A stretch of DNA of 64,000 nt. It comes from Candidatus Troglogloeales bacterium (GTDB lineage Bacteria > Nitrospirota > Nitrospiria > SBBL01 > SBBA01). The DNA is taken from NCBI GenBank assembly GCA_005239925.1, contig SBBA01000183.1, forward strand, positions 27 to 64,026, in the 5' to 3' direction. The position numbers were made by a program, and so were the translations under genes. Numbering within the stretch: the first letter of the stretch is position 1; the number at the start of each line of letters is the position of its first letter. The notes under the pieces were generated by a model. That model made no database searches, was not told the origin of the DNA, and worked only from the letters and a program-made list of their open reading frames with translations. Positions 1 through 64,000 of the stretch are shown piece by piece.

Positions 1-161
1 CGCCAAGAGCGGTATTGCAACGCACACGTCCCCCCTGAACCCCTCGGAGAAGCTCATACTGTCTGAATCACAGGGACAATTACATCCGTTACTTGACGCC
101 TTCCCTCCGTTACGGGTAAAATGAGACCCTTTAGATATCCTATAGAATGGGGTAAGGAAGT

Positions 162-1079
162 GTGATGCCACAAGAAAAAGATTTAAAGTCTATTTTAAAA
201 AACATCCAATTTACCGATGACGCCAAGGTGATGAAGCAATTGGTTGACCAGTCGCTTCAGGTCAAAATTCGGATGGGACAGATTCGGCGCAAAATTGTGA
301 TCATGAGCGGTAAAGGCGGCGTCGGAAAAAGCACCACCACGGTCAACCTGGCATTGGCCTTCGCACGCGCGGGACATCGTGTCGGAATCCTGGATGTGGA
401 TATCAATGGCCCTTGTGTTCCGCGTATGTTGGGGGTCTCCGGGCCGTTTGAAATGACCTCAGAAGGGGCCATTCCAAAAGTGGGGCCGCATGGAATAAAA
501 ATCGCCTCGATGGATTTTTTCCTAAAAGAAAAAGGGACGCCGGTGCGCTGGAAGGGCCCCATGGACATTTCCCCCATCTGGCTGGGAATGCTAGAAATGA
601 ATGTGATTCGTGATTTTCTAGCCGATATTCTCTGGGGTGAAATAGACTATCTTTTTGTAGATCTTCCCCCCGGTGCCGCCGCGGACAAGCCGCCTGTGAT
701 TGCCAATTTTCTGCCCGAATTAGACGGCGCTATCGTGGTGACAACCCCGTCCGAAGTGGCCAAGACGGTTGTGTTAAAATCCATTGCCTACGCACGGGAT
801 ATTGGTATGAAGACCATTGGCCTTATTGAAAATATGGGCCATTCGGTTTGTCCAACCTGTCAGATACCAGTTCCTCTTTTTGAGGGAGGATGTGAAGAGT
901 TGGTTCGAGAGTGGGATATCCCATTGCTGGGGAAGATTCCTTTTGATGTCCAACTGGCGCAATCTTCCGATCGAGGCATTTTGCTTTCGTCCGATCACCC
1001 GATTGCAAGACAGTTTGACCAAATGGTGGCCTTGATTGAAAACAAGCTGGCAGGCGAGCAGGTGGGGATAAAAGTGTAG
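162..1079 (+). CDS. apbC: Mrp/ApbC/NBP35-family Fe-S cluster carrier ATPase
   Basis: 305-aa ORF. It has the deviant Walker A 'SGKGGVGKSTT', the 'VDLPPG' region and a C-terminal 'CPTC' pair typical of the family. Start is GTG 162 or ATG 165. Confidence 0.9.
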   Translation: MMPQEKDLKSILKNIQFTDDAKVMKQLVDQSLQVKIRMGQIRRKIVIMSGKGGVGKSTTTVNLALAFARAGHRVGILDVDINGPCVPRMLGVSGPFEMTSEGAIPKVGPHGIKIASMDFFLKEKGTPVRWKGPMDISPIWLGMLEMNVIRDFLADILWGEIDYLFVDLPPGAAADKPPVIANFLPELDGAIVVTTPSEVAKTVVLKSIAYARDIGMKTIGLIENMGHSVCPTCQIPVPLFEGGCEELVREWDIPLLGKIPFDVQLAQSSDRGILLSSDHPIARQFDQMVALIENKLAGEQVGIKV

Positions 1080-1100
1080 GGGCGCACAGCCGTGCGCCCC
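1079..1100 (+). terminator. GC-rich hairpin overlapping the apbC stop codon (REP-like)
   Basis: GGGGCGCAC-agcc-GTGCGCCCC gives a 9-bp perfect stem and is followed by CTAC. No T-run follows, so terminator function is uncertain. A related hairpin lies at 61759. Confidence 0.4.
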
Positions 1101-1161
1101 TACGGATACATGTCCATTCATCCCATTTTTAAAGAAGAGTAAAATATAAGGAGAAAGAAAA

Positions 1162-1893
1162 ATGAAGTTTGTTTGCATGAAATGTGAATCGTTTATGGAA
1201 TTCCAAAAGGTCGAAAATCCGGCGGAACACTCGCTGGGGGTCAGCTTCGCCTGTTCCTCCTGCGGCGCGAAGATCGCCATGGTGACCAATGCCGGAGAAA
1301 CGGCCATGGTTCAGGCGATGGGGGTGAAAATCGGAGGCCGAGAGGCCGAGCCAGGGCCTATGGAGTTCATTCGGGAAAATTTAAAGGAAAACGGCGCAAA
1401 GAAGGAGTATTCCCCATCGGAGCAGCAGGAGATGCTAAAGGCCGAGATGGCCAAGATGGGCGCATCCCACGGGGCAAGCGGTGAAGGTGCCAGCAAATGC
1501 CCCTTTGCCGGCATGATGGCCAAGATGGGAGGGGCAACGCAAGAGGCAGGAACAGCCTCGTCGACTACGCTGACATGGACAAAAGAGGCAAGGGAGCGGA
1601 TTGAACGGGTGCCTTCATTTATGCGACCCATGATTGAAATGGGGATCGAAAACTACGCCCGGAAGGTCGGCGCAACTTCTGTTACGCCTGAGCTTATGGA
1701 CGCATCCAAGAATGACATGGGTGAGATGACTTGGCCAAAAGAGGCCGAGGCACGGTTGGATAATATTCCCTCCTTTGTCCGCCCCATGGCGAAAAAAGAG
1801 ATTGAACGGATTGCACGGGAACGCGGCATGACCACCATCACGACGGAGCTTCTGGAAGAAACCAAGACAAAATTTATTGGGCTGGGCTATTAG
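1162..1893 (+). CDS. Zinc-ribbon protein with two PCP-reductase-like (protochlorophyllide reductase C-terminal-like) domains
   Basis: 243-aa ORF preceded by the RBS 'aaggagaaag'. The N-terminus has CxxC...CxxC (CMKC, CSSC). There are two internal repeats: 'TWTKEARERIERVPSFMRPM' and 'TWPKEAEARLDNIPSFVRPM'. Confidence 0.7.
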   Translation: MKFVCMKCESFMEFQKVENPAEHSLGVSFACSSCGAKIAMVTNAGETAMVQAMGVKIGGREAEPGPMEFIRENLKENGAKKEYSPSEQQEMLKAEMAKMGASHGASGEGASKCPFAGMMAKMGGATQEAGTASSTTLTWTKEARERIERVPSFMRPMIEMGIENYARKVGATSVTPELMDASKNDMGEMTWPKEAEARLDNIPSFVRPMAKKEIERIARERGMTTITTELLEETKTKFIGLGY

Positions 1894-1983
1894 CCCCCAA
1901 CGGGGGGCGGCGAACGGACCGCTCCCGCTGGTCGCAGTAGGCGTCCTAATGTTATTACACTTAATAAACTATCTACGTAAAAC
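1894..1983 (+). repeat. Family D post-stop-codon element, copy D1
   Basis: Starts at the base after TAG 1891-1893. It opens with the hairpin CCCCC-aacg-GGGGG and ends in 'ctatctacgtaaaac'. It aligns with the copies at 5246 and 56945. Confidence 0.6.
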
Positions 1984-2011
1984 CTAAACACACCTCTTCT
2001 ATAAAATAACC

Positions 2012-2695
2012 GTGGAACCTCAGGCCTTTATTCAAGCACTAGAGCAAGAAATTATTCAAAGTGAGGCAGTGCAGCATCCCTTTCTGCTTCGCTTTGCGTC
2101 TGATACGCTGACCCCGCTCCAGGTTCAGACGTTCGGCCTTCAGCACTATCAGCTGGTGAAGGTCTTCATCAATTACATGACCAATACGCTGCCTCGCATC
2201 CCCGATAAGGATGCCGCCGATCTCTTCCGCACGGTATTTGATGACGAGTTCGGACAGCACACCATTTTCCGATCCCATCCTGCGCTCTATCGTAATTTCT
2301 TAAAGACAGTCGGGTTGCAGGAGGAGGCGTGGGGAAGGGTGACGCTGCTTCCTGAGACGTCGGCATTTATTCAGGGGCATTTACAATTGACACGGGAGTC
2401 GGATTTTTTGTACGCCCTGGGGGCCATTGGGCCAGGGCATGAGTTCTCGATTCCAACAATGTTTACCTACATCGTTACGGGCCTAAAAAAGAATCTGTCG
2501 TTATCCGATGAACAGATCGAATATTTCACGCTGCATATCGAGCAGGATGTTGGCCATGCAAAGGTTTTTAACGAGCTGATTTGTCGTCATGTGCAGACCG
2601 AGCAGGGACAAGCCCGGTTACGCGAAGGGGCGTTGCACTCCATTGCCCTGCGTAAACGTTTCTGGGACGGCATCAACAGGGTGGTTTTTTCTTAG
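2012..2695 (+). CDS. Heme-oxygenase-like / iron-containing redox enzyme family protein
   Basis: 227-aa ORF with a GTG start. It is an all-helical sequence with His/Glu-containing motifs ('GHEFSIP', 'HIEQDVGHA'). The family assignment rests on resemblance only. Confidence 0.5.
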   Translation: MEPQAFIQALEQEIIQSEAVQHPFLLRFASDTLTPLQVQTFGLQHYQLVKVFINYMTNTLPRIPDKDAADLFRTVFDDEFGQHTIFRSHPALYRNFLKTVGLQEEAWGRVTLLPETSAFIQGHLQLTRESDFLYALGAIGPGHEFSIPTMFTYIVTGLKKNLSLSDEQIEYFTLHIEQDVGHAKVFNELICRHVQTEQGQARLREGALHSIALRKRFWDGINRVVFS

Positions 2696-2704
2696 AGAAA
2701 TCAA

Positions 2705-2880
2705 GGGACCTCTAAAAACCTAGTGCGCGGCCCGACTGCTGCGTTACCCAGGCGTGACGATGCCTGCGAGCCTGACGACGCCTGCGGCGCTCGGAATCCT
2801 CATGTACACTGCGACCATTGCGGTTCCTGTGCGTAGTAGCCCTTGCACTTGAGCAGGTCGGCACGACAGCGCATTTTCGG
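2705..2880 (+). mobile_element. Family A MITE-like element, degenerate copy A1
   Basis: The left end 'GGGACCTCTAAAAACC' and the core align with the 160-bp subtype at 38271. An internal duplication of the 'gcgtgacga.gcctgcg' segment is present. The right TIR has decayed. Confidence 0.65.
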
Positions 2881-2974
2881 CTTTTCCTGCGCTACGCCCC
2901 TAATGAATTCAAATAATTATGAAAGGAAAAATCCCAGAACTTTCTGAAATCAATGCCAAATAGCGGAAGTCGGA

Positions 2975-4393
2975 TTAATAAATCGTTCGTACAACCACGA
3001 ATTTCTTTTCGCCTCCCTTTGCAGATACCGGTTGAGTGGGAGGGGAATCCACAATCCTCCCGTCTTGTCCAATAAATTTTGTTGCCAGATTATAATCCCC
3101 CGGAGGCACAGATATTCGGGTTAGGTGGATCGTATCGGGGAGGGTTCGCCACGACCGCTTATCCGCCACCTCGCTGGTTGCTGCAATCACCTCGGCCACC
3201 TTTCCAAGGGCAAAGCCCCCCAGCCCGCCGATCTGGGCCTCTGCCTTTTTGGATGTTTTTCGTACCGCAATCGCCTTAATGGTGGCGCGGGTAATAGCTT
3301 TTATCCGAATCCGGTCAATCCGATCGTCTAAGTTGGCTATTGCTATTTTGGTTAGATCCCCCATCTGTACCGATGACGCAGAGACAGATGGAGTGGTACC
3401 CGATAAGCTAACCTCGACATGATCCACCTGAGAGGGCTGTGCCATATACCTGGGAACGGCAACACGCACCAATTGCCCAATCGTTGAAAAAGGGACATCG
3501 CCCGATCCAACATGAGATTGCCAAATCGCGGTCGCCACCATGGAGGTCAAGATATCTTTATTAATAACGACATCAAAGAACGTATCTAGCTTATAGGGCG
3601 ATCTCCCGTGCATCGAGACAACAATAATTTCCCCGTGTGATTGCCGATGCTGACTTGGAGTCACCCGGGCCGATGGGAAAAGCAGCTGGTAGGCCTCGTG
3701 CTCCTCCCGAAGGCCCAGGGCCTGGGTGGTTCGCAAAAGGTCTTCCCCGATTATCGCTGGAATCGGGGTTTTATAGCTCTTAGCCCAGTCGCGATAGGTC
3801 TCAAAGGCCTTTCGGTACGAGATAAAGGCGTCGTTGATCCCTCCCCTAGCCTCGTAGAGAATACCGGCCAGATAACGCGCAAAGGCGTCCTCCTTGTATC
3901 TGTTTTTCTTGTCGTGATACCGGTCGTTAATCTCATTTAGTTTTGTATCAACCCGGCGGCACTCTACTAGGGCGTCATCCAGCAGATTAAGCTGGGCATA
4001 ATTGAGGGCCGAGATGATATGGATTAAAACGCGTTCAAAATCCTCCCCGCCATAGGGAAGAATATTGTCGTTGGTGAGCAGCGCGGCCGCATGACGTGTA
4101 ACGCTTTCGGTATACAACTGATCCGACAACTGGGCGGCATCATCCAGCATCTGGTTGCTCTCTTGATAATTGCCCGCAAGGGAGAGGGAGAGGCCCCGGT
4201 CTAAAAGATAGAGAAGGCGATCGTTCTTGCCATACCGACCTTCCTCTTTTGCAATAACGGCGTCCGCACTGCGGGTGTCATGGACGGCAAGATGTTGTTC
4301 GACACGGACGTAGTGATTTTGGGTGGTGGCACAGGCCGAAAGAAGAAGTGTAATCAGAGACATCGCTCGTCTGAACGGAAATAAAAAGGGCAT
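2975..4393 (-). CDS. Putative lipoprotein of unknown function
   Basis: 472-aa ORF. The N-terminus 'MSLITLLLSAC' carries a lipobox. The N-terminal half is helical and TPR-like, and the C-terminal half looks beta-rich. Confidence 0.7.
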   Translation of the reverse strand: MPFLFPFRRAMSLITLLLSACATTQNHYVRVEQHLAVHDTRSADAVIAKEEGRYGKNDRLLYLLDRGLSLSLAGNYQESNQMLDDAAQLSDQLYTESVTRHAAALLTNDNILPYGGEDFERVLIHIISALNYAQLNLLDDALVECRRVDTKLNEINDRYHDKKNRYKEDAFARYLAGILYEARGGINDAFISYRKAFETYRDWAKSYKTPIPAIIGEDLLRTTQALGLREEHEAYQLLFPSARVTPSQHRQSHGEIIVVSMHGRSPYKLDTFFDVVINKDILTSMVATAIWQSHVGSGDVPFSTIGQLVRVAVPRYMAQPSQVDHVEVSLSGTTPSVSASSVQMGDLTKIAIANLDDRIDRIRIKAITRATIKAIAVRKTSKKAEAQIGGLGGFALGKVAEVIAATSEVADKRSWRTLPDTIHLTRISVPPGDYNLATKFIGQDGRIVDSPPTQPVSAKGGEKKFVVVRTIY

Positions 4394-4703
4394 CGTTTGT
4401 TCTCCAGAAATATCTAAAGGGTAACTCTAAAAACCATCATAATTGGTAGGAACACCAAGGATGGGTTAAGCGGATAGTACACACGTTGGACGATATATTG
4501 CAAAGAATCTGTTTTAAGAGAGTGTTTACTGATGGATAGATTTGTCTGCAGATGATACCCGAATTGCCTTGAAAGTCCTTGCTTTCTATTAGACCAAAGA
4601 GTCTCATCTACCTTTAAGTAAACACTCTCTTGTTTTGATCCATCTCCGCCCGTTGCAATCAATCTGTTGAATACATACAATGGAATAGGAAGTACATAGG
4701 AGA

Positions 4704-4928
4704 TTGAATATGAGTACAACGCTATCCATTAGGATTCCCGATCAATTGGCTGAACAACTTAACTCCGTTTCTAAGGAAACGGAGAGTCCACGCTCACTCA
4801 TTATTCAAAAGGCGCTTGAATCTTATATTGAAGACTATTCGGACAGTCAGATAGCCCTTGATCGCTTACACGACAAAACCGATCCAATTATCTCCGGAAA
4901 AGAACTAAAAAAGTTCCTTAAGCCGTGA
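4704..4928 (+). CDS. Ribbon-helix-helix (CopG/RelB-like) antitoxin, with no cognate toxin adjacent
   Basis: 74-aa ORF. 'LSIRIPDQLAEQLNSVSKETESPRSLIIQKALESYIE' is a classic RHH strand-helix-helix pattern. The RBS 'taggaga' lies upstream. Confidence 0.7.
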   Translation: MNMSTTLSIRIPDQLAEQLNSVSKETESPRSLIIQKALESYIEDYSDSQIALDRLHDKTDPIISGKELKKFLKP

Positions 4929-4947
4929 CCTTGGTAATTGATTCTCG

Positions 4948-4986
4948 TTGACAAGGGGTATAACGAAGTTTACACTTATAGTGTAA
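4948..4986 (+). promoter_or_regulatory. Candidate sigma70-type promoter plus operator palindrome upstream of vapB
   Basis: TTGACA lies at 4948-4953. The perfect 7-bp inverted repeat TTACACT-tat-AGTGTAA (4970-4986) overlaps the -10 position. The start codon is at 5003. Confidence 0.45.
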
Positions 4987-5002
4987 TCTATAAAAAAGGG
5001 AC

Positions 5003-5245
5003 ATGATGAATTCGATCAACTTGAAAGAAGCACGCAAGCATCTGGGTGACTTGGTCGCCGAGGTAGAGCGTGGCGCGTCAGTGGCCATCACCCGTCGCGG
5101 CAGGAAAGTAGCGCGTCTGGTACCAATGGAAAAAGAATCCCCTCAGTCTCTACCCGATCTGGCTTTGTTCAGGGCCTCAATCAAAGTAAAGGGAGGAAGC
5201 CTGACCGACGCGCTTTTGTCCATGCGCCATGAAGAACGGTTCTGA
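5003..5245 (+). CDS. vapB: Phd/YefM-type antitoxin (VapB-like)
   Basis: 80-aa ORF. The N-terminus 'INLKEARKHLGDLVAEVERGASVAITRRGRKVARLVP' matches the Phd/YefM pattern. It lies upstream of a PIN toxin. Confidence 0.8.
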   Translation: MMNSINLKEARKHLGDLVAEVERGASVAITRRGRKVARLVPMEKESPQSLPDLALFRASIKVKGGSLTDALLSMRHEERF

Positions 5246-5334
5246 TCCGCCGACGGGCGGAGGCGAACGGAGCCCTCCCGTTGGTCGGTCTGGGCCTACC
5301 GATGCCGTTACACGAAAGTTATCTACGCAAAAAA
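5246..5334 (+). repeat. Family D post-stop-codon element, copy D2, lying between vapB and vapC
   Basis: Starts at the base after TGA 5243-5245. It opens with the hairpin CCGCC-gacg-GGCGG and ends in 'ttatctacgcaaaaaa'. Confidence 0.65.
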
Positions 5335-5358
5335 TGGTGATGTCATCAAAAGAATCGA

Positions 5359-5781
5359 ATGTCCTTTCTTGACACCAGTGTTCTTACCCCTTACTACTGC
5401 CCGGAGAAACGAAGCACACGCGTACAGCGCCTGTTATCACGCATCGACCGCCCCGTCATTAGCCCACTTGTTGAAATTGAGTTTTATTGCGTGATGGCGC
5501 GCAAAGTTCGATCGGGCGAGATCAGCAAATCCACGGCCCAGCGCATCTTTACAGAGTTCAAACACCACGTAGCGGAGGGACGGTTTGATGTTGTCCCCAT
5601 TGAGGCGGGTGAATATACGTTTGCACGACGATGTATCGAAGAAATGTCCACCTCACTCCGCGCGGTAGACGCTCTTCATTTGGCCACTGCGTCGGCACAT
5701 AACATCGTTCTTGTCACGGCGGATCGCGACCTCGCCCAAGCGGCCAAGCGTTTTGGTGTCAAATATAAGTTTATCCCCTGA
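5359..5781 (+). CDS. vapC: PIN-domain ribonuclease toxin VapC
   Basis: 140-aa ORF. It has the N-terminal 'FLDTSVL' acidic motif and later 'DALHLATA' and 'VTADRDL', the typical PIN acidic residues. Confidence 0.85.
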   Translation: MSFLDTSVLTPYYCPEKRSTRVQRLLSRIDRPVISPLVEIEFYCVMARKVRSGEISKSTAQRIFTEFKHHVAEGRFDVVPIEAGEYTFARRCIEEMSTSLRAVDALHLATASAHNIVLVTADRDLAQAAKRFGVKYKFIP

Positions 5782-5917
5782 ATGAACGACCCACGGTAAG
5801 CCCGGCAAGCCAAGAGGATTTGTTGGATTTAAAAACAAACCCTTTCTTGGTATACTGCCCTTCAATGAAAAAGGAGATCAGCAACGCTTCGCGGTTGTAT
5901 TTGGTGTCACGTTCATC

Positions 5918-7162
5918 GTGACAATGCTTATCCTTGCCATCGCATTCCCCAACCCAACGCCATTCCAATACACCACCTTTCGAATCGTACTCAGTTTTGC
6001 TGCTGCAGCGGCAGCCGCAATGCTGCCTGGGTTTATTCAAATCGAGATATCAGACTGGCTAAGGGCAGGAGGAAGTCTGGCTGTGTTTGTTATTGTCTAT
6101 TTTTATAACCCGGCCTCTCTGGTCGCGCCAACAGCGCAAAACGCTTCTCGTCCTGCTGTCGCAGCAACATCGCATGAACCTAAAGTAGAAGCAAACCTAT
6201 CGGTACCAGCGTATATACCCAATATGGAAGGGACAGTAAATGAGGCGGTTCATCAGCTTTTTTTTGGGCCTTCTCAAATGCCTTTGCCAATCTCTACCGT
6301 GGTAATGGGTTCTGTTCATTATGAAGACACTCTTCTGGGCAGTCCGTTTGGAAAACGGTTGGAGATATTGATTGAGCACGAGCTTTCTCAAGTGCCGCAG
6401 ATCAAATTGATTCGTCGTAAGACAACCCGTGGCTTGAAAGAGTTGCAACAGGCGGATCGAAGTCGCGGACTCACAATTACGGACCGCCCCGTACCACCGA
6501 TGAGTTCGCAAGCGATGCAGGCGCAATTAGATGGCGCCCAAGCGGCGCTCGAGGCCCACTATAGGGTGCAGGGGGAGCAGATTCATTTAGACCTGACCTT
6601 GGTCAAAGCTGGGACGGGGGTAACACTTGCATCTGCCAGGGCAAGTATGGATAAAGCCCTTATCCCGCCTGAGCTTCAGTTGATGCCACCACGAACAGAC
6701 TTCGTTGAGCCTCCCAAAGCAGATGCGGGTAAAATACGCCTTGAACTGACCACGCATCAAGGGGACGGCGTGACCTTTGTCGAGAGGGAGAAAATAACGT
6801 TCTATGCCTCTACGGATCAGGGCGCCTATTTGCTTCTGCTCTATCAGGATGCTGCTGGTCAGCTTGTTCAAATTTACCCAAATGCCCGCACGGATAACGG
6901 CTTCCACGAGGCGGGCGAATATATCGCAATCCCAGGTAATAGCGCCAGCTTTGATTTCACAATCACGCCTCCCTTTGGGATTGAACAGGTCTGGGCATTT
7001 GCCGCAACTTCGGCCTTCCCGACTCTGAAGGGGGAGCGGCTTGATGATGGCCTAAAAGTTTTGCAAGAGGCTCTTTTGGATGTTATCGTGAAGCTTCGCG
7101 CGCATGGACAGAAGGTGAGCTACGGCGAGGCGAATGTGGTGATTACGACGGTAAAGGAGTAA
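5918..7162 (+). CDS. Membrane-anchored protein with a C-terminal DUF4384-like domain
   Basis: 414-aa ORF starting at GTG 5918 or ATG 5924. Hydrophobic N-terminal segments include an Ala7 run. The C-terminal 'GAYLLLLYQDAAGQLVQIYPN...GEYIAIPG' matches the DUF4384 pattern often found alongside caspase domains. Confidence 0.7.
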   Translation: MTMLILAIAFPNPTPFQYTTFRIVLSFAAAAAAAMLPGFIQIEISDWLRAGGSLAVFVIVYFYNPASLVAPTAQNASRPAVAATSHEPKVEANLSVPAYIPNMEGTVNEAVHQLFFGPSQMPLPISTVVMGSVHYEDTLLGSPFGKRLEILIEHELSQVPQIKLIRRKTTRGLKELQQADRSRGLTITDRPVPPMSSQAMQAQLDGAQAALEAHYRVQGEQIHLDLTLVKAGTGVTLASARASMDKALIPPELQLMPPRTDFVEPPKADAGKIRLELTTHQGDGVTFVEREKITFYASTDQGAYLLLLYQDAAGQLVQIYPNARTDNGFHEAGEYIAIPGNSASFDFTITPPFGIEQVWAFAATSAFPTLKGERLDDGLKVLQEALLDVIVKLRAHGQKVSYGEANVVITTVKE

Positions 7163-7183
7163 GTCGAAAAGGAAGTTATAGTC

Positions 7184-10075
7184 ATGCGACGTTCATACCT
7201 ACGGATTTTTACGCCCTTTGTATTGGTAGCCTATCTGGTATCGGGTTGCGCTACCGCTCGTCTGGCGCCGCTACCGAAGGCCACGCGATTGTTGATATCG
7301 GATGAGCCTCGCAAAGTCGGAATATGGCTCTCTCCCTCCCTTTCAGAGTGGTATATCTCAACGATATTAGTACGGGTACATGAGTTTTTTGGATGGGATG
7401 CTGAACTGGTACCACTTAAATCTAACCCCAAACAGGGGTCACATACAGCGCTGCGAGAACGCGGGTTTACCGATCTCATTATTATTGATGTTGACTACAA
7501 TCAACACGACAGAGGAAATGTGCTCACTAAAAACATTTCTGGAACTATTACAGTGCAGAATATATCCTTGGGTGAAGGTGTTTCCGAGTCGGTGGCTATG
7601 AAGTCGGAGTCGGGAAAGGCACAAAGAGGATACGAATTAAGGGCAAAAGATTTGGGAGAGTTTCTGGGGGAACTGATTGCTTTGCCTTTTGTGTGTCCTA
7701 TAGTAACATTTTTTGCTCCAATCTATTCCCTTGGTGGACTAAGAGATTCAGAGGGTAGAACGATGGCAGAGGAATGGCTTAGATCTTGTCTTCTTCTCGA
7801 AGCCACCCCCCCAAATTATAACGCAGTGGAACCTAAAATTGATCATATGCTCCTGACCCATTTAGATGGATCAGTGAAGCAAGCGATCTCAAAGTATGCA
7901 GTTTTTGAAGATAAAAGTCGGCAACCGCCCACATTGGTAGCGGCTGTTACTTTCAATGATCGCAATGGCGTTCTACCCAACAATATCCTGGATGCAGGGG
8001 AACGGGCTAATCTGGTGATCAAGATAGAAAACAGGGGAAATGGGCCTGCGTATGTTGTGACCCCCGTTGTAACAGGAGAAACAAAGGGATTCACCATGAC
8101 TGCCCCTGAACCTTTACAGAGGATTCCCCCTAATGAGAGTCGTGAAGTCAGAATCCCGGTATTGGGAGGGTTCAATCTTTTGGATGGAAGAGCAAAAATG
8201 CTGATCGAGGTAAAGGAAAAGCGGGAGTATGATGCCAGGAAGGTGCCACTGTCATTTCCAACCGCTCATTTGGAGAAGCCGAATTTAAGCATCGAACCCC
8301 CAAGGATTCAGGACGGAACGAAAGGCATGGCCTCCGGAAATGACAACGGAAAGATAGAAAATGGGGAGACGGTGGAATTACAGGTCTTTGTGGAAAACAC
8401 CGGAGTCGGAGAAGCTTATGGTGCCCGGCTTTCGCTTTTGGAAATATCCCCCTCTGGCGTGGAGATTGTCCAGAAGGAGAGTGATATTGGGCTAATCGGT
8501 ATTAACGAAACGGCGAAAGCGAATGTGGTTATTCGGATACCTCGGAACGTGCAGCTTTCTGGTTTGGAAGCAAAGTTCCGTGTGGAAGAAATCGAACGCA
8601 AGGCTGCACAGACCGAGAAAAGGGTTGCCTTCACAGGCGCAACATTGAAGCCGGAATTGTCGACCCGGGTAGAATGGAATGATAATAATGGAATCTTGGA
8701 GACCGGCAAGACCATCAAAGGGATATTAACGGTGCACAACGGGGGCAGCCTTGCCGCGGAAAACGTAGAAGTGGCCCTCCGTTTAACCGGCCGTGGCGTG
8801 CAACTTACACCACAGCGGTTTCAGGTGGGAAGGTTGGAGCCAAACCAAACGTCGGCACCGCTTTATGCCACATTGACCATATCGCGCACTTTTGAAGCCT
8901 CAGAAATTGTCATTAATACAACCGTACAGCAACAGGATTTCCCAAAAGTTGAAGAGCATCAGACTCATGCCGTGACCCTGCGGCGGCCTAATTTAGTGGT
9001 GATGCAGAGGCTGACCAATCAAGTAATAGGGAATGAAAAGACAATTGGGAGTATTCGACAAGGAGAAAATACAAAAATAGAAATCAGAGTACGCAACCAG
9101 GGTAACATGGATGCGGATGGCGTGACGATCTCGGTTTTAAGTAAACGGCCAGAAGTCCAACTTATTGGAAGAGAAAAAACATTCAAGATCGGCAGGATTC
9201 CAGCGGGCCAGAACAGCGAACCGATTCAGATACCATTGACCATCCTTCGGAGTGCACCGGTGGAGGTGGCAGAGATTGTCGTGGAAGTGTCCCAGGACGA
9301 TTTTCCTGATTCAGAACAGAAAGGCGTGTTGATGGTTCAAGCGGAAAGCGCCGAAGAGATCAAGATCGTGGGCGAAGCAACAAAGGAACCCAAGCCTGTT
9401 GTGCAGCCTTCCATTGCCACTAATCCAATCGTTATCGTCAGCCCCCAACCGTCAGAAGGTATTGTTCAGGACACATTTAACCTGATCTGGGATGAAGTCG
9501 GGGATGTTGCTTCCGTGGAGGTTAGAGTGAATGGGGATCCAATCGATCCACAACCAATACGAGGCATTACCCTTACTGAAAAGGCTGAAAAACAGGGTCC
9601 CCGGCATCGTAAGACAATTCCATTAAAGCTTGGAAAAAACACGATTGTGCTCATTGCGTATGACCTTGCTAATAAGCGTTGGGAGGATGAGATTGTAGTG
9701 ACGCGATTGGCCGAGCGTGGAGAAATTTGGGCGGCCGTGATTGGAATATCATCATACAATCATGTTCCTTCCCTTGAGTATGCCAGAAAGGATGCGGATG
9801 CATTCCTGGCCTATCTGAAAGAATACATGGACGTACCCTCAGACCATATCCGTACCCTATATGATAGTGATGCAACGGTTCAGAACATGAAATCCACTTT
9901 GGGCACATGGCTAAGGGAAAAGACCGGCAAGAACGATACTGTATTTATTTACTATGCGGGTCACGGCGCACCCGAGGCAAACCCGGAAAGCCTGGATGGA
10001 GATGGTCTTGAGAAATATCTCCTCCCAACAGAGGCGAATCCTGCCGATCTCTTTAGCACAGCATTCCCCATGTAG
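7184..10075 (+). CDS. Lipoprotein with repeated CARDB-like beta-sandwich modules and the His half of a caspase-like (peptidase C14) domain, ended by an in-frame TAG
   Basis: 963-aa ORF with the lipobox 'LVSGC'. At least four repeats of the type 'G(E/K)x..L.V.V.N.G...A' are present. The C-terminal 'WAAVIGISSYN...VFIYYAGHGAPE' is the caspase His motif. Confidence 0.8.
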   Translation: MRRSYLRIFTPFVLVAYLVSGCATARLAPLPKATRLLISDEPRKVGIWLSPSLSEWYISTILVRVHEFFGWDAELVPLKSNPKQGSHTALRERGFTDLIIIDVDYNQHDRGNVLTKNISGTITVQNISLGEGVSESVAMKSESGKAQRGYELRAKDLGEFLGELIALPFVCPIVTFFAPIYSLGGLRDSEGRTMAEEWLRSCLLLEATPPNYNAVEPKIDHMLLTHLDGSVKQAISKYAVFEDKSRQPPTLVAAVTFNDRNGVLPNNILDAGERANLVIKIENRGNGPAYVVTPVVTGETKGFTMTAPEPLQRIPPNESREVRIPVLGGFNLLDGRAKMLIEVKEKREYDARKVPLSFPTAHLEKPNLSIEPPRIQDGTKGMASGNDNGKIENGETVELQVFVENTGVGEAYGARLSLLEISPSGVEIVQKESDIGLIGINETAKANVVIRIPRNVQLSGLEAKFRVEEIERKAAQTEKRVAFTGATLKPELSTRVEWNDNNGILETGKTIKGILTVHNGGSLAAENVEVALRLTGRGVQLTPQRFQVGRLEPNQTSAPLYATLTISRTFEASEIVINTTVQQQDFPKVEEHQTHAVTLRRPNLVVMQRLTNQVIGNEKTIGSIRQGENTKIEIRVRNQGNMDADGVTISVLSKRPEVQLIGREKTFKIGRIPAGQNSEPIQIPLTILRSAPVEVAEIVVEVSQDDFPDSEQKGVLMVQAESAEEIKIVGEATKEPKPVVQPSIATNPIVIVSPQPSEGIVQDTFNLIWDEVGDVASVEVRVNGDPIDPQPIRGITLTEKAEKQGPRHRKTIPLKLGKNTIVLIAYDLANKRWEDEIVVTRLAERGEIWAAVIGISSYNHVPSLEYARKDADAFLAYLKEYMDVPSDHIRTLYDSDATVQNMKSTLGTWLREKTGKNDTVFIYYAGHGAPEANPESLDGDGLEKYLLPTEANPADLFSTAFPM

Positions 10076-10078
10076 GAT

Positions 10079-10501
10079 GTGGATAAGATTTTGGGCCGTA
10101 TCAATGCCGATCGGATTGTCTTTATTGTGGACTCCTGTTTTTCCGGGGCCAGTGGGGGTAGAACACTCCTGGCGTCCAACAAGACCAGGGCAACCTTGTC
10201 TGATCAGTTTTTGGAGCGGCTATCTCGCGGGAAAGGGCGGGTGATTTTATCAGCCTCCCGTGCCAATGAGTTAAGTATTGAGGGAGCCCGATTCGGAGGT
10301 GGTCATGGCGTGTTTACCTATTACTTGCTTGAAGGGCTTAGAGGAAAAGCCGATTACAGCCGAGATGGACTGGTCGATATAGACGAGGTCTATCGGTATC
10401 TATCTGAAAACGTCCCCACGGCAACGGGCCAGCGTCAGACGCCAGTGAAGAAAGGAGAAGTGGAAGGAACGCTCATTGTGGGGAAGGTGAGAAACAAGTA
10501 A
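10079..10501 (+). CDS. Cys half of the same caspase-like (C14) domain, in the same frame as 7184..10075
   Basis: The 140-aa ORF is in frame with the upstream ORF across TAG 10073-10075. 'RIVFIVDSCFSGASGG' is the caspase catalytic Cys motif. It has no convincing RBS of its own. Confidence 0.7.
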   Translation: MDKILGRINADRIVFIVDSCFSGASGGRTLLASNKTRATLSDQFLERLSRGKGRVILSASRANELSIEGARFGGGHGVFTYYLLEGLRGKADYSRDGLVDIDEVYRYLSENVPTATGQRQTPVKKGEVEGTLIVGKVRNK

Positions 10502-10510
10502 AGGGCGATT

Positions 10511-11122
10511 CTAAAATCCAAATTTTTTACGAACCATTAGCTTCTTAATTTTTTCGTCGCCAAGCCAAACCTTGGCATTATTTTCAAGGTCAATTAACTC
10601 AAGGGTAACCTGGAAATATTTATACCGTTCATTCTCAACCTGTTCCTCAAAGGAAGAAATCACCCCCTTGAGCATATAATCGGCCGCAATCTCCTTGCCC
10701 AACCCCTTCGCCGTGGTCTCACTAGAGTGAATCTGTTGTTGGGCACGCTCCTCGCGAATCTCCTGCCGTTCTTCGGAGGAGGCGACAAAAAGAACCCGAC
10801 CCGAATTGGTTAGCTCCCGCTCCAGGTCCTTTGTAAAGGTTTGGGTGGGAATATGGTCATGACTCTTGTTGACAACGGTGCCAACGATTACCATCGGTTC
10901 TTTTCCTGTCTTCTTCTGAAAGGTATCGATCCATCGGCCCCGAAGCACGTCATCCACCATCTTTCGCGCAACCAGTTGCGAATCGGTGTCATTCCATCGA
11001 TCCGAGAGGTCAACGGTCTGTTCGGTCTCCAATCGAGACACCTTTGTGGTCGCGCAGCTAGATACCACGGCAACGACCAAACCCGATATGATTAAATGCC
11101 ACACTCTGTTTTGCATTGTCAT
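10511..11122 (-). CDS. LpoB-like (COG3417-type) outer-membrane lipoprotein
   Basis: 203-aa ORF with the lipobox 'VVSSC'. It contains 'VDLSDRWNDTDSQLVARKM', 'MVIVGTVVNKS' and 'ADYMLKGVISS...YKYFQVTLELIDLENNAKVW', the typical LpoB-family layout. Confidence 0.65.
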   Translation of the reverse strand: MTMQNRVWHLIISGLVVAVVSSCATTKVSRLETEQTVDLSDRWNDTDSQLVARKMVDDVLRGRWIDTFQKKTGKEPMVIVGTVVNKSHDHIPTQTFTKDLERELTNSGRVLFVASSEERQEIREERAQQQIHSSETTAKGLGKEIAADYMLKGVISSFEEQVENERYKYFQVTLELIDLENNAKVWLGDEKIKKLMVRKKFGF

Positions 11123-11700
11123 TCCTCCTTTGGGCTTCCCAACTGAGGTTGAGAGGCCATCTCTTCGCTTTGCACTTTAAATTGGTCAAACGATTTTTCC
11201 ACGTTCCTTCTGATAAACCCTTTCAACTCGGGACTTAACTCGCGTGCGGCAAGAACCTCTTTTTTAAATTGATTTAACGTTAGTTCTGCCAGTGAATAAA
11301 AGGTGCCATCTTTTGGGTCGGTCCATGATTCAGTATGATCAATATTAAAGAGAATGCTGGTGGTTGCATAGGTCTTTAATATCCTTTCGGCATTTTGCGT
11401 CTCGTTAAATTCCTTTAAATCTGTTTCCGAGAGGGTCTGGGTGTAATCCTTTAATAGCGAATCAATAAAGGCCTCCAGTATGCGGGTAAGCTCGGACTGG
11501 GCAATCTTTTCCGCCGTCATCTTTAATAGTGCTTCGCTCTGTCCAGCAGATATCTTCCCTACCCCATAAAATACCTGTTTGTTTAAGAAAGCGCTTCTGT
11601 TTTTTTGAACCCAATCTGGTCGTGCATGCCCTATGCAGCCAGCCAATGTCAGGCCAATTGCGCCGAAAACGATCCCTTTTAATATTGTTTTTATGGCCAC
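11119..11700 (-). CDS. LPP20/FlgP-like lipoprotein
   Basis: The ORF is open to 11790, but that start would overlap the upstream gene. GTG at 11700 gives 'VAIKTILKGIVFGAIGLTLAGC' with a lipobox. 'FYGVGKISAG...AEKIAQSELTRILE' resembles LPP20. There is a 4-bp overlap with the downstream LpoB-like gene. Confidence 0.55.
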   Translation of the reverse strand: MAIKTILKGIVFGAIGLTLAGCIGHARPDWVQKNRSAFLNKQVFYGVGKISAGQSEALLKMTAEKIAQSELTRILEAFIDSLLKDYTQTLSETDLKEFNETQNAERILKTYATTSILFNIDHTESWTDPKDGTFYSLAELTLNQFKKEVLAARELSPELKGFIRRNVEKSFDQFKVQSEEMASQPQLGSPKEE

Positions 11701-11713
11701 CTCGATTATACCC

Positions 11714-12532
11714 TTAAAAAGGTGTTGAAGTGATGAGTACGTTAACAAATTTCTTTCCCGTTTTTTCTTCTGTTGCATATTCACGGGCAAGCATACGTAC
11801 CCTCTGATCGAGGCTACGATAGAAATTTTCGATCTGTTCTCTTGGAATATTGAGATAATGATTGCGAAGATAGGTGTTTTGATCCTTGCGAACTACTTTC
11901 TCCAAAAGCCCCTTTGTAAATATACTACAGAATTCCATCGAAAGAGAGCGCCGTTCCTCGGGAGCGACAGGCACATAATGATGCGATATAGATCGAACTT
12001 TTTCTTTTTGGAGTTCAATCAGCCCCTGTTTTTGCAAAATATCAACCACCGTATCAACTAAAACCAGCGGCTGCGCCTTTCCCTTTCCAATCTCCTGCAC
12101 CGCCTCCTGCAGATCGCTTCTCCATTTCTTTTGGGTTACCCAACTGTCGTCGTTTGGGAGGGCAGTAATAGCGCGACTCACCAAGAAGGCAATTTCAGCC
12201 TCTTCAATACCCTCTCCTTTCTCCTTGTTCACCTTGATAATTCGACGAAACTCACGCGAAAAGGCATGAAGGATACGATCCTGCCACAATAACACCAGAA
12301 GCTCATTAACATCCTGTCCTCGTAATTGGGCTAGCCTGTGGACTAGGGCCTCGGGCGGGAACCGCTTCCCTTTTTCGATATAACTCAACATGACCGGGTC
12401 AACTGTGCCATCCATAGCCTCCGTGGCAAAACGCTGAAGGGTAAATCCACGTCCCATGAGTACCCGCGTCTCGTAAAAAATATCTCTTAACTTTTTAAAA
12501 GTGGTCATCTTAGGCGTTATCATTATGGTCAT
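11714..12532 (-). CDS. HTH transcriptional regulator, paralog 1 (architecture resembles TIGR02147/DUF4423)
   Basis: 272-aa ORF with an XRE-like HTH 'FTLQRFATEAMDGTVDPVMLSYIEKGKRF'. It aligns end to end with 13505..14326. Confidence 0.7.
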   Translation of the reverse strand: MTIMITPKMTTFKKLRDIFYETRVLMGRGFTLQRFATEAMDGTVDPVMLSYIEKGKRFPPEALVHRLAQLRGQDVNELLVLLWQDRILHAFSREFRRIIKVNKEKGEGIEEAEIAFLVSRAITALPNDDSWVTQKKWRSDLQEAVQEIGKGKAQPLVLVDTVVDILQKQGLIELQKEKVRSISHHYVPVAPEERRSLSMEFCSIFTKGLLEKVVRKDQNTYLRNHYLNIPREQIENFYRSLDQRVRMLAREYATEEKTGKKFVNVLITSTPF

Positions 12533-12871
12533 CCAAAAATTACTAGGCCTCCTTATTTGATCTATCTACCCCAATGGCTAGGGTTTGTCTATTATACAAA
12601 CACTATATGTTATGGTCAATAGGATAGAGCAAAAAAGACTTAAAATTATTTGCAATATTCCATGAACGCAACACTTACTATAAAGATAACACACCTACGA
12701 TCTTTTATGTTAATGGTGGTTTGTCAGATATTTGGCATTAATATTAAATTTGATCTCTATTGGACGGCCCTAGGCAAAATAGATAGTCTTCATACCCGAG
12801 ACAGGTAGACTAACAGCAAAAAAAGATGGATTTTTTACGTGAAACAGTACAGAAACAAGCCAATTTCTGTC

Positions 12872-13489
12872 TCAAGGTTGAGGGGTAACAGTCACATCTG
12901 TGACAACAAAAGCCACCCTTGCTTTAAAGCTACTGAGGAGTCCATCGGATGTTGCTGGATTCGTGCCCGATGGATAGGCCAGTACGGCAAGATCAACCCG
13001 ACTAGATGTGACACTAGATACCCCCCTTATCGGAACAACGATTTCGGCCTTAGGAAGGTCAGATGACGGCACAGCAACAAAAGGAGACGGGACTATTTCC
13101 CAGTGAGTGGAGAACGGGGCCTGGTAACGAACAGCCATAAAATATTGAGTGTCAGACTGAAAACCCTTTATATCCTGAATACCCACCTTTAGACCACATG
13201 GGCCTAAATTTGTTTCCAGGACGCAAGAAACAGAGGGCTCTGACTGAGCCGTAATAATCATGGAGAACTCATTATTTTTACCAATACTATCACCGGTTTT
13301 GTTGCCTGAACAAAAGAGTGTCCCATTTGATTCTTCGCAAACCGATTCCGCATTTACCCTTGTAATCAGTTGCTGCTCTTGATCAAAACGGGCATCAAAC
13401 CCGCTGGAGCCACTGCCACCACAACCCACTAAGGCCAAAAGGCCAGATATAAAGATAAAAAATCGTGAAATCTGTTTTCTCGTCTTCAT
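12872..13489 (-). CDS. Putative lipoprotein of unknown function
   Basis: 205-aa ORF with the signal and lipobox 'FIFISGLLALVGCGGSGSSG'. It lies immediately downstream of regulator paralog 2. Confidence 0.65.
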   Translation of the reverse strand: MKTRKQISRFFIFISGLLALVGCGGSGSSGFDARFDQEQQLITRVNAESVCEESNGTLFCSGNKTGDSIGKNNEFSMIITAQSEPSVSCVLETNLGPCGLKVGIQDIKGFQSDTQYFMAVRYQAPFSTHWEIVPSPFVAVPSSDLPKAEIVVPIRGVSSVTSSRVDLAVLAYPSGTNPATSDGLLSSFKARVAFVVTDVTVTPQP

Positions 13490-13504
13490 AAAATGACTCT
13501 CCTT

Positions 13505-14326
13505 TTAAAGTGGGGTTGAGGTAATCAGCACATTAAGAAACTTCTTACCTGTTCTTTCTTCGGTCGCATACTCTCCCACAATATCGCGCACTTCTTGATC
13601 CAGCCGACGATAGAAATCTTCAATGCGATCCGGAGAAATTTGCAGGTAGTGGTTCCTTACGTAGGACTCCTTATCCTGTCGCACCATTTTATCAAGAAGC
13701 CCTTTCGCAAAAATACCACAGAACTCTACAGCCAGAGAGCGCTTTTCCTCGGAATTTCCAGGAACATAGTGATTTTCCAGACGCCTCACTTTTTCTTTAT
13801 TGCGCTCGATAAGTCTGTGTTCAAGTAAGATATTGGCCACCGTCTTAACCAGGCTCTGAGGTCGTTTTTGGCCTAATTCCTCTAATGCCGTCTGTAAATC
13901 CTGCCGCCAGCGTACGGCCGTTACCCAGCTGCCATCATCCGGCAAGGCCGCAATGGCACGACTCACCATGAAGGCTACTTCCGCATCGGAGACACCATCC
14001 ACCCTGCCCTTATTGTCTCCCTTAATAACTCGACGCAGCTCACGAGAGAAGGCATGAATCATACGATCTTGCCACAAAAGAACCAGCAGGTCCTGGGGAT
14101 CCTGTTCTCGAACACGAGCCAGCTTATAAACCAGGGACTCCGTGGCAAACCGCTTCCCCTTCTCAATATAGCTAAGCATAACCGGATCAACGGTGCCACC
14201 TAAAGCCTCTGTAGCAAATTTGTTGAGGGTATACCCTCGACCCATTAAAACCCGTGTTTCATAAAAAATATCTTTTAATCTTTTAAATGTAGATGTACTT
14301 GGAGCCATAATCGCCGCCTTCCCCAA
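13505..14326 (-). CDS. HTH transcriptional regulator, paralog 2
   Basis: 273-aa ORF. It shares long identical runs with 11714..12532: 'DIFYETRVLMGRG', 'GTVDPVMLSYIEKGKRF', 'LLVLLWQDR' and 'NVLITSTP'. Confidence 0.7.
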   Translation of the reverse strand: MGKAAIMAPSTSTFKRLKDIFYETRVLMGRGYTLNKFATEALGGTVDPVMLSYIEKGKRFATESLVYKLARVREQDPQDLLVLLWQDRMIHAFSRELRRVIKGDNKGRVDGVSDAEVAFMVSRAIAALPDDGSWVTAVRWRQDLQTALEELGQKRPQSLVKTVANILLEHRLIERNKEKVRRLENHYVPGNSEEKRSLAVEFCGIFAKGLLDKMVRQDKESYVRNHYLQISPDRIEDFYRRLDQEVRDIVGEYATEERTGKKFLNVLITSTPL

Positions 14327-14621
14327 AAGCTATGAATCTGCGTATCTATTTTTCAAGGGGCCTTCCCCCGACGAACAAGATAACACCCTTCATAACAACA
14401 CCGCCATACTCAAAATGGGGGGATTACTAAAAAATACCCCAACCTATATGGTCAGTTCTTAACAGCCCCCCATGCTAAGGGTATAACATAAATTAAAATA
14501 TGTCAACTCAACCCATTTCGGTAGATAGCCTGAGCCTGTTTATAGACCGGATTGTGAACACTATCTCTTTTAGCGCCATATTCGAGCTTTTATACAATTA
14601 GACAACGTAGGGTATAAAAAG

Positions 14622-14649
14622 TTTAATCTATTTTACAAAATAGATTAAA
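14622..14649. promoter_or_regulatory. Perfect 13-bp-arm palindrome in the AT-rich region upstream of regulator paralog 2
   Basis: TTTAATCTATTTT-ac-AAAATAGATTAAA. Related half-sites (TTTGATCTAT at 12556, TTTGATCTCTAT at 12749, AAAATAGATAG at 12776) lie upstream of paralog 1. Confidence 0.4.
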
Positions 14650-14886
14650 AAGTTTTTTCAACAAGTCTTCTACATCTTCCGAATCTTCCGAAAAGTCAAA
14701 AACGGATATTCAATTGTTTCAGCTTACCAAAAAGGATAACGCAAGCTTGAAAAGTAGTGCACAAATAGGCACCCTTAATTGCTGGATTGTACAGGAGCAA
14801 TAAAAAGGCTTCTTTCTTATAGGGATCTAGGCTTATGTCGGACAAACCGAGAGACTACCTTGAAAATAAGACTGGAAAGAGCATAA

Positions 14887-15028
14887 GGGCACCTCTAAAA
14901 ACCTACTGCGCGACCCAATTGCTGTGTTGCGCGGTGCTCGAAATCCTCATGTATACTGCATAGATTGCGGTTTCTCCGCTCCGTGCGCCTTGCACTTGGG
15001 CCGCTCGCGACGGTTTTTAGAGATGCCC
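14887..15028 (+). mobile_element. Family A MITE-like element, copy A2 (142-bp subtype)
   Basis: TIRs are GGGCACCTCTAAAAACC and GGTTTTTAGAGATGCCC. Flanking direct repeat is ATAA/ATAA. No ORF is present. Confidence 0.8.
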
Positions 15029-15082
15029 ATAAGAAAGCGAACAGCACTTTATGTCCAGGATCTTAATTGGCGCATACATCCT

Positions 15083-18000
15083 TTATGGAATGCTAGTAGA
15101 TATTTCGCATAAAACCCCAGTATCTGTACCACTGCCACCTGAACATAGATCAATATGTAATCCGCCATTTAATACGTCATTTCCTGATCCACCAAGCAAT
15201 CTATCGTCTCCAGCGTCTCCATTCAGAGTATCGTTGCCGTTCTGACCATGCAGGTCGTCTTTTCCATCTCCTCCGGATAAGAGGTCGTTCCCACTTCGAC
15301 CATAGAGCTTATCATCGCCCACACCACCATCTATAACATCGTCTCCCTCCTGACCATGGAGGGCGTCTCTTCCATTCCCACCTGACAAGACGTCATTTCC
15401 ATACTTACCATAAAGTCGGTCGTTCCCGGCGCCACCCTCCATGATATCATCTCCCTCATTACCATGTAGTATGTCGTCTCCACCTTCACCTTTTAGAATA
15501 TCATTCCCATAGCCGCCATAAATCTTATCTTTACCTAAACCACCTACCAGGCAATCACTTCCACCACGCCCCCTGATATCATCATTACCCCCTAAGCCCC
15601 GAATCAGGTCGTTCCCGGATGTGCCACCTAGGGTATCATTAAACGCCGTACCAACAATCACGTTATCAATCCGCAGCACGCCACATTCTAGCGCAAACAA
15701 CAGAAATTCTCCAGAACCAATAGAAAGACTCACTCCCCCTGACTCCACAATAACAGTTCCACCGGATACCAAAGACGAAATGGTTTCATCCTGGTGTATG
15801 GTTAATGCTAACACAGCGCCAGGTCCCAGCGTTGTGGTATAGGCCTTGCCATTAATATCAACGCCTATCACTGCCCCAGTTGGCCCGGCAAGGGAGAAGG
15901 CAAGATCGCCTTCCAGTGGAGTAACCGCCGTCATAGAGGCGCCGGTATCCAACGCAACCGCCGTTGTGATCCCACCCGAAGTTAGCGTGATATTGACCGG
16001 CCCTGCAATACTGGATATAACCGCTGACCCACAGGACACTGAAGTCATTATTGAATTCACTAATGACGCCGGAAAAACAAGTTCAGCCGGAGGGATACAG
16101 GCCAATGTAACCGTGGCCGGAGAGAGGCCCGACTCAACGGTGATCGTTATCCTGCCACCTACCCACTCCAGTTTAATAATCCGACCGGCCCGATTCGTAA
16201 GGGTTCCCATCGTTAGCCCATCCGAGAAGTCATTAGAGAAAGTGATTGGCTCTAAGTCTATGTCATCAACAATCCCATCGTTATCGTCATCCGGGTCAAT
16301 ACAATCGGCCATCTCGTCCCCGTCGGTGTTGGTAAATCCTTCATCCACGCCCTCGTTCAGGTCATTGTCAACGCCATCACAAATCTCCGGCGTGGAAAGG
16401 GGATTCAACGGATTAGACCCTGCGGCCAACTCGATGTCGTCGGAGAACGTGTCGCCATCGTCATCCGGGTCAACACAATTGGCCATCGTATCGCCATCGG
16501 TGTCGGTAAATCCTTCATCCACGCCCTCGTTCAGGTCATTGTCAATTCCATCGCAAGACTCCGGCGTGGAGGCAGCATTGAGCGGATCAGCTCCCTCGGC
16601 AATCTCCACAGCGTCGAGGAACCCGTCACCATCATCATCGTCATCACAAATATCGCCTGAACTATCTCCATCAGTATTAGTTTGATTCGTGTTGGCTGTT
16701 ATGAGGCAGTTGTCGGTTGAGTCGGGAATGCCATCTTGATCGGTGTCGATAATAATATCAAAAAGCGTCTGCTGGCATGTCTGCAAGAGTGTAATCTCCA
16801 TAGTTGGATCGCATACGGCCTTATTTCCGGTCCAGACAACATAGGCATTCCCGTTAAGAACGGCCACGCCATTATAATCACCAATACGAAGCAGGCCATT
16901 TCCTTTTTCAGGGGCGCCCAAGTCCGGATCAAAGGGGGCATGGGCATCATTCACCTGCACCTCGGGAAGAAAGGTCAAGCCACCATCTACACTGCTTCTT
17001 GAAAACAAATCCAACAAGAAGTGATCATTGCTATTCACAGCCCCACGCCTGGTATCATACCAGGTTACCGTTAAGAATCCTGATCGGGGATCAATACCGG
17101 CGGCAGGAAAAAACTGAATCGTTTCATCGGGGCTAGTGTCCACCCGTAGCGGGGCATCCCAGTGCTGCCCAAAATCGGTGGAACGGGCAATATAAACATT
17201 CATATCATCAAAATCAGGACCGTGACTTATATCGGTTGGATCATCCGCAGCAACCACGTAAATATTGCCCGGGCGGGCCGCGTCGGGCAACACCCATGCC
17301 TGAGCGGAGGGCTGCGTCCATGTGATCGTCTTATTCAGACGCCTGTCACTGAAGTTGAAAGTAATATCCGCATTGCCTGCCGTAAAAGCGGTTGTCGGCG
17401 GGAGATAATTGTTACCTCCATCCGTTGACCGTCGAACCATCACCTGACCAGTTTCTCCATCAGGATTACCGCCGTTAAACCTGGGCTGATTATGGTAGGC
17501 GACATAAACGTCACCGTTGGACGCCACGGCGTTATGTGCCGGCCAATTAAATTCCAAGTCATCCTCAGACAGAATCAGCCCAGCAGACCAGTTCAACCCC
17601 TGATCATCAGAGAAGGAGGTGATGACAACGGTCCTGGGGCCACTAAATTTTGTCCAAACAACATAGAGGCGGTCTCTATATGGACTCGTAGAAAAGCTAT
17701 CGGCGGCAAGCCAATCTTTATCGTTAATCGCTCCATCGTCGGCCGCAAATCCAGCGCCAGACGTCACATTCACCGGATAGCCGGGAAGGATCTCCCCCGT
17801 CATCGGATTGATCTGCGAAATAAAGATATCTCTTCTGTTCGTGTTACCTGATCTCTTTGCCAAGTACGTCCAAAACAAACGCCCCTGGCTGTCATAGGCC
17901 AGAGACGTATCGCCTCCAATAACATGAGGGTCATAATCACTCGACAGAGCCGGAGGCACAATGGCCCTTGTTGGGGCGCTAAACGTGGCCCCCCCGTCGG

Positions 18001-18211
18001 CTGAAACACGTACTTCAGCTGATGGGGAGACGGCAATACGATTTGGATTATTCGGATCAATAGCAATCGCGGGTTGACTCAGCCCGCCTAATGGGAGGTC
18101 AACGGACTGGGCAACCGCAGTACCAATAAGCGTAGGGAGCACCTGTAGCGTCGCAGCAAAAAGAGCCCCAACACAAAACGCAACTCTTTTTGAAAAAGAG
18201 ACCTTTTTCAT
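15083..18211 (-). CDS. Secreted multidomain protein: BNR/sialidase-like propeller, thrombospondin type-3-like Ca-binding repeats and a C-terminal RTX nonapeptide block
   Basis: 1042-aa ORF with an N-terminal signal ending '...GTAVAQS'. Asp-box motifs are 'SADGGATF', 'SDDQGLNW', 'STDGGNNY', 'STDFGQHW' and 'SVDGGLTF'. 'DTDQDGIPDSTDNC' and 'DGDxxxDxxDxDDD' repeats are present. There are more than 12 'GGxGxDxL' RTX repeats near the C-terminus. Confidence 0.85.
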   Translation of the reverse strand: MKKVSFSKRVAFCVGALFAATLQVLPTLIGTAVAQSVDLPLGGLSQPAIAIDPNNPNRIAVSPSAEVRVSADGGATFSAPTRAIVPPALSSDYDPHVIGGDTSLAYDSQGRLFWTYLAKRSGNTNRRDIFISQINPMTGEILPGYPVNVTSGAGFAADDGAINDKDWLAADSFSTSPYRDRLYVVWTKFSGPRTVVITSFSDDQGLNWSAGLILSEDDLEFNWPAHNAVASNGDVYVAYHNQPRFNGGNPDGETGQVMVRRSTDGGNNYLPPTTAFTAGNADITFNFSDRRLNKTITWTQPSAQAWVLPDAARPGNIYVVAADDPTDISHGPDFDDMNVYIARSTDFGQHWDAPLRVDTSPDETIQFFPAAGIDPRSGFLTVTWYDTRRGAVNSNDHFLLDLFSRSSVDGGLTFLPEVQVNDAHAPFDPDLGAPEKGNGLLRIGDYNGVAVLNGNAYVVWTGNKAVCDPTMEITLLQTCQQTLFDIIIDTDQDGIPDSTDNCLITANTNQTNTDGDSSGDICDDDDDGDGFLDAVEIAEGADPLNAASTPESCDGIDNDLNEGVDEGFTDTDGDTMANCVDPDDDGDTFSDDIELAAGSNPLNPLSTPEICDGVDNDLNEGVDEGFTNTDGDEMADCIDPDDDNDGIVDDIDLEPITFSNDFSDGLTMGTLTNRAGRIIKLEWVGGRITITVESGLSPATVTLACIPPAELVFPASLVNSIMTSVSCGSAVISSIAGPVNITLTSGGITTAVALDTGASMTAVTPLEGDLAFSLAGPTGAVIGVDINGKAYTTTLGPGAVLALTIHQDETISSLVSGGTVIVESGGVSLSIGSGEFLLFALECGVLRIDNVIVGTAFNDTLGGTSGNDLIRGLGGNDDIRGRGGSDCLVGGLGKDKIYGGYGNDILKGEGGDDILHGNEGDDIMEGGAGNDRLYGKYGNDVLSGGNGRDALHGQEGDDVIDGGVGDDKLYGRSGNDLLSGGDGKDDLHGQNGNDTLNGDAGDDRLLGGSGNDVLNGGLHIDLCSGGSGTDTGVLCEISTSIP
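16262..16612 (-). repeat. Tandem 174-bp (58-codon) duplication inside the RTX/TSP3 gene
   Basis: An identical 41-mer 'ggtaaatccttcatccacgccctcgttcaggtcattgtcaa' occurs at 16331-16371 and 16505-16545. At protein level the units are 'STPESCDGIDNDLNEGVDEGFTDTDGD' and 'STPEICDGVDNDLNEGVDEGFTNTDGD'. Confidence 0.8.
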
Positions 18212-18308
18212 GACATCCCCCTCCTTTCAGAAGCATGGCTAAAAGAATACAGCCCTTGATGTTCAGATTGACATGACGTTATACCGACCATTGCCGATAT
18301 TCTCAGTT

Positions 18309-18450
18309 GGGCACCTCTAAAAACCTACTGCGCGACCCAATTGCTGCGTTGCGCGGTGCTCGGAATCCTCATGTACACTGCGTACATTCCGGTTCCTCTG
18401 CTTCGTGCACCTTGCACTTGGGCCGCTCGCGACGGTTTTTAGAGGTACCC
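18309..18450 (+). mobile_element. Family A MITE-like element, copy A3 (142-bp subtype)
   Basis: TIRs are GGGCACCTCTAAAAACC and GGTTTTTAGAGGTACCC. Flanking direct repeat is AGTT/AGTT. It differs from A2 by about a dozen mismatches on manual alignment. Confidence 0.8.
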
Positions 18451-18499
18451 AGTTACGACTTTCTACCCGTAATAGGCTAAAGGCCATCAATACACTTGT

Positions 18500-18949
18500 C
18501 TAAAAATAATTTAACCTTTCAGTCGTTGCCTCCCACACATAGATCACCTCATAAAAGTCCGGACTACTTAAGTTGTTTCGCACAGACCTTTTCAGGAGAC
18601 AAATCTCCTCACTATTACTCTGATAGATGGGAACTCCTGTGTATGGCAAAAGATATCTGGCTACCCCAGTAAGGGGCAGTTGGCCATAGGCATTACCTCC
18701 TGGGATAGCTCCGGATAACACTTGCGTATAGCTAACATGGGGTGGCTTATCTGAATCACAAACCCAGCATGCATCAATCTTACCCAAGACAATAACATCT
18801 GACTCGGCTATTTGCGCAAGAAGTTCTGGAGGGGGGTCAGCCCGTAGAGGGGCTTCTTTGGAGGGAGATGGGGCTTCACCGCAAGAAAAAACTAAAAATT
18901 CAAAAAGGAGTACAAGAAAAGCGGCGAAAGTTCGTGTTTTTCCTGTCAT
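18500..18949 (-). CDS. Small putative lipoprotein
   Basis: The ORF is open to 19108, but ATG 18949 gives 'MTGKTRTFAAFLVLLFEFLVFSC', a signal with a lipobox. Confidence 0.5.
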   Translation of the reverse strand: MTGKTRTFAAFLVLLFEFLVFSCGEAPSPSKEAPLRADPPPELLAQIAESDVIVLGKIDACWVCDSDKPPHVSYTQVLSGAIPGGNAYGQLPLTGVARYLLPYTGVPIYQSNSEEICLLKRSVRNNLSSPDFYEVIYVWEATTERLNYF

Positions 18950-19285
18950 AACCACGCTTACGCTCTCACCCGTTTTGCCAGCATAATAGATAACACAAAC
19001 GCGATGCCGTTTCTCCGTTCTGACATAGAAAAAGCCTCTTCCCACAAGTAAACTGCGGAAACAGGCCTCACTCAACAACACTCTTTTGTTCTTTGTACAG
19101 AGAAACACTACCCCTCACAGTCGGTTAAGGAGATACGGGAACCAAGGCCCCAGTGCTATATTCAGATTACTATTCTACCAAAAACTTTAACAAAACAAAT
19201 CAGCCGTACTCTACACTAAAAAAAACGATTTGTCAAGAAAAAAATGGTATTTAACAGAAGAAGTTTATCGCAAAGGGGTATATTT

Positions 19286-20074
19286 TCACCGCTTTTCTTC
19301 TTCTAAAGGAATTTCCTTTGTGCCTTTAGAGAAAAGACGATAGAGGGCCACCACCGGCTTTTCAATGATACCGGAGATTACATACAACAAGGCCATACTG
19401 AAGATCATCACCTGGGTTTCTACAACTAAAACCAAGAAGATGAGTATCATAGCTACTAAAACACTAAACGAAGTTTGGTCCCTGAATTTAATATCTTTTA
19501 TGCCGCGGTAGGGTAATGAGCTTACCATAAGAAAGGCCAGCACATACGTCATGCTTAAAACAACAATCGGACGAACTTCCTTTCCCACATGTAAAATATA
19601 ATCATCTAATATGACCAGTGATGCGATCAAAGCCGCCGCAGCAGGGATAGGAAGGCCCATGAAACCTTTCGTTTCCGTGGTTGTGGCCTTAACGTTAAAG
19701 CGGGATAGTCGAAGGGCGCCACAGGCAATATAAAGAAAGACAGCCGCCCAACCCAGACGGCCATATTCACTCAAACCCCAAGCGTAAACCAAAAATCCGG
19801 GGGCCACACCAAAGGAAATCACATCCGACAACGAATCATATTCCAGACCAAAGCGGCTGGTCGTCTTGGTCATTCGCGCGAGCTTTCCATCAAGGGAGTC
19901 AAAGATGGTTGCAATCAGGATGGCCATCGCCGCATTCACATAGGCCTTATCATAAACGGCCAGAATGGCAAAGACGCCACAAAAAAGATTGGCCGTGGTA
20001 AACAAATTAGGGAGCAGGTAGACGCCCTTCTTACCCAACTCTCTTATCCGAGGCCGCTGCTTCCGAGGTATCAT
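19286..20074 (-). CDS. pssA: CDP-diacylglycerol--serine O-phosphatidyltransferase
   Basis: It carries the CDP-alcohol phosphatidyltransferase motif 'DSLDGKLARMTKTTSRFGLEYDSLSD'. ATG 20074 overlaps the psd stop as ATGA. The ORF is open to 20107. Confidence 0.85.
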   Translation of the reverse strand: MIPRKQRPRIRELGKKGVYLLPNLFTTANLFCGVFAILAVYDKAYVNAAMAILIATIFDSLDGKLARMTKTTSRFGLEYDSLSDVISFGVAPGFLVYAWGLSEYGRLGWAAVFLYIACGALRLSRFNVKATTTETKGFMGLPIPAAAALIASLVILDDYILHVGKEVRPIVVLSMTYVLAFLMVSSLPYRGIKDIKFRDQTSFSVLVAMILIFLVLVVETQVMIFSMALLYVISGIIEKPVVALYRLFSKGTKEIPLEEEKR

Positions 20075-20718
20075 GTCAGTTTTCCTAAAACGGTCTGCCC
20101 CCCCCACACGCGATCCCCTTTTGAAACCCGCAGGGCAACTCCGACCGGAAAAATAAGATCGACGCGAGAACCAAAACGAATTAAACCAAACCGCTCACCG
20201 CAGTTCATGACCGCACCTTTTTTTATCCAGCAGACGATACGCCGGGCAATAAACCCCGCAATTTGGGTTACAATGACTTTTTTACCCCAGGGGGTCTCCA
20301 TAATCACACTGTTTTGTTCATTCTCCAGTGATGCCTTGGGGACATTGGCAGCAAAGAACCGGCCTGGATTATAAGAGATATCAATCACCCGTCCTTCCAC
20401 CGGAACCCGTGTAATATGAACATCGAAAACATTCAAAAAGATACTGACCCTAATGGCCGGTCCCTTGATGACCTGCTCGTCGTATATCTTTGAAATATCC
20501 ACAATCGTTCCATCTGCAGGAGAGACCAGCAACCCATCCCCTTCCGGAACAACACGATGCGGGTCCCTGAAAAACCAGGTGCAAAAGAGGGTGAGCAACG
20601 CAAAAAATGCGGCCCATCCATCACCCAAGGCGGCCTTGGCAAAGAGGGTTAAAAGGGCACCACACCCGATAAAAGTAAACCCCTCCTTGGCAATGGGGAA
20701 TTGTGTCTCCTGTTTCAC
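20071..20718 (-). CDS. psd: Phosphatidylserine decarboxylase proenzyme (short form)
   Basis: 215-aa ORF with the self-cleavage site 'FGSRVD' near the C-terminus. It lies upstream of pssA. Confidence 0.85.
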   Translation of the reverse strand: MKQETQFPIAKEGFTFIGCGALLTLFAKAALGDGWAAFFALLTLFCTWFFRDPHRVVPEGDGLLVSPADGTIVDISKIYDEQVIKGPAIRVSIFLNVFDVHITRVPVEGRVIDISYNPGRFFAANVPKASLENEQNSVIMETPWGKKVIVTQIAGFIARRIVCWIKKGAVMNCGERFGLIRFGSRVDLIFPVGVALRVSKGDRVWGGQTVLGKLT

Positions 20719-20722
20719 GTTT

Positions 20723-22271
<1,549 letters not shown>

Positions 22272-22288
22272 AAATTAGAAAATAGGGA

Positions 22289-24073
22289 TCAAGCAGTTAA
22301 AACCCCCTCGGCCCGATCTCCCTCTTCTTCCTGTTGTTTGATGTCGGTAGGCTCTGGATCTTTAAAAACCATTTCGTTATGGCCCGCTCCGGCAGGAATC
22401 ATCGGATAACAATTTTCCATTTCATCCACTTGAAAGTCCATCACCACCGGCTTTGCAATACCAAAAGCAGCATCCAGCACATCGTCTACTTCGGATACTT
22501 TGGTGGCACGAAGACCCATCACGCCAAACGCCTCGGCCAGTTTTACAAAATCGGGACAGGTGCCCATGTAACTAGACGAATAACGCCCGTTATAAAAAAG
22601 TTGTTGCCACTGACGCACCATGCCCAAATATTTATTATTGATGATAGCGAGCTTGACCGGCAGATTGTACTGGGCCACGGTTGCCAACTCTTGGATATTC
22701 ATAATCACGCCGCCATCCCCGGCAATACAGATCACCTGCTCATTGGGATAAGCAAATTGCGCCCCAATCGCCGCCGGAAAGCCGTATCCCATCGTTCCCA
22801 ATCCACCGGAGTTGATAAAGGTGCGAGGCCGATCAAACTTGTAAAACTGGGCTGCCCACATCTGATGCTGACCTACGTCGGTCGTTACAATGGCCTGTCC
22901 ACGGGTTTTTTCATAGATACGCTCAATAACATACTGAGGCTTAATAATAGAATCTCCCTGCGTATAGGTCAGTGGATGCTCTTTTTTCCATTGTTCGATT
23001 TGGGCCATCCATTCGCCATAAGGATTGACTGATCCGTTCCCCCCGGTTCGCAATACATTATTTAACTCCTTCAAAACCCGTTTCACATCCCCCACAATCG
23101 GAACGTGCACCTTAATATTTTTATGAATGGATGTTGGATCAATATCAATATGAACAATTCGTGCGTAGGGGGCAAAGGCGGATGTTTTTCCGGTGACCCG
23201 GTCATCAAAGCGGGCCCCGATGGCAACAATTAGATCGGCCTCGTGCATCGCCATGTTGGCCCAATAGGTTCCATGCATCCCCAGCATCCCTAAGAACAGT
23301 GGATGTCTTGCGGGAAAGGCGCCCAGCCCCATCACCGTAGAGGTTACGGGAATATGGGTGAGTTCGGCCAGTTCATAAAGCTCTTGCCAGGCAGAGGAAT
23401 GCAAGACCCCCCCCCCGGAATAAAGCACCGGACGGCGCGCCTTGGCAATCTCCTGTGCCGCTTGACGAATCTGCCATTTATTTCCCTTTAGAATAGGGGC
23501 GTAGCTGCGAAGCGAAATCTCTTCCGGATATTTAAATTCGGTCTTGGCCTGAAAGACATCCTTGGGAAGATCAACCAAGACAGGGCCAGGCCGTCCCGAA
23601 GAGGCGATATAAAATGCCTCCTTCATGGCCTGGGCCAGGTCTTCCACATTCTTGACGAGGATATTATATTTGGTGCAGGGACGTGTAATGCCAACAACAT
23701 CGGCCTCCTGAAAGGCGTCGTTGCCAATCAAATGGGTCGGCACCTGCCCGGTGAGAATGATCATCGGCGTGGAATCCATGAAGGCATCGGCGATGGCGGT
23801 GACGGTATTGGTGGCACCCGGCCCGGATGTGACCAGGAGGACACCGGGTTTCCCTGTTGCGCGGGCATACCCCTCGGCCATATGTCCTCCCCCCTGCTCG
23901 TGCCGGCAAAGGATCAACTCGATTTCTTTTTCATCGTAAAAGGCATCAAAAATAGGGAGATTGACGCCGCCAGGATATCCGAAAACAACACGAACTCCTT
24001 CTTGTCTTAAACATTCTATTACAATTTGTGCGCCTGAAAGTTTCATAGTTACTTCACGGAAAGTACCTGTCAT
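22289..24073 (-). CDS. ilvB: Acetolactate synthase large (catalytic) subunit
   Basis: 594-aa ORF (alternative start ATG 24046, 'MKLSGAQ'). It has the ThDP enzyme motifs 'GYPGG', 'TSGPGATN' and 'GDGG...NN'. Confidence 0.95.
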   Translation of the reverse strand: MTGTFREVTMKLSGAQIVIECLRQEGVRVVFGYPGGVNLPIFDAFYDEKEIELILCRHEQGGGHMAEGYARATGKPGVLLVTSGPGATNTVTAIADAFMDSTPMIILTGQVPTHLIGNDAFQEADVVGITRPCTKYNILVKNVEDLAQAMKEAFYIASSGRPGPVLVDLPKDVFQAKTEFKYPEEISLRSYAPILKGNKWQIRQAAQEIAKARRPVLYSGGGVLHSSAWQELYELAELTHIPVTSTVMGLGAFPARHPLFLGMLGMHGTYWANMAMHEADLIVAIGARFDDRVTGKTSAFAPYARIVHIDIDPTSIHKNIKVHVPIVGDVKRVLKELNNVLRTGGNGSVNPYGEWMAQIEQWKKEHPLTYTQGDSIIKPQYVIERIYEKTRGQAIVTTDVGQHQMWAAQFYKFDRPRTFINSGGLGTMGYGFPAAIGAQFAYPNEQVICIAGDGGVIMNIQELATVAQYNLPVKLAIINNKYLGMVRQWQQLFYNGRYSSSYMGTCPDFVKLAEAFGVMGLRATKVSEVDDVLDAAFGIAKPVVMDFQVDEMENCYPMIPAGAGHNEMVFKDPEPTDIKQQEEEGDRAEGVLTA

Positions 24074-24206
24074 TGTTGCACAAGCCTATTATTTGAGTCA
24101 ACCAACGGGAAAGGCTTTACCCATTGCACAAAAGGATCCAGCGCTATTTATTTTAATGTCGCTTAAGGCATTGTCTCCATGCAATTGGATTGACCATCCT
24201 AATATT

Positions 24207-25862
24207 CTATAGCCCTAGGTTTTCTGGCATAGGGTGCCCCAAATACCCCCAGATATATTTTGTAAGGGTTTGGCCGGGGGCGCAAAACCCACGATCGGTT
24301 TTATTCTGCGGTGGATAGGCCCCTTTCGGCGGATTGTTTGACTCCGAAAAATCGGCGCGGATTTGATCCTCATAAGGCCACGGCCAAAGCGGCTCTGTTG
24401 TTAACGTATTCCACCCCTCCTCGCCCCAAAGCGTTTCGGATTTTCCATAACGATACAGGATGGTTGCCCCACGAGACACTCCTCCTTCTCCTGAACGGTA
24501 TGCCGGTGAGGTCGGCTCGACTCGCACCAGATATTTTAGTTTTGGATCGGAGGTCATGGCGTGCGTAGGCTGGGTTATGGAAATCAGTTTGTCCTTCAAG
24601 ACAAAGGACATAATCGAAGGAAAATAAAGGTTGTGCGAAGTGAACGGTAAAAAATCCCGTACCGATGAAAAAGCCTCTTTATTGTTGAGAAGCAGGGTGT
24701 TCATCACCTTCACTGGCAGCCGTGTGGCACCGGTCTCGCCTTCGGTATAAACGCCATATTGACTCTCCCCCAGTGTTGATTGGTTCACCTCCCCCCACCC
24801 CTTCGGGTCGCCCCTGGAGAAACGAACCGCTGGCCCGTCAATATCCCACGCGACACTCTGAATTACCTTTTGGCCCTTGTTTTGGTTGTAGTTATCCGCG
24901 ACAAAAAATCCGCCGATCACCGACTGGCTCGTCTTTCCTTTGATATTCAACGCAATCGATCCATAATAGCCGATGTTCTGTGTGGTCTTCGGATTGTAAT
25001 AGGCCCCATACATATTGTCGTAACTGTCGCCAGGATTTAAATCCAGGACCAAACAGTTCTGGCAAACGCTGTTCATCACGGCGCCATTTTTTGAAAAATC
25101 GTCCGCGCCGTAAAACGCAATCCCAGCCTTCGGTTCGACCGTCTTCGTATAATCCCATCGCACCACGACGCGCCGCAGAATCACCTGGCGCGTCGTATCT
25201 TCTTCTCTGTTGGAGCCGGATTTATTGTTTCCACTGATTAGCACGCCGTACCGCATGGCCCCCGTAATCCAAACGTCCTCGACGAGGATATGGTGGCTCC
25301 CCTTGGTAATGGTTAAAGGTGATCCCCACGGGTCATCAAAACGGGTTCCATTTTTGATAGACAGGCGAAGCAGCTTGATATGGTGTGATGCGGACAAAAA
25401 GATCGCTCCACCGGTGGGTGAGTTTCTGATCTTCAATCCCTCGATCTGGATATAGGCATTATTCATCAATCGAATCGGCGTTCTTAAAACTTGATGATCG
25501 TGAGCATTCTTCCCCGTTGCCTCCAGAATGGCCGCAAAGGAATGTTCCGCGCGGATGGTGGTATACCGGCCCGGCGCCCCATTGGGAAGATTCCATATCT
25601 GATTTTCTTCCCCGGTGTAGGTTCCGTCCTGAACAATCAATGTGTCCCCACCGGCCATGTTACGGACGGCGTGATCTAAGGTTCGAAAGGGGGCGTCAAT
25701 AGTTCCCTTGTTGTCATTACTTGCCTTGGGAGAAACGTAGTAGGTGGTTGCGGCATCAACCGGTAGAGGAATAACAAGCAGTAAGCTCGCAAAAAAGAGG
25801 GCGGCCAAAAAATGGAACGTCGTTCCCAAGCGGGAATTATTTTCTTTGCGCCATGAACACAT
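24207..25862 (-). CDS. Secreted right-handed beta-helix (pectate-lyase-fold-like) protein
   Basis: 551-aa ORF with a signal peptide ending 'PVDAATTYYVSP'. 'APFRTLDHAVRNMAGGDTLIVQDGTY' is a typical N-terminal cap of parallel beta-helix proteins. The start overlaps the suhB end by 26 nt; an alternative TTG is at 25829. Confidence 0.6.
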   Translation of the reverse strand: MCSWRKENNSRLGTTFHFLAALFFASLLLVIPLPVDAATTYYVSPKASNDNKGTIDAPFRTLDHAVRNMAGGDTLIVQDGTYTGEENQIWNLPNGAPGRYTTIRAEHSFAAILEATGKNAHDHQVLRTPIRLMNNAYIQIEGLKIRNSPTGGAIFLSASHHIKLLRLSIKNGTRFDDPWGSPLTITKGSHHILVEDVWITGAMRYGVLISGNNKSGSNREEDTTRQVILRRVVVRWDYTKTVEPKAGIAFYGADDFSKNGAVMNSVCQNCLVLDLNPGDSYDNMYGAYYNPKTTQNIGYYGSIALNIKGKTSQSVIGGFFVADNYNQNKGQKVIQSVAWDIDGPAVRFSRGDPKGWGEVNQSTLGESQYGVYTEGETGATRLPVKVMNTLLLNNKEAFSSVRDFLPFTSHNLYFPSIMSFVLKDKLISITQPTHAMTSDPKLKYLVRVEPTSPAYRSGEGGVSRGATILYRYGKSETLWGEEGWNTLTTEPLWPWPYEDQIRADFSESNNPPKGAYPPQNKTDRGFCAPGQTLTKYIWGYLGHPMPENLGL

Positions 25863-26625
25863 TCACCATTTCCTGATGAATCTTGCCGTTGGTAGCCAGT
25901 ATTGCCTTGCCTTCGATAAAAAACGGTTTCCCGGAAAAATCGGTTACCGCACCGCCTGCCTCTGTTACAATGAGGAATCCCGCGGCGGTATCCCACGGAT
26001 TAAGGTTGAGTTCCCAAAAGCCATCGAACCGGCCTGCGGCAACATAGCAAAGATCGAGCGCAGCCGATCCCATCCGTCGCACACCCTGCACCCTCATCAA
26101 AAATTGGGTGAAGTGATTCAGATTGTTTTCAGGATCGGTACGAAGATTATAGGCAAAGCCGGTGACCAGCAATGCCTCCTTTAATTTTGGGATGGAAGAA
26201 ACGGTAAGCGGTATACCATTAAGCGTGGCCCCTTTGCCTCGTTCTGCAACAAAAAGCTCATTATGGATGGGATCGTAGATGACGCCGAGGACAACCGTCT
26301 TTTCAAACTCTACGGCAATTGACACGCAAAAATAGGGAAAGTGATGGGCATAATTCGTGGTACCGTCCAAAGGATCAATCACCCAACGCCAGGGGGAGTT
26401 TGATTTCTGGTGGGTTCCCTCTTCAGCCAGAATTTGATGATCGCTAAAATGCCTGTTAATATGGGTAACGATGGTTTGTTCGGAGAGAGTGTCCATTTGC
26501 GTGACGAGGTCTAATTCCCCTTTATGAGAGATCGTCAACTCTTTAGTCAGCCCGTTTCTGAGAATCTCCCCCGCGTCTTGCGCTGCTGCCAGGGCGACTT
26601 TTTTAATCAGGGCAATCTCTTCCAT
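25837..26625 (-). CDS. suhB: Inositol monophosphatase family protein
   Basis: 262-aa ORF with the motifs 'WVIDPLDGTTNY' and 'WDTAAG'. Confidence 0.9.
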   Translation of the reverse strand: MEEIALIKKVALAAAQDAGEILRNGLTKELTISHKGELDLVTQMDTLSEQTIVTHINRHFSDHQILAEEGTHQKSNSPWRWVIDPLDGTTNYAHHFPYFCVSIAVEFEKTVVLGVIYDPIHNELFVAERGKGATLNGIPLTVSSIPKLKEALLVTGFAYNLRTDPENNLNHFTQFLMRVQGVRRMGSAALDLCYVAAGRFDGFWELNLNPWDTAAGFLIVTEAGGAVTDFSGKPFFIEGKAILATNGKIHQEMVNVFMAQRK

Positions 26626-26743
26626 AAGGAGAGTATATCATGTTTTAAAACCAATGCCGAAGATAGCAGCGTTATATATCTCCACACAAATAGCGCCACA
26701 TTATTTGTAAAAACATGAATTGCCTGTTATTCTCGAGTGCTTT

Positions 26744-26786
26744 GTCCTTGCATTTGAGCCACTTGCTACGGTTTTTAGAGGTGCCC
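26744..26786 (+). mobile_element. Family A MITE-like element, right-end fragment (A6)
   Basis: 'ccttgcatttgagccacttgctacGGTTTTTAGAGGTGCCC' matches the right third of copy A4. No left end is present. Confidence 0.6.
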
Positions 26787-26892
26787 TTTTCTATTGATGT
26801 CACCATTTCCAAAGATCAAGAAAGAAATTTTCCAGTTGTGTGAGGGAGAGTCAATAGCAGTATGGGGCACGAGGTATAACCCAAGGCAAAGA

Positions 26893-27570
26893 TTAAACCT
26901 CGGTACTCTCTGATTGAAGCCGCTTAATTTCCTTTTTGATTTCGATCTCGGCGAGAGCAGGCACGGTCTCCCAGACGACGCTTTCAACAAGCGTCTTGAT
27001 GGTTTCTTTGGGAAGGGCTGCCTCCAGAACCTCAGGGAGTACTTCCCATGAAATTCGTTCTATCACTTCAAGAATATTTTTCTTTAGAAGATCGTCTGTC
27101 TGTAATGCGCTAATAATCTTCCGTGTTACCTCTGGATCTTCAACCTGAGAGGCCTTTTCAGGGGGAAGATCCTCAGCCGGAGAATCTACCGGCAATGCCG
27201 ACGTTTGCACAATGGGCATATGTTTTGTGACCTCGCTGGACAACGCCGTGGGATCAATCGGTTTATTAACAATTGCAGAAATACCTACCGATTGCATGAA
27301 AAGAGAATCGTAATTTTCTTCCCTACGCACCAAGAGGATGATAGGGGTTTCCGCGAGGTAGGCCTTATCCCGAACCCTTCTAACAAAATCCACGATATCA
27401 ATCCCCAGAAGGCGGAAGTCGGCCAGAATCAACTCCGGCTTCTCGGACATTGCCGCATCTAGTCCGGAAAGGCCGTCATTGACGGCAATGACGTTAAAAC
27501 CGGCATTGCGTAGGGTGGTGTTTACTATACTTTGGGCTTCGAGATCGTCATCAACAAGCAGGACCTCCAT
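26893..27570 (-). CDS. Response regulator: receiver domain plus an uncharacterised helical C-terminal domain
   Basis: ATG 27570 is preceded by GAGGAG, and the ORF is open to 27621. REC features are 'VLLVDDD', 'LILADFRL' and 'VNKP'. The C-terminus 'WEVLPEVLEAALPKE...VVWETVPALAEIEIKKEIKRL' has no recognisable output domain. Confidence 0.75.
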   Translation of the reverse strand: MEVLLVDDDLEAQSIVNTTLRNAGFNVIAVNDGLSGLDAAMSEKPELILADFRLLGIDIVDFVRRVRDKAYLAETPIILLVRREENYDSLFMQSVGISAIVNKPIDPTALSSEVTKHMPIVQTSALPVDSPAEDLPPEKASQVEDPEVTRKIISALQTDDLLKKNILEVIERISWEVLPEVLEAALPKETIKTLVESVVWETVPALAEIEIKKEIKRLQSESTEV

Positions 27571-28113
27571 CTGGTTCTCCTCATACTTTAAATTTTTAGC
27601 CCCGGTTCTGGAAGGTACCATAGTGGCTTTTTGTTGTCAATCGCAGAAATAGAATCCTACCAGACACCATTACTTGAAACAGAGATACTCTTATTCACTC
27701 TACTACCTGAACATTATCCACCGCGATGGTCGCACGGGCCCCTGTGGAAGAAAGACCAATCCCGGAACGAAACGCCGAATGGTATTTCAATTGCGGCCCG
27801 TTGTGCCGATATTTCGGTGGAAGAGGCGTCTGTGGTCAGAAGTTCTCGTGTACCTGTGTGGGCAGATGTGAGGCCGTTGACGACGAGGGTTCGTGTGTCG
27901 GAAGAGGTTGTCACTACTGTCCATCTCAATGGAGACCCCCATCTTCGAAGTGCACGGTGAAATTTACAGAAGGGGTAATCGGAATGCTAATCGAAGCGCT
28001 GGTTGCAATGTCTCCATTCATGTTTTTTCATAAGGCTTCTCCTTTTTTAAGATCGGGTTATTTAAATTTACTCTGTCTTCTCAAACAAGCAGGGCGTAGA
28101 CCCCTAAACTCCT

Positions 28114-28995
28114 CTATTTTCCCCGTTTTCCTTTGGTGCGCTCTATAAGGGGAATGGCGGGCGTCCCCTCCTTCTTACCCTTTTGCTGCTTCATCACGAA
28201 ATACTGTCTGCGAAGGTCCTGAAAGCTCTTTTCATGGATCGGACGTACGGCGGGAGTGAGGAAGGAACAGAGTTTTTTCTCCAATTTATAAGTATCTTGT
28301 TCGTTATTAATAGCAATCAGGCCATTTAAAATAACATTGGCAAGTAGCAATTCCGACTGGGTGCGGGAGTAAATACTTTCCGCGATGGGGGTGAAGATAA
28401 AACTACCAAAGAGGATGCCATACAGTGTGGAGACAAGCGCCACGGGAATGGTTTTAATGATAACACCGGCGTCGCCTACACCGGTGAGCATTCCCATCAG
28501 GCCGATGACACTGCCGATGAGTCCGAAGGCGGGGGCCGCCTTGGCCATGCTCCTGAAGATTCGTTCGCTCTGCTCACGTCGCTGCCTGAAAAAATGCATC
28601 TCGGTGCCGAGCACGTCGCGAATTTCATCACTTTGGTATCCATCCACAATCATATTGAGACCGTCCTTTAGAAACAGGGTTGTGGAGCGATCAGTTTCTT
28701 CCTCCAGTGATAGGACGCCATCGTATTTACTTTTTAGGGCAAAATCCAGTAGTGCATTTACAATCTCGGCCTCTGTAGGTAGATTTGCAAGGTAGGTTCG
28801 GCGCATAACGATAAATGCGGAGAAGATTCTTTGTGCCGGATAACTTAAGAACATCACGCCAAAGGTGCCGCCTAAAACAATCATGAGTGCGACTGTATTG
28901 AAGTAGAGGGCCTGGTTCTCGTCGAAAATAAAACTGGCCAACAGTATGGCTGTACAGATAATAAAACCGATCAGATTCAACAGGGTCATTCTCAT
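28114..28995 (-). CDS. motA: MotA/PomA-family stator proton-channel protein
   Basis: 293-aa ORF. It has four predicted TM segments and 'AAPAFGLIGSVIGLMGML...VALVSTLYG', typical of MotA/TolQ/ExbB channels. Confidence 0.8.
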   Translation of the reverse strand: MRMTLLNLIGFIICTAILLASFIFDENQALYFNTVALMIVLGGTFGVMFLSYPAQRIFSAFIVMRRTYLANLPTEAEIVNALLDFALKSKYDGVLSLEEETDRSTTLFLKDGLNMIVDGYQSDEIRDVLGTEMHFFRQRREQSERIFRSMAKAAPAFGLIGSVIGLMGMLTGVGDAGVIIKTIPVALVSTLYGILFGSFIFTPIAESIYSRTQSELLLANVILNGLIAINNEQDTYKLEKKLCSFLTPAVRPIHEKSFQDLRRQYFVMKQQKGKKEGTPAIPLIERTKGKRGK

Positions 28996-29000
28996 TTCAA

Positions 29001-29825
29001 TTACTCCAAGGGTAGCGCCTCGTATATCGTTTTTGTGATGATGATTTCAACACGCCGATTGAGTTGCTTGTTTTCCAGTGAGTTATTGGGAAGGGCGGGG
29101 CGGTACATCGAATTCCCCATGATCGTAAACCGGCCGGGTTCCAATTGGGCCGCCTGGATCATGTATCGGGCGACGGCGGAGGCCCGTCCCACCGAGAGCT
29201 CCCAATTGGTTGGGAATAAGCTGCTATGTATAGGAAAGGTGTCGGTATGACCGATCACATGCACCTCGTTTTTTGATTTAGCCAACACCTGGGCCACCTT
29301 TTGCAGGAACGATTGGGTACTTTCACGGAGAGTGGCGCTCCCCAAGTCGAACAATAATGGCCCCCTTAAGCTAATCTTGATTGTTTTATCATCCTGGAGA
29401 AGGACCTGTACGTCTTCAAGATCGGTATTGTCGGCCGCATGTTCGGCCAGTTGCAGAATTTCCTCTGGTGTGAGTCCGGTTCCCTCTAATTGGTCTGCCG
29501 TAGGAAAGTCCGGGGAAAAACTTTCCAGTTTAGGCGCTTCCCGTGCCGTTGACACATTCTCTTCATAGTGGAACGCCTCGGTGACATCCCTTTCGGAGAG
29601 CACATAGATCAGCATCATGGCAAACATGACGAACATGGTCATCATGAGGTCGGCCCAGGGGACGGCCCATTGAGAGTCATCGGTATCTCGACCGGCCTCG
29701 TCACGGGGAGGGCCGCCATAGATATAGCCCGATTCTGCAGCGGGGGCGCCGGGGACCCATCTTTGAACCCCCTTTCCACTACCTCCACCAAGGGCCTCGT
29801 TTTTTGTATCCTTTCCCCCTTTCAT
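29001..29825 (-). CDS. motB: MotB-family stator protein with a C-terminal OmpA-like domain
   Basis: 274-aa ORF. 'WAVPWADLMMTMFVMFAMML' is the plug/TM segment with the conserved Asp. The OmpA-like C-terminus contains 'VIGHTD...NWELSVGRASAV...NRRVEII'. Confidence 0.8.
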   Translation of the reverse strand: MKGGKDTKNEALGGGSGKGVQRWVPGAPAAESGYIYGGPPRDEAGRDTDDSQWAVPWADLMMTMFVMFAMMLIYVLSERDVTEAFHYEENVSTAREAPKLESFSPDFPTADQLEGTGLTPEEILQLAEHAADNTDLEDVQVLLQDDKTIKISLRGPLLFDLGSATLRESTQSFLQKVAQVLAKSKNEVHVIGHTDTFPIHSSLFPTNWELSVGRASAVARYMIQAAQLEPGRFTIMGNSMYRPALPNNSLENKQLNRRVEIIITKTIYEALPLE

Positions 29826-29984
29826 TTCCTTTGGCCTTTTTCCCCGATTAGGGTTTTGTCCTGGAGAAGGAGTATACCTACTTTAAGTTCCTTATTCCAA
29901 GGGGGGCTGTTAAAATATAACGACACGGAATAACGGGATATATGGGAGTACAAACTCAACCTCTCGAAAGAGGAGGTCACCCGG

Positions 29985-30536
29985 ATGTTTCTTCATCTCT
30001 GGGAACTCCAGGAAATCCATATCTCCTATTATTACTTTGATGAAAACGAAATGCGGCTGAACGATTTTACCCTGATTGACGTCATGTCGATTTCCCCCAG
30101 GGATCGACTGTTTAAGCCCCTTTCCTTTAAGATGCAAACCGGTCTAATCAGAAAAGGAGATCCGTTTGGCAAAGACCATCTCATTTATCAATTCGACCCC
30201 GGTGTTGGATTGGCCTTTCAAAATGAAATGATCGGCCTTTATTATGGGATGCTTATAGCCGACCTGGAAATCGGCGGGATGTTTGACGATCATTATGCGA
30301 TGGGGGTAGGGGCCGAGATCGGCGCTACTATCCGGATCACCGATTTATGGAAGGTCATTCCTTCGGCCAAGGCAATGCGTTATGAGATAGGAGACCGTTT
30401 CACAGAAGGCCAGGGGAAGATCACGCAAACATTCACGGTGGACCAGAATAATACGCTGGGCATCACCGCATCACGTGAGTTACGATGGGGTCAGAAGAAA
30501 ACGAAACTGGGTCTCACCTGGCATTATTACTTTTAG
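29985..30536 (+). CDS. Hypothetical protein, possibly a C-terminal remnant of a larger exported or beta-barrel protein
   Basis: 183-aa ORF with the RBS AGGAGG 8 nt upstream. It has no signal peptide. It ends '...LGLTWHYYF', an aromatic C-terminus like an OMP beta-signal. An in-frame stop lies at 29931 upstream. Confidence 0.45.
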   Translation: MFLHLWELQEIHISYYYFDENEMRLNDFTLIDVMSISPRDRLFKPLSFKMQTGLIRKGDPFGKDHLIYQFDPGVGLAFQNEMIGLYYGMLIADLEIGGMFDDHYAMGVGAEIGATIRITDLWKVIPSAKAMRYEIGDRFTEGQGKITQTFTVDQNNTLGITASRELRWGQKKTKLGLTWHYYF

Positions 30537-30640
30537 GGCGCTTCTAAAAACCCCCTAAATCCCCCTTATCAGGGGGACTTGATCATTCCCCCCTGATAAG
30601 GGGGCGGGGGGGTTAAGTCTTTCAGTTTTTAGAGGTGCCC
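30536..30640 (+). mobile_element. Family B MITE-like element, copy B1 (A-type TIRs, different core)
   Basis: Termini are GGGCGCTTCTAAAAACC and AGTTTTTAGAGGTGCCC. The core holds the hairpins 'TCCCCCttatcaGGGGGA' and 'TCCCCCCtgataaGGGGG'. Its first G completes the TAG stop of the upstream ORF. Confidence 0.75.
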
Positions 30641-30668
30641 TCACCCTTATAGAGGATTTAACTTACCC

Positions 30669-31451
30669 ATGATCTCTTTGATCACTGCAGACACACTCCG
30701 AACCCTGGCGGGACTGACCGGATTCTTCCTGTTTGCGGCCATCGAAAATATTTTTCCGTTTGCAAAAAGGATTGACCCGATCCTCCGACATTATCGGATC
30801 AATCTCTCCCTCATGATATGTAATGCCGCTCTTTTAAGCCTTCTGGTTGGAGGAATAACGGCCACCTATGCCCAATTTTTATCAGCCCACCGCATTGGGC
30901 TGCTGCATCAGTTTGATATCGGATGGCCAATGAAGGTATTCTTGACCCTTGTTTTTTTGGATGGGGTCACCTACTTCGTCCATATGGCGTACCACCGTGT
31001 GCCGCTGCTATGGCGTTTTCATCGGGTGCACCATACCGATCGCGACCTGGATGTGACCTCCGCATCCCGTTTTCATCCGGGAGAGATCATTCTATCCTTT
31101 GGAATACGATTGGCCGCCGTGACGCTCTGGGGCCCGCCGTGGGAGGCTGTTGTTATTTTTGAAGGCACCCTCTTTTTCTTTGCGCAATGGGGCCACAGCA
31201 ATTTTACAATCCCCAAGCAGATCGAGCCAACCGTTCGATTGCTTTTTGTGACCCCCGATATGCATCGTCTGCATCATTCGGATTATCGTGCTGAAACTGA
31301 TTCGAACTATTCCACCGTATTGTCCTGCTGGGATCGGATTTTCAGGACCTATACAAAGGCGCCGCAAAGAGCACTTGTGTTAGGATTGGCTGAGTATCCT
31401 GACACAACCCAACTAACCTTTTTACGCTTACTGATTCTTCCTTTTAGATAG
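30669..31451 (+). CDS. Fatty acid hydroxylase / sterol desaturase superfamily membrane protein
   Basis: 260-aa ORF with His boxes 'HMAYH', 'HRVHH' and 'HRLHH' and several TM segments. Confidence 0.8.
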   Translation: MISLITADTLRTLAGLTGFFLFAAIENIFPFAKRIDPILRHYRINLSLMICNAALLSLLVGGITATYAQFLSAHRIGLLHQFDIGWPMKVFLTLVFLDGVTYFVHMAYHRVPLLWRFHRVHHTDRDLDVTSASRFHPGEIILSFGIRLAAVTLWGPPWEAVVIFEGTLFFFAQWGHSNFTIPKQIEPTVRLLFVTPDMHRLHHSDYRAETDSNYSTVLSCWDRIFRTYTKAPQRALVLGLAEYPDTTQLTFLRLLILPFR

Positions 31452-31573
31452 AAAAGTACAGAAATAGGAATTATGGAAAATTGTAAAATTGGATCAATAT
31501 CCCCCCTTTACAAAAGTATCTGATATAATAATAGACTTGGGAAGGGGGGCGAGCGTATTGGGAAATTCAGCGA

Positions 31574-31876
31574 ATGCAACCGTCACAAATCGAAAAGATC
31601 AGAGAGAGGGTTAGGCAAAAACAGTATGACATAACCGCCTGTGCGATGGAAGAGATGTCAGAAAACAATTTAGACATTACCGACATCGAAAATGCCATGC
31701 TTCATGGTCGTATCCTCTGCACTGAAAAAGACAATCCAAATGGAAATAAAGATGAAATCGAAGGGGTATGCCTTGATGAGAAAACGCCGATTGGGGTCGT
31801 GGGCCGCATGACCGAGACGGGCCGGTATCTCATCATGGGTATCTATAAATCATTACAGCGTGAGGAGGAAGCCTAA
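31574..31876 (+). CDS. DUF4258-like putative toxin
   Basis: 100-aa ORF. Its length and pattern ('...ITDIENAMLHGRILCTEKD...GVVGRMTETGRYLIMGIY') fit DUF4258. The stop overlaps the downstream start (TAATG). Confidence 0.55.
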   Translation: MQPSQIEKIRERVRQKQYDITACAMEEMSENNLDITDIENAMLHGRILCTEKDNPNGNKDEIEGVCLDEKTPIGVVGRMTETGRYLIMGIYKSLQREEEA

Positions 31877-32112
31877 TGTATGACTATCGTTGTGAGTATT
31901 GTGAAGGAACGGTTATGCCCTGTCTTGTTGAACGAGAAACATTCAAGCATGAGAACGGTTTTGTTATACTTGAGGACATTGAAATTGGCATTTGTGATCA
32001 GTGTGGAAGTCGGTATTATAGCGCGGATATTCTTCATACAGTCCATGAAATTGCGACGGAAAGAAATTATCCTGAAAGGATGGAGGCCATTCCAGTTGCA
32101 CGTTTAATGTAA
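31876..32112 (+). CDS. YgiT/MqsA-type zinc-finger antitoxin-like protein
   Basis: 78-aa ORF with 'CEYCEG...ICDQCGSRYYS', the YgiT-type CxxC...CxxC arrangement. Confidence 0.65.
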   Translation: MYDYRCEYCEGTVMPCLVERETFKHENGFVILEDIEIGICDQCGSRYYSADILHTVHEIATERNYPERMEAIPVARLM

Positions 32113-32229
32113 GACTGGAATCCCACAGATACCTTCTTTACACCCCTCCTTGGATAAGGGGTGTGGAGGTTCGTCTCTGTCCTGAAAACAACGAAAGCAG
32201 TTGCACTTTATTGGCTATAAGGTGTTATA

Positions 32230-32338
32230 GGGCGCCTCTAAAAATCTAAAGACGCAACCTCCTTCCCCCTTTTATTAGGGGGAAATGCGGTAAAAGTCCC
32301 CCTGATAAGGGAGATTGAGAGGGTTTTTAGAGGCGCCC
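32230..32338 (-). mobile_element. Family B MITE-like element, copy B2 (inverted relative to B1)
   Basis: Termini are GGGCGCCTCTAAAAATC and GGTTTTTAGAGGCGCCC. Flanking direct repeat is TATA/TATA. The core is the reverse complement of the B1 core. Confidence 0.75.
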
Positions 32339-32389
32339 TATACTATTTTCTTATATCTTTCTTGCATCCATTATGGGGAGGCGATTACT

Positions 32390-34567
32390 ATGGCAGATAT
32401 GGAACGAAAAGAAAACAGGGTTTTACGGCGTCCCGATCGGATTCACCGATTGGGAGAAATTGCTTATAACCTGTGGTGGAGCTGGCACCCGGATGCCCGA
32501 AGCCTTTTTAGTCAATTAGAGCGTGACCTTTGGAAACGCACGCAACATAATCCCATAGAGATTTTACGGGATATCTCCCAGGAGCGGCTTGAAGAGGCCG
32601 CCCACGACCCGGCCTTTCTCGATCATTATGATCGTGTCCTGACGGCCTATGACGCCGAACATGGCAAACGATCCACCTGGTTTAACCAGAACTTTCCCGA
32701 TCATGCCAACAAGACGATTGCCTATTTCTCAGCGGAGTTCGGCATCCACAATTCCCTGCCGATTTATTCCGGCGGCCTGGGCCTTCTGGCAGGGGATCAC
32801 TGTAAAGAAGCGGGCGAGTTAGGGCTGCCCCTTGTGGGCGTCGGCTTTTTATATCAGCACGGCTATTTTCACCAATATATCCATTCCGACGGCTGGCAGG
32901 AGGCCGCGTCTAAACCCTTATCCATGGACTCGGTGGCGCTTCGGTCGGCCGGTTCGCCGGACAGAGTCCTCATTGAAGTCCCCGTCGGTGTGAATAACAC
33001 CGTGTATGCGGCGATCTGGAGGGTTCAGGTCGGGTCGGTTCCCCTGTATCTCATGGACACGGATATCCCGGAAAACCCGCCCTGGAATAGGGAGTTATCA
33101 GCCAAACTTTATCCCGGCGACCAGGAGTTCCGAATTCGTCAACAGATTGTTCTAGGGATTGGCGCGGTTCGCACCCTGCGGGCTATGGGAATTCACCCGT
33201 CCGTATGGCATTTGAACGAAGGCCATACCGCCTTCATCATGCTGGAACGGATTCGCGAAGGGGTGGCTTCCGGATTGCCTTACGAAGAGGCCGCATATCG
33301 GGTTCGGAAAAGCACGGTCTTTACCACCCATACCCCTGTTGCCGCCGGTCATGATATCTATCCGTCCTCGTTGATTGAAAAATATTTTTCTAATTTCTGG
33401 CCGTCCATGGGGGTGGATCAGGCCGGGTTCTGGGCCATGGGATGTCATCAGGGGCCGTGGGGAGACGCCTTTAATATGACTGCCTTGGCCCTGCGTTTAT
33501 CAGACGGGCACAATGCGGTAAGTCGTTTAAATGGCAAAATCTCACGCAAGATGTGGCATCACACCCTATGGCCCCAGTGTGAGGAAGAGCAGGTGCCGAT
33601 TACTTCGATTACCAATGGCGTTCATGTTCCCACCTGGGTGGCCCAGGAGATCAAGCATTTGTACGAGGAATATCTGTCCCCCGATTGGGTAAGTCGTCAC
33701 GACGATCCCCTCCTTTGGAAAAAGGTGTTTGATATCGGAGACGCCCTTTTCTGGGACACGCATCTCCATCTCAAAAGAAAACTGTTGCGATTTATTCATG
33801 ATCGTGCCCGCTCCTTATGGACCGATCGGCGAGTTGACCCCAGCCAGATACTGTCTTCCGGCGCCTTGCTGGAAGCCGAGACGTTTACCATCGGGTATGC
33901 ACGCCGGTTTACCGCCTATAAACGTCCGACGCTTCTTTTTCATGATCTGGATCGCTTAAAACGGATTCTGACCAATCGGTGGCATCCGGCGCAGATTGTC
34001 TTTGCGGGCAAGGCCCACCCGGCCGATGATGTCGGAAAACGGGCGATTCAACAGATTTACAATTTGGCCCGCGATCCCCAATTGGCCGGTCGAATCGCCT
34101 TTGTGGAAAATTATGATATGCGATTGGCCCATGACCTGGTGCAGGGGGTAGACCTATGGCTGAATACCCCGCGTCCTCCCAACGAGGCCTGCGGCACCAG
34201 CGGCATGAAGGCCGCTATCAACGGCGTACCCACGTTAAGCGCCTTGGACGGTTGGTGGATTGAAGGATACAACGGGAAAAACGGCTGGGCCTTTGGGAGA
34301 AACGGTGCGGCGAGCGAATCCGGCATGTCACATGAGGAGCAGGACAAAGAGGACGCCAATGGCATCTACGAACTGTTGGAGAAGGAGATCATCCCCTTGT
34401 ATTACGAACGAGACTTAAAGGGGGTTCCCCATAAATGGGTGCAGGTCGCCAAGGAAACGATCTCTTCAGTAGGGGCGGCCTTTTCCGCTCGAAGGATGAT
34501 GAAGGAATACACGGAAAAACTGTATATCCCTGCTGCACGACGCGCCGACCATGAAAGTTGTTCATGA
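32390..34567 (+). CDS. glgP: Alpha-glucan (glycogen/maltodextrin) phosphorylase, GT35 short bacterial/archaeal type
   Basis: ATG 32390 has the RBS GGGGAGG. The ORF-track start at 32315 lies inside repeat B2. The PLP-lysine region 'EACGTSGMKAAINGV' is present, and the N-terminus 'LGEIAYNLWWSWHP' is typical. Confidence 0.9.
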   Translation: MADMERKENRVLRRPDRIHRLGEIAYNLWWSWHPDARSLFSQLERDLWKRTQHNPIEILRDISQERLEEAAHDPAFLDHYDRVLTAYDAEHGKRSTWFNQNFPDHANKTIAYFSAEFGIHNSLPIYSGGLGLLAGDHCKEAGELGLPLVGVGFLYQHGYFHQYIHSDGWQEAASKPLSMDSVALRSAGSPDRVLIEVPVGVNNTVYAAIWRVQVGSVPLYLMDTDIPENPPWNRELSAKLYPGDQEFRIRQQIVLGIGAVRTLRAMGIHPSVWHLNEGHTAFIMLERIREGVASGLPYEEAAYRVRKSTVFTTHTPVAAGHDIYPSSLIEKYFSNFWPSMGVDQAGFWAMGCHQGPWGDAFNMTALALRLSDGHNAVSRLNGKISRKMWHHTLWPQCEEEQVPITSITNGVHVPTWVAQEIKHLYEEYLSPDWVSRHDDPLLWKKVFDIGDALFWDTHLHLKRKLLRFIHDRARSLWTDRRVDPSQILSSGALLEAETFTIGYARRFTAYKRPTLLFHDLDRLKRILTNRWHPAQIVFAGKAHPADDVGKRAIQQIYNLARDPQLAGRIAFVENYDMRLAHDLVQGVDLWLNTPRPPNEACGTSGMKAAINGVPTLSALDGWWIEGYNGKNGWAFGRNGAASESGMSHEEQDKEDANGIYELLEKEIIPLYYERDLKGVPHKWVQVAKETISSVGAAFSARRMMKEYTEKLYIPAARRADHESCS

Positions 34568-35106
34568 AAGTCGTTGAAGAACCGCTGCTTCGTAAAAAAG
34601 TTGTTTACCAGGGAAGATATGTACGAACGGAAGAGCAGACCGTAAGGCTTCCGGATGGAACCGAGGCCATGCGGGAGATTGTTTGCCCCCCGGATGCGGT
34701 GGGTATTCTGGCCATCGATAAAAATGAGATGGTTTATTTGGTGCGGCAGTATCGTCCCGCGATCCATCAAATTACGTTGGAGATTCCGGCCGGGATCATT
34801 GATCCAGGGGAGACGGAAGAAGCAACGGCACGGCGTGAATGCCGGGAAGAGATCGGGTTGGTACCAGGGAGACTGATGTTCCTCTTCTCTTATTTTCATT
34901 CAGTCGGATTTTCCACCGGCAAGATTGCTGTTTTCCTGGCGACTGATCTTACGCCTTCAGACGGCCCTCATCCCGACTCCGAGGAGTTCTTAGAACAGGT
35001 TGCTCTCCCTTTTAATGAGTTGTATCAAAAGGCGACTTCCGGAGAAATCGTCGACAGCAAAACGTTGCTGGCCGCGCTTTGGTATCAACAGAAGAGACGT
35101 GCATGA
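34564..35106 (+). CDS. NUDIX hydrolase (ADP-ribose pyrophosphatase-like)
   Basis: It has the Nudix box '[22 protein letters not shown]'. ATG 34564 overlaps the glgP stop as ATGA. Confidence 0.85.
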
Positions 35107-35762
35107 ATCCAGATTCCTCTCCTCCTTTACGTCCCATATTAAAGACACCCCACGGCGAGAAAAAGCTCCTGCTGCACTCCTGCTGCGCCCCTTGTGGCGG
35201 GGAGGTCATGGAGGCGCTCATCGCGTCCGACATTGCGTTTACGATCTATTTTTACAATCCGAACATTCATCCCCATGCCGAGTATCTGTTGCGAAAGGAT
35301 GAGAATATCCGGTTTGCCAATCAACATGGGATTCCCTTTATTGATGCCGATTACGACAAGGAAAACTGGTTTGACCGGGTGAAAGGGTTGGAGATGGAGC
35401 CGGAACGTGGGGAGCGATGTACCGTTTGTTTCGATATGCGGTTCGAGCGATCGGCATTGTACGCCCATGAAAACGGCTTTCATCTTTTTACAAGCACGCT
35501 GGGTATCTCCCGATGGAAGGACATGGATCAGATTAATCGCGCTGGGGTTCGGGCGGCCAGCCGGTATCCGGAGATGACCTATTGGACGTTTAACTGGCGA
35601 AAGGGCGGGGGAAGCGCCCGGATGATTGAAATTTCAAAGCGTGAGCATTTCTACCAGCAGGAGTATTGTGGCTGTGTTTACAGTTTGCGCGATACCAATC
35701 AGTGGCGATTAAAGAATGGCCGCTCGCCCGTCCAACGCGGCGAGAAATTCTATGGCGATTAA
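35103..35762 (+). CDS. queH: Epoxyqueuosine reductase QueH (DUF208)
   Basis: '[15 protein letters not shown]' and 'YCGCVYS' are the conserved Cys motifs. The ATG overlaps the nudix stop as ATGA. Confidence 0.85.
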
Positions 35763-35768
35763 TGGGTC

Positions 35769-36179
35769 TTATGGAATAGCCTGAATCTGCTGACGCATCT
35801 TTTTGGCCTGGAAGGAGGCCCCACGGGCTGCTTCATAGGCTGCATGGGCATCACCCGCCTTACCGAGTTGAATCGCCTTATTTATCCTTTCGAGCGTTAA
35901 TTTCAGAGAGTCAAGGGTCTCTTTCTTTGCCTTGATCTGGGGCATATTGCTGGATTGAACCTCCAAGATCAACGCCTTGATCTGTTCGACCGCCTTTTCC
36001 CCATAGAGGACAATCTCGTGGGTATGCCCCTCCCCACCGTGGTGAACCATCTCCTGGGACAGTCGGTAGATTTCGTTTGAACGTTTTCGTGTAGACTGGA
36101 TCGGGTCTTCTTTTGCGGTGATATCACCCGATGAGAGAAGGAACGCCAATAGCAACACGAAGGGAATAATCTTTTGCAT
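35769..36179 (-). CDS. Small periplasmic His-containing protein (SmbP-like, tentative)
   Basis: 136-aa ORF with a signal peptide 'IIPFVLLLAFLLSSGDITA'. It is helical and contains 'HHGGEGHTHE' and 'GDAHAA'. Confidence 0.5.
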   Translation of the reverse strand: MQKIIPFVLLLAFLLSSGDITAKEDPIQSTRKRSNEIYRLSQEMVHHGGEGHTHEIVLYGEKAVEQIKALILEVQSSNMPQIKAKKETLDSLKLTLERINKAIQLGKAGDAHAAYEAARGASFQAKKMRQQIQAIP

Positions 36180-36254
36180 TTTTTTTCTTGTTTCGGAGAA
36201 AAAAGTATCATAGACTTGGCAAAATCGTCAACATAGAAAGACCGCCGACACATA

Positions 36255-38147
36255 ATGTTATTTCATACAGAGATTTCATTTACGCCTCCTTTTGTGACAT
36301 TTCCCTATACGAACACCCGATTTTTAAGTCAGGTATTTTCCCACTCGACAAATATTTTTTTCATCTTTTCTCTAATGCTGGTTCTCACGGCTGGCGTTGC
36401 GGATGCGCGGGGTCGTTGGGATGTCTTGCAGGGGGAAGTGAGCTCCAACGCCCTCTGGGGAACGCATTTTATCTCGGCTAAGGAAGGTTGGGCGGTGGGA
36501 ACCCAGGGAACGATTCTTCATACCGTGGATGGCGGCGCCCATTGGCGCGCCCAGCACCGCGCTTCCGATGAACGTTTTTTTGCCATTGATTTTGCAGATG
36601 CCAATCATGGCTGGGCCGTCTCGTGGACAGGCCGGATTTTCAATACCATCAACCGGGGTGAACACTGGGCGGAACAGGCCCGGCCGATCCACACCTGGTT
36701 ATGGGATGTTGATTTCCACGATGCCCGATACGGCTGGGTCGTGGGAAATAACGGTGTCATTATTAATACGATGGATGGCGGTAAAACCTGGCGACAGCAG
36801 AAAAGCGGCATTTCGTCGGCCCCCTTGCTGGGGGTTTCCTTCATTGATGCATATCGGGGCTGGATTGTGGGTTGGAACGGGGTGATTTTGCATACCCAGG
36901 ATGGCGGTAAAAAATGGGTTCATCAAAAGAGTGGAACCAAGACGCCGCTAGAGGCCGTTTTTTTTATTGACGCTAAAAACGGGTGGGCCGTAGGACGCAA
37001 GGGGACTATTCTGCATACCGTAGACGGTGGCCGACACTGGCGGCATCAGAAGAGTCCTGTAGAAAACCTTCTTTTGGGGGTCCAGTTTATCTCGCCCAAA
37101 CTGGGTTTTACTGCAGGGGGGTCGGGTACCTTCCTAGTGACGAAGGATGGTGGGGAAACCTGGGAGAAGCGGGCCGTTTCTTCGGATAGTACCATAGAAG
37201 GTTTTTCTTTCTCGGATGCGCGCCATGGTTGGGCCGTCGGTTGGGGCGGCGTGGTGCTTCACACCCAGGACGGTGGTGAACATTGGGAGACGCAAAACTA
37301 CGGCTTTTCAGACCGATTTTTCCGTATTCATTTTGCGGATACACGTTATGGTTGGATAGCCGGTGCAGATGGAACCCTTTTACATTCATCCAATGGGGGG
37401 GAGAGTTGGACAACACAAGAAACAGGAACCCAGGAGTGGGTCCTTTCGGTTTTTTTTGTGTCAGAAAGTACAGGGTGGGCTGTTGGTGAAAAGGGATTGA
37501 TGCTTCATACCACCGATCGGGGCCAAAATTGGAAGCCGCAGACCAGACTGGTTGAGGCAGGCCTCGAAGGAGTTTTTTTCTTAAATGAGAAGATCGGTTG
37601 GGTAGTGGGCGAGAAGGGAATTATTTTTAAAACGGTGGACGGGGGAAAGCGATGGCGGCTTCAAATTAGCCCGGTCTTTACCTTGTTAACCGATGTGTTC
37701 TTTGTGGATCAAAAAAAGGGATGGATTACGGGAGACGCCGGAACCCTTCTCTACACGGAGGATGGAGGGGAGCAGTGGCGTCCTGTACCTATAAAAACCC
37801 AGGCATTGTTAAGCCGAATTATCTTTCCAGAGGCCAGGAGGGCCATTACCGATGTCGGTTATATTGTGGGGATGCATGGAACTGTTCTAACGACATCAGA
37901 CAGTGGGCTTCATTGGCATTCCGTGAATGTCGGACTATCGGTCGGGTTATGGGATATTTTTAAGAAAGGGAGCGAAATTTGGGTTGTAGGTGATCTGGGC
38001 GTTATTTTGTACAGCCCGGATCAAGGCCGGCATTGGGAGACAATCGAAAGCGGCGTTGTTCAACGTCTTACAGGCGTCTTTTTTACTGAGCCAAACCGTG
38101 GCTGGATTATTGGCAAGGGTGGGCTTATTCTTAAGTTTAGTCCCTGA
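36255..38147 (+). CDS. Ycf48/BNR-like beta-propeller repeat protein
   Basis: 630-aa ORF. It has more than 12 repeats of 'GWAVG..G.ILHT.DGG..W..Q'. The hydrophobic leader is 'IFFIFSLMLVLTAGVADA'. The exact start is uncertain. Confidence 0.75.
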   Translation: MLFHTEISFTPPFVTFPYTNTRFLSQVFSHSTNIFFIFSLMLVLTAGVADARGRWDVLQGEVSSNALWGTHFISAKEGWAVGTQGTILHTVDGGAHWRAQHRASDERFFAIDFADANHGWAVSWTGRIFNTINRGEHWAEQARPIHTWLWDVDFHDARYGWVVGNNGVIINTMDGGKTWRQQKSGISSAPLLGVSFIDAYRGWIVGWNGVILHTQDGGKKWVHQKSGTKTPLEAVFFIDAKNGWAVGRKGTILHTVDGGRHWRHQKSPVENLLLGVQFISPKLGFTAGGSGTFLVTKDGGETWEKRAVSSDSTIEGFSFSDARHGWAVGWGGVVLHTQDGGEHWETQNYGFSDRFFRIHFADTRYGWIAGADGTLLHSSNGGESWTTQETGTQEWVLSVFFVSESTGWAVGEKGLMLHTTDRGQNWKPQTRLVEAGLEGVFFLNEKIGWVVGEKGIIFKTVDGGKRWRLQISPVFTLLTDVFFVDQKKGWITGDAGTLLYTEDGGEQWRPVPIKTQALLSRIIFPEARRAITDVGYIVGMHGTVLTTSDSGLHWHSVNVGLSVGLWDIFKKGSEIWVVGDLGVILYSPDQGRHWETIESGVVQRLTGVFFTEPNRGWIIGKGGLILKFSP

Positions 38148-38270
38148 AGATCTGCCTGTCACATCCTGAAGAATATCAAGTCAATGGGGGCTCTCGTTTT
38201 TCTTCGTAGCCTCACTCGATCCTTTCCAACAAGGCTGATAATGACTCTTCATCGGAGCGGAAGTATATCC

Positions 38271-38430
38271 GGGCACCTCTAAAAACCTACTGCGCGGCCT
38301 AACTACTGTGTTGCGCGGGCGTGACGACGCCTGCGGCGCTCGAAATCCTCATGTACACTGCGACCATTACGATTCTTGTGCGTAGTAGCCCTTGCATTTG
38401 AGCCGCTGGCTACGGTTTTTAGAGGTGCCC
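38271..38430 (+). mobile_element. Family A MITE-like element, copy A4 (160-bp subtype)
   Basis: It has perfect TIRs GGGCACCTCTAAAAACC and GGTTTTTAGAGGTGCCC. Flanks are ATCC/ATTC. Confidence 0.8.
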
Positions 38431-38803
38431 ATTCCTTAAATAAACATAAACTGTTTATTAGGTAAATAAAATAAATACAATTAGAGTATTGACAAAGTAG
38501 AGTTTTTTTGCTATCGTTCCAAGCATCGTAAAACTGATGCGCTTTATGTCTGTAAACTTGTTGGATTAATTGGCTGTGGCTAATGTTTACTATAATCAGG
38601 GTACCTCTTTTAGGTGGGGTGGTTTGTTCGATATCGTTGACTGGGCGTTGAAAAACGATGAGCCGGTGATTGTGATGGGGCGACAGTCACAGAAGGCCCC
38701 CTCAGGCACTAACAAGAGAAGAAGGTTTGACGCCAAGTGGGATAACCGGTTCCAGGAAAACCTGAAGCTGGATTAGTTAGAAGGTTGTTTAAGTCAGAAC
38801 GGA

Positions 38804-38844
38804 AGAAGGAGGGTATAGGGTTATATTGGGGTGGTCCTCCTTCT
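38804..38844 (+). promoter_or_regulatory. Hairpin sequestering an SD-like AAGGAGG just upstream of the 38863 gene
   Basis: AGAAGGAGG (38804-38812) pairs with CCTCCTTCT (38836-38844), giving a 9-bp perfect stem and a 23-nt loop. Confidence 0.35.
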
Positions 38845-38862
38845 CTGGTGTGAAGGTTATGG

Positions 38863-40620
38863 GTGGGAGAAGTAGGGGTGAGGCTGATTCTTTTTTCGGT
38901 TTTGTTAACGCTAGCCCTCTGGGTAGGCTATGTTAGGTGGGATAATACTTCTGGTGTAGTTGTAGGGAAAAAGGGTGGGTTTGTGGAAAGCAGTGATGAG
39001 ATGGCAAAAGTAATGATCCCGGCTATGGCGATTTCAGATAAAATAGTAGTCACGGTAGAGGGGATTTCCGATGTGCCCCCTGAGACGGTTGGAAATGCCT
39101 ATGAATTTAGCCCTGATGGAACCCGTTTTGCTCGTCCTGCAACCATCACGATTGCGTATGACGAAACAGCGCTTCCTGATGAGGTAGATGAGGCTGATCT
39201 TACGTTAGGGTATATGGTGGGTGGTCGTTGGAAAGCGGTTACCGATGCAACCGTGGATACGGTTGCTAATACCGTTACTGGCCGTTCCGTTCATTTTAGC
39301 CGTTTTGGTGTGTTTCGGGCTGGCTCGCGTACGGTAGGCATCGAGGGTGGGGTCGTTGAAAGTGAGGATGGAAAGGCTAACATTGTTGTTCAGTCCGATG
39401 CCGTTTTGGCCGATACTGCTTTTACCATAGATCCTATTTCTGATACTCCAGAGGGGACTATTGGGTTGGCTTACCGACTCGGACCTGAGGGGTCTCATCT
39501 GGCCCGGCCTGCTGTCCTTTCGGTTGTCTATGACCCGTCTGTCATTCCGTTGGGGGTTGACGAGGCCGATCTGGCCTTAGGAACCTTAGTGGATAATCAA
39601 TGGCAGGTTCTGACAGGGAGTGTAGTAAATGTCATTACAAATACTGTGCGTGGAAGCGTTGTACGGTGGGCCCCTTTTAATGCCTACAGTGTTCTGGCCC
39701 GCCCGTTGCCAACCATTGAAAATCCCTCCTTTGAGTCGGGCGTTTCTGCTGTAAAAAACTTGGTTCCAGGACGGAGTTATACCATTACCGGTTTATTGAA
39801 AGGGGTGGGTCGTTGTTGTACGGGTGATATTACTTCATTTGGCGTGGCCGTGGATGGGCGAATTATTTTTGAGCGGAGTCGGCCGCTCAAGGATCAATTT
39901 GTCCCGTTCACGACCACGTTTCCTGCAACTTCTAGTAATCACACCGTATCGTTTTTTGCTGAGCGAAAGAGTTTGGATGTTGGCTATGCCGTTGATGATA
40001 TTGCCATTGCTCCACAGAGAGGCTTTAATCTGATGATAAAAGGTCTTTCCACAGGAAGGGGTGTTGTTACATCAAATCCTCCCGGGATTGATTGCAGTCG
40101 GGACTGCTCCGCCTCATTTGCTTCGGGAACGAGCGTCACTCTAGTTGCAAAAGCAGAACGAGGATTTGTTTTTTCGGGTTGGACAGGAGAGGAATGCACA
40201 GGAATGTGGGTCTGTACGCTGACGATGGACTCCGCTAAGGCAGTCAAGGCGGTTTTTTCTCATCCGTCGTCCAATGCAGCGCTGTCTAGCCTTATGACGG
40301 TCTCTCCAAAAAGTTATGGGGAGGGGCGGCTTGAGCCAGACTTTAGTCCCGAGCTAAAGGAATATACAATTTCAAGACTTGAACCTGGCTTTATTGGCTT
40401 TATGGCCTCTGCAGAGAGCCCTGATGCTGCAGTTGTTGTTGGGGGAAGTGAGGTAGCTTCTGGTCAGTGGTCACGCGTTTATTTTGATGGAACAGATGTC
40501 ACCATTCCTGTTGTTGTAACCGCCCAGGATGGAAAGACAATGAGGGGGTATACGGTACGGTTATGTCGGTGGTATTGTATAGATTCTAAAGGTAGTTTAG
40601 GTAAAAACCCCCAACTTTAG
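38863..40620 (+). CDS. Secreted or anchored protein with an InlB-B-repeat-like module and a cadherin-like beta-sandwich C-terminal domain
   Basis: 585-aa ORF (GTG 38863 or GTG 38878) with the N-terminal anchor 'LILFSVLLTLALWVG'. Two similar about 140-aa N-terminal repeats ('...ITIAYDETALPDEVDEADLTLGYMVGGRWKAV' and '...LSVVYDPSVIPLGVDEADLALGTLVDNQWQVL') are present. It also contains 'VVTSNPPGIDCSRDCSASF..GTSVTLVAKAERGFVFSGW'. Confidence 0.7.
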   Translation: MGEVGVRLILFSVLLTLALWVGYVRWDNTSGVVVGKKGGFVESSDEMAKVMIPAMAISDKIVVTVEGISDVPPETVGNAYEFSPDGTRFARPATITIAYDETALPDEVDEADLTLGYMVGGRWKAVTDATVDTVANTVTGRSVHFSRFGVFRAGSRTVGIEGGVVESEDGKANIVVQSDAVLADTAFTIDPISDTPEGTIGLAYRLGPEGSHLARPAVLSVVYDPSVIPLGVDEADLALGTLVDNQWQVLTGSVVNVITNTVRGSVVRWAPFNAYSVLARPLPTIENPSFESGVSAVKNLVPGRSYTITGLLKGVGRCCTGDITSFGVAVDGRIIFERSRPLKDQFVPFTTTFPATSSNHTVSFFAERKSLDVGYAVDDIAIAPQRGFNLMIKGLSTGRGVVTSNPPGIDCSRDCSASFASGTSVTLVAKAERGFVFSGWTGEECTGMWVCTLTMDSAKAVKAVFSHPSSNAALSSLMTVSPKSYGEGRLEPDFSPELKEYTISRLEPGFIGFMASAESPDAAVVVGGSEVASGQWSRVYFDGTDVTIPVVVTAQDGKTMRGYTVRLCRWYCIDSKGSLGKNPQL

Positions 40621-40647
40621 TACTAGGGGAGAAAGAGGAGGTTCAAC

Positions 40648-40899
40648 ATGGAATTATTTTTAATTGGAAGTAATGGTGAGTTAGCCGGTATTTCAAAGAG
40701 GAAGAAGACGTTGGTCAAGGGGCCGTCCAGGACAGGTAAGAGCCGGCTCCCTTTTGAAAAATCTAAGTTATCGCCTTCCTCCTTACGTGAAGAAATTCGC
40801 TTAATGCTCTATCTTTCTTCTCGTCTTGTGAATGAGGGTAAGGCATTAAAATCGCAGGATGTGGGTGTGACGAGTTCGCTCTCGTCACAATGCGCCTAA
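40648..40899 (+). CDS. Small basic hypothetical protein
   Basis: 83-aa ORF with a strong RBS GAGGAGG 7 nt upstream. I recognise no similarity. Confidence 0.4.
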   Translation: MELFLIGSNGELAGISKRKKTLVKGPSRTGKSRLPFEKSKLSPSSLREEIRLMLYLSSRLVNEGKALKSQDVGVTSSLSSQCA

Positions 40900-41111
40900 T
40901 CCTCTGCCTCCCTAAGGGCACTCCTTACAAAAGGGGAACGAGCAAGGAGGGTTCTCCTCCCTTAAGCTGGGGGGCTATTTTCCTTGATAAATAGGGAGGC
41001 GGAGTACTTTTAAAAAGGCCTTTTTGAGCTGGTCTGGCCCTGCCGTGTAGATGCGTTTCTTCTTTTTGGGTCCGGGTCACTTTTTTAGCGGTTTCTTGGG
41101 TTTACCATAAA

Positions 41112-41271
41112 GGGCACCTCTAAAAATCGTAGTGAGGGCTCAAATGCAAGGGCTACTATGCACAGGAACCGCAATGGTCGCAGTGTACATGAGGATTCCG
41201 GGCATTGCAGGTCTCGTCACGCCCGCGCCACGCAGCAGTTGCGGCCGCGCAGTAGGTTTTTGGAGACGCCC
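41112..41271 (-). mobile_element. Family A MITE-like element, copy A5 (160-bp subtype, inverted)
   Basis: Termini are GGGCACCTCTAAAAATC and GGTTTTTGGAGACGCCC. The core is the reverse complement of A4. It supplies the last about 17 codons of the small minus-strand ORF 41217..41426. Confidence 0.8.
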
Positions 41272-41548
41272 CTAATATGGGCGGTTTCTGATACGTGATC
41301 CTTACTGTTGCTTGGTGCCTTTCGGATCATTTTTCTGATTTCTTCGGGTGGAATCTTTTTCAAATCGTGGCAACTTATCATGGGCTGTTCCTCCATCCTG
41401 AAAATTTTAAAGGAACCCTCTTCCAATGCCCTTAAGCTTTCTCATGATATCAAGAATGGGATGCCGTCTCCACCTTCTCTATAGTCCTTATTTTCTAACC
41501 CATTTAACTGATATGTCCTACCTATCGGGTAGTCGTTAAAAGGGCTGT

Positions 41549-41578
41549 TTGACAATATCCCTTACCTCTCTATATATT
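41549..41578 (+). promoter_or_regulatory. Candidate sigma70-type promoter of the rib operon
   Basis: TTGACA lies at 41549-41554. TATATA follows after 16 nt, or TATATT after 18 nt. This is about 40 nt upstream of the ribBA ATG. Confidence 0.45.
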
Positions 41579-41619
41579 GAACTATTTAGCTTGGCATTTG
41601 AGTAATAAGGGATTTATAA

Positions 41620-42822
41620 ATGAAACTCCATACCATACCAGAGGCCATTGCCGAGATAAGGCAGGGGAAATGCATTATCCTGGTGGATGATGAAGATCGT
41701 GAGAATGAAGGCGATGTCGTTATTGCCGCTGAAAAGGTGACCCCGGATGCCATCAACTTTATGGCCAAATATGCTCGCGGACTGATCTGCCTTACCCTCA
41801 CCGAAGAGCGCTGTCAGGCCTTAAATCTGACACAAATGGTCTCGGAAAATAAGTCCTCTTTTGGCACCGCCTTTACACAATCCATTGATGCGGCGAAAGG
41901 GATCTTCACCGGCATTTCCGCACAGGATCGTGCTAAAACCATTCAAACCGCCATTCGTCCCGGATGCCGCCCCAGCGATCTGGTTCGTCCAGGGCATATC
42001 TTTCCCATTCAGGCGCAGAAGGGTGGGGTTCTGAAACGGGCTGGCCAAACAGAAGGGTCGGTTGATCTGGCCCGTCTGGCCGGTCTTGCCCCTGCCGGTG
42101 TGATTTGCGAAATTATGAAGAACGATGGGTCTATGGCCCGTCTTCCCGATCTCACCATATTTGCCAAACGACACCAGATCAAGATGGTCACGATTCGAGA
42201 CCTGATTGAATACCGAATGAAGCGGGAGTCTTTGGTAACACGAGTGGCTGAGGCTAATCTTCCTACGGAGGAGGGGGAATTTCGCGCCATTGTTTATCAA
42301 AATGCGATTGACCATGAATCCCATATTGCTTTGGTTAGAGGGAAGATCGAAGGAACGGTACCAACATTGGTTCGTGTCCATTCCGGCTGTATCACAGGGG
42401 ATATTTTCGGCTCAAAGCGGTGTGATTGCGGTGAGCAATTACGAGAGGCGATGCGTCGGATTGCACAAGAGGATCAGGGCGTCCTGCTTTATTTAAATCA
42501 GGAAGGACGCGGTATTGGTTTGGTCAACAAGATCAAGGCCTATGCCCTGCAGGAAGGAAAACATGATACTGTTGATGCGAACCTGGCGTTAGGGTTTAAG
42601 GCCGATTTGAGGGATTATGGCATTGGTGCGCAAATTCTGGCAGATTTGGGGGTTCGGAAGATGCGGCTACTGACCAATAATCCAAGAAAGATTGTTGGGG
42701 TTTCCGGATATGGGCTGGATGTGGTGGAACGGATTGCGATTGAAACGGTGCCGCATCCTAAAAACATCCACTACCTTCGGGTGAAAAAGAAAAAGCTGGG
42801 CCATATGCTCGAACGGGTGTAG
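41620..42822 (+). CDS. ribBA: Bifunctional 3,4-dihydroxy-2-butanone-4-phosphate synthase / GTP cyclohydrolase II
   Basis: 400-aa ORF. The RibB half has 'VDDEDRENEGD'. The RibA half has 'CDCGEQL' and 'YLNQEGRGIGL'. Confidence 0.95.
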   Translation: MKLHTIPEAIAEIRQGKCIILVDDEDRENEGDVVIAAEKVTPDAINFMAKYARGLICLTLTEERCQALNLTQMVSENKSSFGTAFTQSIDAAKGIFTGISAQDRAKTIQTAIRPGCRPSDLVRPGHIFPIQAQKGGVLKRAGQTEGSVDLARLAGLAPAGVICEIMKNDGSMARLPDLTIFAKRHQIKMVTIRDLIEYRMKRESLVTRVAEANLPTEEGEFRAIVYQNAIDHESHIALVRGKIEGTVPTLVRVHSGCITGDIFGSKRCDCGEQLREAMRRIAQEDQGVLLYLNQEGRGIGLVNKIKAYALQEGKHDTVDANLALGFKADLRDYGIGAQILADLGVRKMRLLTNNPRKIVGVSGYGLDVVERIAIETVPHPKNIHYLRVKKKKLGHMLERV

Positions 42823-42882
42823 GGGGAACCAACCCATCCCCGCCTGGTACTGTGGTACATTAATTGCGCAACATGTTGGTTC

Positions 42883-42992
42883 ATCATTCCGGCATGTCTC
42901 TAGCCGGAATCCAGGGTTACGCCATTGCGGGCAGTGTCGAACGCTTTGACTCCGACAGCTCTGGATTCCGGCTTAAACATTGCCGGAATGAC
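42883..42992 (+). repeat. Family C nested-hairpin element, copy C1 (ribBA-ribH spacer)
   Basis: Outer arms are aTCATTCCGGCA and TGCCGGAATGAC. Inner arms are AGCCGGAATCCAGGG and CTCTGGATTCCGGCT. Length is 110 bp. Confidence 0.75.
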
Positions 42993-43035
42993 AGGGATTT
43001 TGTTAGCCCTGTAGGCAGATGGGTTTTCGTAACGC

Positions 43036-43527
43036 ATGAATAGCGGTAGAACCAAGAAAAAGGGGTTGCAGGGCGAAGGGCTTCGTTTCGCCCTGATTGT
43101 CAGCCGATTTAATCCAGAGGTAACCGATGGTCTTCGTCAGGGGGCGTTGGTTGTTTTAAAAAAACAGAGGATTCCTTCCAATGCGATTGAGGTAGTTGAG
43201 GTGCCGGGGGCCTTTGAAATTCCAGGCGTGGCCCAACTAATGGCACAATCCAACCGATTTGACGCCATTATCTGTCTGGGTGCAGTCATTCGCGGGGAGA
43301 CCGATCATTATACCTATATCTGTTCGGAGGTCAGTCGCGGCATTGGCCAGGTGGCCCTGGAATGGGGCCTGCCGGTGATCTTTGGCGTCCTCACGACGGA
43401 GACTGTGCAACAGGCAATAGCCCGATCCTCTGGCACAACCAATAAAGGGGCGGAGGCGGCCTTGTCCGCTATTGAGATGGGTTGGTTATATCGCAAATTA
43501 AAAGAGGGACAGTTAACCAATGGGTGA
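43036..43527 (+). CDS. ribH: 6,7-dimethyl-8-ribityllumazine synthase
   Basis: 163-aa ORF with 'FALIVSRFN', 'VPGAFEIP' and 'GAVIRGETDHY'. Confidence 0.95.
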   Translation: MNSGRTKKKGLQGEGLRFALIVSRFNPEVTDGLRQGALVVLKKQRIPSNAIEVVEVPGAFEIPGVAQLMAQSNRFDAIICLGAVIRGETDHYTYICSEVSRGIGQVALEWGLPVIFGVLTTETVQQAIARSSGTTNKGAEAALSAIEMGWLYRKLKEGQLTNG

Positions 43528-43951
43528 TCGACGTAAAGCCAGAGAAGCCGCCTTGCAAATCTTATTTCAAGAGGATTTCAATAGCGAGGTGAAGCCGTTC
43601 TCTTCCCTAAAAGGGGTTGAGATCAAAGAGGATGACTCCGGCCTAACCCGGCAAATTGTGGAAGGTGTTTTTTTGCATCATGCCGAGATTGACCGAATGA
43701 TTTGCCAAAATACCGAACATTGGTCATCGGATCGCATCGCCGCAGTGGATATGAATGTACTTCGCATGGCTGTTTTTGAGATTCTTTTTCTAAGGGAGAC
43801 ACCCATCAAAGTGATCATTAACGAGGCGATTGAGATTGCCAAGAAATATGGCAGTGAAGATTCCGGGGCATTTGTGAATGGGATACTGGATGCCGTTTCC
43901 CTCTGCTCTGCGTCCGTGGAAGCTTCATCCGACAATAAGCAGGAACACTAA
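43520..43951 (+). CDS. nusB: Transcription antitermination factor NusB
   Basis: 143-aa ORF with 'RRKAREAALQILFQ' and 'INEAIEIAKKYGSEDSGAFVNGILD'. Confidence 0.9.
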   Translation: MGDRRKAREAALQILFQEDFNSEVKPFSSLKGVEIKEDDSGLTRQIVEGVFLHHAEIDRMICQNTEHWSSDRIAAVDMNVLRMAVFEILFLRETPIKVIINEAIEIAKKYGSEDSGAFVNGILDAVSLCSASVEASSDNKQEH

Positions 43952-45249
43952 TGATTAAACGATATTCTCGCCCCGCCATGCAGGCGTTGTGGCAAACCAA
44001 AAAACGGTATGACTTGTGGCTGAAGATCGAGCTGTTGGTTTGCGAGGCCTTGGCCGACCAAGGGGAGATTCCAAAAGAGGCCGCTGCAAAAATTCGCTCG
44101 AAGGCCAAAATCAATCTACATCGGATTGACGAATTGGAAAAAACAGTCAAGCATGATGTGATTGCCTTTCTGTCATCGATTACCGAACAGGTGGGAGAGG
44201 TGGGTCGCTACCTACACTGGGGAATGACCTCGTCCGATCTCACTGATACGGCGTTGGCCGTTGTGCTACGGCAGGCATCGGATATTTTAATTGACGACCT
44301 CTCGACCCTAATGGCCGTCTTGGAGAAACAGGCGCTGCAACACAAGGAAACGATCATGATGGGGCGTTCCCACGGTGTTCATGGAGAGCCGATTACCTTC
44401 GGGCTTAAGCTGGCCATCTGGTATGAAGAGGTACGTCGCAACCGGTTGCGGCTGTGTCAGGCCAGGGAGGAAATTGCGTTTGGGAAAATATCGGGATCAA
44501 TGGGAACCTATGCCCATCTTTCCCCGGCCGTAGAAGAAGCGGTGTTACAAAGACTGGGCCTGCAACCCGAGCCGGTGGCCAATCAGATCGTGCAGCGGGA
44601 TCGTCATGCCCATTATATGCAGGTTCTGGCCTTGATTGCCGCGAGCCTTGAAAAATTTGCCATCGAGATTCGGCATCTTCAAAGAACGGAGGTGTTGGAG
44701 GCGGAAGAGCCGTTTGAGATTGGGCAGAAAGGCTCTTCGTCCATGCCCCATAAACGCAATCCCATTGGGTGCGAGAATATTTGCGGCCTCTCCCGCGTGA
44801 TTCGGGCAAATGCCATGTCTGCCTTGGAAAATGTCCCGCTCTGGCACGAAAGGGATATTTCGCATTCCTCCGTCGAGCGGATTATCCTGCCGGATTCGAC
44901 GCTGCTTTTAGACTTTATGCTCTATCGGTTTACGAAGATCATGGATCGGCTTTGTGTTTATCCAAAAAAAATGACCGAGAATATGGAAAAAAGTGATGGC
45001 GTTGTATATAGTCAGAAACTATTGCTTTTGCTGATACAGAAGGGAATGAAACGGGAAACGGCCTATCAAATGGTCCAGGAAATAGCCTTAAGTGTCCTTG
45101 AGAAAAAGGGAGCGAGGTCTTTTAAAAAAGAGGCGGGATCCAATCCGGCGCTGCTTGCTCAATTGAGTAAGGACGAAATTTTGGCCTGTTTTGATCCGAA
45201 GGCGTATCTGAAACAGGTTGATCATATCTATAAGCGGGTGTTTCATTGA
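43951..45249 (+). CDS. purB: Adenylosuccinate lyase
   Basis: 432-aa ORF with the signature 'GSSSMPHKRNP'. Confidence 0.95.
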   Translation: MIKRYSRPAMQALWQTKKRYDLWLKIELLVCEALADQGEIPKEAAAKIRSKAKINLHRIDELEKTVKHDVIAFLSSITEQVGEVGRYLHWGMTSSDLTDTALAVVLRQASDILIDDLSTLMAVLEKQALQHKETIMMGRSHGVHGEPITFGLKLAIWYEEVRRNRLRLCQAREEIAFGKISGSMGTYAHLSPAVEEAVLQRLGLQPEPVANQIVQRDRHAHYMQVLALIAASLEKFAIEIRHLQRTEVLEAEEPFEIGQKGSSSMPHKRNPIGCENICGLSRVIRANAMSALENVPLWHERDISHSSVERIILPDSTLLLDFMLYRFTKIMDRLCVYPKKMTENMEKSDGVVYSQKLLLLLIQKGMKRETAYQMVQEIALSVLEKKGARSFKKEAGSNPALLAQLSKDEILACFDPKAYLKQVDHIYKRVFH

Positions 45250-45491
45250 AGGCCAAGGTGTATGTTACACTAAAGGACGGGATTCATGACCCGCAGGGGA
45301 AGGCGGTAAAGGACGCTCTTTCTGTTTTAGGGTTTAATGGCGTAGAACAGGTGCGCGTGGGAAAATATTTCGAGTTGGATATTGCCGAGACCTCTTTGGA
45401 GACGGCGGGACCGTTGGTGAACGGGATGTGTGATCAATTGCTGGCGAATACGGTTATTGAAAAGTACCGGTATGAGCTTATTGAAAAATAA
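45246..45491 (+). CDS. purS: Phosphoribosylformylglycinamidine synthase subunit PurS
   Basis: 81-aa ORF with 'VYVTLKDGIHDPQGKAVKDALSVLGF'. The TTG start overlaps the purB stop. Confidence 0.85.
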   Translation: MKAKVYVTLKDGIHDPQGKAVKDALSVLGFNGVEQVRVGKYFELDIAETSLETAGPLVNGMCDQLLANTVIEKYRYELIEK

Positions 45492-45500
45492 CCAAGGATT

Positions 45501-46550
45501 ATGGCGCTTGACGGGCTACTTCAACAGATGTCGTTTGGTGAGATTTTTCAAACCATCTCACTCTGCAAACAATCGGGTGTTTTGACCCTCACCAATGATC
45601 AAGAACGTGGACAGCTTATCTTCAGTGAGGGGCATCTCCTTCACGCCTCTGTGGACAGCCTCCAGCGATTTGGAGACACCTTAATGCAATCGGGGTTGAT
45701 TACCGCAGAAGACCTGGAGGCCGCTGTGGTCGCGCAACGAAACGGTGATGCCCATGTTCCGTTCGGCGAGGTGCTTCAAAACAATGGCATTATCTCAAAA
45801 GAGGTTTTACAGGCGGAATTAAAGAAATATCTGACGAATGTGGTACGAACCCTTTTGCATTGGAAGACCGGTGCCTTTCATTTTGAGTTCGGTTCGGGCA
45901 TGAAGCAAGATATGCTGCTGGGAGAGGGACTCAATCTACCGACCTTGCTCATGGAAGCGACACGGCCTTCCGATCCGTGGCACATGGGGCTTCAGACCGA
46001 TCGAATTGAAAGTCCGGATCGACGCCGAGAGTGGACCTTCTTCCTCTCTATTTTATCTGAGCTTTCCGGCCCCGTGAGCGCCCATGAAATTCTGCTTTTG
46101 GTTTTGCGGTATGCGAGCGCACTGCTTAATCGATCGGTTATTTTTATGGTCAAGAAAAAATATTTAATTGGTGTGGGACAGTCCGGTCTGCAATTTTCGG
46201 ATGAAGAGGCGGACGCCCGGATCAAGAAAATGCGGATTCCCTTATCCGAGCCCTCTTTTTTTTCTGAGGCGATTCGTAGTCAGGCTAGTTATAAAGGGCC
46301 ACTCGCGCAAATGGACTGGCATCAATATTTTATTGACCAAATTGGCGGTGATTGGCCTTCCAGTGTGTTTCTCTCCCCTCTGATGGACGGGAGAAATCCG
46401 GTGGCCCTGCTGTATGGCGATCATGTTTCCCATGCGCAGCCTTCGCCGGATACGCGGGGTCTTGAGGCCTTTATTCGTGTTTCGGGTATGGCCTATACAA
46501 AGATTATGTTGGAAAGAAAGTGGGTTGGAAATAAGGAGGAGGTCCTTTGA
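45501..46550 (+). CDS. DUF4388 (PATAN-like) domain protein with an MshEN-like segment
   Basis: 349-aa ORF. The N-terminus 'SFGEIFQTISLCKQSGVLTLTND..RGQLIFSEGHLLHA' matches the DUF4388 pattern. 'LMQSGLITAEDLEAAVVAQR' resembles the GspE-N/MshEN motif. There is a 4-bp overlap with cheY. Confidence 0.65.
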   Translation: MALDGLLQQMSFGEIFQTISLCKQSGVLTLTNDQERGQLIFSEGHLLHASVDSLQRFGDTLMQSGLITAEDLEAAVVAQRNGDAHVPFGEVLQNNGIISKEVLQAELKKYLTNVVRTLLHWKTGAFHFEFGSGMKQDMLLGEGLNLPTLLMEATRPSDPWHMGLQTDRIESPDRRREWTFFLSILSELSGPVSAHEILLLVLRYASALLNRSVIFMVKKKYLIGVGQSGLQFSDEEADARIKKMRIPLSEPSFFSEAIRSQASYKGPLAQMDWHQYFIDQIGGDWPSSVFLSPLMDGRNPVALLYGDHVSHAQPSPDTRGLEAFIRVSGMAYTKIMLERKWVGNKEEVL

Positions 46551-46918
46551 GTAAAAAAGTTCTGGTTGTTGATGATTCGACGATTATGCGGTCGCTGGTG
46601 GTGTCGGCTATCGAGGAATTAGAGGGTGTGGAAACGGTGGAGGCGGCAAACGGCTCCGAGGCCTTAAAGACACTGCCGCAGCACAAATTCGATCTGATTA
46701 TCACCGATATTAATATGCCGGAGATTAATGGATTGGAAATTGTCCACTTTGTTAAAACGCATCAATTGTACAAAACCATTCCGACGATTATTATCTCCAC
46801 CGATCATGGCGATGCCGAGGTCAAAAAAGGGCTGTCCTTGGGGGCTAATCGTTATTTTATCAAACCGTTTCAGATGGATGAGTTAAAGGAAGTGGTCAGT
46901 GAGTTTTTGGGTCTTTAA
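46547..46918 (+). CDS. cheY: CheY-like single-domain response regulator
   Basis: 123-aa ORF with 'VLVVDDS', 'LIITDINMP' and 'FIKPF'. Confidence 0.9.
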   Translation: MSKKVLVVDDSTIMRSLVVSAIEELEGVETVEAANGSEALKTLPQHKFDLIITDINMPEINGLEIVHFVKTHQLYKTIPTIIISTDHGDAEVKKGLSLGANRYFIKPFQMDELKEVVSEFLGL

Positions 46919-46970
46919 AAAAGGAGAAAATGATCTTTGGCCCAAGGCTACGACGTATTAACTTAGATGT

Positions 46971-47056
46971 GTCATTCCGGCAATTTTTAAGCCGGAATCC
47001 AGAGTTGTCTGTAGTAGCTTAACCCTGGATTCCGGCTAGAGGCATGCCGGAATGAC
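46971..47056 (-). repeat. Family C nested-hairpin element, copy C2 (cheY-cheA spacer, inverted, short core)
   Basis: Ends are GTCATTCCGGCA and TGCCGGAATGAC. Its reverse complement aligns with C1 and C3 but the core is 24 bp shorter. Confidence 0.75.
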
Positions 47057-47120
47057 AGACGAACATGTTGCACAATTGATAAGCCACAGTACTCGGCTGA
47101 ATTTATTAGAAGATATTACT

Positions 47121-49268
47121 ATGCCACCAAAAAAACAAAAACAAAACCGAATGCTGCAAGAGTTCATTCCCGAAGCGGAGGAACTCATTGACATCCTTTC
47201 ACAGAATCTAAACCAGATTGATGGGATGCCCAACAAGGATGCGGTGCGTCCCGACACCGTCAATGCAATTTTCCGCGCGGCCCATACCCTCAAGGGGATG
47301 TCGGGCATGATGGGCTTTAATAAGGTCTGTGACGTCAGCCATCATTTTGAGGATATCCTGGATAAGATTCGGATGGGCAAGGCCTCGTTTACGCCAGTAC
47401 TGCTTAATCTCTTGATTGATGGGGTCAGTCTGTTGCAATCGCTGGTCAAGGCGGCTGGTCTGGGGAAGCCTGGGCCCGATGTCAGTTTTTTTGAAGAGCG
47501 AATTCGTTTATCGATTGCTGAAAAGCCAAAAGTAACGGAGGACGATCTGATTGCCAAGCTCGATCTGGGCGCGACTTTTCCCAATCTTTTGACCGAATAC
47601 GAACAACATCGGCTACTTCATAATATCAAGACGGAGGCGCGGCTGTACGAGGTCGTCGCCACGTTTCCGTTGGAGACCTTTGATACCGATTTGTCGGCGT
47701 TAACCGCCCGCATTCAAGCCTCCGGAACAGGCGAGATTATAGCGACCCTTCCTGGCCCATCCCCCACGGGTGGCATGGAATTTCGTCTGGTGGTGGGCGT
47801 TCTAAAAGAGGGAGAGCCCCTGGAAACCCTGATTCCACCCTCAGATACAATCACAATCAGGGTTTTAGGCGAACAGAAGGCGTTGGCGCCCACGCAAACA
47901 GAATTGACATCAACGGCTCCGGCTCCCGCGGACAGCGGAACACCTTTAGCGAAAGTCGAACCGCATCTACCCGAAGCGGCGTTCCAGCCACCACCATCGG
48001 CCTTCACCAATGGCGAAGCCGGCATGGATGATCTGGAGTCGATCCGGAGTCTAAGTCAGACCGTTCGTGTTGATATTGAAAAATTGGACCTCCTGTTGAA
48101 TATGGTTGGGGAACTGGTGATCAGCAAAAGCCAGATCAGTCGAATCAGCCGAAAATTGTTGGATCAGGATGGGGCGTCTCCTCTGGCGTTGGAGGTACAA
48201 AAGGCCTCGAAGACTTTGGATAAAAGGGTGACGTCGTTTCAGGAAAAGCTGGTTGAGGTTCGGATGACCCCGATCGGACAAATCTTTGAGCGTTTGGTTC
48301 GCGTGGTGCATAAGGTTTCAAGGGACTTGGGCAAGGAGGTGGACCTCCAATTCTCCGGCGAAGAAACCCGGATGGACAAGTCTATGGTGGAAGAATTGGC
48401 CGACCCGCTGCTTCATCTTATTTTAAACGCGTTGGATCATGGGCTTGAAGATACGCAAAAACGAATTGCCCTCGGTAAACCGGCAACGGGTAGCATTATG
48501 GTTCGCGCCTCTCAGCAGGGGAATCATGTCGTCATCGAAGTTGAGGACGATGGACAGGGAATCAATACAGAGAAGATTTACCAGAAGGGGCTTTCCAAAG
48601 GCTTGGTGACACAGGGCAAGCAATACACTCAGAACGAATTGATTCGGCTGCTTTTCCTGCCGGGATTTTCAACGAAGGATCAGGTTAGCCAGGTGTCAGG
48701 AAGGGGCGTGGGGATGGATGTGGTGGCAAAAAATATCTCCAAACTTTCCGGCATGGTTGATGTTGAAACAGTGTTGGGTCAGGGGACGATTTTTACATTG
48801 ACCCTTCCGATCACGTTGGTGATTATTCATGCCCTGATTGTGAAGGTCGGAAAGGAAACCTTTGCGATTCCACTTTCCTCTGTACTGGAAAGTCTGATGA
48901 TTTCGGAAGGGGATATTAAAACGATTGAGTCGCAGGAGATCATTCAGCTTCGAGAAGAGACCCTGATGTTGGTTCGCCTGAAAGACCTCTTTAGTCTGCA
49001 AGAAGGGGAGAAGACCTCTGGAAATCCTTATGTGATTGTGGTGGGTTTGGCCGAGAAAAGAATGGGGCTGGTTGTTGATGATATTCGAGGCCAGCAGGAG
49101 GTCGTGATCAAGTCGTTAGGGGAGGACCTGAAGAATATTGATGGCATTTCGGGGGTCACCGAGCTGGGGGATGGCAAGCTGATTTTGGTTTTGGATATTG
49201 CCTCGCTGATCCAGGAGGTCACGGAAAAAAGGGAGGAGAAGACCACCGAAACAGGTGCTAGAAGGTAA
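47121..49268 (+). CDS. cheA: Chemotaxis histidine kinase CheA
   Basis: The Hpt domain has 'RAAHTLKGMSGMMGF'. The HATPase domain has 'DDGQGIN' and 'GRGVGMDVV'. A C-terminal CheW-like domain is present. The ORF is open to ATG 47052, which lies inside repeat C2, so ATG 47121 or 47151 is more likely. Confidence 0.9.
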   Translation: MPPKKQKQNRMLQEFIPEAEELIDILSQNLNQIDGMPNKDAVRPDTVNAIFRAAHTLKGMSGMMGFNKVCDVSHHFEDILDKIRMGKASFTPVLLNLLIDGVSLLQSLVKAAGLGKPGPDVSFFEERIRLSIAEKPKVTEDDLIAKLDLGATFPNLLTEYEQHRLLHNIKTEARLYEVVATFPLETFDTDLSALTARIQASGTGEIIATLPGPSPTGGMEFRLVVGVLKEGEPLETLIPPSDTITIRVLGEQKALAPTQTELTSTAPAPADSGTPLAKVEPHLPEAAFQPPPSAFTNGEAGMDDLESIRSLSQTVRVDIEKLDLLLNMVGELVISKSQISRISRKLLDQDGASPLALEVQKASKTLDKRVTSFQEKLVEVRMTPIGQIFERLVRVVHKVSRDLGKEVDLQFSGEETRMDKSMVEELADPLLHLILNALDHGLEDTQKRIALGKPATGSIMVRASQQGNHVVIEVEDDGQGINTEKIYQKGLSKGLVTQGKQYTQNELIRLLFLPGFSTKDQVSQVSGRGVGMDVVAKNISKLSGMVDVETVLGQGTIFTLTLPITLVIIHALIVKVGKETFAIPLSSVLESLMISEGDIKTIESQEIIQLREETLMLVRLKDLFSLQEGEKTSGNPYVIVVGLAEKRMGLVVDDIRGQQEVVIKSLGEDLKNIDGISGVTELGDGKLILVLDIASLIQEVTEKREEKTTETGARR

Positions 49269-49322
49269 TCAGATATGGTATTCTGCCAAAATTGATGCAA
49301 TGCAGGATGATGACATTGTATA

Positions 49323-49862
49323 TTGGGGTGTGAGACCGTGAGTGAACAAGCCGTTGAAACGTTAAGCGCGATAGAAAAATCGGGGGGATTTGAGACCCGC
49401 GGCCTACTCAAACAAGATGGCGTCAGTAAGGTTCTGACCTTTCTCCTGGCTACTGAAGAATACGCGATTGATATTTTGTTTATCGAAGAGATTACCAGGC
49501 CGTTTACAGTCACCTATGTGCCTCGGGTCGCGCCTTATATCATGGGTGTGGTCAGCCTAAGAGGCCGTGTGATTCCAATTCTGAACTTGCATGCAAGACT
49601 GGGCCTGGCCGACTTTGTGCCCGGGGACAAAAACAGGTTTGTCATTTGCCAAATGGAACAGTCGGAGGTTGGGATTATCGTTGATAAAGTGAATAACGTC
49701 GTCAATCTATCGCCGGATCAACTTCAGCCGCCACCGGCGAAGATTGCGGCGTCCGGCAGCGGCTTTATCAAGAATATTGGACGTATTAAGGATCGCATTC
49801 TCATCATATTGGACGTTGAGAAGGTGCTCAGGATTCATCAGAAGACCGGCCCGTCTTCTTGA
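49323..49862 (+). CDS. cheW: Chemotaxis coupling protein CheW (1)
   Basis: 179-aa ORF with '[20 protein letters not shown]' and '[15 protein letters not shown]'. Confidence 0.9.
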
Positions 49863-49903
49863 TCAATGGTTATTTACTGGCTAAGAAAAAGGGGAGAACA
49901 GGA

Positions 49904-51991
49904 ATGGAAGAACGATTTCAAACAAGACAGGAACTCAAGAAAAGGGTATTGCTCCTGGTGGGCGTTGCATTGATTTCAATGGGGGTGATCTTGGGGGCAA
50001 CGCTGTTAATGGATGTTGAAAGGAGCAGCTATGAACGATTGCGTGATCGTGGGGTTCAAACGGCCCACCGGATTGCCAATAAAGCGGGGGCAACCGACAC
50101 AACATCCTATCCATTAGACGAATATCTGTCGGATATCGGACAAGACCAGGAAATCGCCTATCTGTTGGTCCTAAGTAAAGGTGGAGAGGTTTTGGGCGAG
50201 ATCAACAGTCAGGCGGCCAAGGCCATGTTGCAAGAGGCCGACTTAAGGCCACGCGGCGATATCAGTGAACCCACTGTTGTCAAAAGGCAGCACAACTCTG
50301 GCAGTTTTTTTGATGTGACTGTTCCGATTCGTTCGGAAGGACTCTCCATCCATCAGGGGGGGGTGGTTCGTTTGGGGATCTCCTTAAAAGGGGTGGATGG
50401 AACGGTTCATGATCTGCGCAAAAAAATGTTTCTGATCCTGTTGGTTGTAACGGGGATAGGGGTGTGGGCGGCCACCCTTTTTGCCCGCACGATTGAGGCC
50501 CCGTTGGAGAAAATCACCGAGGCGGCGCACCGGATCGGACGAGGTGACCTATCTGTTAATGTGGAGCAGACGGCCCAACAAGAATCGAGCCGGTTGGGAA
50601 TCGGTGAAGAATTTTCCCAAATGGTCCCGGGCCTAAGGGCACTGGTGCAGCAGGCTAATACGATGGTTCTTCAACTGAGCGGCACCACGGACGGGTTGGC
50701 CCAATCGGTTCAGAGAGTTAAGGAAGGGGTGAGTCATCGGTCCCAATTGGCCAGGGAGGCGTTGGCCTCGCTCGAATCCATGAAAAGCACCTTCCAAACG
50801 GTCTCTGAGAATGTGGATGACCTCTCGGTGAAGGCGCAAACCACCTCTCCGGCGCTGCTTGAGATGGGCGCAGCGACGGTGCAGGTGGCCGACAGCATGA
50901 CCAATCTTTCATCTTATGTCGAAGATACGGCCTCGGCACTTCTTGAAATGTCGAGTTCCATCAAACAGGTTGTGGAACATGTCAACTCATTAACTGACAA
51001 CATGTCGGAGACCACGGCCTCCTGTGCCCGTATGAATACCTCGATTAATGAAATCGAGGGGAACGCCAAGGAATCGGCCTTATTGACCGAGAAGGTGAGT
51101 AAAGACGCCGATGAGTTGGGCGGGGGCGCCATCGAAAAAATGATCGAAGGAATGGAAAATATCAAGAAGGCGGTGGAGAAGTCGTCCAACGTTATTTTTA
51201 AACTCGGAGAGCGTACGGAGTATATCGGTAAGATTCTGACCGTTATTGACGAGGTAACCCGTCAGACCAATTTGCTGGCCCTCAATGCGGCCATTCTGGC
51301 GGCGCAGGCTGGAGAGCATGGCCGGGGGTTTGCCGTTGTCGCCGATGAAATTAAAGGGCTGGCGGATCGAACCGCCACCTCAACAAAAGAGATCGCGCAG
51401 TTGATTCGCGATTTGCAAACGGAGGCCCAGGACGCCGTGACATCCATTCGGGAGGGGGGCACCAGCGTGGAGGAAGGGGTTCGCCTGTCACTGGATGCCA
51501 GACGATCTTTAAACACAATTCTTGGGGAAGCAGGCCGGTCCTCATTGATGTCCAGGCAGATTGAAAAATCAACCGTGGCCCAGGCACAGGCCATTCGAAT
51601 GGTCACGCAATCAATGGACAAGATGAACCAGATGGTGCATCAGGTCAACGGCGCCATGCAGGAGCAGGGGAAGGTTATCGAGCATATCACGGAAGGCTCC
51701 GAGAAGATGCGTATGATTACGCGGCAAGTCAAATCCGCTACCGATGAGCAGGCGTCGGTGAGTAAACAGACCTCTTCCGCGATGGAAGAAATTGCCGTGG
51801 GGGTGCGAGAAATTGGCGAGGGCTTAAGTCTTCAGAAGAAGTCAACGGATGCCGTAATCCGCTGGGCCACCGATGCGGATCAGTCCACCGATATGAATAA
51901 GAAATTGTGCGAGAAAATGGGCCAGGAGATGGAAGACCTCCTTAAAAACCTACAGGCATTGAAGACGGAGATGGGCAGTTTTAAGATATAG
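49904..51991 (+). CDS. Methyl-accepting chemotaxis protein with a periplasmic sensor region and HAMP
   Basis: ATG 49904 has the RBS GGGGAGAA, and the ORF is open from 49859. There are two TM segments flanking an about 150-aa domain. HAMP contains '[21 protein letters not shown]'. The signalling hairpin is '[38 protein letters not shown]'. Confidence 0.9.
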
Positions 51992-52035
51992 GGGCACTGT
52001 TTTCAAAAGGACTTTCAACTTTTTTGTAGGTTTTT

Positions 52036-52145
52036 GTCATTCCGGCATGTTTCTAGCCGGAATCCAGGGTTACGCCACTACGGGCGGTGTCGAACGCTTT
52101 AGCTCTGACATCTCTGGATTCCGGCTTAAAGATTGCCGGAATGAC
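52036..52145 (+). repeat. Family C nested-hairpin element, copy C3 (mcp-cheW spacer)
   Basis: 110 bp, near-identical in layout to C1, with perfect outer arms GTCATTCCGGCA and TGCCGGAATGAC. Confidence 0.8.
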
Positions 52146-52196
52146 GTATGTGTGTAAGATGTTTTATTAACAGTAGGGTAGAGGTATTGTAAACCT

Positions 52197-52739
52197 ATGG
52201 GCCTTTCTAAAAGCAAACATGAAAAAGGAGTCCAACAGGCCGTTGCAACGCGCGGCATTGTGAGTTTCCTTCTTTCCGGCAAGGAATATGCCGTTGATAT
52301 GGAGTCGGTTCGTGAGGTGATCTATAAAAGAAAGGTCAGTCCTCTCCCGGGCGCGCCGCACTATTTTGAAGGTCTGATTGATCTGCGTGGCACCGTGATT
52401 CCGGTGATTCATTTGGGAAAGAGGCTTAATGCGGTAGAGGCGGCATCGGCTCCTTCCGAGCATATCCTTATTATGGAAATCAGACAGAAGAAGGTTGGTT
52501 TTATCGTGGATCGGGTCGAGAATGTGGTTGTGATTGAAAAGGAGTCTGTACAAAAAACACAGGATATGATTGAATCCCCGCTCTCTGTCATCGAGGGCGT
52601 TTTTCGGTATCAGGAAAGGCTGATTTTATTGGTTCATTTAGAGCGTCTTTTTACGCAAGAGGATATCAACAGGATAACGGCGGCCATCGCGCAGGGGGAC
52701 ATCATGAACCCGGACCTCATGCGGAGCGTGGCGGCGTGA
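52197..52739 (+). CDS. cheW: Chemotaxis coupling protein CheW (2)
   Basis: 180-aa ORF with 'IVSFLLSGKEYAVDMESVREV' and 'GLIDLRGTVIPVIHL'. Confidence 0.9.
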   Translation: MGLSKSKHEKGVQQAVATRGIVSFLLSGKEYAVDMESVREVIYKRKVSPLPGAPHYFEGLIDLRGTVIPVIHLGKRLNAVEAASAPSEHILIMEIRQKKVGFIVDRVENVVVIEKESVQKTQDMIESPLSVIEGVFRYQERLILLVHLERLFTQEDINRITAAIAQGDIMNPDLMRSVAA

Positions 52740-52773
52740 TGATTCATCCCTTGCCTGGGCGTTAAAGAGAAAT

Positions 52774-54468
52774 ATGGAAAATCAGACAGATTATAAACGT
52801 ACTTCCCCCCTGTTATTTAAGCTGATGGGAGGAATTTTGTTCATTCTTCTTGCCGGCCTGGCGTTTCTCTCCTCTATTTTAAACTCTGTTGGCGATAACT
52901 TGATTTTTGTGGGATCAGTCACCATCGTTCTCATGACGGGGGCGATTCTTTTCTTGGTCTATCGGCTGGTGCTTCTCCCTGTCAGGCAGGTGTCTCAGCG
53001 AATGATGGAGATTGCCGAGGGGGATTTATCGGAGCGGTTTGATAAGGTAGGCGACGACGAGCCGGGCGCGATTGCATTTTATTTTAATCGGTTTGCGGAG
53101 CGGTTGTTTGAACTGATTCCTCAGTCCTTTGCTGCGGCGCAACATGTTTCTTCTGCCTCTTCGGACGTAATGGTCGGCAGTCGAGAGATCATGGAAGGGG
53201 CATCGGTTCAGGTGGATGCCATCGAATCAATCTCCGCTGCGATTGGGGAAATGAACACGAATACGCAGAACGTGGCGGCAACCTCCAATCAGTTGGCGGC
53301 TTCTTCCAAAGAAAGCGCCGATGCGATACATCAAATGGCCGCCGCCGTGGAAGATATCGAGCGCAATATCAAATTTCTTTCCGCCTCGGTGGATGAGGCC
53401 TCGACGGAGATTTTATCCATGTCCTCCGAAATTCGGAAGATTGATGACAGCGTTGCGAATCTGCTCGTCGAAACGGAGTCCACGTCGGCCTCCATGGTGG
53501 AAATGGATCAGTCACTTCGCGGAACACAGATCAATATCATGGAGATGGTGGAGCTGGCGCAGGAGGTGAATGCCAATGCGGAACTGGGGCGCAAGAAGGT
53601 TGAACTGACTCAGAACAGTATCCGTGGCATTAAAAGTTTTTCGAAAGAGATTTACGAGGAGGTTCGCAATTTGGAGAAACAGACTGGGAATATTGGCCGA
53701 TTCCTGGACGTGATCAACGATATGGCGGATCAGACCAATCTCCTGGCGCTCAATGCCGAGATTATTGCGGCGCAGGAGGGAGAGCATGGCCGATCTTTTT
53801 CCGTTGTGGCCAACGAGATTAAAGAACTGGCCGAAAGAACCAGCACCTCTACTCAGGAGATACACGAAATCATCAAGGCCTTGCAGTCTGAGGCGAGGAG
53901 GGTGGTCGAGATTATTGCAGTCGGGGACGAACGGATTGATGAAGGGGTACGGATGGCCAGATCGGCCCAGGACGCCTTAGATAAAATATACGACAGCATC
54001 AACCGCTCCACGCAGCGCACTACCATGGTGGTCAACACCATCGAGGAACAATCCAAGGTGATTCGACAGGTTGGGGAGTCAATGCTGCATATGGATAACC
54101 GGGTGCATGAAGTGGCCCGCGCCACCAACGAGCAGAACAAAAAATCGGAGAGAATTATTGAAGCGGCCTACCGTATGAAATCGATTACCGAGTCGCTGGA
54201 AGGGGCGATGGCACCCCACGCCAAGGGCATGAAGAAGGTCAAAGGGGTGACTGACGGGGTGTGGCGGGTCGCACGCGAAATCGCAAAGGAAACCTCCAAT
54301 CAGAAGAGACAGAGTGAAGAGATTGTTCGCGCCATTCATCAAATCAAGACGGTCACCCGTCAAACAGTGGATACGATGAGCGCGATGGGAGGGTCGGTAG
54401 AAAAGTTAATCAAACAGGCCAAGATTCTGGAAGAAGAGATTGCAGACGTTAAGTTGAATTGTCGTTAA
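52774..54468 (+). CDS. Methyl-accepting chemotaxis protein with a membrane hairpin and no periplasmic domain
   Basis: 564-aa ORF. Two adjacent TM segments are followed by HAMP 'MEIAEGDLSERF'. The signalling hairpin is '[38 protein letters not shown]'. Confidence 0.9.
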   Translation: MENQTDYKRTSPLLFKLMGGILFILLAGLAFLSSILNSVGDNLIFVGSVTIVLMTGAILFLVYRLVLLPVRQVSQRMMEIAEGDLSERFDKVGDDEPGAIAFYFNRFAERLFELIPQSFAAAQHVSSASSDVMVGSREIMEGASVQVDAIESISAAIGEMNTNTQNVAATSNQLAASSKESADAIHQMAAAVEDIERNIKFLSASVDEASTEILSMSSEIRKIDDSVANLLVETESTSASMVEMDQSLRGTQINIMEMVELAQEVNANAELGRKKVELTQNSIRGIKSFSKEIYEEVRNLEKQTGNIGRFLDVINDMADQTNLLALNAEIIAAQEGEHGRSFSVVANEIKELAERTSTSTQEIHEIIKALQSEARRVVEIIAVGDERIDEGVRMARSAQDALDKIYDSINRSTQRTTMVVNTIEEQSKVIRQVGESMLHMDNRVHEVARATNEQNKKSERIIEAAYRMKSITESLEGAMAPHAKGMKKVKGVTDGVWRVAREIAKETSNQKRQSEEIVRAIHQIKTVTRQTVDTMSAMGGSVEKLIKQAKILEEEIADVKLNCR

Positions 54469-54478
54469 CAAGGATGAA

Positions 54479-56944
54479 TTGGATCACATGGAGCGTGAAA
54501 TAACCCTTTCAAAAAAGCAGTCCATTCAATGCCCCCATTGTCATGCCCGGGTTAATCTAACGGTGTCCGTTGATATCGCCCACGGGGAGGCCGCTTTAGA
54601 GACAGACTCAGGTCCTGTATCTCAACTAGGGCAGTTGTCTATACCTCATGATATTCCATTAGACGATCGCAGTGTGGTTGTTGCGGTCAATGGCGAAGGA
54701 ACAGCGGGCTTTATAAAAGACCTTCTGGAGGGATCACAATTTAATGTGATTTCTGTTTCCTCCCTGGAGGGCGTTTTTTCTGTTCGTGGCGAAACCTTTC
54801 CGGGAACCGTCCTCATTGATTTAGGGCTTCCCAATATGCCGATGATGAATATTGGCGAAGTGATGCACCGATCCACACTGATCCTTATTTCCGCCGGATA
54901 TGGCAATAAGGGGGCCTATTCTGCCGCGGATGCCCCCGCGTTTGGCGCCAACGATTATATCGAACGGCGGCATATTCAAAGAGACCTGATTGATAAAATC
55001 CTGTTTCACATCCGTCAACGCAACATGGTGGGTGTTCTTGAAGAAGAGGCATCACTGGTGGGTGTTGGAACAGTAGCGTCAACGGAATCCCCCTCGCAAG
55101 AGACGATACTTGAATATCCTCCACCTGTAGCCGATGAAGCGATTGCGCCTACGGTTTCAGAGAATTTGACCGAGGCCTTCGTTACAGAGGAGGCAGAGTC
55201 TTCGGTGGCGACAGGCGTTGTAGAGGAGGCGCTGCTTTCCCCATCTGTTTTATCCGAATTATCTGTCGAAACCTTCCCGGATCAGGAATTGCCACCTCAA
55301 GAGGGTCTTTGGGGCTTACCTGAAAGGCCGTCTCCCTTGGCCGTCGAGGAGATGGAATCAATTACAACGGAACCACCGCCACTTGAAGCAATCGTGCCTC
55401 CCCCTATCGAAGAGGAGATTCCGGTGCCCGTGTCTGCACTGGTGCAAGCGCCCGAACAAGCGTCAATGGAAGCGCCTGTAATTGAGGAGGTTCCTTCTAT
55501 TGCCCAGGAACCAACGGTGTATTGGGAGGAAACGGAAAGTCCTGTAGCTGTTCCCGATGTGGAACCGTCGTTTGATATGAGCCCGGTTGACGAGGCAGTG
55601 GAACCGGTGGCGGTACAGGAGCCTTGCTTTGAAACGATGGAGCCTCCTGTTACGGCAGAAGAAAGGGAGTCCGTTGAATCGGTCTTAACGCCTGAGGAAC
55701 CTGTGCTGGCAGAGGAACCCTGGGTTAAAACAGGTGAGCTGGAAGAAGCGGCTCAATCTGTAGATACTTTCGAAACCGAAGAAGCCAGGCCCCCTTATCC
55801 GGTGGCCCCCGCTTATGAAACCGTGGAGCCCCCCGTTTCAGAGCCAATAAGTCCTCCTTCGCTGGAACCTGAGCCTGTTGTTTTTGGGTATGAAGTCGAA
55901 AATGCATGGGATGTTCGGCCCCCAGGGCCTGTCGTTGAAGAGCCGGAGTCTGTCATTGAAATTGATGAGCATGATGGGGAGACCGAGCTTGCCGAGGCCA
56001 TGCGTCAATCTACATCAATAGCAGAGACGTTTGAAATTGAACGACGGCCGTCTCCATTTGATGAAGTGGCCTCTCCTGTTGCGGAAGTTCCTTCTACAGA
56101 GGAAAGTGATCGCTACACGACGGAACCCTCTCCCCTGGTCACAGAATATGAAATGGAACCGGTGGGGCCTGTCTCGGTCGAGGAGCCCTACGTTGAGGTG
56201 AGTGAATCAGGGGTTGAATCAACTGGAACAATAGACACTGAAGAACAGCCTTCTTATTCGGTAGAACCGTCGCCATTTGATACGTCCCATGCCCCTGTAG
56301 AAACACCGAAGGCGCCGCTTGTTGAAGAATTACCTATCGTCACAGGATATGAGACAGAGCCAACGGAATCGCCTACTGCGTTGGAAGAAGCGCCCTATGC
56401 CGTCAAGACAAGTGAACCAGAGACCGCATCAGCAGAGGTATTAGAGACCGAAGCGGCACCCGCTTCTGTGGAGACGCCCTCCCCATTTGAGACGGCATAT
56501 GCCCCTGTAGCAACGCCCGAAGCGCCGTTTGTTGAGCAGGCGGCTGCTGTTGTCTCTGAATATGAAATGCAACCGGTTGAATCAGCTAGTAGCGAGGCCG
56601 CTTTGTCGGAGAAACTAACGATTGAGATGTTGCTGCAACAAGCTCAGTCCCTTGAGCTGCCACAAGAAACCCCTCTCGTTGATGAAATTGATCCAAAGGA
56701 ATTAGAGTCGGCAAAACGGTTGGCGCGTATTATTGTTTCGGATATTGTGCTTTATAACGAAAATAAGGTTTTAAACGGCATTCGGAACAACACCTTCTAT
56801 GTGCTCTTAAAAGACGATATTGAAGAAGGACGAAAGCATTACAACTCTCGTGTCTCTCCTAAAATTAGAGAACGGGCAGACCATCTTCTGGATGCGTTTG
56901 AGGCCTATATAAAGAGGAAAAAGGGCAGTCTTAGTCTAAACTAA
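54479..56944 (+). CDS. Large acidic Pro/Glu/Val-rich protein with an N-terminal receiver-like region and a conserved C-terminal module
   Basis: 821-aa ORF (TTG 54479 or ATG 54488). 'VLIDLGLPNMP' sits in a REC-like segment. A roughly 500-aa low-complexity acidic region contains about three repeats of 'PSPF(D/E)..(H/Y/A)(A/S)PV..P.AP'. The ordered C-terminus is 'AKRLARIIVSDIVLYNENKVLNGIRNNTFYVLLKDDIEEGRKHYNSRV'. Confidence 0.7.
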   Translation: MDHMEREITLSKKQSIQCPHCHARVNLTVSVDIAHGEAALETDSGPVSQLGQLSIPHDIPLDDRSVVVAVNGEGTAGFIKDLLEGSQFNVISVSSLEGVFSVRGETFPGTVLIDLGLPNMPMMNIGEVMHRSTLILISAGYGNKGAYSAADAPAFGANDYIERRHIQRDLIDKILFHIRQRNMVGVLEEEASLVGVGTVASTESPSQETILEYPPPVADEAIAPTVSENLTEAFVTEEAESSVATGVVEEALLSPSVLSELSVETFPDQELPPQEGLWGLPERPSPLAVEEMESITTEPPPLEAIVPPPIEEEIPVPVSALVQAPEQASMEAPVIEEVPSIAQEPTVYWEETESPVAVPDVEPSFDMSPVDEAVEPVAVQEPCFETMEPPVTAEERESVESVLTPEEPVLAEEPWVKTGELEEAAQSVDTFETEEARPPYPVAPAYETVEPPVSEPISPPSLEPEPVVFGYEVENAWDVRPPGPVVEEPESVIEIDEHDGETELAEAMRQSTSIAETFEIERRPSPFDEVASPVAEVPSTEESDRYTTEPSPLVTEYEMEPVGPVSVEEPYVEVSESGVESTGTIDTEEQPSYSVEPSPFDTSHAPVETPKAPLVEELPIVTGYETEPTESPTALEEAPYAVKTSEPETASAEVLETEAAPASVETPSPFETAYAPVATPEAPFVEQAAAVVSEYEMQPVESASSEAALSEKLTIEMLLQQAQSLELPQETPLVDEIDPKELESAKRLARIIVSDIVLYNENKVLNGIRNNTFYVLLKDDIEEGRKHYNSRVSPKIRERADHLLDAFEAYIKRKKGSLSLN

Positions 56945-57035
56945 TCCGCCGACGGGCGGAGGCGAGTAGGCCCTCTCGTTGGGCGGGACGCCGCCTGCAA
57001 TTGGTCTGGGTAAAAAAATATTTACGCAAAAAAAC
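56945..57035 (+). repeat. Family D post-stop-codon element, copy D3
   Basis: Starts at the base after TAA 56942-56944. The first 22 nt are identical to D2 ('tccgccgacgggcggaggcga'). It ends in 'tatttacgcaaaaaaa'. Confidence 0.65.
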
Positions 57036-57068
57036 AGGTGTTACCGACAGAGGGTCTATTACCATACT

Positions 57069-57122
57069 GTCATTCCGCAATCGGCGTTCTGACCGGCAGT
57101 GTTTAAGCCGGAATTCAGTGAC
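57069..57122 (-). repeat. Family C element, truncated and degenerate copy C4
   Basis: The reverse complement 'ctgaattccggcttaaacactgccgg...aatgac' matches the right half of C1 and C3, with an 18-nt insertion. Confidence 0.5.
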
Positions 57123-57209
57123 TTTTATAGATATGAGACGCCCGGTATTTTCCCAAATCCTGATTTAGTCTGTTCGAAAATGGCATAATAGCAAGAAAGA
57201 GTAGGTCTA

Positions 57210-59270
57210 ATGGAGTTAAATGTGGTGAATCTTCAAGAAGAAATAGAGCGTCAGTTCAAAAATGGTGACGTTCCGACACGTCTTAATATTTTAAAATCGC
57301 TTTTAGGGAAGAATGATGAGGCAAGTATTGGCTGCATGATTGAGGCGATGGGGGACAGTGAGTGGCAGATTCGCAAGGAGGCTATAACGGTTCTGTCAAA
57401 GGCGGAGGATAAGACCCGGATTATCCATACCCTGATCGAACGGATTAGTAATAATGATAACGTGGGGAGAAGAAACGCGGCGGTAGAATTGTTTGTGCAT
57501 TGGGGCAAGGTTGCTGTAGAGCCGCTTCTCTTCCACTTAAAAAAAGTAAACGAAGATACTCAGAAGGTACTCATTGATACCCTGGGTGATATTCGGGACC
57601 CTCGCGCCATTTCCACCCTTTTATCGGATATTCTGGGAGAAGGCTCGCTGGAAGAGGCCTCCGCCGGATTTGCCGATAACCTTCGCTCCGCGGCGTTGGA
57701 GGCGTTGGGCAAGCTTTGCCCGCCGGAATCTGTCGAACAGATTCTTCCTTTCTTAAATAAGAACAACCCACTCCTTACCTTTTCTGCGATTAAGGCGTTG
57801 GAGCTGATTGGATCGTCGCTTGCAACTCCAAGGCTGATTGCCATTTCAAAAGAAAAGATGTTTCAACGTGCAGCGTTGGAAGCGCTGGGCGTGATTGGGG
57901 ATCTCTCGGCCATTGATTGTCTGTTGGACAGTTTTCATTCCTCATCCGAGAACATACGACGTGTCGCACTCAAGGCCATTATCCGACTGGAATCAAAGCA
58001 AAACGATAAAAACAAGCGTCAGGTTTGGCAATCGGTGAAGGCGATTTATAACGATCAGGACTACACCTTTCTTCTCTCGATAACCGGTCACGCCGACCCC
58101 CTTTTGAAAGGAGGCGCGATTCGGGTGCTGGGGTGGGTCTCTGAGGTACGATCGGTTCCGACACTGGTCTCCTTTTTGAACGACTATAATGACGATGTCG
58201 TCACGGCCTTTATTGCGATGGGCCCTCCCATCCTGCCGGAGTTAAACAAGCTTTTAGATCGCGGGGTTTGGGAGAGTGAAAATACCCGTCTGGCTGTTGC
58301 CACGGTTTGGGGAGAGATTGTTCATCCCGAAGGAGTCCCCCTTCTGATTGATCTCCTCCGAGATAACGCGATGTCGGTTCGAAAGGCGGCGGCCCATGCC
58401 TTAGAAAAAATGAGAAGTAAAGAGGCGATTATGCCGTTGATTGCCTTATTAAAAGACCCTTATCACGAGGTGCAGGAAATCGCCCGCCAGACGCTCCTGA
58501 CCATGCGCTCAGATCTCCCTAAAGATGAACTGATCCAGATTCTGGGAGAGCAATCGGCTTCTCTGCGTGCCAATGCGGCCCTTTTGTTAGGGGAGATTGG
58601 GTATCAACCGGCGATTAGCCATCTGGTGTTTCTGTTAAAGGATTCCGATGAAGAGGTGCGACGGGCCGCCGTGTATGCCCTGGGTTCTTTCTTACCCTTA
58701 CCCCAGGCCGTCAAGTCTATTCTAACGGCACTGGGAGATGAGGATTACAGGGTGCGTGTTGCGGTGTTAAAGGCGTTGGAGACGATTCCAGTTGACCCAC
58801 TTCTCAACGATCTTTCTTCCCTGGTCTATGACGAAAATATTTGGGTGCGATCTGCATTGGCGCGCACCGTTGGCTCGATTGCCTCAAAGGAGGGTCTACA
58901 GATTTTATTGAAACTCTCAGAGGATTCCACGGGTGTGGTGAAGATCTCGGCCCTGCTTGCCTTGGGACACCGGCGTGAGCCAGAGATTTTAGGTTTGATA
59001 CGAAGGCATTTGGCTTCTGAGGATCGTGATGTTAAAAAAGCGGCCATTGTTGCATTGGGGACCCTCGGTGATCCAAATGCCGTTTCACTGATCGCCCCAT
59101 TTTTGGATAATCCTTATTGGGAGTTGCGTGCCGCAGCCGCCGTAACGATGGGAAACTTAAGGGCCGCTTCCGACAAACTGTTGGAAATGGCCCACTCCGA
59201 TGAAGACCCGCTGGTTCGAGACGCCGCCCGCTCCGCCTTATCTCCTCACCCGGATAAGACCGTCTCCTGA
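57210..59270 (+). CDS. HEAT-repeat (PBS-lyase-type) protein embedded in the chemosensory cluster
   Basis: 686-aa ORF. It contains many repeats of the pattern 'D.D..VR..AA.ALG..GD..A...L...L.D'. Confidence 0.8.
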   Translation: MELNVVNLQEEIERQFKNGDVPTRLNILKSLLGKNDEASIGCMIEAMGDSEWQIRKEAITVLSKAEDKTRIIHTLIERISNNDNVGRRNAAVELFVHWGKVAVEPLLFHLKKVNEDTQKVLIDTLGDIRDPRAISTLLSDILGEGSLEEASAGFADNLRSAALEALGKLCPPESVEQILPFLNKNNPLLTFSAIKALELIGSSLATPRLIAISKEKMFQRAALEALGVIGDLSAIDCLLDSFHSSSENIRRVALKAIIRLESKQNDKNKRQVWQSVKAIYNDQDYTFLLSITGHADPLLKGGAIRVLGWVSEVRSVPTLVSFLNDYNDDVVTAFIAMGPPILPELNKLLDRGVWESENTRLAVATVWGEIVHPEGVPLLIDLLRDNAMSVRKAAAHALEKMRSKEAIMPLIALLKDPYHEVQEIARQTLLTMRSDLPKDELIQILGEQSASLRANAALLLGEIGYQPAISHLVFLLKDSDEEVRRAAVYALGSFLPLPQAVKSILTALGDEDYRVRVAVLKALETIPVDPLLNDLSSLVYDENIWVRSALARTVGSIASKEGLQILLKLSEDSTGVVKISALLALGHRREPEILGLIRRHLASEDRDVKKAAIVALGTLGDPNAVSLIAPFLDNPYWELRAAAAVTMGNLRAASDKLLEMAHSDEDPLVRDAARSALSPHPDKTVS

Positions 59271-59317
59271 CGGGAATAACGTCCATTGTTTCATGAAGAC
59301 CCCATTATGTTAAAAGG

Positions 59318-60202
59318 ATGGCCCCGATGAATACTATTGAGCTGAGCGAGGGGATGTTCCGCGTTCTTCGTGACTTTATTTATGACATTTCAGGCAATTT
59401 TGTAGCCGATGATCTTCGCTCCACCATGGAGAGCCGTCTGCAACAAAATGTCAGAAAACTTCAGTTAAACAGCTTTCACGATTATTATTACTATTTGAAA
59501 TACGATCGCAGAAAGGATGAGGAAATTGCCTCATTGATAGATACGATCACGGTCCATGAGACCTACTTCTTCCGGGAGATGAAACAGTTGGATACCTTTA
59601 ACGAAGAGGTTTTGCCGGAGCTGATCGAGAAGGAAAAACGGACGAAGCGGCTTCGGATTTGGAGCGCGGGATGTTCAACGGGAGAAGAACCATACACGCT
59701 GTCCATGATGTTTCTTGAGAATCGCCGCCTGCGTGATTTTAACATAGAGATTTATGCAACCGATATCAGTCGTGGTTCGTTGACAACCGCGCGTCGGGGT
59801 ATTTATCGAGAGCCTTCCTTTCGATCCATTGATTCCTACTTCCAGAGGATGTATTTTACTAAAGAGGAGTCGGGATATCGGATTGCCGATCAGGTCAAAC
59901 AATCGGTCGTTTTTTTACACTTGAATCTTTATGAAAAGGAAAAGTGGGGACTGTTGCCGGAAATGGACGCCATCTTCTGTCGAAACGTGATTATCTATTT
60001 TAATGCCGCCTCCAAGAAGGGTGTTATTGATTCGTTTTACAATAAGTTAAAGTGGGGCGGGTTTTTGTTGTTGGGTCATTCGGAGTCGTTAATTACCCTG
60101 GCCACTGATTTTTCACTCCGCCACTTTAAGAACGATCTTCTTTATCAAAAGCCGGATTATACACCGCCCAATCCCCCGCTACCTTTAGGACCAATTCGAT
60201 GA
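59318..60202 (+). CDS. cheR: Chemotaxis protein methyltransferase CheR
   Basis: 294-aa ORF with the SAM-binding motif 'RIWSAGCSTGEEPYTL' and 'IFCRNVIIYF'. Confidence 0.9.
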   Translation: MAPMNTIELSEGMFRVLRDFIYDISGNFVADDLRSTMESRLQQNVRKLQLNSFHDYYYYLKYDRRKDEEIASLIDTITVHETYFFREMKQLDTFNEEVLPELIEKEKRTKRLRIWSAGCSTGEEPYTLSMMFLENRRLRDFNIEIYATDISRGSLTTARRGIYREPSFRSIDSYFQRMYFTKEESGYRIADQVKQSVVFLHLNLYEKEKWGLLPEMDAIFCRNVIIYFNAASKKGVIDSFYNKLKWGGFLLLGHSESLITLATDFSLRHFKNDLLYQKPDYTPPNPPLPLGPIR

Positions 60203-61239
60203 AAAACACGATTCGACTGGCCGTCATTGATGACTCGACTTCGTTTCGAGAGCTGTTGAACCTGATGTTGCAGGGCCATTCCCATTTGAAGGTGGTTGGG
60301 TTGGCAGAAGATGGCGAGAAGGGGATGAAGCTGGTTTCCGATCAACGTCCAGACGTGATTCTGCTTGATCTTGAAATGCCTAAAATGGACGGATTTACCT
60401 TTCTTCGTTGGATGATGGCTACTATGCCGACGCCGACGCTCGTCCTCTCCGGGCGCGCCGATGTCAATAATGTTTTTAAGGCCTTGGAGTTTGGGGCCTG
60501 TGACTTCCTCAACAAGCTGCACATGCATGAGGCCTGGTTTAAACGGTCGCGCGAGTTTATTGCAAAGATAGAGGCGGTGGCCACGATTCCCCGCGAAAAA
60601 TTAAATCGCAGTGTTCGCGCCACACGAAAGGCAGGCAGTGTTGATCATCTGCCGAAAAAGACCCCTGGCCTGTTGGCCATTGGTGCATCTACAGGGGGGC
60701 CGCGTGCCCTGTATGAGGTAATTGGACGGCTTCCTCAGAATTTCCCCGTCCCTATTGTTGTTTCTCAACATATGCCGGGGGAGTTTACCCCCGCTTTTTC
60801 GGAGACGCTCAATCGAAAATCGCTGCTACTTACCTCGGAGGCCCGGGCTGGGGAGCCACTTGAGCGAGGCCACGTTTATCTTGCGCCGGGAGGAAGCCAT
60901 CTCCTTTTTGAAAAAAAAGACAACACCACCTATACGGTGATTCAAAAGGCAACGGACACCGATCTCTATATTCCGTCTGTGGATCGAATGATGTGTTCTG
61001 CAGCCGATCTTTATGGACCGAATATTTTAGGTGTTATCTTGACGGGCATGGGGCATGATGGCCGCGTGGGATTGCAGGCCATTAAGGCGAAGGGAGGGGT
61101 GACCTTTGCCGAGTCGGAGGAGACGGCCGTGATCTATGGTATGCCCAGGGCGGCGATTGAGGCGAAGGTGGTGGATCATATTTTCCCCCTCCACAAAATG
61201 GCGGATGCCATTCTGGACCACTACGCGGCGATGGGATAG
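60199..61239 (+). CDS. cheB: Chemotaxis response regulator protein-glutamate methylesterase CheB
   Basis: 346-aa ORF. The REC domain has 'VILLDLEMPKMDG'. The esterase domain has 'IGASTGGPRAL' and 'LTGMGHDG'. There is a 4-bp overlap with cheR. Confidence 0.9.
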   Translation: MKNTIRLAVIDDSTSFRELLNLMLQGHSHLKVVGLAEDGEKGMKLVSDQRPDVILLDLEMPKMDGFTFLRWMMATMPTPTLVLSGRADVNNVFKALEFGACDFLNKLHMHEAWFKRSREFIAKIEAVATIPREKLNRSVRATRKAGSVDHLPKKTPGLLAIGASTGGPRALYEVIGRLPQNFPVPIVVSQHMPGEFTPAFSETLNRKSLLLTSEARAGEPLERGHVYLAPGGSHLLFEKKDNTTYTVIQKATDTDLYIPSVDRMMCSAADLYGPNILGVILTGMGHDGRVGLQAIKAKGGVTFAESEETAVIYGMPRAAIEAKVVDHIFPLHKMADAILDHYAAMG

Positions 61240-61244
61240 TAGCG

Positions 61245-61697
61245 TTACTCTGGAACGGTTGGCGGATAGGTCTGGCCAGTCAGTGCCGCTAGTTCCTGAA
61301 GATAAATCCATTCATCAAACGGGCCGCCACGGCGAACGGATCGAAAATAAAGATCGCCCCAAATACCGGCAATCTGATGAATCGCCTCATGGCGGGACAC
61401 CCCTTTATCGAGAAGATGCTTTAAGGCCACGCCTACTTCTACCGGATCGTCATTCATCAGTTGTTTTTCAATGGCCGTGTGCAAACCGGTATGCACCAGG
61501 GGATTCACGATAAACCCGTTGATCTCCTGGGGCTGAAAGGCCGTTTCACCGGCGCCCCAAAAGGGATCGAACTCCGGGTGATCCTTCATGATCTCAGACA
61601 TGAGCTCGGCATCGCCGGATAGTGCCTCGCCTCGCTTCATCTTTTCCCAGACTGCGTTATACAGAACCGTTGCCTGCTTGGAAAATAAGTCGCTCAT
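61245..61697 (-). CDS. DUF1841-like protein
   Basis: 150-aa ORF. 'NPLVHTGLHTAIEKQLMNDDP' and 'SRHEAIHQIA' match my recollection of the DUF1841 pattern. Confidence 0.55.
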   Translation of the reverse strand: MSDLFSKQATVLYNAVWEKMKRGEALSGDAELMSEIMKDHPEFDPFWGAGETAFQPQEINGFIVNPLVHTGLHTAIEKQLMNDDPVEVGVALKHLLDKGVSRHEAIHQIAGIWGDLYFRSVRRGGPFDEWIYLQELAALTGQTYPPTVPE

Positions 61698-61758
61698 TTT
61701 CTTCTCCTTTATATTTCCCCTCTAATAAAGATGGGACAAGGGGGTGTGTTCTTCTCAT

Positions 61759-61811
61759 GGGCGTATGCAATACGCCCCTACAATTTGATCCCCCTCTTTT
61801 TCAAAGAGGGG
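61759..61811. repeat. Pair of REP-like GC hairpins downstream of the ABC transporter gene
   Basis: GGGCGTAT-gca-ATACGCCC is followed by CTAC, related to the hairpin at 1079. CCCCTCTTT-ttc-AAAGAGGGG is followed by 'ctaggggcgttaagg', which resembles the family B core. Confidence 0.5.
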
Positions 61812-61837
61812 CTAGGGGCGTTAAGGATTATACCATA

Positions 61838-63577
61838 CTACCCTAATTGGGCTTCGAAAAGGGATGTGTAAATATCGCTCCTTTGTGTCAGCGTATCATG
61901 GTCTCCCGATTCGACAATTTTGCCGTTTTCAATGACCAGAATCCGATCCGTGCGCCGCAAAGAGGAAAGCCGATGCGCGACAATCAATGTTGTGCGATGG
62001 GCAAAAAGGTTGGCTAACCCCTCCTGAATGTCGCCTTCCGTTCCCGAATCGACACTCGACGTTCCCTCATCAAAAATGATGATCGGCGGGTCTTTTAAAA
62101 AGACACGGGCAATGGCAAGCCGCTGTTTCTGACCGATAGAAAGTTTGACACCCCGCTCTCCAATCTGTGTTTCATACCCCTCCGGGAGTTGGGAGATAAA
62201 ATGATCCGCACAGGCAGCCTCTGCGGCGGAGCGAATATCGCTCAGATTGGCGCCCGGGTTGCCATACGCGATATTCTCCCTGACCGTGCCGTTGAAGAGA
62301 AACGGTTCCTGACGCACCAGACCAAACTGATCCCGAAGCGTCTTTAACGACAGGTCACGAATATCGTAATCGTCTAAGGTAATGGCCCCACGCTGGGGAT
62401 CGTAAAAACGCATGAGCAGGGAGATGGTCGTACTCTTACCGCTGCCGGTTGCCCCCACCAGGGCCACCTTTTCGCCGGGGTGAATTTCAAAATCAACCCC
62501 ATTTAACACGGGCCGGTTGGGGAGATATTCAAAGGAGACATCCGAAAACACAATCTTACCGGAAAGCCGGTGGGGCAATGTGATGGGCACCATTGGCTCG
62601 GTCACTTTTGACGGTGTATCGAGCAATTCAAAAACCCGTTCCGAGGCGACCATGGCGTTTTGAAGCATCTGGTTAATCGAATGAATCTGATTGATCGGCG
62701 TATAAAAAAGTCCGGCATAGGCAATAAAGGCCACCAATTCACCCACCGTAATTTGACCGGATGTCGCAAGAAAGGAGCCGAATCCTAAAATCAGAACGGT
62801 CCCCATCGAGGCCAGCGTGGACATAGAAGGGGAGTAATAGGCCCACATACGGGCAACGGCCAGACTTCCCTCCCCCAGGGCGCGATTATGTTCCGAAAAC
62901 CGTTTTGCTTCATACTCCTGCCGATTAAAAATCATGGTCTCGCGTATACCGGAAAGCCGATCCTGCAAAAAAGCGGTCAGGGCGCCCAATTTCTGTCGAA
63001 CGATTTTATAAGCGGCATGGAGGCGACGGGTGAAAAACAGGGCAATGAGGGTAAGCGCCGGAATGGGTATCAAGGCGACCAGGGCCAGCCGCCACTCCAA
63101 AACGAATAGCATAAGGGTAATGCCTACCAGGGTTAGCCCCGCGACAATGAGGTGTTCCACCCCGTCAATCAGAATCCGTTCCATATTTTCCACGTCGCTG
63201 CCCATGCGTGACAAGAGTTCGCCGGTTGCGCGATCGTCAAAATAAGAGACCGACAGCCTTTGCACGGCATGGAATAAATCGTTTCGAATATCATAGACGA
63301 CATTTTGTTCCAGGAAATTATTAAGACGAATGCGGGCCATATTACAAAGCCCTTTTAGGAGATAGGCGCCGACGGTCATCCCGATCAAGGTATAGAGCAG
63401 CGGCTCCTGTTTTTTGGCAATGCCTTCATCAATGGCCACTTTAATCAGCCAGGGCGGGACCAGTTCCATTATGGTTGTGATGGTGGCGGCCAGGAGTGTC
63501 AGCGAGGCCAACCCCTTATAGGGCCTGATATAAGCCAGCATGTGCGATATCAATCGCCTGGAATTTTGGAGGGGCAT
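61838..63577 (-). CDS. ABC transporter fused permease/ATP-binding protein (MsbA/exporter type)
   Basis: 579-aa ORF with six N-terminal TM segments. It has Walker A 'GATGSGKST', signature 'LSIGQKQRLAIARV' and Walker B 'IIIFDEGTS'. Confidence 0.9.
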   Translation of the reverse strand: MPLQNSRRLISHMLAYIRPYKGLASLTLLAATITTIMELVPPWLIKVAIDEGIAKKQEPLLYTLIGMTVGAYLLKGLCNMARIRLNNFLEQNVVYDIRNDLFHAVQRLSVSYFDDRATGELLSRMGSDVENMERILIDGVEHLIVAGLTLVGITLMLFVLEWRLALVALIPIPALTLIALFFTRRLHAAYKIVRQKLGALTAFLQDRLSGIRETMIFNRQEYEAKRFSEHNRALGEGSLAVARMWAYYSPSMSTLASMGTVLILGFGSFLATSGQITVGELVAFIAYAGLFYTPINQIHSINQMLQNAMVASERVFELLDTPSKVTEPMVPITLPHRLSGKIVFSDVSFEYLPNRPVLNGVDFEIHPGEKVALVGATGSGKSTTISLLMRFYDPQRGAITLDDYDIRDLSLKTLRDQFGLVRQEPFLFNGTVRENIAYGNPGANLSDIRSAAEAACADHFISQLPEGYETQIGERGVKLSIGQKQRLAIARVFLKDPPIIIFDEGTSSVDSGTEGDIQEGLANLFAHRTTLIVAHRLSSLRRTDRILVIENGKIVESGDHDTLTQRSDIYTSLFEAQLG

Positions 63578-64000
63578 TAGAGACCGATTCGAATGGGGAC
63601 GGGCATGAATGTAACGATGAATAATAGAAGGGATGCGACTCCGAACAGACGGTGCTTTAAATCCAATGGAACCTCTTCATCGATCGTGGGTGGGTGATAG
63701 ATACCCAATAACGTGGCCATCACGCCCCAAAGATACCAACCCTCCCATCCCTGTGTCCCCAACAAAAAGAGAGAGATGATCATGCCAATCGAGAGAAACT
63801 TCTGCTTCTTTCCCAGCAGGGCATAGGCGATATGGCCGCCGTCTAATTGTCCAATGGGGAGTAGATTAAGCGAGGTGACAAAGAGGCCGATCCATCCGGC
63901 AAAGGCAACCGAGTTGAGCGCAAGGTCAAACCCCTGCGCCGGGGTCTTTCCCACGAGGGCGATAATCCATGAAAACATAAGGGGGTCACCCAGTTGCAAC
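63577..64000 (-). CDS. Site-2 protease (peptidase M50) family protein, C-terminal part; the gene continues beyond the window
   Basis: The 'NLLPIGQLDGGHI' motif and TM segments are present. The N-terminal HExxH region is not in the window. The stop overlaps the ABC gene start. Confidence 0.75.
   Translation of the reverse strand, partial: LQLGDPLMFSWIIALVGKTPAQGFDLALNSVAFAGWIGLFVTSLNLLPIGQLDGGHIAYALLGKKQKFLSIGMIISLFLLGTQGWEGWYLWGVMATLLGIYHPPTIDEEVPLDLKHRLFGVASLLLFIVTFMPVPIRIGL

Follow-up and report, generated by a model that had tools for sequence, protein, structure and literature searches.

Introduction

Prokaryotic caspase homologues, the orthocaspases and bacterial metacaspases of MEROPS C14B represented by MaOC1 of Microcystis and GSU0716 of Geobacter (3bij), share with the gene analysed here the PF00656 domain and the GHG and DxCxSG motifs, and they also have in common with it a predicted caspase-hemoglobinase fold and the fusion of accessory domains to the protease domain (PMC6426788). 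Unlike these homologues, our gene is broken between the catalytic His and Cys, and its architecture (a lipoprotein signal, an Ig stalk and a C-terminal protease) and its setting beside DUF4384 and CsgG-like genes are uncharacterised. Caspase-like proteins without a working dyad have been described as pseudo-orthocaspases, but these form full-length, conserved lineages in which the catalytic His/Cys are replaced, for example by Tyr/Ser (PMC6426788), whereas the gene reported here encodes both residues and has lost the dyad by truncation, a loss that is confined to one genome. The best structural match, the paracaspase MALT1, likewise combines caspase-like and Ig-type domains (Foldseek E 9e-13, TM ~0.67), but at 17-18% identity this eukaryotic, cytosolic protein, with death and Ig domains in another order, offers a likeness of fold only.

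The lesion itself has a counterpart in the 'pseudo-pseudogenes' of Salmonella Typhi and Paratyphi A, where a single in-frame UAG also interrupts an otherwise intact gene with uninterrupted orthologues (PMC9122581). Proteogenomics detected low-level translation through the in-frame UAG of such Salmonella pseudogenes, and the UAGs that are read through have flanks enriched for C (PMC9122581). Trace near-cognate readthrough would be possible in principle at our locus too, although its stop is flanked by G on both sides. Here we ask which reading best accounts for this interrupted caspase-like gene.

Results

Gene layout and domain identity

Translation of positions 7184..10501 in the window (the whole stretch of DNA analysed, 64,000 nucleotides) gives 1105 sense codons and a terminal TAA, with codon 964 as the only internal stop. 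This confirms the preliminary description, which had reported two ORFs in the same frame (7184..10075 and 10079..10501) with TAG 10073-10075 as their sole interruption, and had placed the His and Cys halves of a caspase-like domain on opposite sides of that stop, where we find His927 and Cys985 in the expected motifs (Table 1). The residues flanking the stop read '...VFIYYAGHGAPE...STAFPM-stop-DVDKILGRINADRIVFIVDSCFSGASGG...'. The upstream ORF encodes a signal peptide and a weakly conserved N-terminal stretch, followed by Ig-like repeats (44-59% identity among orthologues) and the leading half of the C14 domain with the catalytic His, while gene callers give the downstream half as a separate ORF of 140 aa (from GTG 10079) or 136 aa (from TTG 10091). 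The putative signal peptide was assigned from the known lipobox pattern, and the lipobox Cys is retained in orthologues ('LVSYLASC', 'LAVYITSC' and 'LLASC'). Judged by its sequence, the region is a single gene for a ~1105-aa, putatively exported lipoprotein with a C-terminal caspase-like protease.

Table 1. Features of the interrupted caspase-like gene and its neighbours, with positions in the window.
Feature	Position	Strand	Evidence or remark
DUF4384-domain gene, conserved neighbour of the caspase family	5918..7162	+	Pfam PF14326, E 4e-18
Shine-Dalgarno-like AGGAAG	7170..7175	+	8 nt 5' of the ATG of the caspase-like gene; read from the sequence
Putative lipoprotein-type signal peptide (MRRSYLRIFTPFVLVAYLVSG followed by C)	7184..7249	+	Translation; lipobox Cys22 at 7247-7249
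Upstream ORF of 963 aa, closed by the premature TAG	7184..10075	+	
CARDB/DUF11/NPCBM_assoc-like Ig-fold repeats, ~aa 250-840	7931..9703	+	Weak Pfam matches
Peptidase_C14 domain across the stop, aa 849-1088 in the conceptual full-length protein	9728..10447	+	Pfam, AlphaFold2, Foldseek
Differences between Logan contig and window: 9915 G/A (Arg to Lys) and 9928 C/T (synonymous)	9915..9928	+	
Catalytic His927 codon CAC, motif YAGHG	9962..9964	+	
Premature TAG at codon 964, with G as the next base	10073..10075	+	Also in Logan contig SRR6943130_58768
Downstream C14 half, presumably now untranslated or trace-translated only	10076..10501	+	TAA at 10499-10501
Catalytic Cys985 codon TGT, motif DSCFSG	10136..10138	+	
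LpoB/CsgG-like lipoprotein gene, convergent	10511..11122	-	Pfam LpoB, E 5.5e-39

When the stop is translated as X, the profile Pfam Peptidase_C14 (PF00656) gives a single match that covers positions 3 to 222 of its 233 (E 3e-18; 66.8 bits, cutoff 21.4), and since this match runs across the stop, the two ORFs are halves of one domain and no chance juxtaposition. The generic 'caspase' model of PADLOC matches as well (E 1.7e-18), the His927 and Cys985 motifs align with 'YSGHG' and 'DSCHSG' of yeast and Candida metacaspase-1, and the catalytic His and Cys are each invariant in 124 family members. An AlphaFold2 model of the conceptual read-through domain (pLDDT 89.5, pTM 0.88) retrieved MALT1 paracaspase, GSU0716 (3bij) and metacaspases as Foldseek matches (E 1e-12 to 1e-10 for the top ones, up to 1e-9 overall), so that model and search together predict a caspase-hemoglobinase alpha/beta fold. 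The stop corresponds to domain residue 133 of this model, after strand 88-94 and His96 and before helix 135-141 and strand 146-152 with Cys154; the dyad is encoded across the TAG and no single polypeptide carries both of its residues. On the evidence of profile, dyad motifs and predicted fold, the encoded domain is a C14 peptidase of the orthocaspase/metacaspase type.

The stop codon in two assemblies and in relatives

The contig is metagenome-assembled, and a sequencing error had been proposed as one origin of the TAG; in that case the true genome would have a sense codon at 10073-10075. However, the NCBI 64,061-nt contig and Logan contig SRR6943130_58768, from an assembly of run SRR6943130 (for which a literature look-up returned no papers), give the identical TAG and differ at two positions only in 9594 bp, neither of them at the stop (Table 1). 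These sole differences between the assemblies lie 145-158 nt 5' of the stop in the same gene and point to some population heterogeneity there, which could be held in favour of an artefact. The Logan assembly represents the same community, and perhaps the same reads, as the MAG, so it excludes an assembly slip while not counting as a second independent sample. Moreover, the TAG reflects a base substitution outside any repeat and no homopolymer indel. No other real gene in the 64-kb window is split within one frame, and the remainder of the window contains intact housekeeping genes, indicating an isolated lesion and not a poor assembly. We therefore consider an artefact of sequencing or assembly very unlikely.

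Comparison with orthologous loci, which the preliminary description had suggested as a check, showed that the gene is uninterrupted in all relatives found and has a sense codon in place of the TAG. None of the six closest homologues (five orthologues and one paralogue, 39-58% identity) has a stop at this column: the orthologues, of 989-1241 aa, carry K, K, K, G and S, and the paralogue, in a Nitrospiraceae MAG, carries K. The homologous codons are AAG, AAG and AAA for Lys, and GGA, and where the window gene reads 'AFPM-stop-DV', its nearest local match (P0080) has 'AFPMKDV'. AAG and TAG are one transversion (A-to-T) apart, and the direct ancestor codon was most likely AAG (Lys), as judged from these distant orthologues. 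The wider family has a sense residue at the column in 124 of 124 members (R in 51, S in 23, N in 16, G in 12, E in 7, K in 6, D in 5, and others), none of which is truncated between His and Cys; the column accommodates at least 11 different residues across the family.

The sequence on both sides of the stop had been described earlier as looking like an intact caspase fold, with no frameshift and no decay, and for the downstream half this withstood closer inspection. Its identity to orthologues (71-77%) compares with 65-78% among the intact orthologues themselves, and of the positions with at least 90% conservation in the family, 43 of 44 are retained there, against 34 of 37 in the part before the stop. 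No second lesion was found in it. Such an undecayed downstream half argues that the mutation is recent, although with available relatives no more than 58% identical its age can be dated only coarsely. As a separate observation, absence of a second lesion downstream is also what continued readthrough translation would predict.

Searches with the full-length protein retrieved only the Logan twin and orthologues of at most 58% identity, a degenerate DNA pattern for 'AFPMxDVDKILGR' had no match in JGI metagenomes, and an alignment-based scan of metagenomes for the locus gave, among the matches listed, only relatives at 24-34% identity. A scan of GTDB species representatives returned the Nitrospiraceae MAG CAZTAM01 only, the adjacent DUF4384 protein found nothing above 56% identity over most of its length, and an exact look-up of the 963-aa product in the contig index gave no record. 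For ribBA and ilvB, a related JGI strain does exist, with identities of 90% and above. None of these searches found an intact allele of the same lineage that would point to a polymorphism.

Recoding, split-enzyme and readthrough readings

A TAG read as sense via pyrrolysine or a dedicated suppressor tRNA could draw on two points: orthologues have Lys at this site and pyrrolysine derives from that amino acid, at best a coincidence, and the genome was examined over 64 kb only. Against such recoding, TAG terminates 16 of the 51 likely genes in the window (~31%), including the genes ending at 1079, 1893, 2695 and 30536, all with full-length Pfam domains before the stop. These figures uphold the earlier statements that TAG is an ordinary terminator for neighbouring genes and that a reassigned codon is unlikely. 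The 64-kb window holds no tRNA gene, and no pyl-like gene among its Pfam annotations; a link between pyrrolysine and Nitrospirota was not found in the papers searched, and the stop column is variable and without special function. Terminator usage and the lack of tRNA or pyl genes in the window led us to reject codon reassignment or pyrrolysine insertion, whose probability we put close to nil.

Working caspases naturally have a two-chain form, a start codon lies 3 nt past the stop, and gene calling yields a separate ORF there. One could accordingly imagine re-initiation at GTG 10079 or TTG 10091 and a Cys fragment of 136-140 aa that joins the 963-aa His fragment to give an active enzyme. Yet the break falls between His and Cys within the p20 core, where there is no p20/p10-type linker, and no relative is split. 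The AGGA that overlaps the stop is poorly spaced, at 1 nt from the GTG and 13 nt from the TTG, whereas the bona fide start has its AGGAAG at 8 nt. Since the lipoprotein export signal is on the N-terminal product only, the two pieces would probably reside in different compartments, and a C-terminal fragment made on its own would be unable to pair with its partner. Fold position, poor Shine-Dalgarno spacing and export signal together made us discard a split enzyme, which we find scarcely credible.

The preliminary description had also offered a leaky stop that acts as a 'safety catch' on a potentially dangerous protease. In such programmed readthrough, as in a 'pseudo-pseudogene', near-cognate Gln, Tyr or Lys tRNAs would occasionally decode the TAG, and a small dose of full-length, active protease would be functional or even selected. 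Consistent with this are the fully intact downstream half, a column tolerant of at least 11 residues, where the identity of an inserted amino acid should not matter, and the precedent of Salmonella pseudogenes with low-level translation across an in-frame UAG (PMC9122581). The catch nonetheless found no support. The stop is unconserved in all ~130 relatives, and the orthologous exported proteases manage without such a catch. Its context, CCCATGTAGGATGTG, with G at -1 and G at +4, differs from the C enrichment of the Salmonella cases, and four further genes in the window terminate normally at TAGG. A 121-nt segment that covers the stop and the sequence behind it folds worse than shuffled sequences (z = +1.8; 196 of 200 shuffles equal or surpass it) and thus offers no stimulatory RNA structure, an Rfam scan of the whole window found no element, and consensus matches to an internal promoter or terminator near the stop did not exceed those in shuffles. 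Basal readthrough would in any case be a generic by-product and no mechanism, and we hold leaky or programmed readthrough to be improbable, if less so than the other alternatives.

Genomic neighbourhood

The caspase-like gene begins 22 nt past the stop of the upstream DUF4384 gene, a gap short enough to suggest that the two are probably co-transcribed. DUF4384 genes lie near the orthologues too, CsgG/FlgO-like genes flank the orthologues as well, and the family is common in Nitrospirota and Desulfobacterota. A role in anti-phage defence was considered and rejected, as PADLOC returned its generic caspase model only and nothing for the neighbours.

Discussion

We regard it as likely that the locus is a young nonsense pseudogene or loss-of-function allele and no regulatory device. 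A recent nonsense mutation had been among the origins first proposed, and it is well supported by the AAG and AAA Lys codons of orthologues and by the undecayed downstream half. A single A-to-T change would have converted AAG, the codon of a non-conserved surface Lys, to TAG; in the model this position opens the helix that lies between the strand with the His and the strand with the Cys. RF1 would then terminate translation at the TAG and release a 963-aa product without the catalytic Cys and without about half of the domain core (141 codons past the stop, including the Cys-bearing strand). On the modelled fold such a product cannot be an active protease, because it lacks the Cys and roughly half of the core, and it is probably unable to fold its last domain. 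A recent date for the mutation would explain why the 141 downstream codons still look intact.

A variant in which the TAG is maintained, with near-cognate readthrough at a residue-tolerant surface site supplying a trickle of full-length exported protease alongside a mostly protease-less Ig-repeat lipoprotein, seems to us highly unlikely; if true, it would make the gene a dosage-limiting bacterial 'pseudo-pseudogene' of a C14 protease.

As a young nonsense pseudogene, the locus is a clean case of a very recent lesion in an uncultured Nitrospirota, and its importance as such is small. Annotators should be aware that the 963-aa and 140-aa 'proteins' deposited with the contig come from a single broken gene, of which each represents one half. 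The intact family deserves more interest than the stop itself: it is a widespread and uncharacterised group whose members have an Ig-repeat stalk, anchored as a lipoprotein, in front of a C-terminal caspase-like domain, with DUF4384 and CsgG/LpoB-like lipoprotein genes as neighbours. The loss of one copy hints that this family may be dispensable or costly under some conditions.

A single TAG divides one Peptidase C14 domain

Conceptual translation of 7184..10501 yielded 1105 sense codons, one internal stop (TAG 10073-10075) and a terminal TAA (10499-10501), confirming that two ORFs in the same frame are separated by a lone TAG. With X entered at the stop, the Pfam Peptidase_C14 profile matched residues 849-1088 without a break (model positions 3-222 of 233; 66.8 bits, E 3e-18, gathering score 21.4), so the two ORFs are halves of one domain and not chance neighbours. 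The His927 and Cys985 motifs align to 'YSGHG' and 'DSCHSG' of solved metacaspase-1 structures (7qp0, 4f6o), and the TAG thus parts the catalytic His from the Cys of one domain, as the preliminary description had proposed. Scanning the 64 kb for open segments in one frame with a single stop between them turned up no second split of a real gene.

Features of the window discussed in the text
Feature	Position	Strand	Remark
NUBPL/Mrp-like P-loop ATPase; two-PCP_red-domain protein (protochlorophyllide reductase 57 kD C-terminal); haem-oxygenase-like/TENA-PQQC family protein	162-2695
Ribbon-helix-helix-like ORF, 74 aa	4704-4928
Phd/YefM-like ORF, 80 aa	5003-5245
PIN-domain (VapC-like) gene	5359-5781		Pfam E 1e-19
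Upstream ORF, 963 aa, ATG start	7184..10075	+	translation
Catalytic His927, CAC, motif 'YAGHG'	9962-9964	+	upstream of TAG
Downstream ORF, 140 aa, GTG start	10079..10501	+	same frame as 7184..10075
Catalytic Cys985, TGT, motif 'DSCFSG'	10136-10138	+	downstream of TAG
1042-aa protein, RTX calcium-binding nonapeptide repeats and bacterial thrombospondin type-3 repeats	15083-18211	-
821-aa protein without Pfam match, in chemotaxis-type cluster	54479-56944

The ATG is preceded by a Shine-Dalgarno sequence (AGGAAG, 8-nt spacer), and the N-terminus (MRRSYLRIFTPFVLVAYLVSG, then Cys) starts with positive charge, followed by a hydrophobic core and then by a lipobox Cys that the orthologues keep; by the established lipobox rule the protein is predicted to be an exported lipoprotein. 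The middle 600 residues gave weak Pfam matches to CARDB/DUF11/NPCBM_assoc Ig-fold families. The last 274 residues were modelled with AlphaFold2 (125-sequence alignment; pLDDT 89.5, pTM 0.88), and a Foldseek search of the PDB with this model retrieved MALT1 paracaspase, Geobacter GSU0716 (3bij) and plant, yeast and trypanosome metacaspases (E 1e-12 to 1e-9). By profile, dyad motifs and predicted fold, the intact family belongs to Peptidase C14, whose prokaryotic caspase homologues have been reviewed (PMC6426788) and are divided into orthocaspases and metacaspases by a p10 criterion; unlike a functional member, the gene in this genome does not place both catalytic residues on one polypeptide. 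In the model the stop falls at domain residue 133, after predicted strand 88-94 and His96 and just ahead of predicted helix 135-141 and strand 146-152, the latter running into Cys154, so that the 963-aa product would lack the nucleophile and roughly half of the fold core. That the two ORFs encode a split, two-chain enzyme is unlikely: the break would fall within the p20 core, an AGGA that overlaps the stop has spacers of 1 nt to GTG 10079 and 13 nt to TTG 10091, and the C-terminal piece would have no export signal, whereas its partner is predicted to be exported.

The TAG is probably genuine, in a genome where TAG is an ordinary terminator

We compared the NCBI contig (64,061 nt) with a Logan per-run contig of SRR6943130 (9594 bp) that matches 5319..14912 and reads identically (CCCATGTAGGATGTG) at the stop. 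This run also contains the ribBA gene of this genome and therefore represents the same community, independently assembled, rather than a second independent sample. The Logan contig rules out an assembler slip as the source of the TAG, and base-calling error is very unlikely, so the sequencing error first considered is disfavoured. The assemblies differ only at 9915 (G/A, Arg to Lys) and 9928 (C/T, synonymous), 13 nt apart in the caspase domain and ~150 nt upstream of the TAG, which hints at strain microdiversity, or else a small patch of recombination, in precisely this gene. With the surrounding genes intact (ilvBNC, psd, ribBA, ribH, nusB, purB and the chemotaxis cluster), the TAG is an isolated lesion.

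TAG is a stop in this organism. It ends 16 of the 51 likely genes in the window (TAA 19, TGA 16), in line with the earlier view that reassignment is unlikely, and such heavy use contradicts pyrrolysine insertion or suppression at this codon. No tRNA gene or Rfam match was found within the 64 kb, nor any pyl-like gene among its annotated genes. Three consecutive genes at 162-2695 each stop at TAG. The premature-stop context, TAGG, also terminates genes at 1079, 30536, 42822 and 51991, all of which have complete Pfam domains right to their ends.

The stop is probably a young change of a sense codon

The protein search returned five full-length orthologues (46-55% overall identity, 989-1241 aa), all uninterrupted, and one more distant relative. 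A GTDB scan put the nearest genomes among uncultured Nitrospiraceae and uncovered a paralogue in the same Nitrospiraceae MAG; the labels on further family members are Nitrospirota, Nitrospiraceae, Desulfobacterales and Thermodesulfobacteriota. Where the window has its TAG, the orthologues, distant relative and paralogue carry K, K, K, G, S and K; the codons at four loci are AAG, AAG, AAA and GGA, and P0080, the fragment with the highest local similarity, has 'AFPMKDV' in place of AFPM, stop, DV. A profile search with the C14 domain recovered 1562 proteins with E values no higher than 1e-10; in the 124 of these that were aligned, the column is a sense residue throughout (R51, S23, N16, G12, E7, K6, D5; A, V, W and Y 1 each), follows an invariant Met and is, judged from variability alone, probably surface-exposed. 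None of the 124 ends or begins between His and Cys. The simplest history would be a single AAG-to-TAG transversion at a variable, polar position.

Neither side of the stop shows decay, as originally noted. Over the downstream 138 aa the window is 71-77% identical to five intact homologues, which are 65-78% identical to each other, and is thus no outlier. Of the family positions conserved at 90% or more, it keeps 43/44 downstream (the sole exception, F to L, is common to 10 other members) and 34/37 upstream. In simulated neutral substitution, the probability that 423 nt acquire no new stop fell from 0.43 at 5% divergence to 0.19 at 10% and 0.05 at 20%; read alongside the preserved family positions, these values indicate a mutation probably younger than a few per cent neutral divergence.

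Continued translation of the region would leave the same undecayed pattern, and this is the sole point in favour of readthrough. A selected leaky stop that acts as a 'safety catch' on the protease is not supported: the stop is unique to this genome, its context is that of ordinary gene ends, no stimulatory RNA structure was detected (z = +1.8 for the 121 nt surrounding and following the stop, which fold less well than shuffled sequences), and orthologous exported proteases exist without any catch. Whereas UAGs read through in Salmonella 'pseudo-pseudogenes' are C-enriched at flanking -1 and +4 (PMC9122581), this TAG has G at both. Any stop is expected to allow some trace, unprogrammed readthrough; functional low-level readthrough is very improbable here.

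Genomic neighbourhood and consequence of the lesion

The orthologous loci (L003, L004, L005) and window 5918-11122 share DUF4384 protein gene(s) upstream and CsgG/FlgO- or LpoB-like lipoprotein genes nearby, with a shorter second C14 gene (477-502 aa) in the relatives. This recurrence suggests an uncharacterised envelope-associated module in Nitrospirota. The DUF4384 protein of the window (5918-7162; 359-414 aa) matches its ~650-aa relatives only over their residues 320-653 (56% identity), and its N-terminus differs from theirs and is hydrophobic; a short form of 421 aa occurs elsewhere. The window protein may represent a distinct architecture or an N-terminal truncation adjoining a toxin-antitoxin insertion, toxin-antitoxin-like genes (4704-5781) lying directly upstream of the DUF4384-caspase pair. 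For MaOC1, a cyanobacterial orthocaspase, cleavage of a neighbouring antitoxin has been reported (PMC7935541), but the window caspase is predicted to be exported and the orthologous loci lack this PIN gene.

Elsewhere, the product of 15083-18211 is probably a secreted calcium-binding protein, and 45501-56944 holds a chemotaxis-type cluster (DUF4388 protein, CheY-like receiver, CheA, three CheW, two MCPs). Upstream of ribBA (41620-42822) there is a 1-kb stretch (40620-41620) that lacks a convincing ORF; neither an FMN riboswitch nor another Rfam family reached gathering score anywhere in the window.

Of the readings first offered, the recent nonsense mutation holds, with sense codons in relatives and an undecayed downstream half, while the leaky stop is unsupported. 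The caspase-like gene is best explained as a young pseudogene or loss-of-function allele, its lesion being an ordinary nonsense pseudogene of an already known kind: RF1 would terminate at TAG 10073-10075, the cell would export a 963-aa lipoprotein whose final domain is half a caspase fold without the Cys, and protease function would be lost.

Follow-up and report, generated by a model that had tools for sequence, protein, structure and literature searches.

A contig of a Candidatus Troglogloeales bacterium carries two sets of short repeats that have unrelated cores and share one 17-bp terminal inverted repeat, and they all reside in a stretch of 64,000 nucleotides (the window; assembly GCA_005239925.1, contig SBBA01000183.1). 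This locus raises the question of what these repeats are, how unrelated sequences came to be bounded by the same end, and what kind of enzyme might have moved them. An initial annotation, which listed eight copies in two families (A and B), regarded them as MITEs mobilised in trans; we followed this proposal through the anatomy of the copies, their occurrence in other genomes, the sites into which they are inserted, and their folding.

A search of both strands of the window with the 17-mer GGGCACCTCTAAAAACC, allowing up to three mismatches, yielded 15 matches, as against the 0.27 expected from dinucleotide-preserving shuffles, none of which (0 of 100) reached this number. The ends bound six complete elements (A1 to A4, B1 and B2), to which an element with a decayed right end (A5) and a fragment (A6) have to be added. 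Together with a lone end, the copies are as follows:

14887..15028, plus strand: A1, family A, 142 bp, with both 17-bp ends, flanks ATAA/ATAA and a covariance-model score of 127.7 bits.
18309..18450, plus strand: A2, family A, 142 bp, with both ends, flanks AGTT/AGTT and a covariance-model score of 132.5 bits.
38271..38430, plus strand: A3, family A, 160-bp subtype, enlarged by a single 18-nt hairpin unit, with the imperfect flanks ATCC/ATTC.
41112..41271, minus strand: A4, family A, 160-bp subtype, inverted, with three mismatches in one end and no flanking duplication.
2705..2880, plus strand: A5, family A, with a left end that lacks one base, the 18-nt unit twice in tandem, and the right end lost.
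About 26746..26786, plus strand: A6, a family A right-end fragment of about 41 nt, in which the right end is perfect.
30536..30640, plus strand: B1, family B, 105 bp, with a C5/G5 hairpin core and no flanking duplication.
32230..32338, minus strand: B2, family B, 109 bp, inverted, with flanks TATA/TATA.
4419..4435, plus strand: a lone left-end-like 17-mer, GGGTAACTCTAAAAACC, with two mismatches (about 0.01 expected by chance).

When the region 14800-15120 is read, A1 extends from GGGCACCTCTAAAAACC to GGTTTTTAGAGATGCCC with ATAA on either side. Within the pairs the identity amounts to 92% (A1/A2), 86% (A3/A4) and 80% (B1/B2), and the 160-bp subtype corresponds to the 142-bp subtype plus the 18-nt hairpin unit that A5 possesses in duplicate. 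The cores of families A and B are unrelated; their global alignment gives 38-39% identity, which is the noise level. All eight copies of the initial annotation, its division into two families with one shared end, and the flanks it had reported thus stand. Its statement that the window lacks a transposase was borne out for the IS5 type by tblastn. As it had also claimed, the elements (105-177 bp) contain no internal open reading frame of at least 100 amino acids, but its view that all copies are intergenic needs amending, since the first G of B1 completes the TAG stop codon of the open reading frame at 29985-30536. A covariance-model search of the window returned no further family A copies, and the 17-mer at 4419-4435 has no partner end in the window at up to five mismatches; it is probably a relic, and thus a ninth trace. 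An inverted repeat (4516-4541/4606-4631) is present near this lone 17-mer.

Where else does this end occur? A scan of species-representative genomes with GGGCRCCTCTAAAAACC returned at least 116 stretches. Among the matches listed, the source organisms belong to the Nitrospirota, Campylobacterota, Clostridia, Bacteroidota, Spirochaetota, Alpha-, Beta- and Gammaproteobacteria and others, and many matches are situated at contig ends; because exact-match scans select for this very end, its apparent invariance across phyla is in part an ascertainment effect. Pairing of inverted matches, again among those listed, produced dozens of MITE-sized elements (50-290 bp) and six elements of 1208-1320 bp, each with a single open reading frame of 335-367 amino acids. 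The proteins encoded by these six IS5-group elements (loci L015, L017, L034, L052, L080 and L086) match the NCBIfam model NF033581 for IS5 family transposases with 259-275 bits against a cutoff of 140 (E values of 1e-77 to 1e-82), as well as Pfam DUF772 and DDE_Tnp_1. By tblastn, at least 13 loci, spread over many phyla, have an IS5-type transposase next to the end. The insertion sequence (IS) copies in these other genomes combine one DDE transposase, a length of about 1.2-1.3 kb, ends of roughly 16 bp and a 4-bp duplication (TTTA, TTAA or ATAT), and this is the set of properties by which the IS5 group is recognised; a 4-bp target duplication is typical of this group. A seventh IS5-type element with these ends, 2584 bp in length and flanked by the duplication ATAT, was noticed on the chromosome of Sulfurovum sp. 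CS9 (L084, 4823-7406), where it contains a nested second transposase-like open reading frame of 420 amino acids. One further inverted pair of 1331 bp (L059) was rejected as an IS, as it holds an unrelated gene.

An element of known name can be attached to this end. Plasmid pWW0 carries a 1276-bp IS5-family element whose ends, GGGCACCTCGAAAAACC and GGGCACCTCGAATAACG, differ by one mismatch from the 17-bp end, and IS1246 of pWW0 has been tabulated as a member of the IS5 group of the IS5 family with 1275 bp and inverted repeats of 15/16 (PMC3056050). The cognate autonomous elements can therefore be addressed as IS1246-like members of the IS5 group. IS1246 and the six elements named above have the same 17-bp end as the window copies (one mismatch in IS1246, none to three in the others), and in the window and the IS alike the ends start with GGG, as do those of E. 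coli IS5. They differ in that IS1246 comprises 1275 bp and encodes its own transposase, while the elements in the window are short and gene-less. In blastn-short comparisons with nine IS copies, including IS1246 and two decayed copies from a related genome (contigs L171 and L173; see below), the similarity of both families is confined to the terminal 16-19 nt. Since a type II MITE resembles an IS only in its terminal inverted repeats (reviewed in PMC10969869), families A and B are to be classed as type II MITEs. No parental IS with the subterminal sequence of family A or B was found in 49 metagenome loci; this single metagenome scan contained many MITEs and no transposase.

If these elements have transposed, their insertion sites should be marked by target duplications. 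Window, genome loci and metagenome loci together supplied 97 non-redundant elements with this end on both sides. Of these, 46 are immediately flanked by perfect direct repeats of 4 bp, compared with 3.5 expected by permutation of the right flanks (mean of 2000 trials; maximum 11). The signal is restricted to the 4-bp register: across the same 97 elements, shifted registers give 0-2 repeats and other lengths 1-5. The duplicated target is AT-rich with the consensus T-T-A-A, and TTAA is the commonest sequence. Among the complete copies in the window, three of six (A1, A2 and B2) possess a perfect duplication, and A3, A4 and B1 do not.

Going by the best named relatives of its RibBA protein (77-79% identity), the organism is a Manganitrophaceae-like member of the Nitrospirota. 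Evidence on the history of individual copies comes from a closer relative of 82-87% nucleotide identity (JGI sample 3300045502, contigs L169 to L173). A1 and A2 are both absent from the orthologous spacers of L171, in which the site of A1 shows just one ATAA; when A1 and one ATAA are removed from the window, the remaining sequence aligns straight through the GCATAAG of L171. Four other copies reside in a segment that the relative lacks:

29907..41537, unstranded: a variable segment of 11.6 kb that holds B1, B2, A3 and A4; it is missing in L169, where the flanking blocks are 188 bp apart.

In L169, it is the MotA/OmpA block that is found 188 bp from ribBA. The two incomplete copies are located at rearrangements: A5 is positioned at a synteny breakpoint, where the homology to L172 stops at 2695, and A6 lies between blocks that are found on different contigs of the relative (L170 and L169). 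A5 has lost its right end and is therefore immobile. Of the complete copies, A1, A2 and B2 seem to have decayed least, and in the best explanation A3, A4 and B1 are older, with A5 and A6 being truncated remnants at rearrangement breakpoints.

The region beside A6 (window 26656-28110) is itself rearranged with respect to the relative; it contains M23 peptidase remnants (27690-28005 matches L169 6011-6683) and a response-regulator gene that the relative's contigs do not show at this position. L169 has in turn, after a response-regulator gene, a 20-bp solo right end (15497-15525; GGG plus GGTTTTTAGAGGTGCCC, flanks TTTA/TTAA, match 15503-15519) where the window reads an uninterrupted TTTAAAAAAGG. 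This solo end is a near-complete internal deletion or an element footprint.

The empty sites also bear on the idea that pairs of copies act as composite transposons carrying the genes between them. Each of the three pairs brackets one or two genes (an RTX gene between A1 and A2, an InlB-repeat gene between A3 and A4, and genes for a fatty-acid hydroxylase and a DUF4258 protein between B1 and B2), the 11.6-kb segment with two of these pairs is absent from the relative, and the reference list of PMC10969869 points to integrons mobilised by pairs of MITEs. For A1/A2 the idea is refuted, because the relative possesses the RTX gene without either copy, and A1 and A2 each have a duplication of their own. 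Nor do the outer flanks of A3/A4, or those of B1/B2, match each other, and the ends of the 11.6-kb segment do not coincide with element ends. We consider it highly improbable that the pairs have moved in this composite fashion. The RTX gene (15083-18211), whose product is an RTX/TSP3-repeat protein, contains a tandem 174-bp duplication with 78% identity (16254-16601). An exact-protein look-up of the RTX protein and of P0038 gave no match.

The same relative contains remains of the cognate IS. On L171 (732-1298), a 567-bp deletion derivative is bounded by the end and retains a DUF772 remnant, and on L173 the left end GGGCACCTCTAAAAACT (5672-5688) precedes a transposase pseudogene, which continues up to the end of the contig. 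Transposase homologues at 85-94% identity are present as fragments only, and no intact transposase of this lineage was found in the window or in the relative's recovered contigs, which hold pseudogenes and fragments.

Other repeats are present in the window. A second, unrelated family of about 110 bp (42882-42994, 46970-47058, 52035-52147 and, in part, 57086-57122) has the ends TGTCATTCCGGCA...TGCCGGAATGACA, each of which forms a small hairpin. At the orthologous spacers, L169 lacks the copies at 42.9 kb and 52.1 kb and shares the one at 47.0 kb. This family is probably another mobile element. The short contigs of Logan run SRR6943130 break inside A4 and inside this second repeat family. A GC-rich hairpin repeat, CTGATCCGCCGACGGGCGGAGGCGA, occurs at 1889-1913, 5242-5266 and 56941-56965; it looks terminator-like and is found at the ends of the open reading frames at 1893 and 56944. 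Window 5245-5345 matches L169 990-890 at 85%.

How far do the cores themselves extend beyond the window? Once stripped of their ends, the elements from the at least 116 genome loci fall into about 26 unrelated MITE clusters and one IS cluster. Elements of family B came to light in the window alone. Family A is part of a larger family, which comprises 141-bp elements in metagenome-assembled genomes of Nitrospirales, Nitrospinota and Desantisbacteria as well as about 30 copies of 141-145 bp in metagenome contigs. A family A copy that is 95-98% identical to A2 adjoins ribH in Ca. Troglogloeales Bin_34_1 (L074, 1014-1111), in which the ribH product is only 55% identical to the RibH protein of the window, which points to mis-binning or to a horizontal spread of this MITE.

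A property common to all copies is their ability to fold. Every copy forms a whole-length hairpin on either strand (z scores of -5.6 to -8.6). In an oriented alignment of 12 family A relatives, 94.5% of the cells at 43 base pairs can pair and 16 of the 43 pairs exhibit compensatory double changes; the covariation score was reached by none of 500 shuffles, and slid controls are 30-50% paired. A covariance model was built from this alignment, and among 64 distinct matches aligned to it 90% of the cells are paired and 38 of 43 pairs have compensatory changes, values that lean towards the result because this alignment was guided by the structure itself and takes in some matches on the reverse strand. 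Compensatory changes thus preserve the foldback of family A in Nitrospirota, Nitrospinota and Desantisbacteria alike, position 4 of both ends co-varies (C-G, G-C, A-U), and an apical motif (AATCCTCATGTAY..RTACAYTSCGGTT) is nearly invariant. Folding is widespread beyond family A: the cores of 57 MITEs from unrelated families, with their terminal inverted repeats removed, have a median z score of -3.1 relative to shuffles, and 53% of them score below -3. A MAFFT alignment of 26 mixed subfamilies, analysed with RNAalifold, gave the terminal helix only, because indels between the subfamilies misalign the arms; the covariance-model alignment overcame this difficulty.

These data invite an explanation in which the elements are primarily structured RNA or terminator modules selected by the host, in the manner of SPRITE or ERIC sequences, with ends that happen to be IS-like and a spread that was mostly vertical or by recombination. 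The hairpin conserved by compensatory changes and the nearly invariant apical motif both speak for it, as does the location of many copies just downstream of stop codons (50-55 bp for A1 and A2, 9 bp for A5). The same can be said of the layout of the elements, a run of five A followed by a GC-rich stem and a run of five T, which resembles a bidirectional intrinsic terminator. A simple terminator scan does not call these elements, however, and Rfam gave no meaningful match at gathering thresholds over the whole window or at E values of up to 10 for A1, the only hit being sX9 with 18 bits against a threshold of 44 bits. The orientation of the copies relative to genes that read into them (13 against 20) reveals no bias, which argues against a strand-specific RNA role and would allow a role at the DNA level or a bidirectional one. 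The 4-bp duplications, the clean empty sites and the ends identical to those of IS5-family elements point to transposition, and a host function fits as a secondary exaptation and not as the sole explanation. We therefore regard an origin of these elements as host-selected modules as improbable.

A separate proposal, which we put forward tentatively and regard as possible though not likely, gives the core of family A a part beyond that of a passive spacer. Because the foldback with its compensatory changes and the nearly invariant apical motif extend across subfamilies from Nitrospirota, Nitrospinota and Desantisbacteria, this core might constitute a structured module that is conserved for its own sake. 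It could be required for the transposition of very short IS5-type elements, whose two ends it would bring together in single-stranded or cruciform DNA, or it could act for the host as a terminator or insulator that works in either orientation. The IS1246-like end would then define a pan-bacterial MITE superfamily that has repeatedly recruited foldback cores. Beside family B, a promoter-like match (TTGAGA-18-TATACT; 32315-32344, plus strand) is formed by the right end of B2 together with the TATA duplication and faces a glucan phosphorylase gene; it could be a hybrid outward promoter, and it is the one suggestive site that a simple promoter and terminator scan returned.

Several known systems of short repeats invite comparison. 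Prokaryotic type II MITEs (PMC10969869) are alike in their small size, terminal inverted repeats, target duplication, lack of open reading frames, multiple copies, mostly intergenic position and stable predicted structure; what differs here is that one end is common to at least about 25 unrelated cores across many phyla. The Correia elements of Neisseria, the ERIC/YPAL elements of enterobacteria and the RUP/SPRITE elements of pneumococcus are likewise short, palindromic and intergenic, reach a high local density and can form hairpins in transcripts. They have no sequence relationship to the window elements, which yielded no Rfam match, and differ from them in end and target (Correia elements duplicate TA). 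RNA or terminator roles have been proposed for those systems. REP/BIME sequences, which are mobilised by RAYT (Y1) transposases, are similar as short palindromic extragenic repeats. REPs are 20-40 nt long, lack IS-type terminal inverted repeats and make no target duplication. The elements studied here, by contrast, span 105-177 bp and have 17-bp IS-type terminal inverted repeats and 4-bp duplications, so that they do not belong to the REP/BIME class. Anatomy and statistics together rule out readings as REP/RAYT sequences, as integron attC sites or as products of chance. Literature searches, the exact end sequence included, found no description of these families or of this end, and a comparative-genomics paper on the Manganitrophaceae makes no mention of transposases or such repeats. 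The families, and the breadth of cores that share this end, hence appear to be undescribed in the searchable literature, while the kind of element is well known.

Families A and B are thus, very probably, non-autonomous type II MITEs of the IS1246-like subgroup in the IS5 group of the IS5 family. This agrees with the MITE interpretation of the initial annotation, which gains support from the terminal inverted repeats, the 4-bp duplications, the lack of coding capacity, the empty sites and the shared IS ends. The criteria that it had named point the same way: flanking 4-bp duplications recur far beyond expectation in the wide sample of 97 elements, copies differ in presence between related genomes (A1 and A2), and cognate IS with the same ends exist as IS5-family members in at least 13 loci, as IS1246 and as the decayed copies of L171 and L173.

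We envision the following course of events. An IS5-group DDE transposase encoded elsewhere would bind the 17-bp terminal inverted repeats GGGCRCCTCTAAAAACC and would insert the element into AT-rich, TTAA-like 4-bp targets, thereby duplicating 4 bp; both this duplication and the empty sites can be seen directly in the sequences compared here. If recognition is limited to the ends, whatever short sequence has one of them on either side could be mobilised, and this would account for the single end common to A, B and about 25 further unrelated cores from other phyla. The existence of these other cores is consistent with one transposase type serving both A and B, and an IS1246-like transposase would mobilise the two families in trans. 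The whole-length foldback may have been maintained because it is needed for the efficient propagation of short elements, or the host may tolerate it and exploit it as a terminator-like hairpin that acts in both directions.

Understood as MITEs, these elements explain why a Manganitrophaceae-like Nitrospirota genome harbours such a dense network of repeats, with one copy per 8 kb of the window, and why contigs of such genomes end where these copies lie. The elements also bear on the plasticity of the genome: simple insertions account for two copies, an 11.6-kb variable segment holds four, and two are truncated at breakpoints. The 17-bp signature and the covariance model provide annotators with a tool that can be applied across many phyla, and the foldback supported by covariation offers a tractable case in which to ask why bacterial MITEs are so often hairpins.

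Follow-up and report, generated by a model that had tools for sequence, protein, structure and literature searches.

The rib and chemosensory gene runs of an uncultivated Nitrospirota bacterium carry, in their spacers, copies of a hairpin repeat here called family C, and the question raised by this locus is whether these copies are RNA elements that partition expression within operons, as a reading of the sequence alone had proposed, or DNA repeats inserted between genes. The analysis covered the whole stretch of DNA, 64 kb long and called the window throughout, together with the orthologous loci of relatives and the occurrences of the repeat in other genomes. We consider it quite probable that family C elements are inverted doublets of hairpin repeats similar to the Ssn-related motif (SRM) and to NTS, that is, of the type targeted by the Ssn nuclease, and that they are carried in inserted intergenic units.

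Three full copies and a partial one are present, at the coordinates given in the sequence-only reading: C1 (core 42883-42992, + strand) between ribBA and ribH, C2 (46971-47056, - strand) between cheY and cheA, C3 (52036-52145, + strand) between mcp and cheW, and a fourth copy (57069-57122, + strand) before a HEAT-repeat gene; no further family C copy was found in the window. Synteny with Pfam-annotated relatives upholds the three gene pairs, and the genes flanking all copies are on the + strand. Each full copy consists of two SRM hairpins placed head to head. Each half, of 31-33 nt and of the form yGTCATTCCGGCA-N7-AGCCGGAATCCAG, is a hairpin on its own, in which the reverse complements ATTCCGGC and GCCGGAAT form an 8-bp stem around a 9-nt loop. 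The halves lie at 42882-42914 (+) and 42961-42993 (-) in C1, at 46970-47002 (+) and 47025-47057 (-) in C2, and at 52035-52067 (+) and 52114-52146 (-) in C3. They are separated by 46 nt in C1 and C3 and by 22 nt in C2, a difference of 24 nt that agrees with the shorter core previously ascribed to C2. The inversion of C2 is equally clear, with unit alignments against C1 scoring 62 in reverse complement and 11 in direct orientation; C3 is 92% identical to C1. Each full copy contains CCGGAAT/ATTCCGG four times, as had been described, and the 12- and 13-mers of the outer and inner arms have six exact matches each in the 64 kb, all in C1-C3. The arm sequences of the sequence-only reading hold in general, with the exception of the left outer arm of C1, which is ATCATTCCGGCA, begins with ATC in place of GTC, and so departs by one mismatch from the arm reported. 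The copy at 57069-57122, formerly described as truncated, is a degenerate solo half without a partner, laid out as GTCATTCCG[15-nt insert]CCGGCAgtgtttaAGCCGGAATTCAG, with the insertion in the outer arm and with CCAG changed to TCAG.

The history of these copies can be read from relatives of the window, which is placed in Nitrospirota by its PurB; the closest named matches of this protein, at ~69% identity, are in Nitrospiria and Candidatus Manganitrophaceae. Relative L115 has the same gene order as the window, at a nucleotide identity of 85%; for L116 the identity is 70%. The gap between ribBA and ribH is 40 nt in L115 against 213 nt in the window, and that between mcp and cheW is 15 nt against 205 nt; C1 and C3 are therefore absent from L115. 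L116 has none of the three at the corresponding positions and carries an SRM doublet elsewhere, in a divergent spacer (2586-2688). The extra DNA relative to the empty sites amounts to ~185-195 nt, corresponding to the 110-nt core with ~35-55 nt of flank per side. Because they are missing from orthologous spacers (two of the three in L115, all three in L116), C1-C3 are lineage-specific insertions and not conserved operon features.

The boundaries of the inserted units could be placed by the same comparison. The whole C1 stretch without a counterpart in L115 runs from 42826 to 43030 (+ strand; blastn breakpoints 42825/43031), the inserted unit being ~192 nt; its left flank, 42842-42882, is homologous to a C2 flank both by repeat search and by alignment. 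The C2 unit with its flanks, homologous to those of C1, spans 46938-47097 (- strand). The C3 unit (51995-52178, + strand; blastn breakpoints 51994/52179) starts directly after the mcp stop codon, ends ~18 nt before the cheW ATG, and has flanks unlike those of C1 and C2. Since the cores are ~90% alike but the flanks only 35-75% alike, the copies are mosaic; flanks common to C1 and C2 are found again in the element of L115. This element occupies the cheY-cheA spacer of L115 (12985-13140) and is related to the C2 unit at 46938-47097, with another left stem (ATTCCCGA/TCGGGAAT) and with two compensatory stem changes in one half-site. It aligns better in the orientation opposite to that of C2 (score 42.5 versus 20.5), and the opposite orientations could reflect independent insertion or inversion in situ. 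The C2 insertion also explains a false start codon, which the sequence-only reading had rightly suspected: the cheA reading frame can be extended to an ATG at 47052, inside the right arm of C2, and the conserved N-terminus MPPKKQKQN begins at 47122, where the element-less L116 gene starts, so that cheA most likely occupies 47122-49268 (+ strand). In addition, a contig of a short-read assembly ends inside C1.

The window contains other repeats as well. A second family, of ~165 nt and with terminal repeats GGGCACCTCTAAAAACC, has copies at 2700-2870, 14883-15037, 18305-18459, 26746-26795, 30534-30580, 32294-32347, 38267-38439 and 41109-41274; a solo copy adjoins the SRM unit of L115 (12951-12967), and in L018, a Myxococcales MAG, an SRM doublet is bounded by these same terminal repeats. 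These repeats are frequent in an 11.6-kb segment of the window (29906-41538) that has no counterpart in the syntenic L115 and encodes DUF7840, fatty-acid hydroxylase, phosphorylase-like, NUDIX, QueH, small metal-binding and Ycf48/BNR-repeat proteins. The chemosensory run includes an 821-aa ORF (54479-56944) with internal direct repeats (56138-56577) and no Pfam hit. Its end is overlapped by a copy of a short hairpin repeat, CTRATCCGCCGACGGGCGGAGGCGA (56941-56965, terminator-like on the - strand), which is 96% identical to a copy at 5242-5266 and occurs also at 1889-1913.

For either strand of the full elements the predicted minimum-energy fold is one long nested hairpin, in line with the nested arms of the sequence-only reading. 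Its energy ranges from -28 to -36 kcal/mol as ssDNA (z -7.8 to -9.7; C1, -34 kcal/mol, z -7.8) and from -50.6 to -62.4 kcal/mol as RNA, and the four-way alternative containing two local hairpins is less stable by 10-18 kcal/mol, or ~10-12 kcal/mol under ssDNA parameters. The long hairpin forms because both halves of each window copy carry the same stem, and copies in other genomes indicate whether it is this fold or the local one that is conserved. When one genome per species was scanned for TCATTCCGGCA-N7-AGCCGGAATCCAG (24 specified bases), at least 113 loci were found, in MAGs labelled Syntrophobacteraceae, Desulfuromonadales, Nitrospirota, Elusimicrobia, FCPU426, Omnitrophota, Firestonebacteria, Gammaproteobacteria and others, with one match in a bin labelled Heimdallarchaeota (archaeal). 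An inverted partner hairpin, looked for within 120 nt, lies 7-46 nt away from at least 78 of the 124 half-sites, and the doublets are ordered '+ then -' in 25 cases and '- then +' in 2. The ATTCCGGC stem is shared by 14 of the 78 partners, six of which are the window's own halves; the remaining partners have 27 other stems, for example ACCCCGGC, ATCCCCGA, ATGCCGGA and ATTCCCGC, and some of them, as in L113, contain the exact NTS. A relaxed hairpin detector was too permissive genome-wide (24 hits versus 21.6 in shuffles) and was applied only beside exact half-sites.

Covariation was assessed on 33 distinct partner halves picked by their flanks alone (GTCAY-N23-CCAG). The local hairpin is paired at 96.2% over these halves, against 17-47% in slid controls, and compensatory double-change cells number 49 against 13.3 in shuffles, none of 500 shuffles reaching 49; GTCA and CCAG are invariant. 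As this covariation supports local pairing, the conserved structure is the local hairpin with its GTCA/CCAG flanks, and the nested hairpin arises incidentally where a doublet is homotypic. Metagenomes yielded more than 120 further homotypic doublets, mainly with 4-nt loops and a 24-nt spacer; the lineage-specific spacer had no hits in the metagenome scan, and C3 had no match in the plasmid collection (blastn, sensitive mode). Viral contigs gave 2 matches to the half-site (L247, L248) in 2.9 million, to be set beside at least 113 genome loci from collections of a different size, which is only a hint that the motif is rare in phages. In an FCPU426 MAG (L031, 3731-5866) two inverted SRM halves 2.1 kb apart bracket two AT-rich ORFs of 258 and 195 aa, which may be cargo between SRMs.

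A literature search with the raw sequence words of the repeat found nothing relevant. The form GTCATTCC-stem-loop-stem-GGAATCCAG resembles the dRS3 repeat of Neisseria, and the dRS3 literature led to Ssn and SRM. Chenal et al. (2025; PMC11893778) define NTS, the Neisseria Transformation Sequence (CGTCATTCCCGCGMAVGCGGGAATCYRG), and the degenerate SRM; SsnA is a 94-aa single-domain GIY-YIG protein whose binding to the hairpin requires ssDNA. It cleaves a few nucleotides upstream of the hairpin, acts in an orientation-specific manner and is inactive on dsDNA and RNA (PMC11893778). In N. meningitidis, SsnA reduces transformation by NTS-bearing DNA, and GTC before the palindrome together with the C directly after it are the critical positions for binding and cleavage (PMC11893778). 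Binding and cutting of ssDNA have been shown for four Ssn homologs only, those of N. meningitidis, N. elongata, N. wadsworthii and Wolbachia pipientis (PMC11893778).

The published SRM pattern, HGTCWYN(0-2)YYVSBRHN(0-5)WNVSBRGN(0-2)RNCYNB, matches five of the six halves of C1-C3 and no other site in the 64 kb; 50 dinucleotide shuffles of the window averaged 0.5 hits and never exceeded 3. The sixth half, on the left of C1, misses the pattern solely through the G-to-A change in GTC, and the degenerate solo half at 57069-57122 does not match. The words flanking the halves are the same as in NTS (CGTCATTCC...GGAATCYRG), and the critical GTC and following C are otherwise kept in all six full halves. 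Two points run counter to the identification or qualify it: the left half of C1 has ATC at the cleavage-critical GTC, and the nested fold, 10-12 kcal/mol steadier as ssDNA than two local hairpins according to the predictions, could mask the SRM sites. The window halves are thus like SRM and NTS in pattern, in their GTCATTCC...GGAATCCAG flanks, and in being oriented, intergenic and multicopy. They differ from NTS, which has the stem ATTCCCGC and a 4-nt loop, in the stem ATTCCGGC/GCCGGAAT with its 9-nt loop, in their arrangement as inverted homotypic doublets able to form a single nested hairpin, and in their host. With dRS3 and the NIMEs of Neisseria they share the arrangement of short inverted hairpin repeats around variable spacers in mosaic copies; however, the dRS3 consensus ATTCCC-N8-GGGAAT is not found in the window, which has ATTCCGGC-N9-GCCGGAAT, and the links of dRS3/NIMEs to Nf prophage integration and surface-antigen genes are absent for the window copies.

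The window's motif variant also brackets small GIY-YIG genes in other genomes. At locus L034 the arrangement is SRM(+)-9 nt-ATG...stop-2 nt-SRM(-), with the exact ATTCCGGC variant, around a GIY-YIG ORF that is apparently frameshifted in a T6 tract. The 96-aa protein matches PF01541 and has at least 7985 homologs at E<=1e-10, the best 120 of which are 75-93% identical to it. The same SRM-ssn-SRM bracketing, with ATTCCGGC stems, was seen in all three homologs whose contigs were examined (within L117-L126). From their size, Pfam domain and SRM flanks, the 96-aa proteins are putative members of the Ssn clade (cd10448). Downstream of ssn, at L118-L121 (~1792-1960) and L123 (~1792-1850), the outer SRM arm with 14 further nucleotides (TGCCGGAATGAC + GGGAAGAGGATGCC) is repeated in tandem 2-5 times, and the copy number varies between otherwise similar ssn loci; these tandem repeats could have been left by recurrent nicking or slippage where Ssn cuts. 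No ssn homolog was found within the 64-kb window, nor in the motif loci besides L034, as one would expect of a gene that a genome carries once or a few times. Since the window has no ssn gene, we infer the link to Ssn in this genome, which would presumably encode its cognate Ssn elsewhere and whose copies Ssn would be able to cut.

The alternative from which the analysis started holds that the copies are RNA hairpins inside operons, maintained by selection because they stabilise the mRNA upstream or set the relative expression of pairs such as cheY and cheA. REP-type hairpins can protect upstream mRNA, the REP/BIME-like character attributed to the repeats is supported, all copies would be co-transcribed, and the predicted RNA folds are very stable. 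The position of the copies in co-directional spacers, correctly described for four of four, is nevertheless uninformative, because 24 of the 29 window spacers of at least 30 nt (83%) are co-directional and four of four is what chance would give. Enrichment inside operons did not emerge across genomes either: at no fewer than 113 loci of other genomes, the spacers holding the motif are co-directional, convergent and divergent in proportions of 52:14:10 against a background of 234:70:63, so that 68% are co-directional against 64%; this is the random distribution that the sequence-only reading had set as evidence against its own proposal. Half-sites show no orientation bias with respect to co-directional neighbours (28:25), C2 is inverted within the same direction of transcription, and no terminator-like or promoter-like site and no U-tract occurs at any window copy. 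Furthermore, the orthologous sites of relatives lack the elements, and the only protein shown to recognise the motif family binds ssDNA, not RNA (PMC11893778). Given the spacer distribution, the orientation, the missing terminators and the empty orthologous sites, the partitioning of expression within operons is unsupported, and selection for such a role is improbable; the elements do not look like designed RNA regulators, and a passive effect of the predicted hairpins on mRNA decay or polarity is possible. A structured non-coding RNA gene or riboswitch-like element, for which the strong predicted structure could be cited, is extremely improbable: Rfam gave no relevant match for the whole window at the gathering threshold or around C1 at E<=10, both orientations occur inside one direction of transcription, covariation backs simple hairpins only, and the copies are insertion-polymorphic.

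Two further explanations concern DNA elements that move. The copies have the architecture of REPINs and BIMEs (Bertels and Rainey 2011, PMC3116915), being non-autonomous, intergenic doublets of inverted ~30-nt palindromic repeats with a spacer, which total ~100 nt and can fold into a single long hairpin, and in both cases copies of the repeat also flank the associated gene. That they are REPINs in the strict sense, REP doublets copied by a RAYT (Y1 HUH transposase), is very improbable, as the only gene found bracketed by the GTCATTCCGGCA...CCAG motif encodes a GIY-YIG nuclease and not a RAYT, the motif with its flanks fits the SRM pattern, and the same 24 bases recur across phyla, unlike the lineage-specific REPs. 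Nor did the clustering of neighbouring ORFs at the loci found by the scan (at least 113; 90-aa cut-off) reveal an associated transposase or any recurrent family; this cut-off admits the 96-aa ssn, but only L034 among the clustered loci has ssn, and there it is frameshifted. The other explanation sees in the ~190-nt units ordinary MITEs moved by a DDE transposase, with the SRM doublet as a mere central passenger. Like MITEs, the units are small, non-coding and insertion-polymorphic, and elsewhere the doublet is central in unrelated units bounded by inverted repeats and with target duplications: the flank inverted repeats exceed the 99th percentile of controls in 18 of 67 doublets, and in L018 the doublet lies between GGGCACCTCTAAAAA terminal repeats, which are also the ends of the other repeat family of the window. 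In one Desulfuromonadaceae MAG, four contigs (L044, L104, L105, L015) have copies or part-copies of a ~174-nt unit with GTAACTATTCAGCA terminal repeats, three of the four complete at both ends, with duplications that are exact for CTTTTTTC and AAAATATC and 7/8 for AGAGAATT/AGGGAATT. Other doublet-bearing families have TTTGGGGT or ATAGGGTC duplications or CTAG-type ends; overall, duplications are of 8 bp in L044, L105, L014 and L111 and of CTAG type in L009, L067 and L004.

The window copies differ from this picture. Their flank inverted-repeat score, 8, equals the control median, which ruled out reading the flanks as imperfect terminal inverted repeats, and their target duplications are ambiguous, with TAG or TAGGG possible at C3 (TAGGGG on the left, TAGAGG on the right) and nothing clear at C1; moreover, the conserved part is the centre and not the ends. 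As a full account of the window copies the MITE explanation is therefore possible but rather unlikely; it explains the movement of units and not the nature of their conserved core, and in this sense it complements the SRM doublet explanation. DDE transposases probably mobilised some units, the doublet being carried along, as indicated by inverted-repeat ends and duplications in other genomes. SRM doublets also sit at the exact centre of several unrelated MITE-like families, namely the Desulfuromonadaceae set, L014, L108/L111 and L009/L067/L004.

Taken as SRM doublets, the family C elements can be given a tentative mechanism, acting at the level of DNA. SRM is an oriented hairpin DNA repeat, yGTCAT-stem-loop-stem-CCAG, of which the Neisseria NTS/dRS3 is the founding example, and Ssn, ~95 aa with a single GIY-YIG domain, recognises the hairpin in ssDNA and cuts a few nucleotides upstream; an inverted doublet would offer one cleavable site per strand. 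The target may be ssDNA exposed during replication, repair or in incoming DNA. The doublets are carried in units of ~185-195 nt, which entered intergenic spacers once the lineage had separated from its nearest sequenced relatives, and these units behave as non-autonomous REPIN- or MITE-like repeats.

This interpretation places a repeat family of uncultivated Nitrospirota in the Ssn/SRM system described in 2025, and MAGs bearing the labels of many bacterial phyla contain exactly this ATTCCGGC variant. Beyond the work of Chenal et al., it adds filled and empty orthologous sites in related genomes, the dominant inverted-doublet architecture with covarying and often non-identical halves, and the embedding of doublets in MITE-like units with target duplications. 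For annotation, it is a warning that false start codons and assembly breaks occur at SRM repeats. The comparative evidence bears on how SRMs multiply and on whether Ssn is a domesticated mobile-element enzyme; that Ssn spreads doublets is a hypothesis in the discussion of the published study (PMC11893778). A more far-reaching idea, which we regard as doubtful, is that SRM doublets are a mobile module like REPINs, served by Ssn and inserting into single-stranded hairpin tips. If true, it would explain both the doublets at the exact centre of unrelated palindromic MITEs in many phyla and the identical 24-base cores in dissimilar flanks, and Ssn/SRM would be a new transposition or homing system, beyond restriction-like control of incoming ssDNA.

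What the first reader, a model, noticed from the sequence alone, without database searches (positions are those of the whole stretch)
56945..57035. Family D: a ~90-bp element that starts at the first nucleotide after a stop codon in all three copies, with a covarying hairpin
Seen: D1 at 1894 follows TAG, D2 at 5246 follows TGA, and D3 at 56945 follows TAA. D2 and D3 share an identical 22-nt head, 'tccgccgacgggcggaggcgaa/g'. The first hairpin is CCGCC-gacg-GGCGG in D2 and D3 but CCCCC-aacg-GGGGG in D1. The central G:C pair is swapped to C:G on both arms, which is a compensatory change. All copies end in 'TA(T/C)(T/C)TACG(C/T)AAAA'. Inference: the zero-distance junction with three different stop codons suggests one of two things. 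The element may target, or even bring, a stop codon (T-R-R may be part of it). Alternatively it may be a selected 3'-UTR module such as a terminator or stability element. The covariation argues that structure matters.
Basis: partly seen in the sequence, partly recalled or inferred. Interest (0 to 1): 0.6.

Follow-up and report, generated by a model that had tools for sequence, protein, structure and literature searches.

The report
Short repeat flush against stop codons
Family D is a roughly 113-base non-coding repeat of an uncultured Nitrospirota lineage, absent from the same sites in close relatives, whose first hairpin begins on the base after a gene's stop codon; it is a new family of an already familiar kind of bacterial short repeat, and its exact placement is the only unusual part.

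Summary
D1, D2 and D3 begin on the first base after TAG, TGA and TAA of genuine genes. They are homologous (nhmmer E 1e-24 to 1e-26), and the first hairpin covaries.

With four more copies from two related Nitrospirota assemblies, five of the six hairpin pairs show changes on both sides. Five independent intergenic copies, in two genomes, are all flush with a stop codon.

The element is longer than reported, about 113 nt. D2 fills the whole vapB-vapC spacer. It has no terminal inverted repeats, no target duplication, no U-tract and no Rfam match.

It is lineage-specific. A relative about 85% identical in DNA lacks D1 and D3 at the same sites. Orthologous proteins without the element end at the same residue, so it does not bring the stop codon.

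One copy in a relative is a clean in-frame 108-nt (36 aa) insertion inside a radical-SAM gene, so stop adjacency is not absolute.

Best reading: a non-autonomous interspersed repeat that works like REP/BIME or Rickettsia RPE elements. It is co-transcribed in operons and tolerated or useful only when its hairpin abuts the stop. Whether the flush position reflects insertion preference or selection is unresolved. Moderate interest.

The parts
1891..1893 (+). TAG stop of the PCP_red-domain gene (ORF 1162..1893). Its G is the outer base of the D1 hairpin.
1893..1908 (+). D1 hairpin 1: G-CCCCC-aacg-GGGGG-C, -12.5 kcal/mol.
1894..1982 (+). D1 body. The core CCCGCTGGTCGC lies at 1924-1935 and the tail TATCTACGTAAAA at 1970-1982. 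The 29 nt from 1983 to 2011, up to the GTG of the next gene, do not align with the other copies.
5243..5245 (+). TGA stop of the Phd/YefM antitoxin gene (ORF 5003..5245).
5246..5358 (+). D2, 113 nt, fills the whole spacer between vapB and the PIN toxin ATG at 5359. Hairpin 1 is 5246-5261, the core CCCGTTGGTCGG is 5277-5288, the tail is 5320-5335, and the right module TGGTGATGTCATCAAAAGAATCGA is 5335-5358.
56942..56944 (+). TAA stop of the 821-aa che-operon gene (ORF 54479..56944).
56945..57057 (+). D3, about 113 nt. Hairpin 1 is 56945-56960 (T-CCGCC-gacg-GGCGG-A), the core CTCGTTGGGCGG is 56975-56986, a second arm-swapped hairpin GGCGG-gacg-CCGCC is 56982-56995, the tail TATTTACGCAAAA is 57019-57031, and the right module ends ...GAGGGTCT at 57057.

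Best explanation
Family D is a non-autonomous, short (about 113 nt) interspersed repeat of a Nitrospirota (class Nitrospiria) lineage. It works like REP/BIME elements and Rickettsia RPEs.

**Layout.** It is modular:
- a 5' GC hairpin whose sequence is free but whose pairing is kept;
- a conserved core, (A/C)GGCGAAC-N8-CTCCCGYTGGKCG;
- a variable middle;
- an A-rich tail, TAYYTACGCAAAAAA;
- a right module, ...GATATCATCAACAAAGARNYCT.

**Shown.** Copies are gained and lost within the lineage and lie in one orientation, the sense of the flanking genes. They sit at cistron junctions, so they are presumably transcribed as part of the operon mRNA.

**Inferred.** A terminating ribosome covers roughly the first 10-15 nt after the stop. 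A hairpin starting at +1 is therefore melted on translated mRNA and cannot pause or terminate the coupled polymerase. Copies in that position are non-polar and survive inside operons. After the ribosome leaves, the hairpins can protect the upstream cistron's 3' end, and the A-rich single-stranded tail is a likely cleavage site. That would favour the upstream product, for example antitoxin over toxin at D2. Alternatively, as with REPs closer than 16 nt to a stop, the hairpin could damp termination of the upstream gene.

**Unknown.** What mobilises the element. No transposase is in the window.
For: **Repeat family.**
- Three copies in the window and four in two other Nitrospirota assemblies.
- The Logan contig L036 of the same organism begins inside the D2 tail, which would fit an assembly break at a repeat.

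**Lineage-specific presence.**
- The about 85-87% identical relative (JGI 3300045502; L034, L035) lacks D1 and D3 and carries other hairpins or REPs there.
- L027, L031 and L032 have 18-38-nt spacers at the D1 site.
- L033 has 6 nt at the D3 site.
- The PCP_red tree places the window's D1 apart from the L026/L028 clade, whose stop is also followed flush by a hairpin element. L026's is a clear D relative; L028's was not detected as D by nhmmer or the model. Two gains, or several losses.

**Intragenic copy.** A clean in-frame 108-nt insertion is absent from six orthologues, with no target duplication and no terminal inverted repeats.

**Hairpin.**
- Covariation is strong.
- The D2/D3 head is 21/21 identical against 56% identity elsewhere.

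**Flush placement.**
- Five of five independent intergenic copies are flush.
- Another roughly 113-nt repeat family in the same window lies 43-59 nt from stops, so flushness is specific to this family.

**Not a terminator, not a known RNA.** No U-tract, no Rfam hit even at E<=10, and no plasmid or phage match.

**Literature.**
- Ribosomes repress a hairpin placed a few bp after a stop; termination efficiency falls from about 90% to under 10% (PMC4824070).
- REPs closer than 16 nt to a stop down-regulate translation, and a large share of E. coli REPs sit there (Liang et al. 2015, as summarised in PMC12306157).
- REPs act as stabiliser and attenuator inside operons (bioRxiv 10.64898/2026.03.23.713779).
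- RPEs insert in frame (PMC2229807).
Against: - Only seven copies were reachable, and no genome-wide census was possible. The source genome is in neither searchable DNA collection.
- There are no expression data. The RNA-level role is inference.
- Selection alone does not easily explain exact zero distance where room was available. D3's spacer is 138 nt in the nearest relative, and L4a is followed by about 400 nt of non-coding DNA.
- No mobilising enzyme has been identified. Pfam scans of 38 of the 53 non-overlapping ORFs of at least 100 aa found no transposase.
- The hairpin shows only Watson-Crick pairs and A.C-type mismatches, with no G.U. A DNA-level role, as a transposase recognition site, is equally compatible.
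Confidence: 0.5

Rival explanations
1. Site-specific insertion. The element, or the enzyme that moves it, inserts preferentially at the base after a stop codon. It might recognise T-R-R plus context, or home into pre-existing stop-adjacent hairpins. It might use single-stranded DNA, like IS200/IS605-type or REP/RAYT-type elements, which leave no target duplication.
For: - Five of five intergenic copies sit at distance 0, after TAG, TGA and TAA, even where longer spacers were available.
- No terminal inverted repeats and no target duplication, and a hairpin at the very end.
- The same stop codon (PCP_red) carries D-type hairpin elements in non-sister lineages.
- At that site the stop is TAG in all three element-bearing genomes, and TGA or TAA in all four without it.
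- Other hairpin elements of the clade are also flush or overlapping: the GTAG tag of REPs supplies the TAG stop.
Against: - The intragenic copy L4c sits after ...CGG GCG, not after a stop.
- A 3-nt degenerate target cannot by itself pick in-frame stops.
- No Y1 or other transposase was seen.
- In IS608-type elements the hairpin is subterminal, not terminal (own knowledge).
Confidence: 0.2
2. A host-selected RNA switch that senses termination. The 3' arm of hairpin 1 can pair either with its 5' arm, which a terminating ribosome masks, or with the conserved core CCCGYUGG. Translation of the upstream gene would then change the fold of the intercistronic RNA, and so its processing or the downstream gene's expression.
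For: - The alternative helix CCRACGGG/CCCGYUGG can be drawn in every copy, including L026 whose hairpin sequence differs. It is 78% paired overall, and 88.6% in the outer helix.
- The head is conserved 21/21 between D2 and D3 although the bodies have diverged.
- All copies lie in one orientation relative to the genes.
Against: - The alternative helix shows no covariation; shuffles do as well.
- Folding z-scores of whole elements are unremarkable, -0.3 to -1.7.
- The downstream genes are unrelated, and the element is absent from close relatives at the same sites. That is atypical of a conserved regulator.
Confidence: 0.12
3. The element carries its own stop codon (T-R-R is its first triplet) and truncates or re-terminates genes on insertion.
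For: The stop is TAG in the three genomes that have a hairpin element after PCP_red, and TGA or TAA in the four without. GTAG REPs of the same clade do supply TAG stops.
Against: - The C-terminus is identical with and without the element.
- Three different stop codons precede near-identical heads (D2 TGA, D3 TAA).
- The intragenic copy has no stop.
Confidence: 0.05
4. An intrinsic terminator, or a recoding (readthrough or SECIS-like) signal.
For: A GC hairpin lies directly 3' of the stop.
Against: - There is no U-tract, and the terminator scan finds nothing on the + strand.
- The element lies inside operons, including vapBC.
- It follows all three stop codons.
- The post-stop reading frames are not conserved: D2 and D3 are shifted by 1 nt relative to D1 and L4a, and stops occur.
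- No Rfam match.
Confidence: 0.03

Closest known systems
REP / BIME elements (E. coli, Pseudomonas)
   Same: - GC hairpin repeats in transcribed 3' or intercistronic positions, often within 15 nt of the stop.
- Mosaic and modular, and variable between strains.
- Act as mRNA stabilisers, attenuators or dampers of translation.
   Different: - No GTAG (or terminal CGTC) tag next to the hairpin.
- One long unit of about 113 nt with a non-palindromic core and an A-rich tail.
- Not arranged as inverted dimers.
- True GTAG REPs coexist in the same genome (window 1076-1103).
Rickettsia palindromic elements (RPE)
   Same: - About 100-150 nt non-autonomous repeats.
- Found in intergenic DNA and as in-frame insertions in conserved protein genes (compared).
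   Different: - D is not palindromic end to end.
- Intergenic copies are flush with stop codons.
- Only one intragenic case has been seen.
MITEs (Correia/NEMIS, ERIC, RUP)
   Same: - Similar size.
- Located at operon junctions.
- Transcribed hairpins can be processed and alter the stability of neighbouring cistrons.
   Different: No terminal inverted repeats and no TA or other target duplication.
IS200/IS605-derived palindrome-associated elements
   Same: - No inverted repeats and no target duplication.
- Hairpin at an end.
- A single orientation.
   Different: - No conserved 4-5-nt target on the left flank.
- The hairpin is terminal, not subterminal.
- No TnpA or TnpB gene was found in the 64 kb window.
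Intrinsic terminators placed next to stop codons
   Same: Hairpin immediately after the stop. The literature shows that such hairpins are masked by the terminating ribosome.
   Different: There is no U-tract, and the element is followed by a co-directional gene of the same operon.

Membership tests
REP (GTAG- or CGTC-tagged; Di Nocera 2013, PMC3733652) | Unpaired GTAG or CGTC tetranucleotide at one end of a 20-40-nt palindrome | tested here: not met
   The D hairpins are preceded by the stop codon (TAG, TGA or TAA). GACG occurs only in the loop. Genuine GTAG REPs are present elsewhere.
REP (GTAG- or CGTC-tagged) | Association with a RAYT (Y1 transposase) gene flanked by the repeats | not testable with these tools
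   Only 64 kb of the genome is available, and no transposase domain was found in it.
MITE | Terminal inverted repeats | tested here: not met
   The left end (TCCGCCGACGG...) has no inverted copy at the right end.
MITE | Target-site duplication | tested here: not met
   The filled L4c site, compared with the empty orthologous sites in L038 and L039, shows no duplication.
Rickettsia-type palindromic element (works-like comparison) | In-frame insertion into conserved protein genes | tested here: met
   A 36-aa insertion lies after the invariant HHLLWLHKRGRA and is absent from six orthologues.
Rickettsia-type palindromic element (works-like comparison) | Whole element folds as one long palindrome | tested here: not met
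   Only the local hairpin is supported. Whole-element z-scores are -0.3 to -1.7.
Intrinsic terminator | GC hairpin followed by a U-tract | tested here: not met
   The scans find none on the + strand in D1-D3, and A-rich rather than U-rich sequence follows.
Any Rfam family | Covariance-model match | tested here: not met
   No hit at gathering score in the whole window. Only E>=0.19 noise appears at E<=10.
IS200/IS605-type single-strand transposon relic | Conserved short target abutting the left end, and subterminal hairpins at both ends | tested here: inconclusive
   The left flanks are TAG, TGA, TAA and GCG. The right flanks tend to begin AA(T). There are too few copies to judge.
Integron attC | R''/R' core sites (RYYYAAC ... 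GTTRRRY) as inverted repeats at the 3' end of cassette ORFs | tested here: not met
   GTTGGGC is present only in D3 and L4c, and no matching inverse core exists. The flanking genes are conserved chromosomal operons, not cassettes.

The most novel reading that the evidence does not exclude
Hairpin-bearing repeats of this Nitrospirota clade (family D, and perhaps the GTAG REPs too) home to the exact boundary after a translation stop. That would mean an insertion process that recognises stop sites. Alternatively, D is a portable switch that senses termination: the terminating ribosome melts hairpin 1 and thereby sets the fold and fate of the intercistronic RNA.
Probability: 0.12. Interest if true: 0.75.

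Novelty: new member of a known kind. Interest (0 to 1): 0.38.

Why it matters
The phenomenon is small but clean. Five independent insertions in two genomes sit exactly on the base after three different stop codons. The same gene end has been hit in non-sister lineages.

If the placement comes from selection, it is a natural experiment on how close a hairpin may sit to a stop inside an operon (ribosome masking). If it comes from targeting, it would be an unusual insertion specificity.

In practice, such elements are a plausible cause of contig breaks in metagenome assemblies (L036 begins inside D2). They can also add peptide segments to conserved enzymes, as in the 36-aa insertion in L004.

Tried and rejected
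**Public DNA scans.**
- The genome-contig scan with the invariant head and core gave 24 hits, of which 23 were chance matches in GC-rich genomes. Only L004 was real.
- Two metagenome-contig scans (head+core+tail, and core only) gave nothing, and then one chance hit, L037.
- Two viral scans gave 19 chance hits in contigs of 67-71% GC, plus L041, and nothing for the tail.
- Plasmid and phage BLAST found no match.

**Ideas tested and dropped.**
- A sigma-70 promoter in the tail. Only L4b has a good extended -10 (TGATATCAT). It is not conserved, and the scan finds none.
- A coding or readthrough peptide (PPTGGGER...). The spacing of the variable sites at every third base follows from hairpin symmetry. 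The frames differ between copies, and D3 has an early stop.
- Origin of the tail from the RHH antitoxin gene at 4712-4927. The local alignment is not above shuffled controls.
- The second helix I first modelled (columns 24-27 with 71-74) is only 18.5% paired.
- The alternative head/core helix shows no covariation.
- An attC, SECIS or terminator reading (see the membership tests).

Full report
**1. The observation**

- D1 follows TAG (1891-1893) of a PCP_red-domain gene.
- D2 follows TGA (5243-5245) of a Phd/YefM antitoxin gene.
- D3 follows TAA (56942-56944) of an 821-aa gene of a chemotaxis operon.

These are real genes. Pfam hits are, and orthologues with conserved synteny are.

The copies are clearly homologous: nhmmer E 4e-26 to 1e-23 and covariance model E 1e-16 to 1e-20. 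D2 and D3 share 21 identical leading bases. The tail motif is present in all three. D1 is identical in an independent Logan assembly (L025). Profile and covariance-model searches find no further copy in the 64 kb window.

**2. Anatomy**

Similarity continues 22-25 nt beyond the A-run, so the unit is about 113 nt. D2 (5246-5358) fills the entire spacer between vapB and the vapC ATG. D3 runs to about 57057. The parts are:
- Hairpin 1, a 5-6-bp GC stem with a 4-nt loop, -12 kcal/mol.
- A conserved core, (A/C)GGCGAAC-N8-CTCCCGYTGGKCG.
- A variable middle. In D3 it holds a second hairpin with swapped arms.
- The tail TAYYTACGCAAAAAA.
- A right module, ...GATATCATCAACAAAGARNYCT.

There are no terminal inverted repeats, no U-tract and no consensus promoter or terminator. 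Rfam gives no match at gathering score, and only noise at E<=10. Plasmid and phage collections give no match.

**3. Relatives elsewhere**

The window is an NCBI contig of 64,061 bp from a Nitrospirota bacterium, class Nitrospiria, with its nearest named relatives among the Manganitrophaceae. One public genome scan found a second host, the Nitrospirota MAG contig L004. L004 carries:
- L4a, flush after the TGA of a radical-SAM/SPASM/methyltransferase gene. That gene is unrelated to the window's 821-aa gene.
- L4b, flush after the TGA of a cupin gene.
- L4c, inside the radical-SAM gene.
- A 5'-truncated tail fragment 22 nt after an antitoxin stop.

L026, another Nitrospirota MAG, has a diverged D at the site orthologous to D1.

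Five independent intergenic copies in two genomes are therefore all at distance zero, after all three stop codons. All seven copies lie in the sense orientation of the adjacent gene.

**4. Hairpin covariation**

In the covariance-model alignment of the seven copies, hairpin 1 is 92.7% paired. Five of its six pairs show changes on both sides:
- CCCCC/GGGGG
- CCGCC/GGCGG
- GGCGGC/GCCGCC
- CCCGCUG/CAGCGGG

None of 500 shuffles reached the observed covariation score, and the slid controls are far lower. The alignment was fitted to that structure, which favours it. Even so, the stems are plainly different sequences in the same position.

Only Watson-Crick pairs occur, so the data cannot say whether the hairpin matters as RNA or as single-stranded DNA.

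A second helix, between the 3' arm of hairpin 1 and the core CCCGYTGG, can be drawn in every copy (78% paired) but shows no covariation. It remains a hypothesis.

The D2/D3 head is 21/21 identical, while the rest of the two copies is 56% identical. The head is therefore constrained, either in place or in the source copies.

**5. Evolutionary dynamics**

A relative about 85-87% identical in DNA (JGI 3300045502; L034 and L035) lacks both D1 and D3:
- At the D3 site, 57 nt with a different small hairpin replace window 56951-57135.
- At the D1 site the stop is TGA, followed by a 107-nt spacer holding a GTAG-type REP.

More distant orthologues have tight junctions: 18-38 nt at the D1 site (L027, L031, L032) and 6 nt at the D3 site (L033).

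All PCP_red orthologues end ...KFIG(L/M)GY*, with or without the element. The element therefore sits exactly after the native stop and did not remodel the C-terminus.

In a PCP_red tree the window groups with genomes that lack the element. L026 and L028, whose stop is also followed flush by a hairpin element, lie in another clade. L026's element is a clear D relative. L028's was not detected as D by nhmmer or the model. The same stop codon was therefore occupied at least twice, or the element was lost several times.

L4c is a clean 108-nt, 36-aa in-frame insertion after the invariant HHLLWLHKRGRA. It is absent from six orthologues that are 73-82% identical, and it has no target duplication.

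The Logan contig L036 of the window's organism begins inside the D2 tail, which would fit an assembly break at a repeat.

**6. Is the flush position special?**

Yes, but it has context.

- Another roughly 113-nt repeat family in the same window lies 43-59 nt after stops. Flushness is therefore not a general property of repeats here.
- Among 124 ORFs of the Nitrospirota loci, perfect GC stems start at offsets -5 to +1 nine times, against 17 times over offsets 2 to 49.
- Some of these stems are not D. GTAG REPs have a TAG that is itself the stop codon, at window 1076-1103 and in L035 between the mraY-like and murD-like genes.
- D2 had essentially no alternative position, because the spacer is zero once D2 is removed.
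- D3 and L4a had ample room. Tight spacers alone therefore do not explain the pattern.

**7. Mechanism**

I favour a REP/RPE-like selfish or semi-domesticated repeat that is co-transcribed within operons.

A hairpin that begins at +1 lies within the footprint of the terminating ribosome. Experiments in E. coli show that a hairpin a few bp after a stop is functionally masked, with termination efficiency falling from about 90% to under 10% (PMC4824070). Flush copies would therefore be non-polar and would be retained.

REPs closer than 16 nt to a stop are known to damp translation of the upstream gene (Liang et al. 2015, via PMC12306157). REPs also act as stabiliser and attenuator, giving upstream-biased expression. 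That would suit an insertion between antitoxin and toxin.

These functional steps are inferred, not shown. Direct targeting of stop-adjacent positions remains a serious rival.

**8. Verdict**

The covariation claim is strengthened. The 'brings a stop' and 'terminator' readings are rejected. Targeting against selection is unresolved. This is a new family of a known kind of element, with an unusually strict placement.

Noticed in passing
window 1076-1103; L035 515-440 (-): [quoted passage not shown] In the window this is the ParA/Mrp-like ORF 162..1079. In the close relative, a tandem REP dimer between the mraY-like and murD-like genes does the same.
   Followed up: partly
window 2700-2870, 14883-15037, 18305-18459, 38267-38439; solo ends at 10499 and 30534: A family of about 150-170 nt with terminal inverted repeats, GGGCACCTCTAAAAACC...GGTTTTTAGAGGTGCCC. 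Two solo ends overlap stop codons: the TAA of ORF 10079..10501 and the TAG of ORF 29985..30536.
   Followed up: no
window 42882-42994, 46970-47058, 52035-52147, degenerate 57070-57122: A roughly 113-nt hairpin repeat (TGTCATTCCGGC...GCCGGAATGACAG) in operon spacers, for example between ribBA and ribH. It lies 43-59 nt after stops. One degenerate copy lies just downstream of D3.
   Followed up: partly
L004 6339-6232 (-): An in-frame 108-nt D-like insertion adds 36 aa (AARPPANEPRPLGAVNNPTSLPQKKILYANDVDKEP) between the radical-SAM and SPASM domains of an 855-aa methyltransferase fusion protein. Orthologues are about 818-822 aa.
   Followed up: yes
L004 4099-3908 (-): An RHH antitoxin ORF ends at a TGA, and the frame stays open beyond it (QEDIALLRKK...). 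A 5'-truncated D tail lies 22 nt after that TGA. No toxin gene follows, so this may be a decayed toxin-antitoxin locus.
   Followed up: no
window 4712-4927 and 5003-5781: Two neighbouring antitoxin-type genes: an RHH gene with no obvious toxin partner, then Phd-D2-PIN. The vapBC promoter-like site (TTGACA-17-TACACT) is at 4948-4976.
   Followed up: no
L031 3015-3052: At the empty D1 site of this relative the 38-nt spacer begins CCGCCG and contains TTTATCTTATT. It may be a deletion remnant of a D-type element, or coincidence.
   Followed up: no
L026 1848-1895: In the diverged D copy the GGGAGG of the head is followed 4 nt later by ATG and an 11-codon ORF (MTASRWSRCVC*). No other copy has this.
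   Followed up: no
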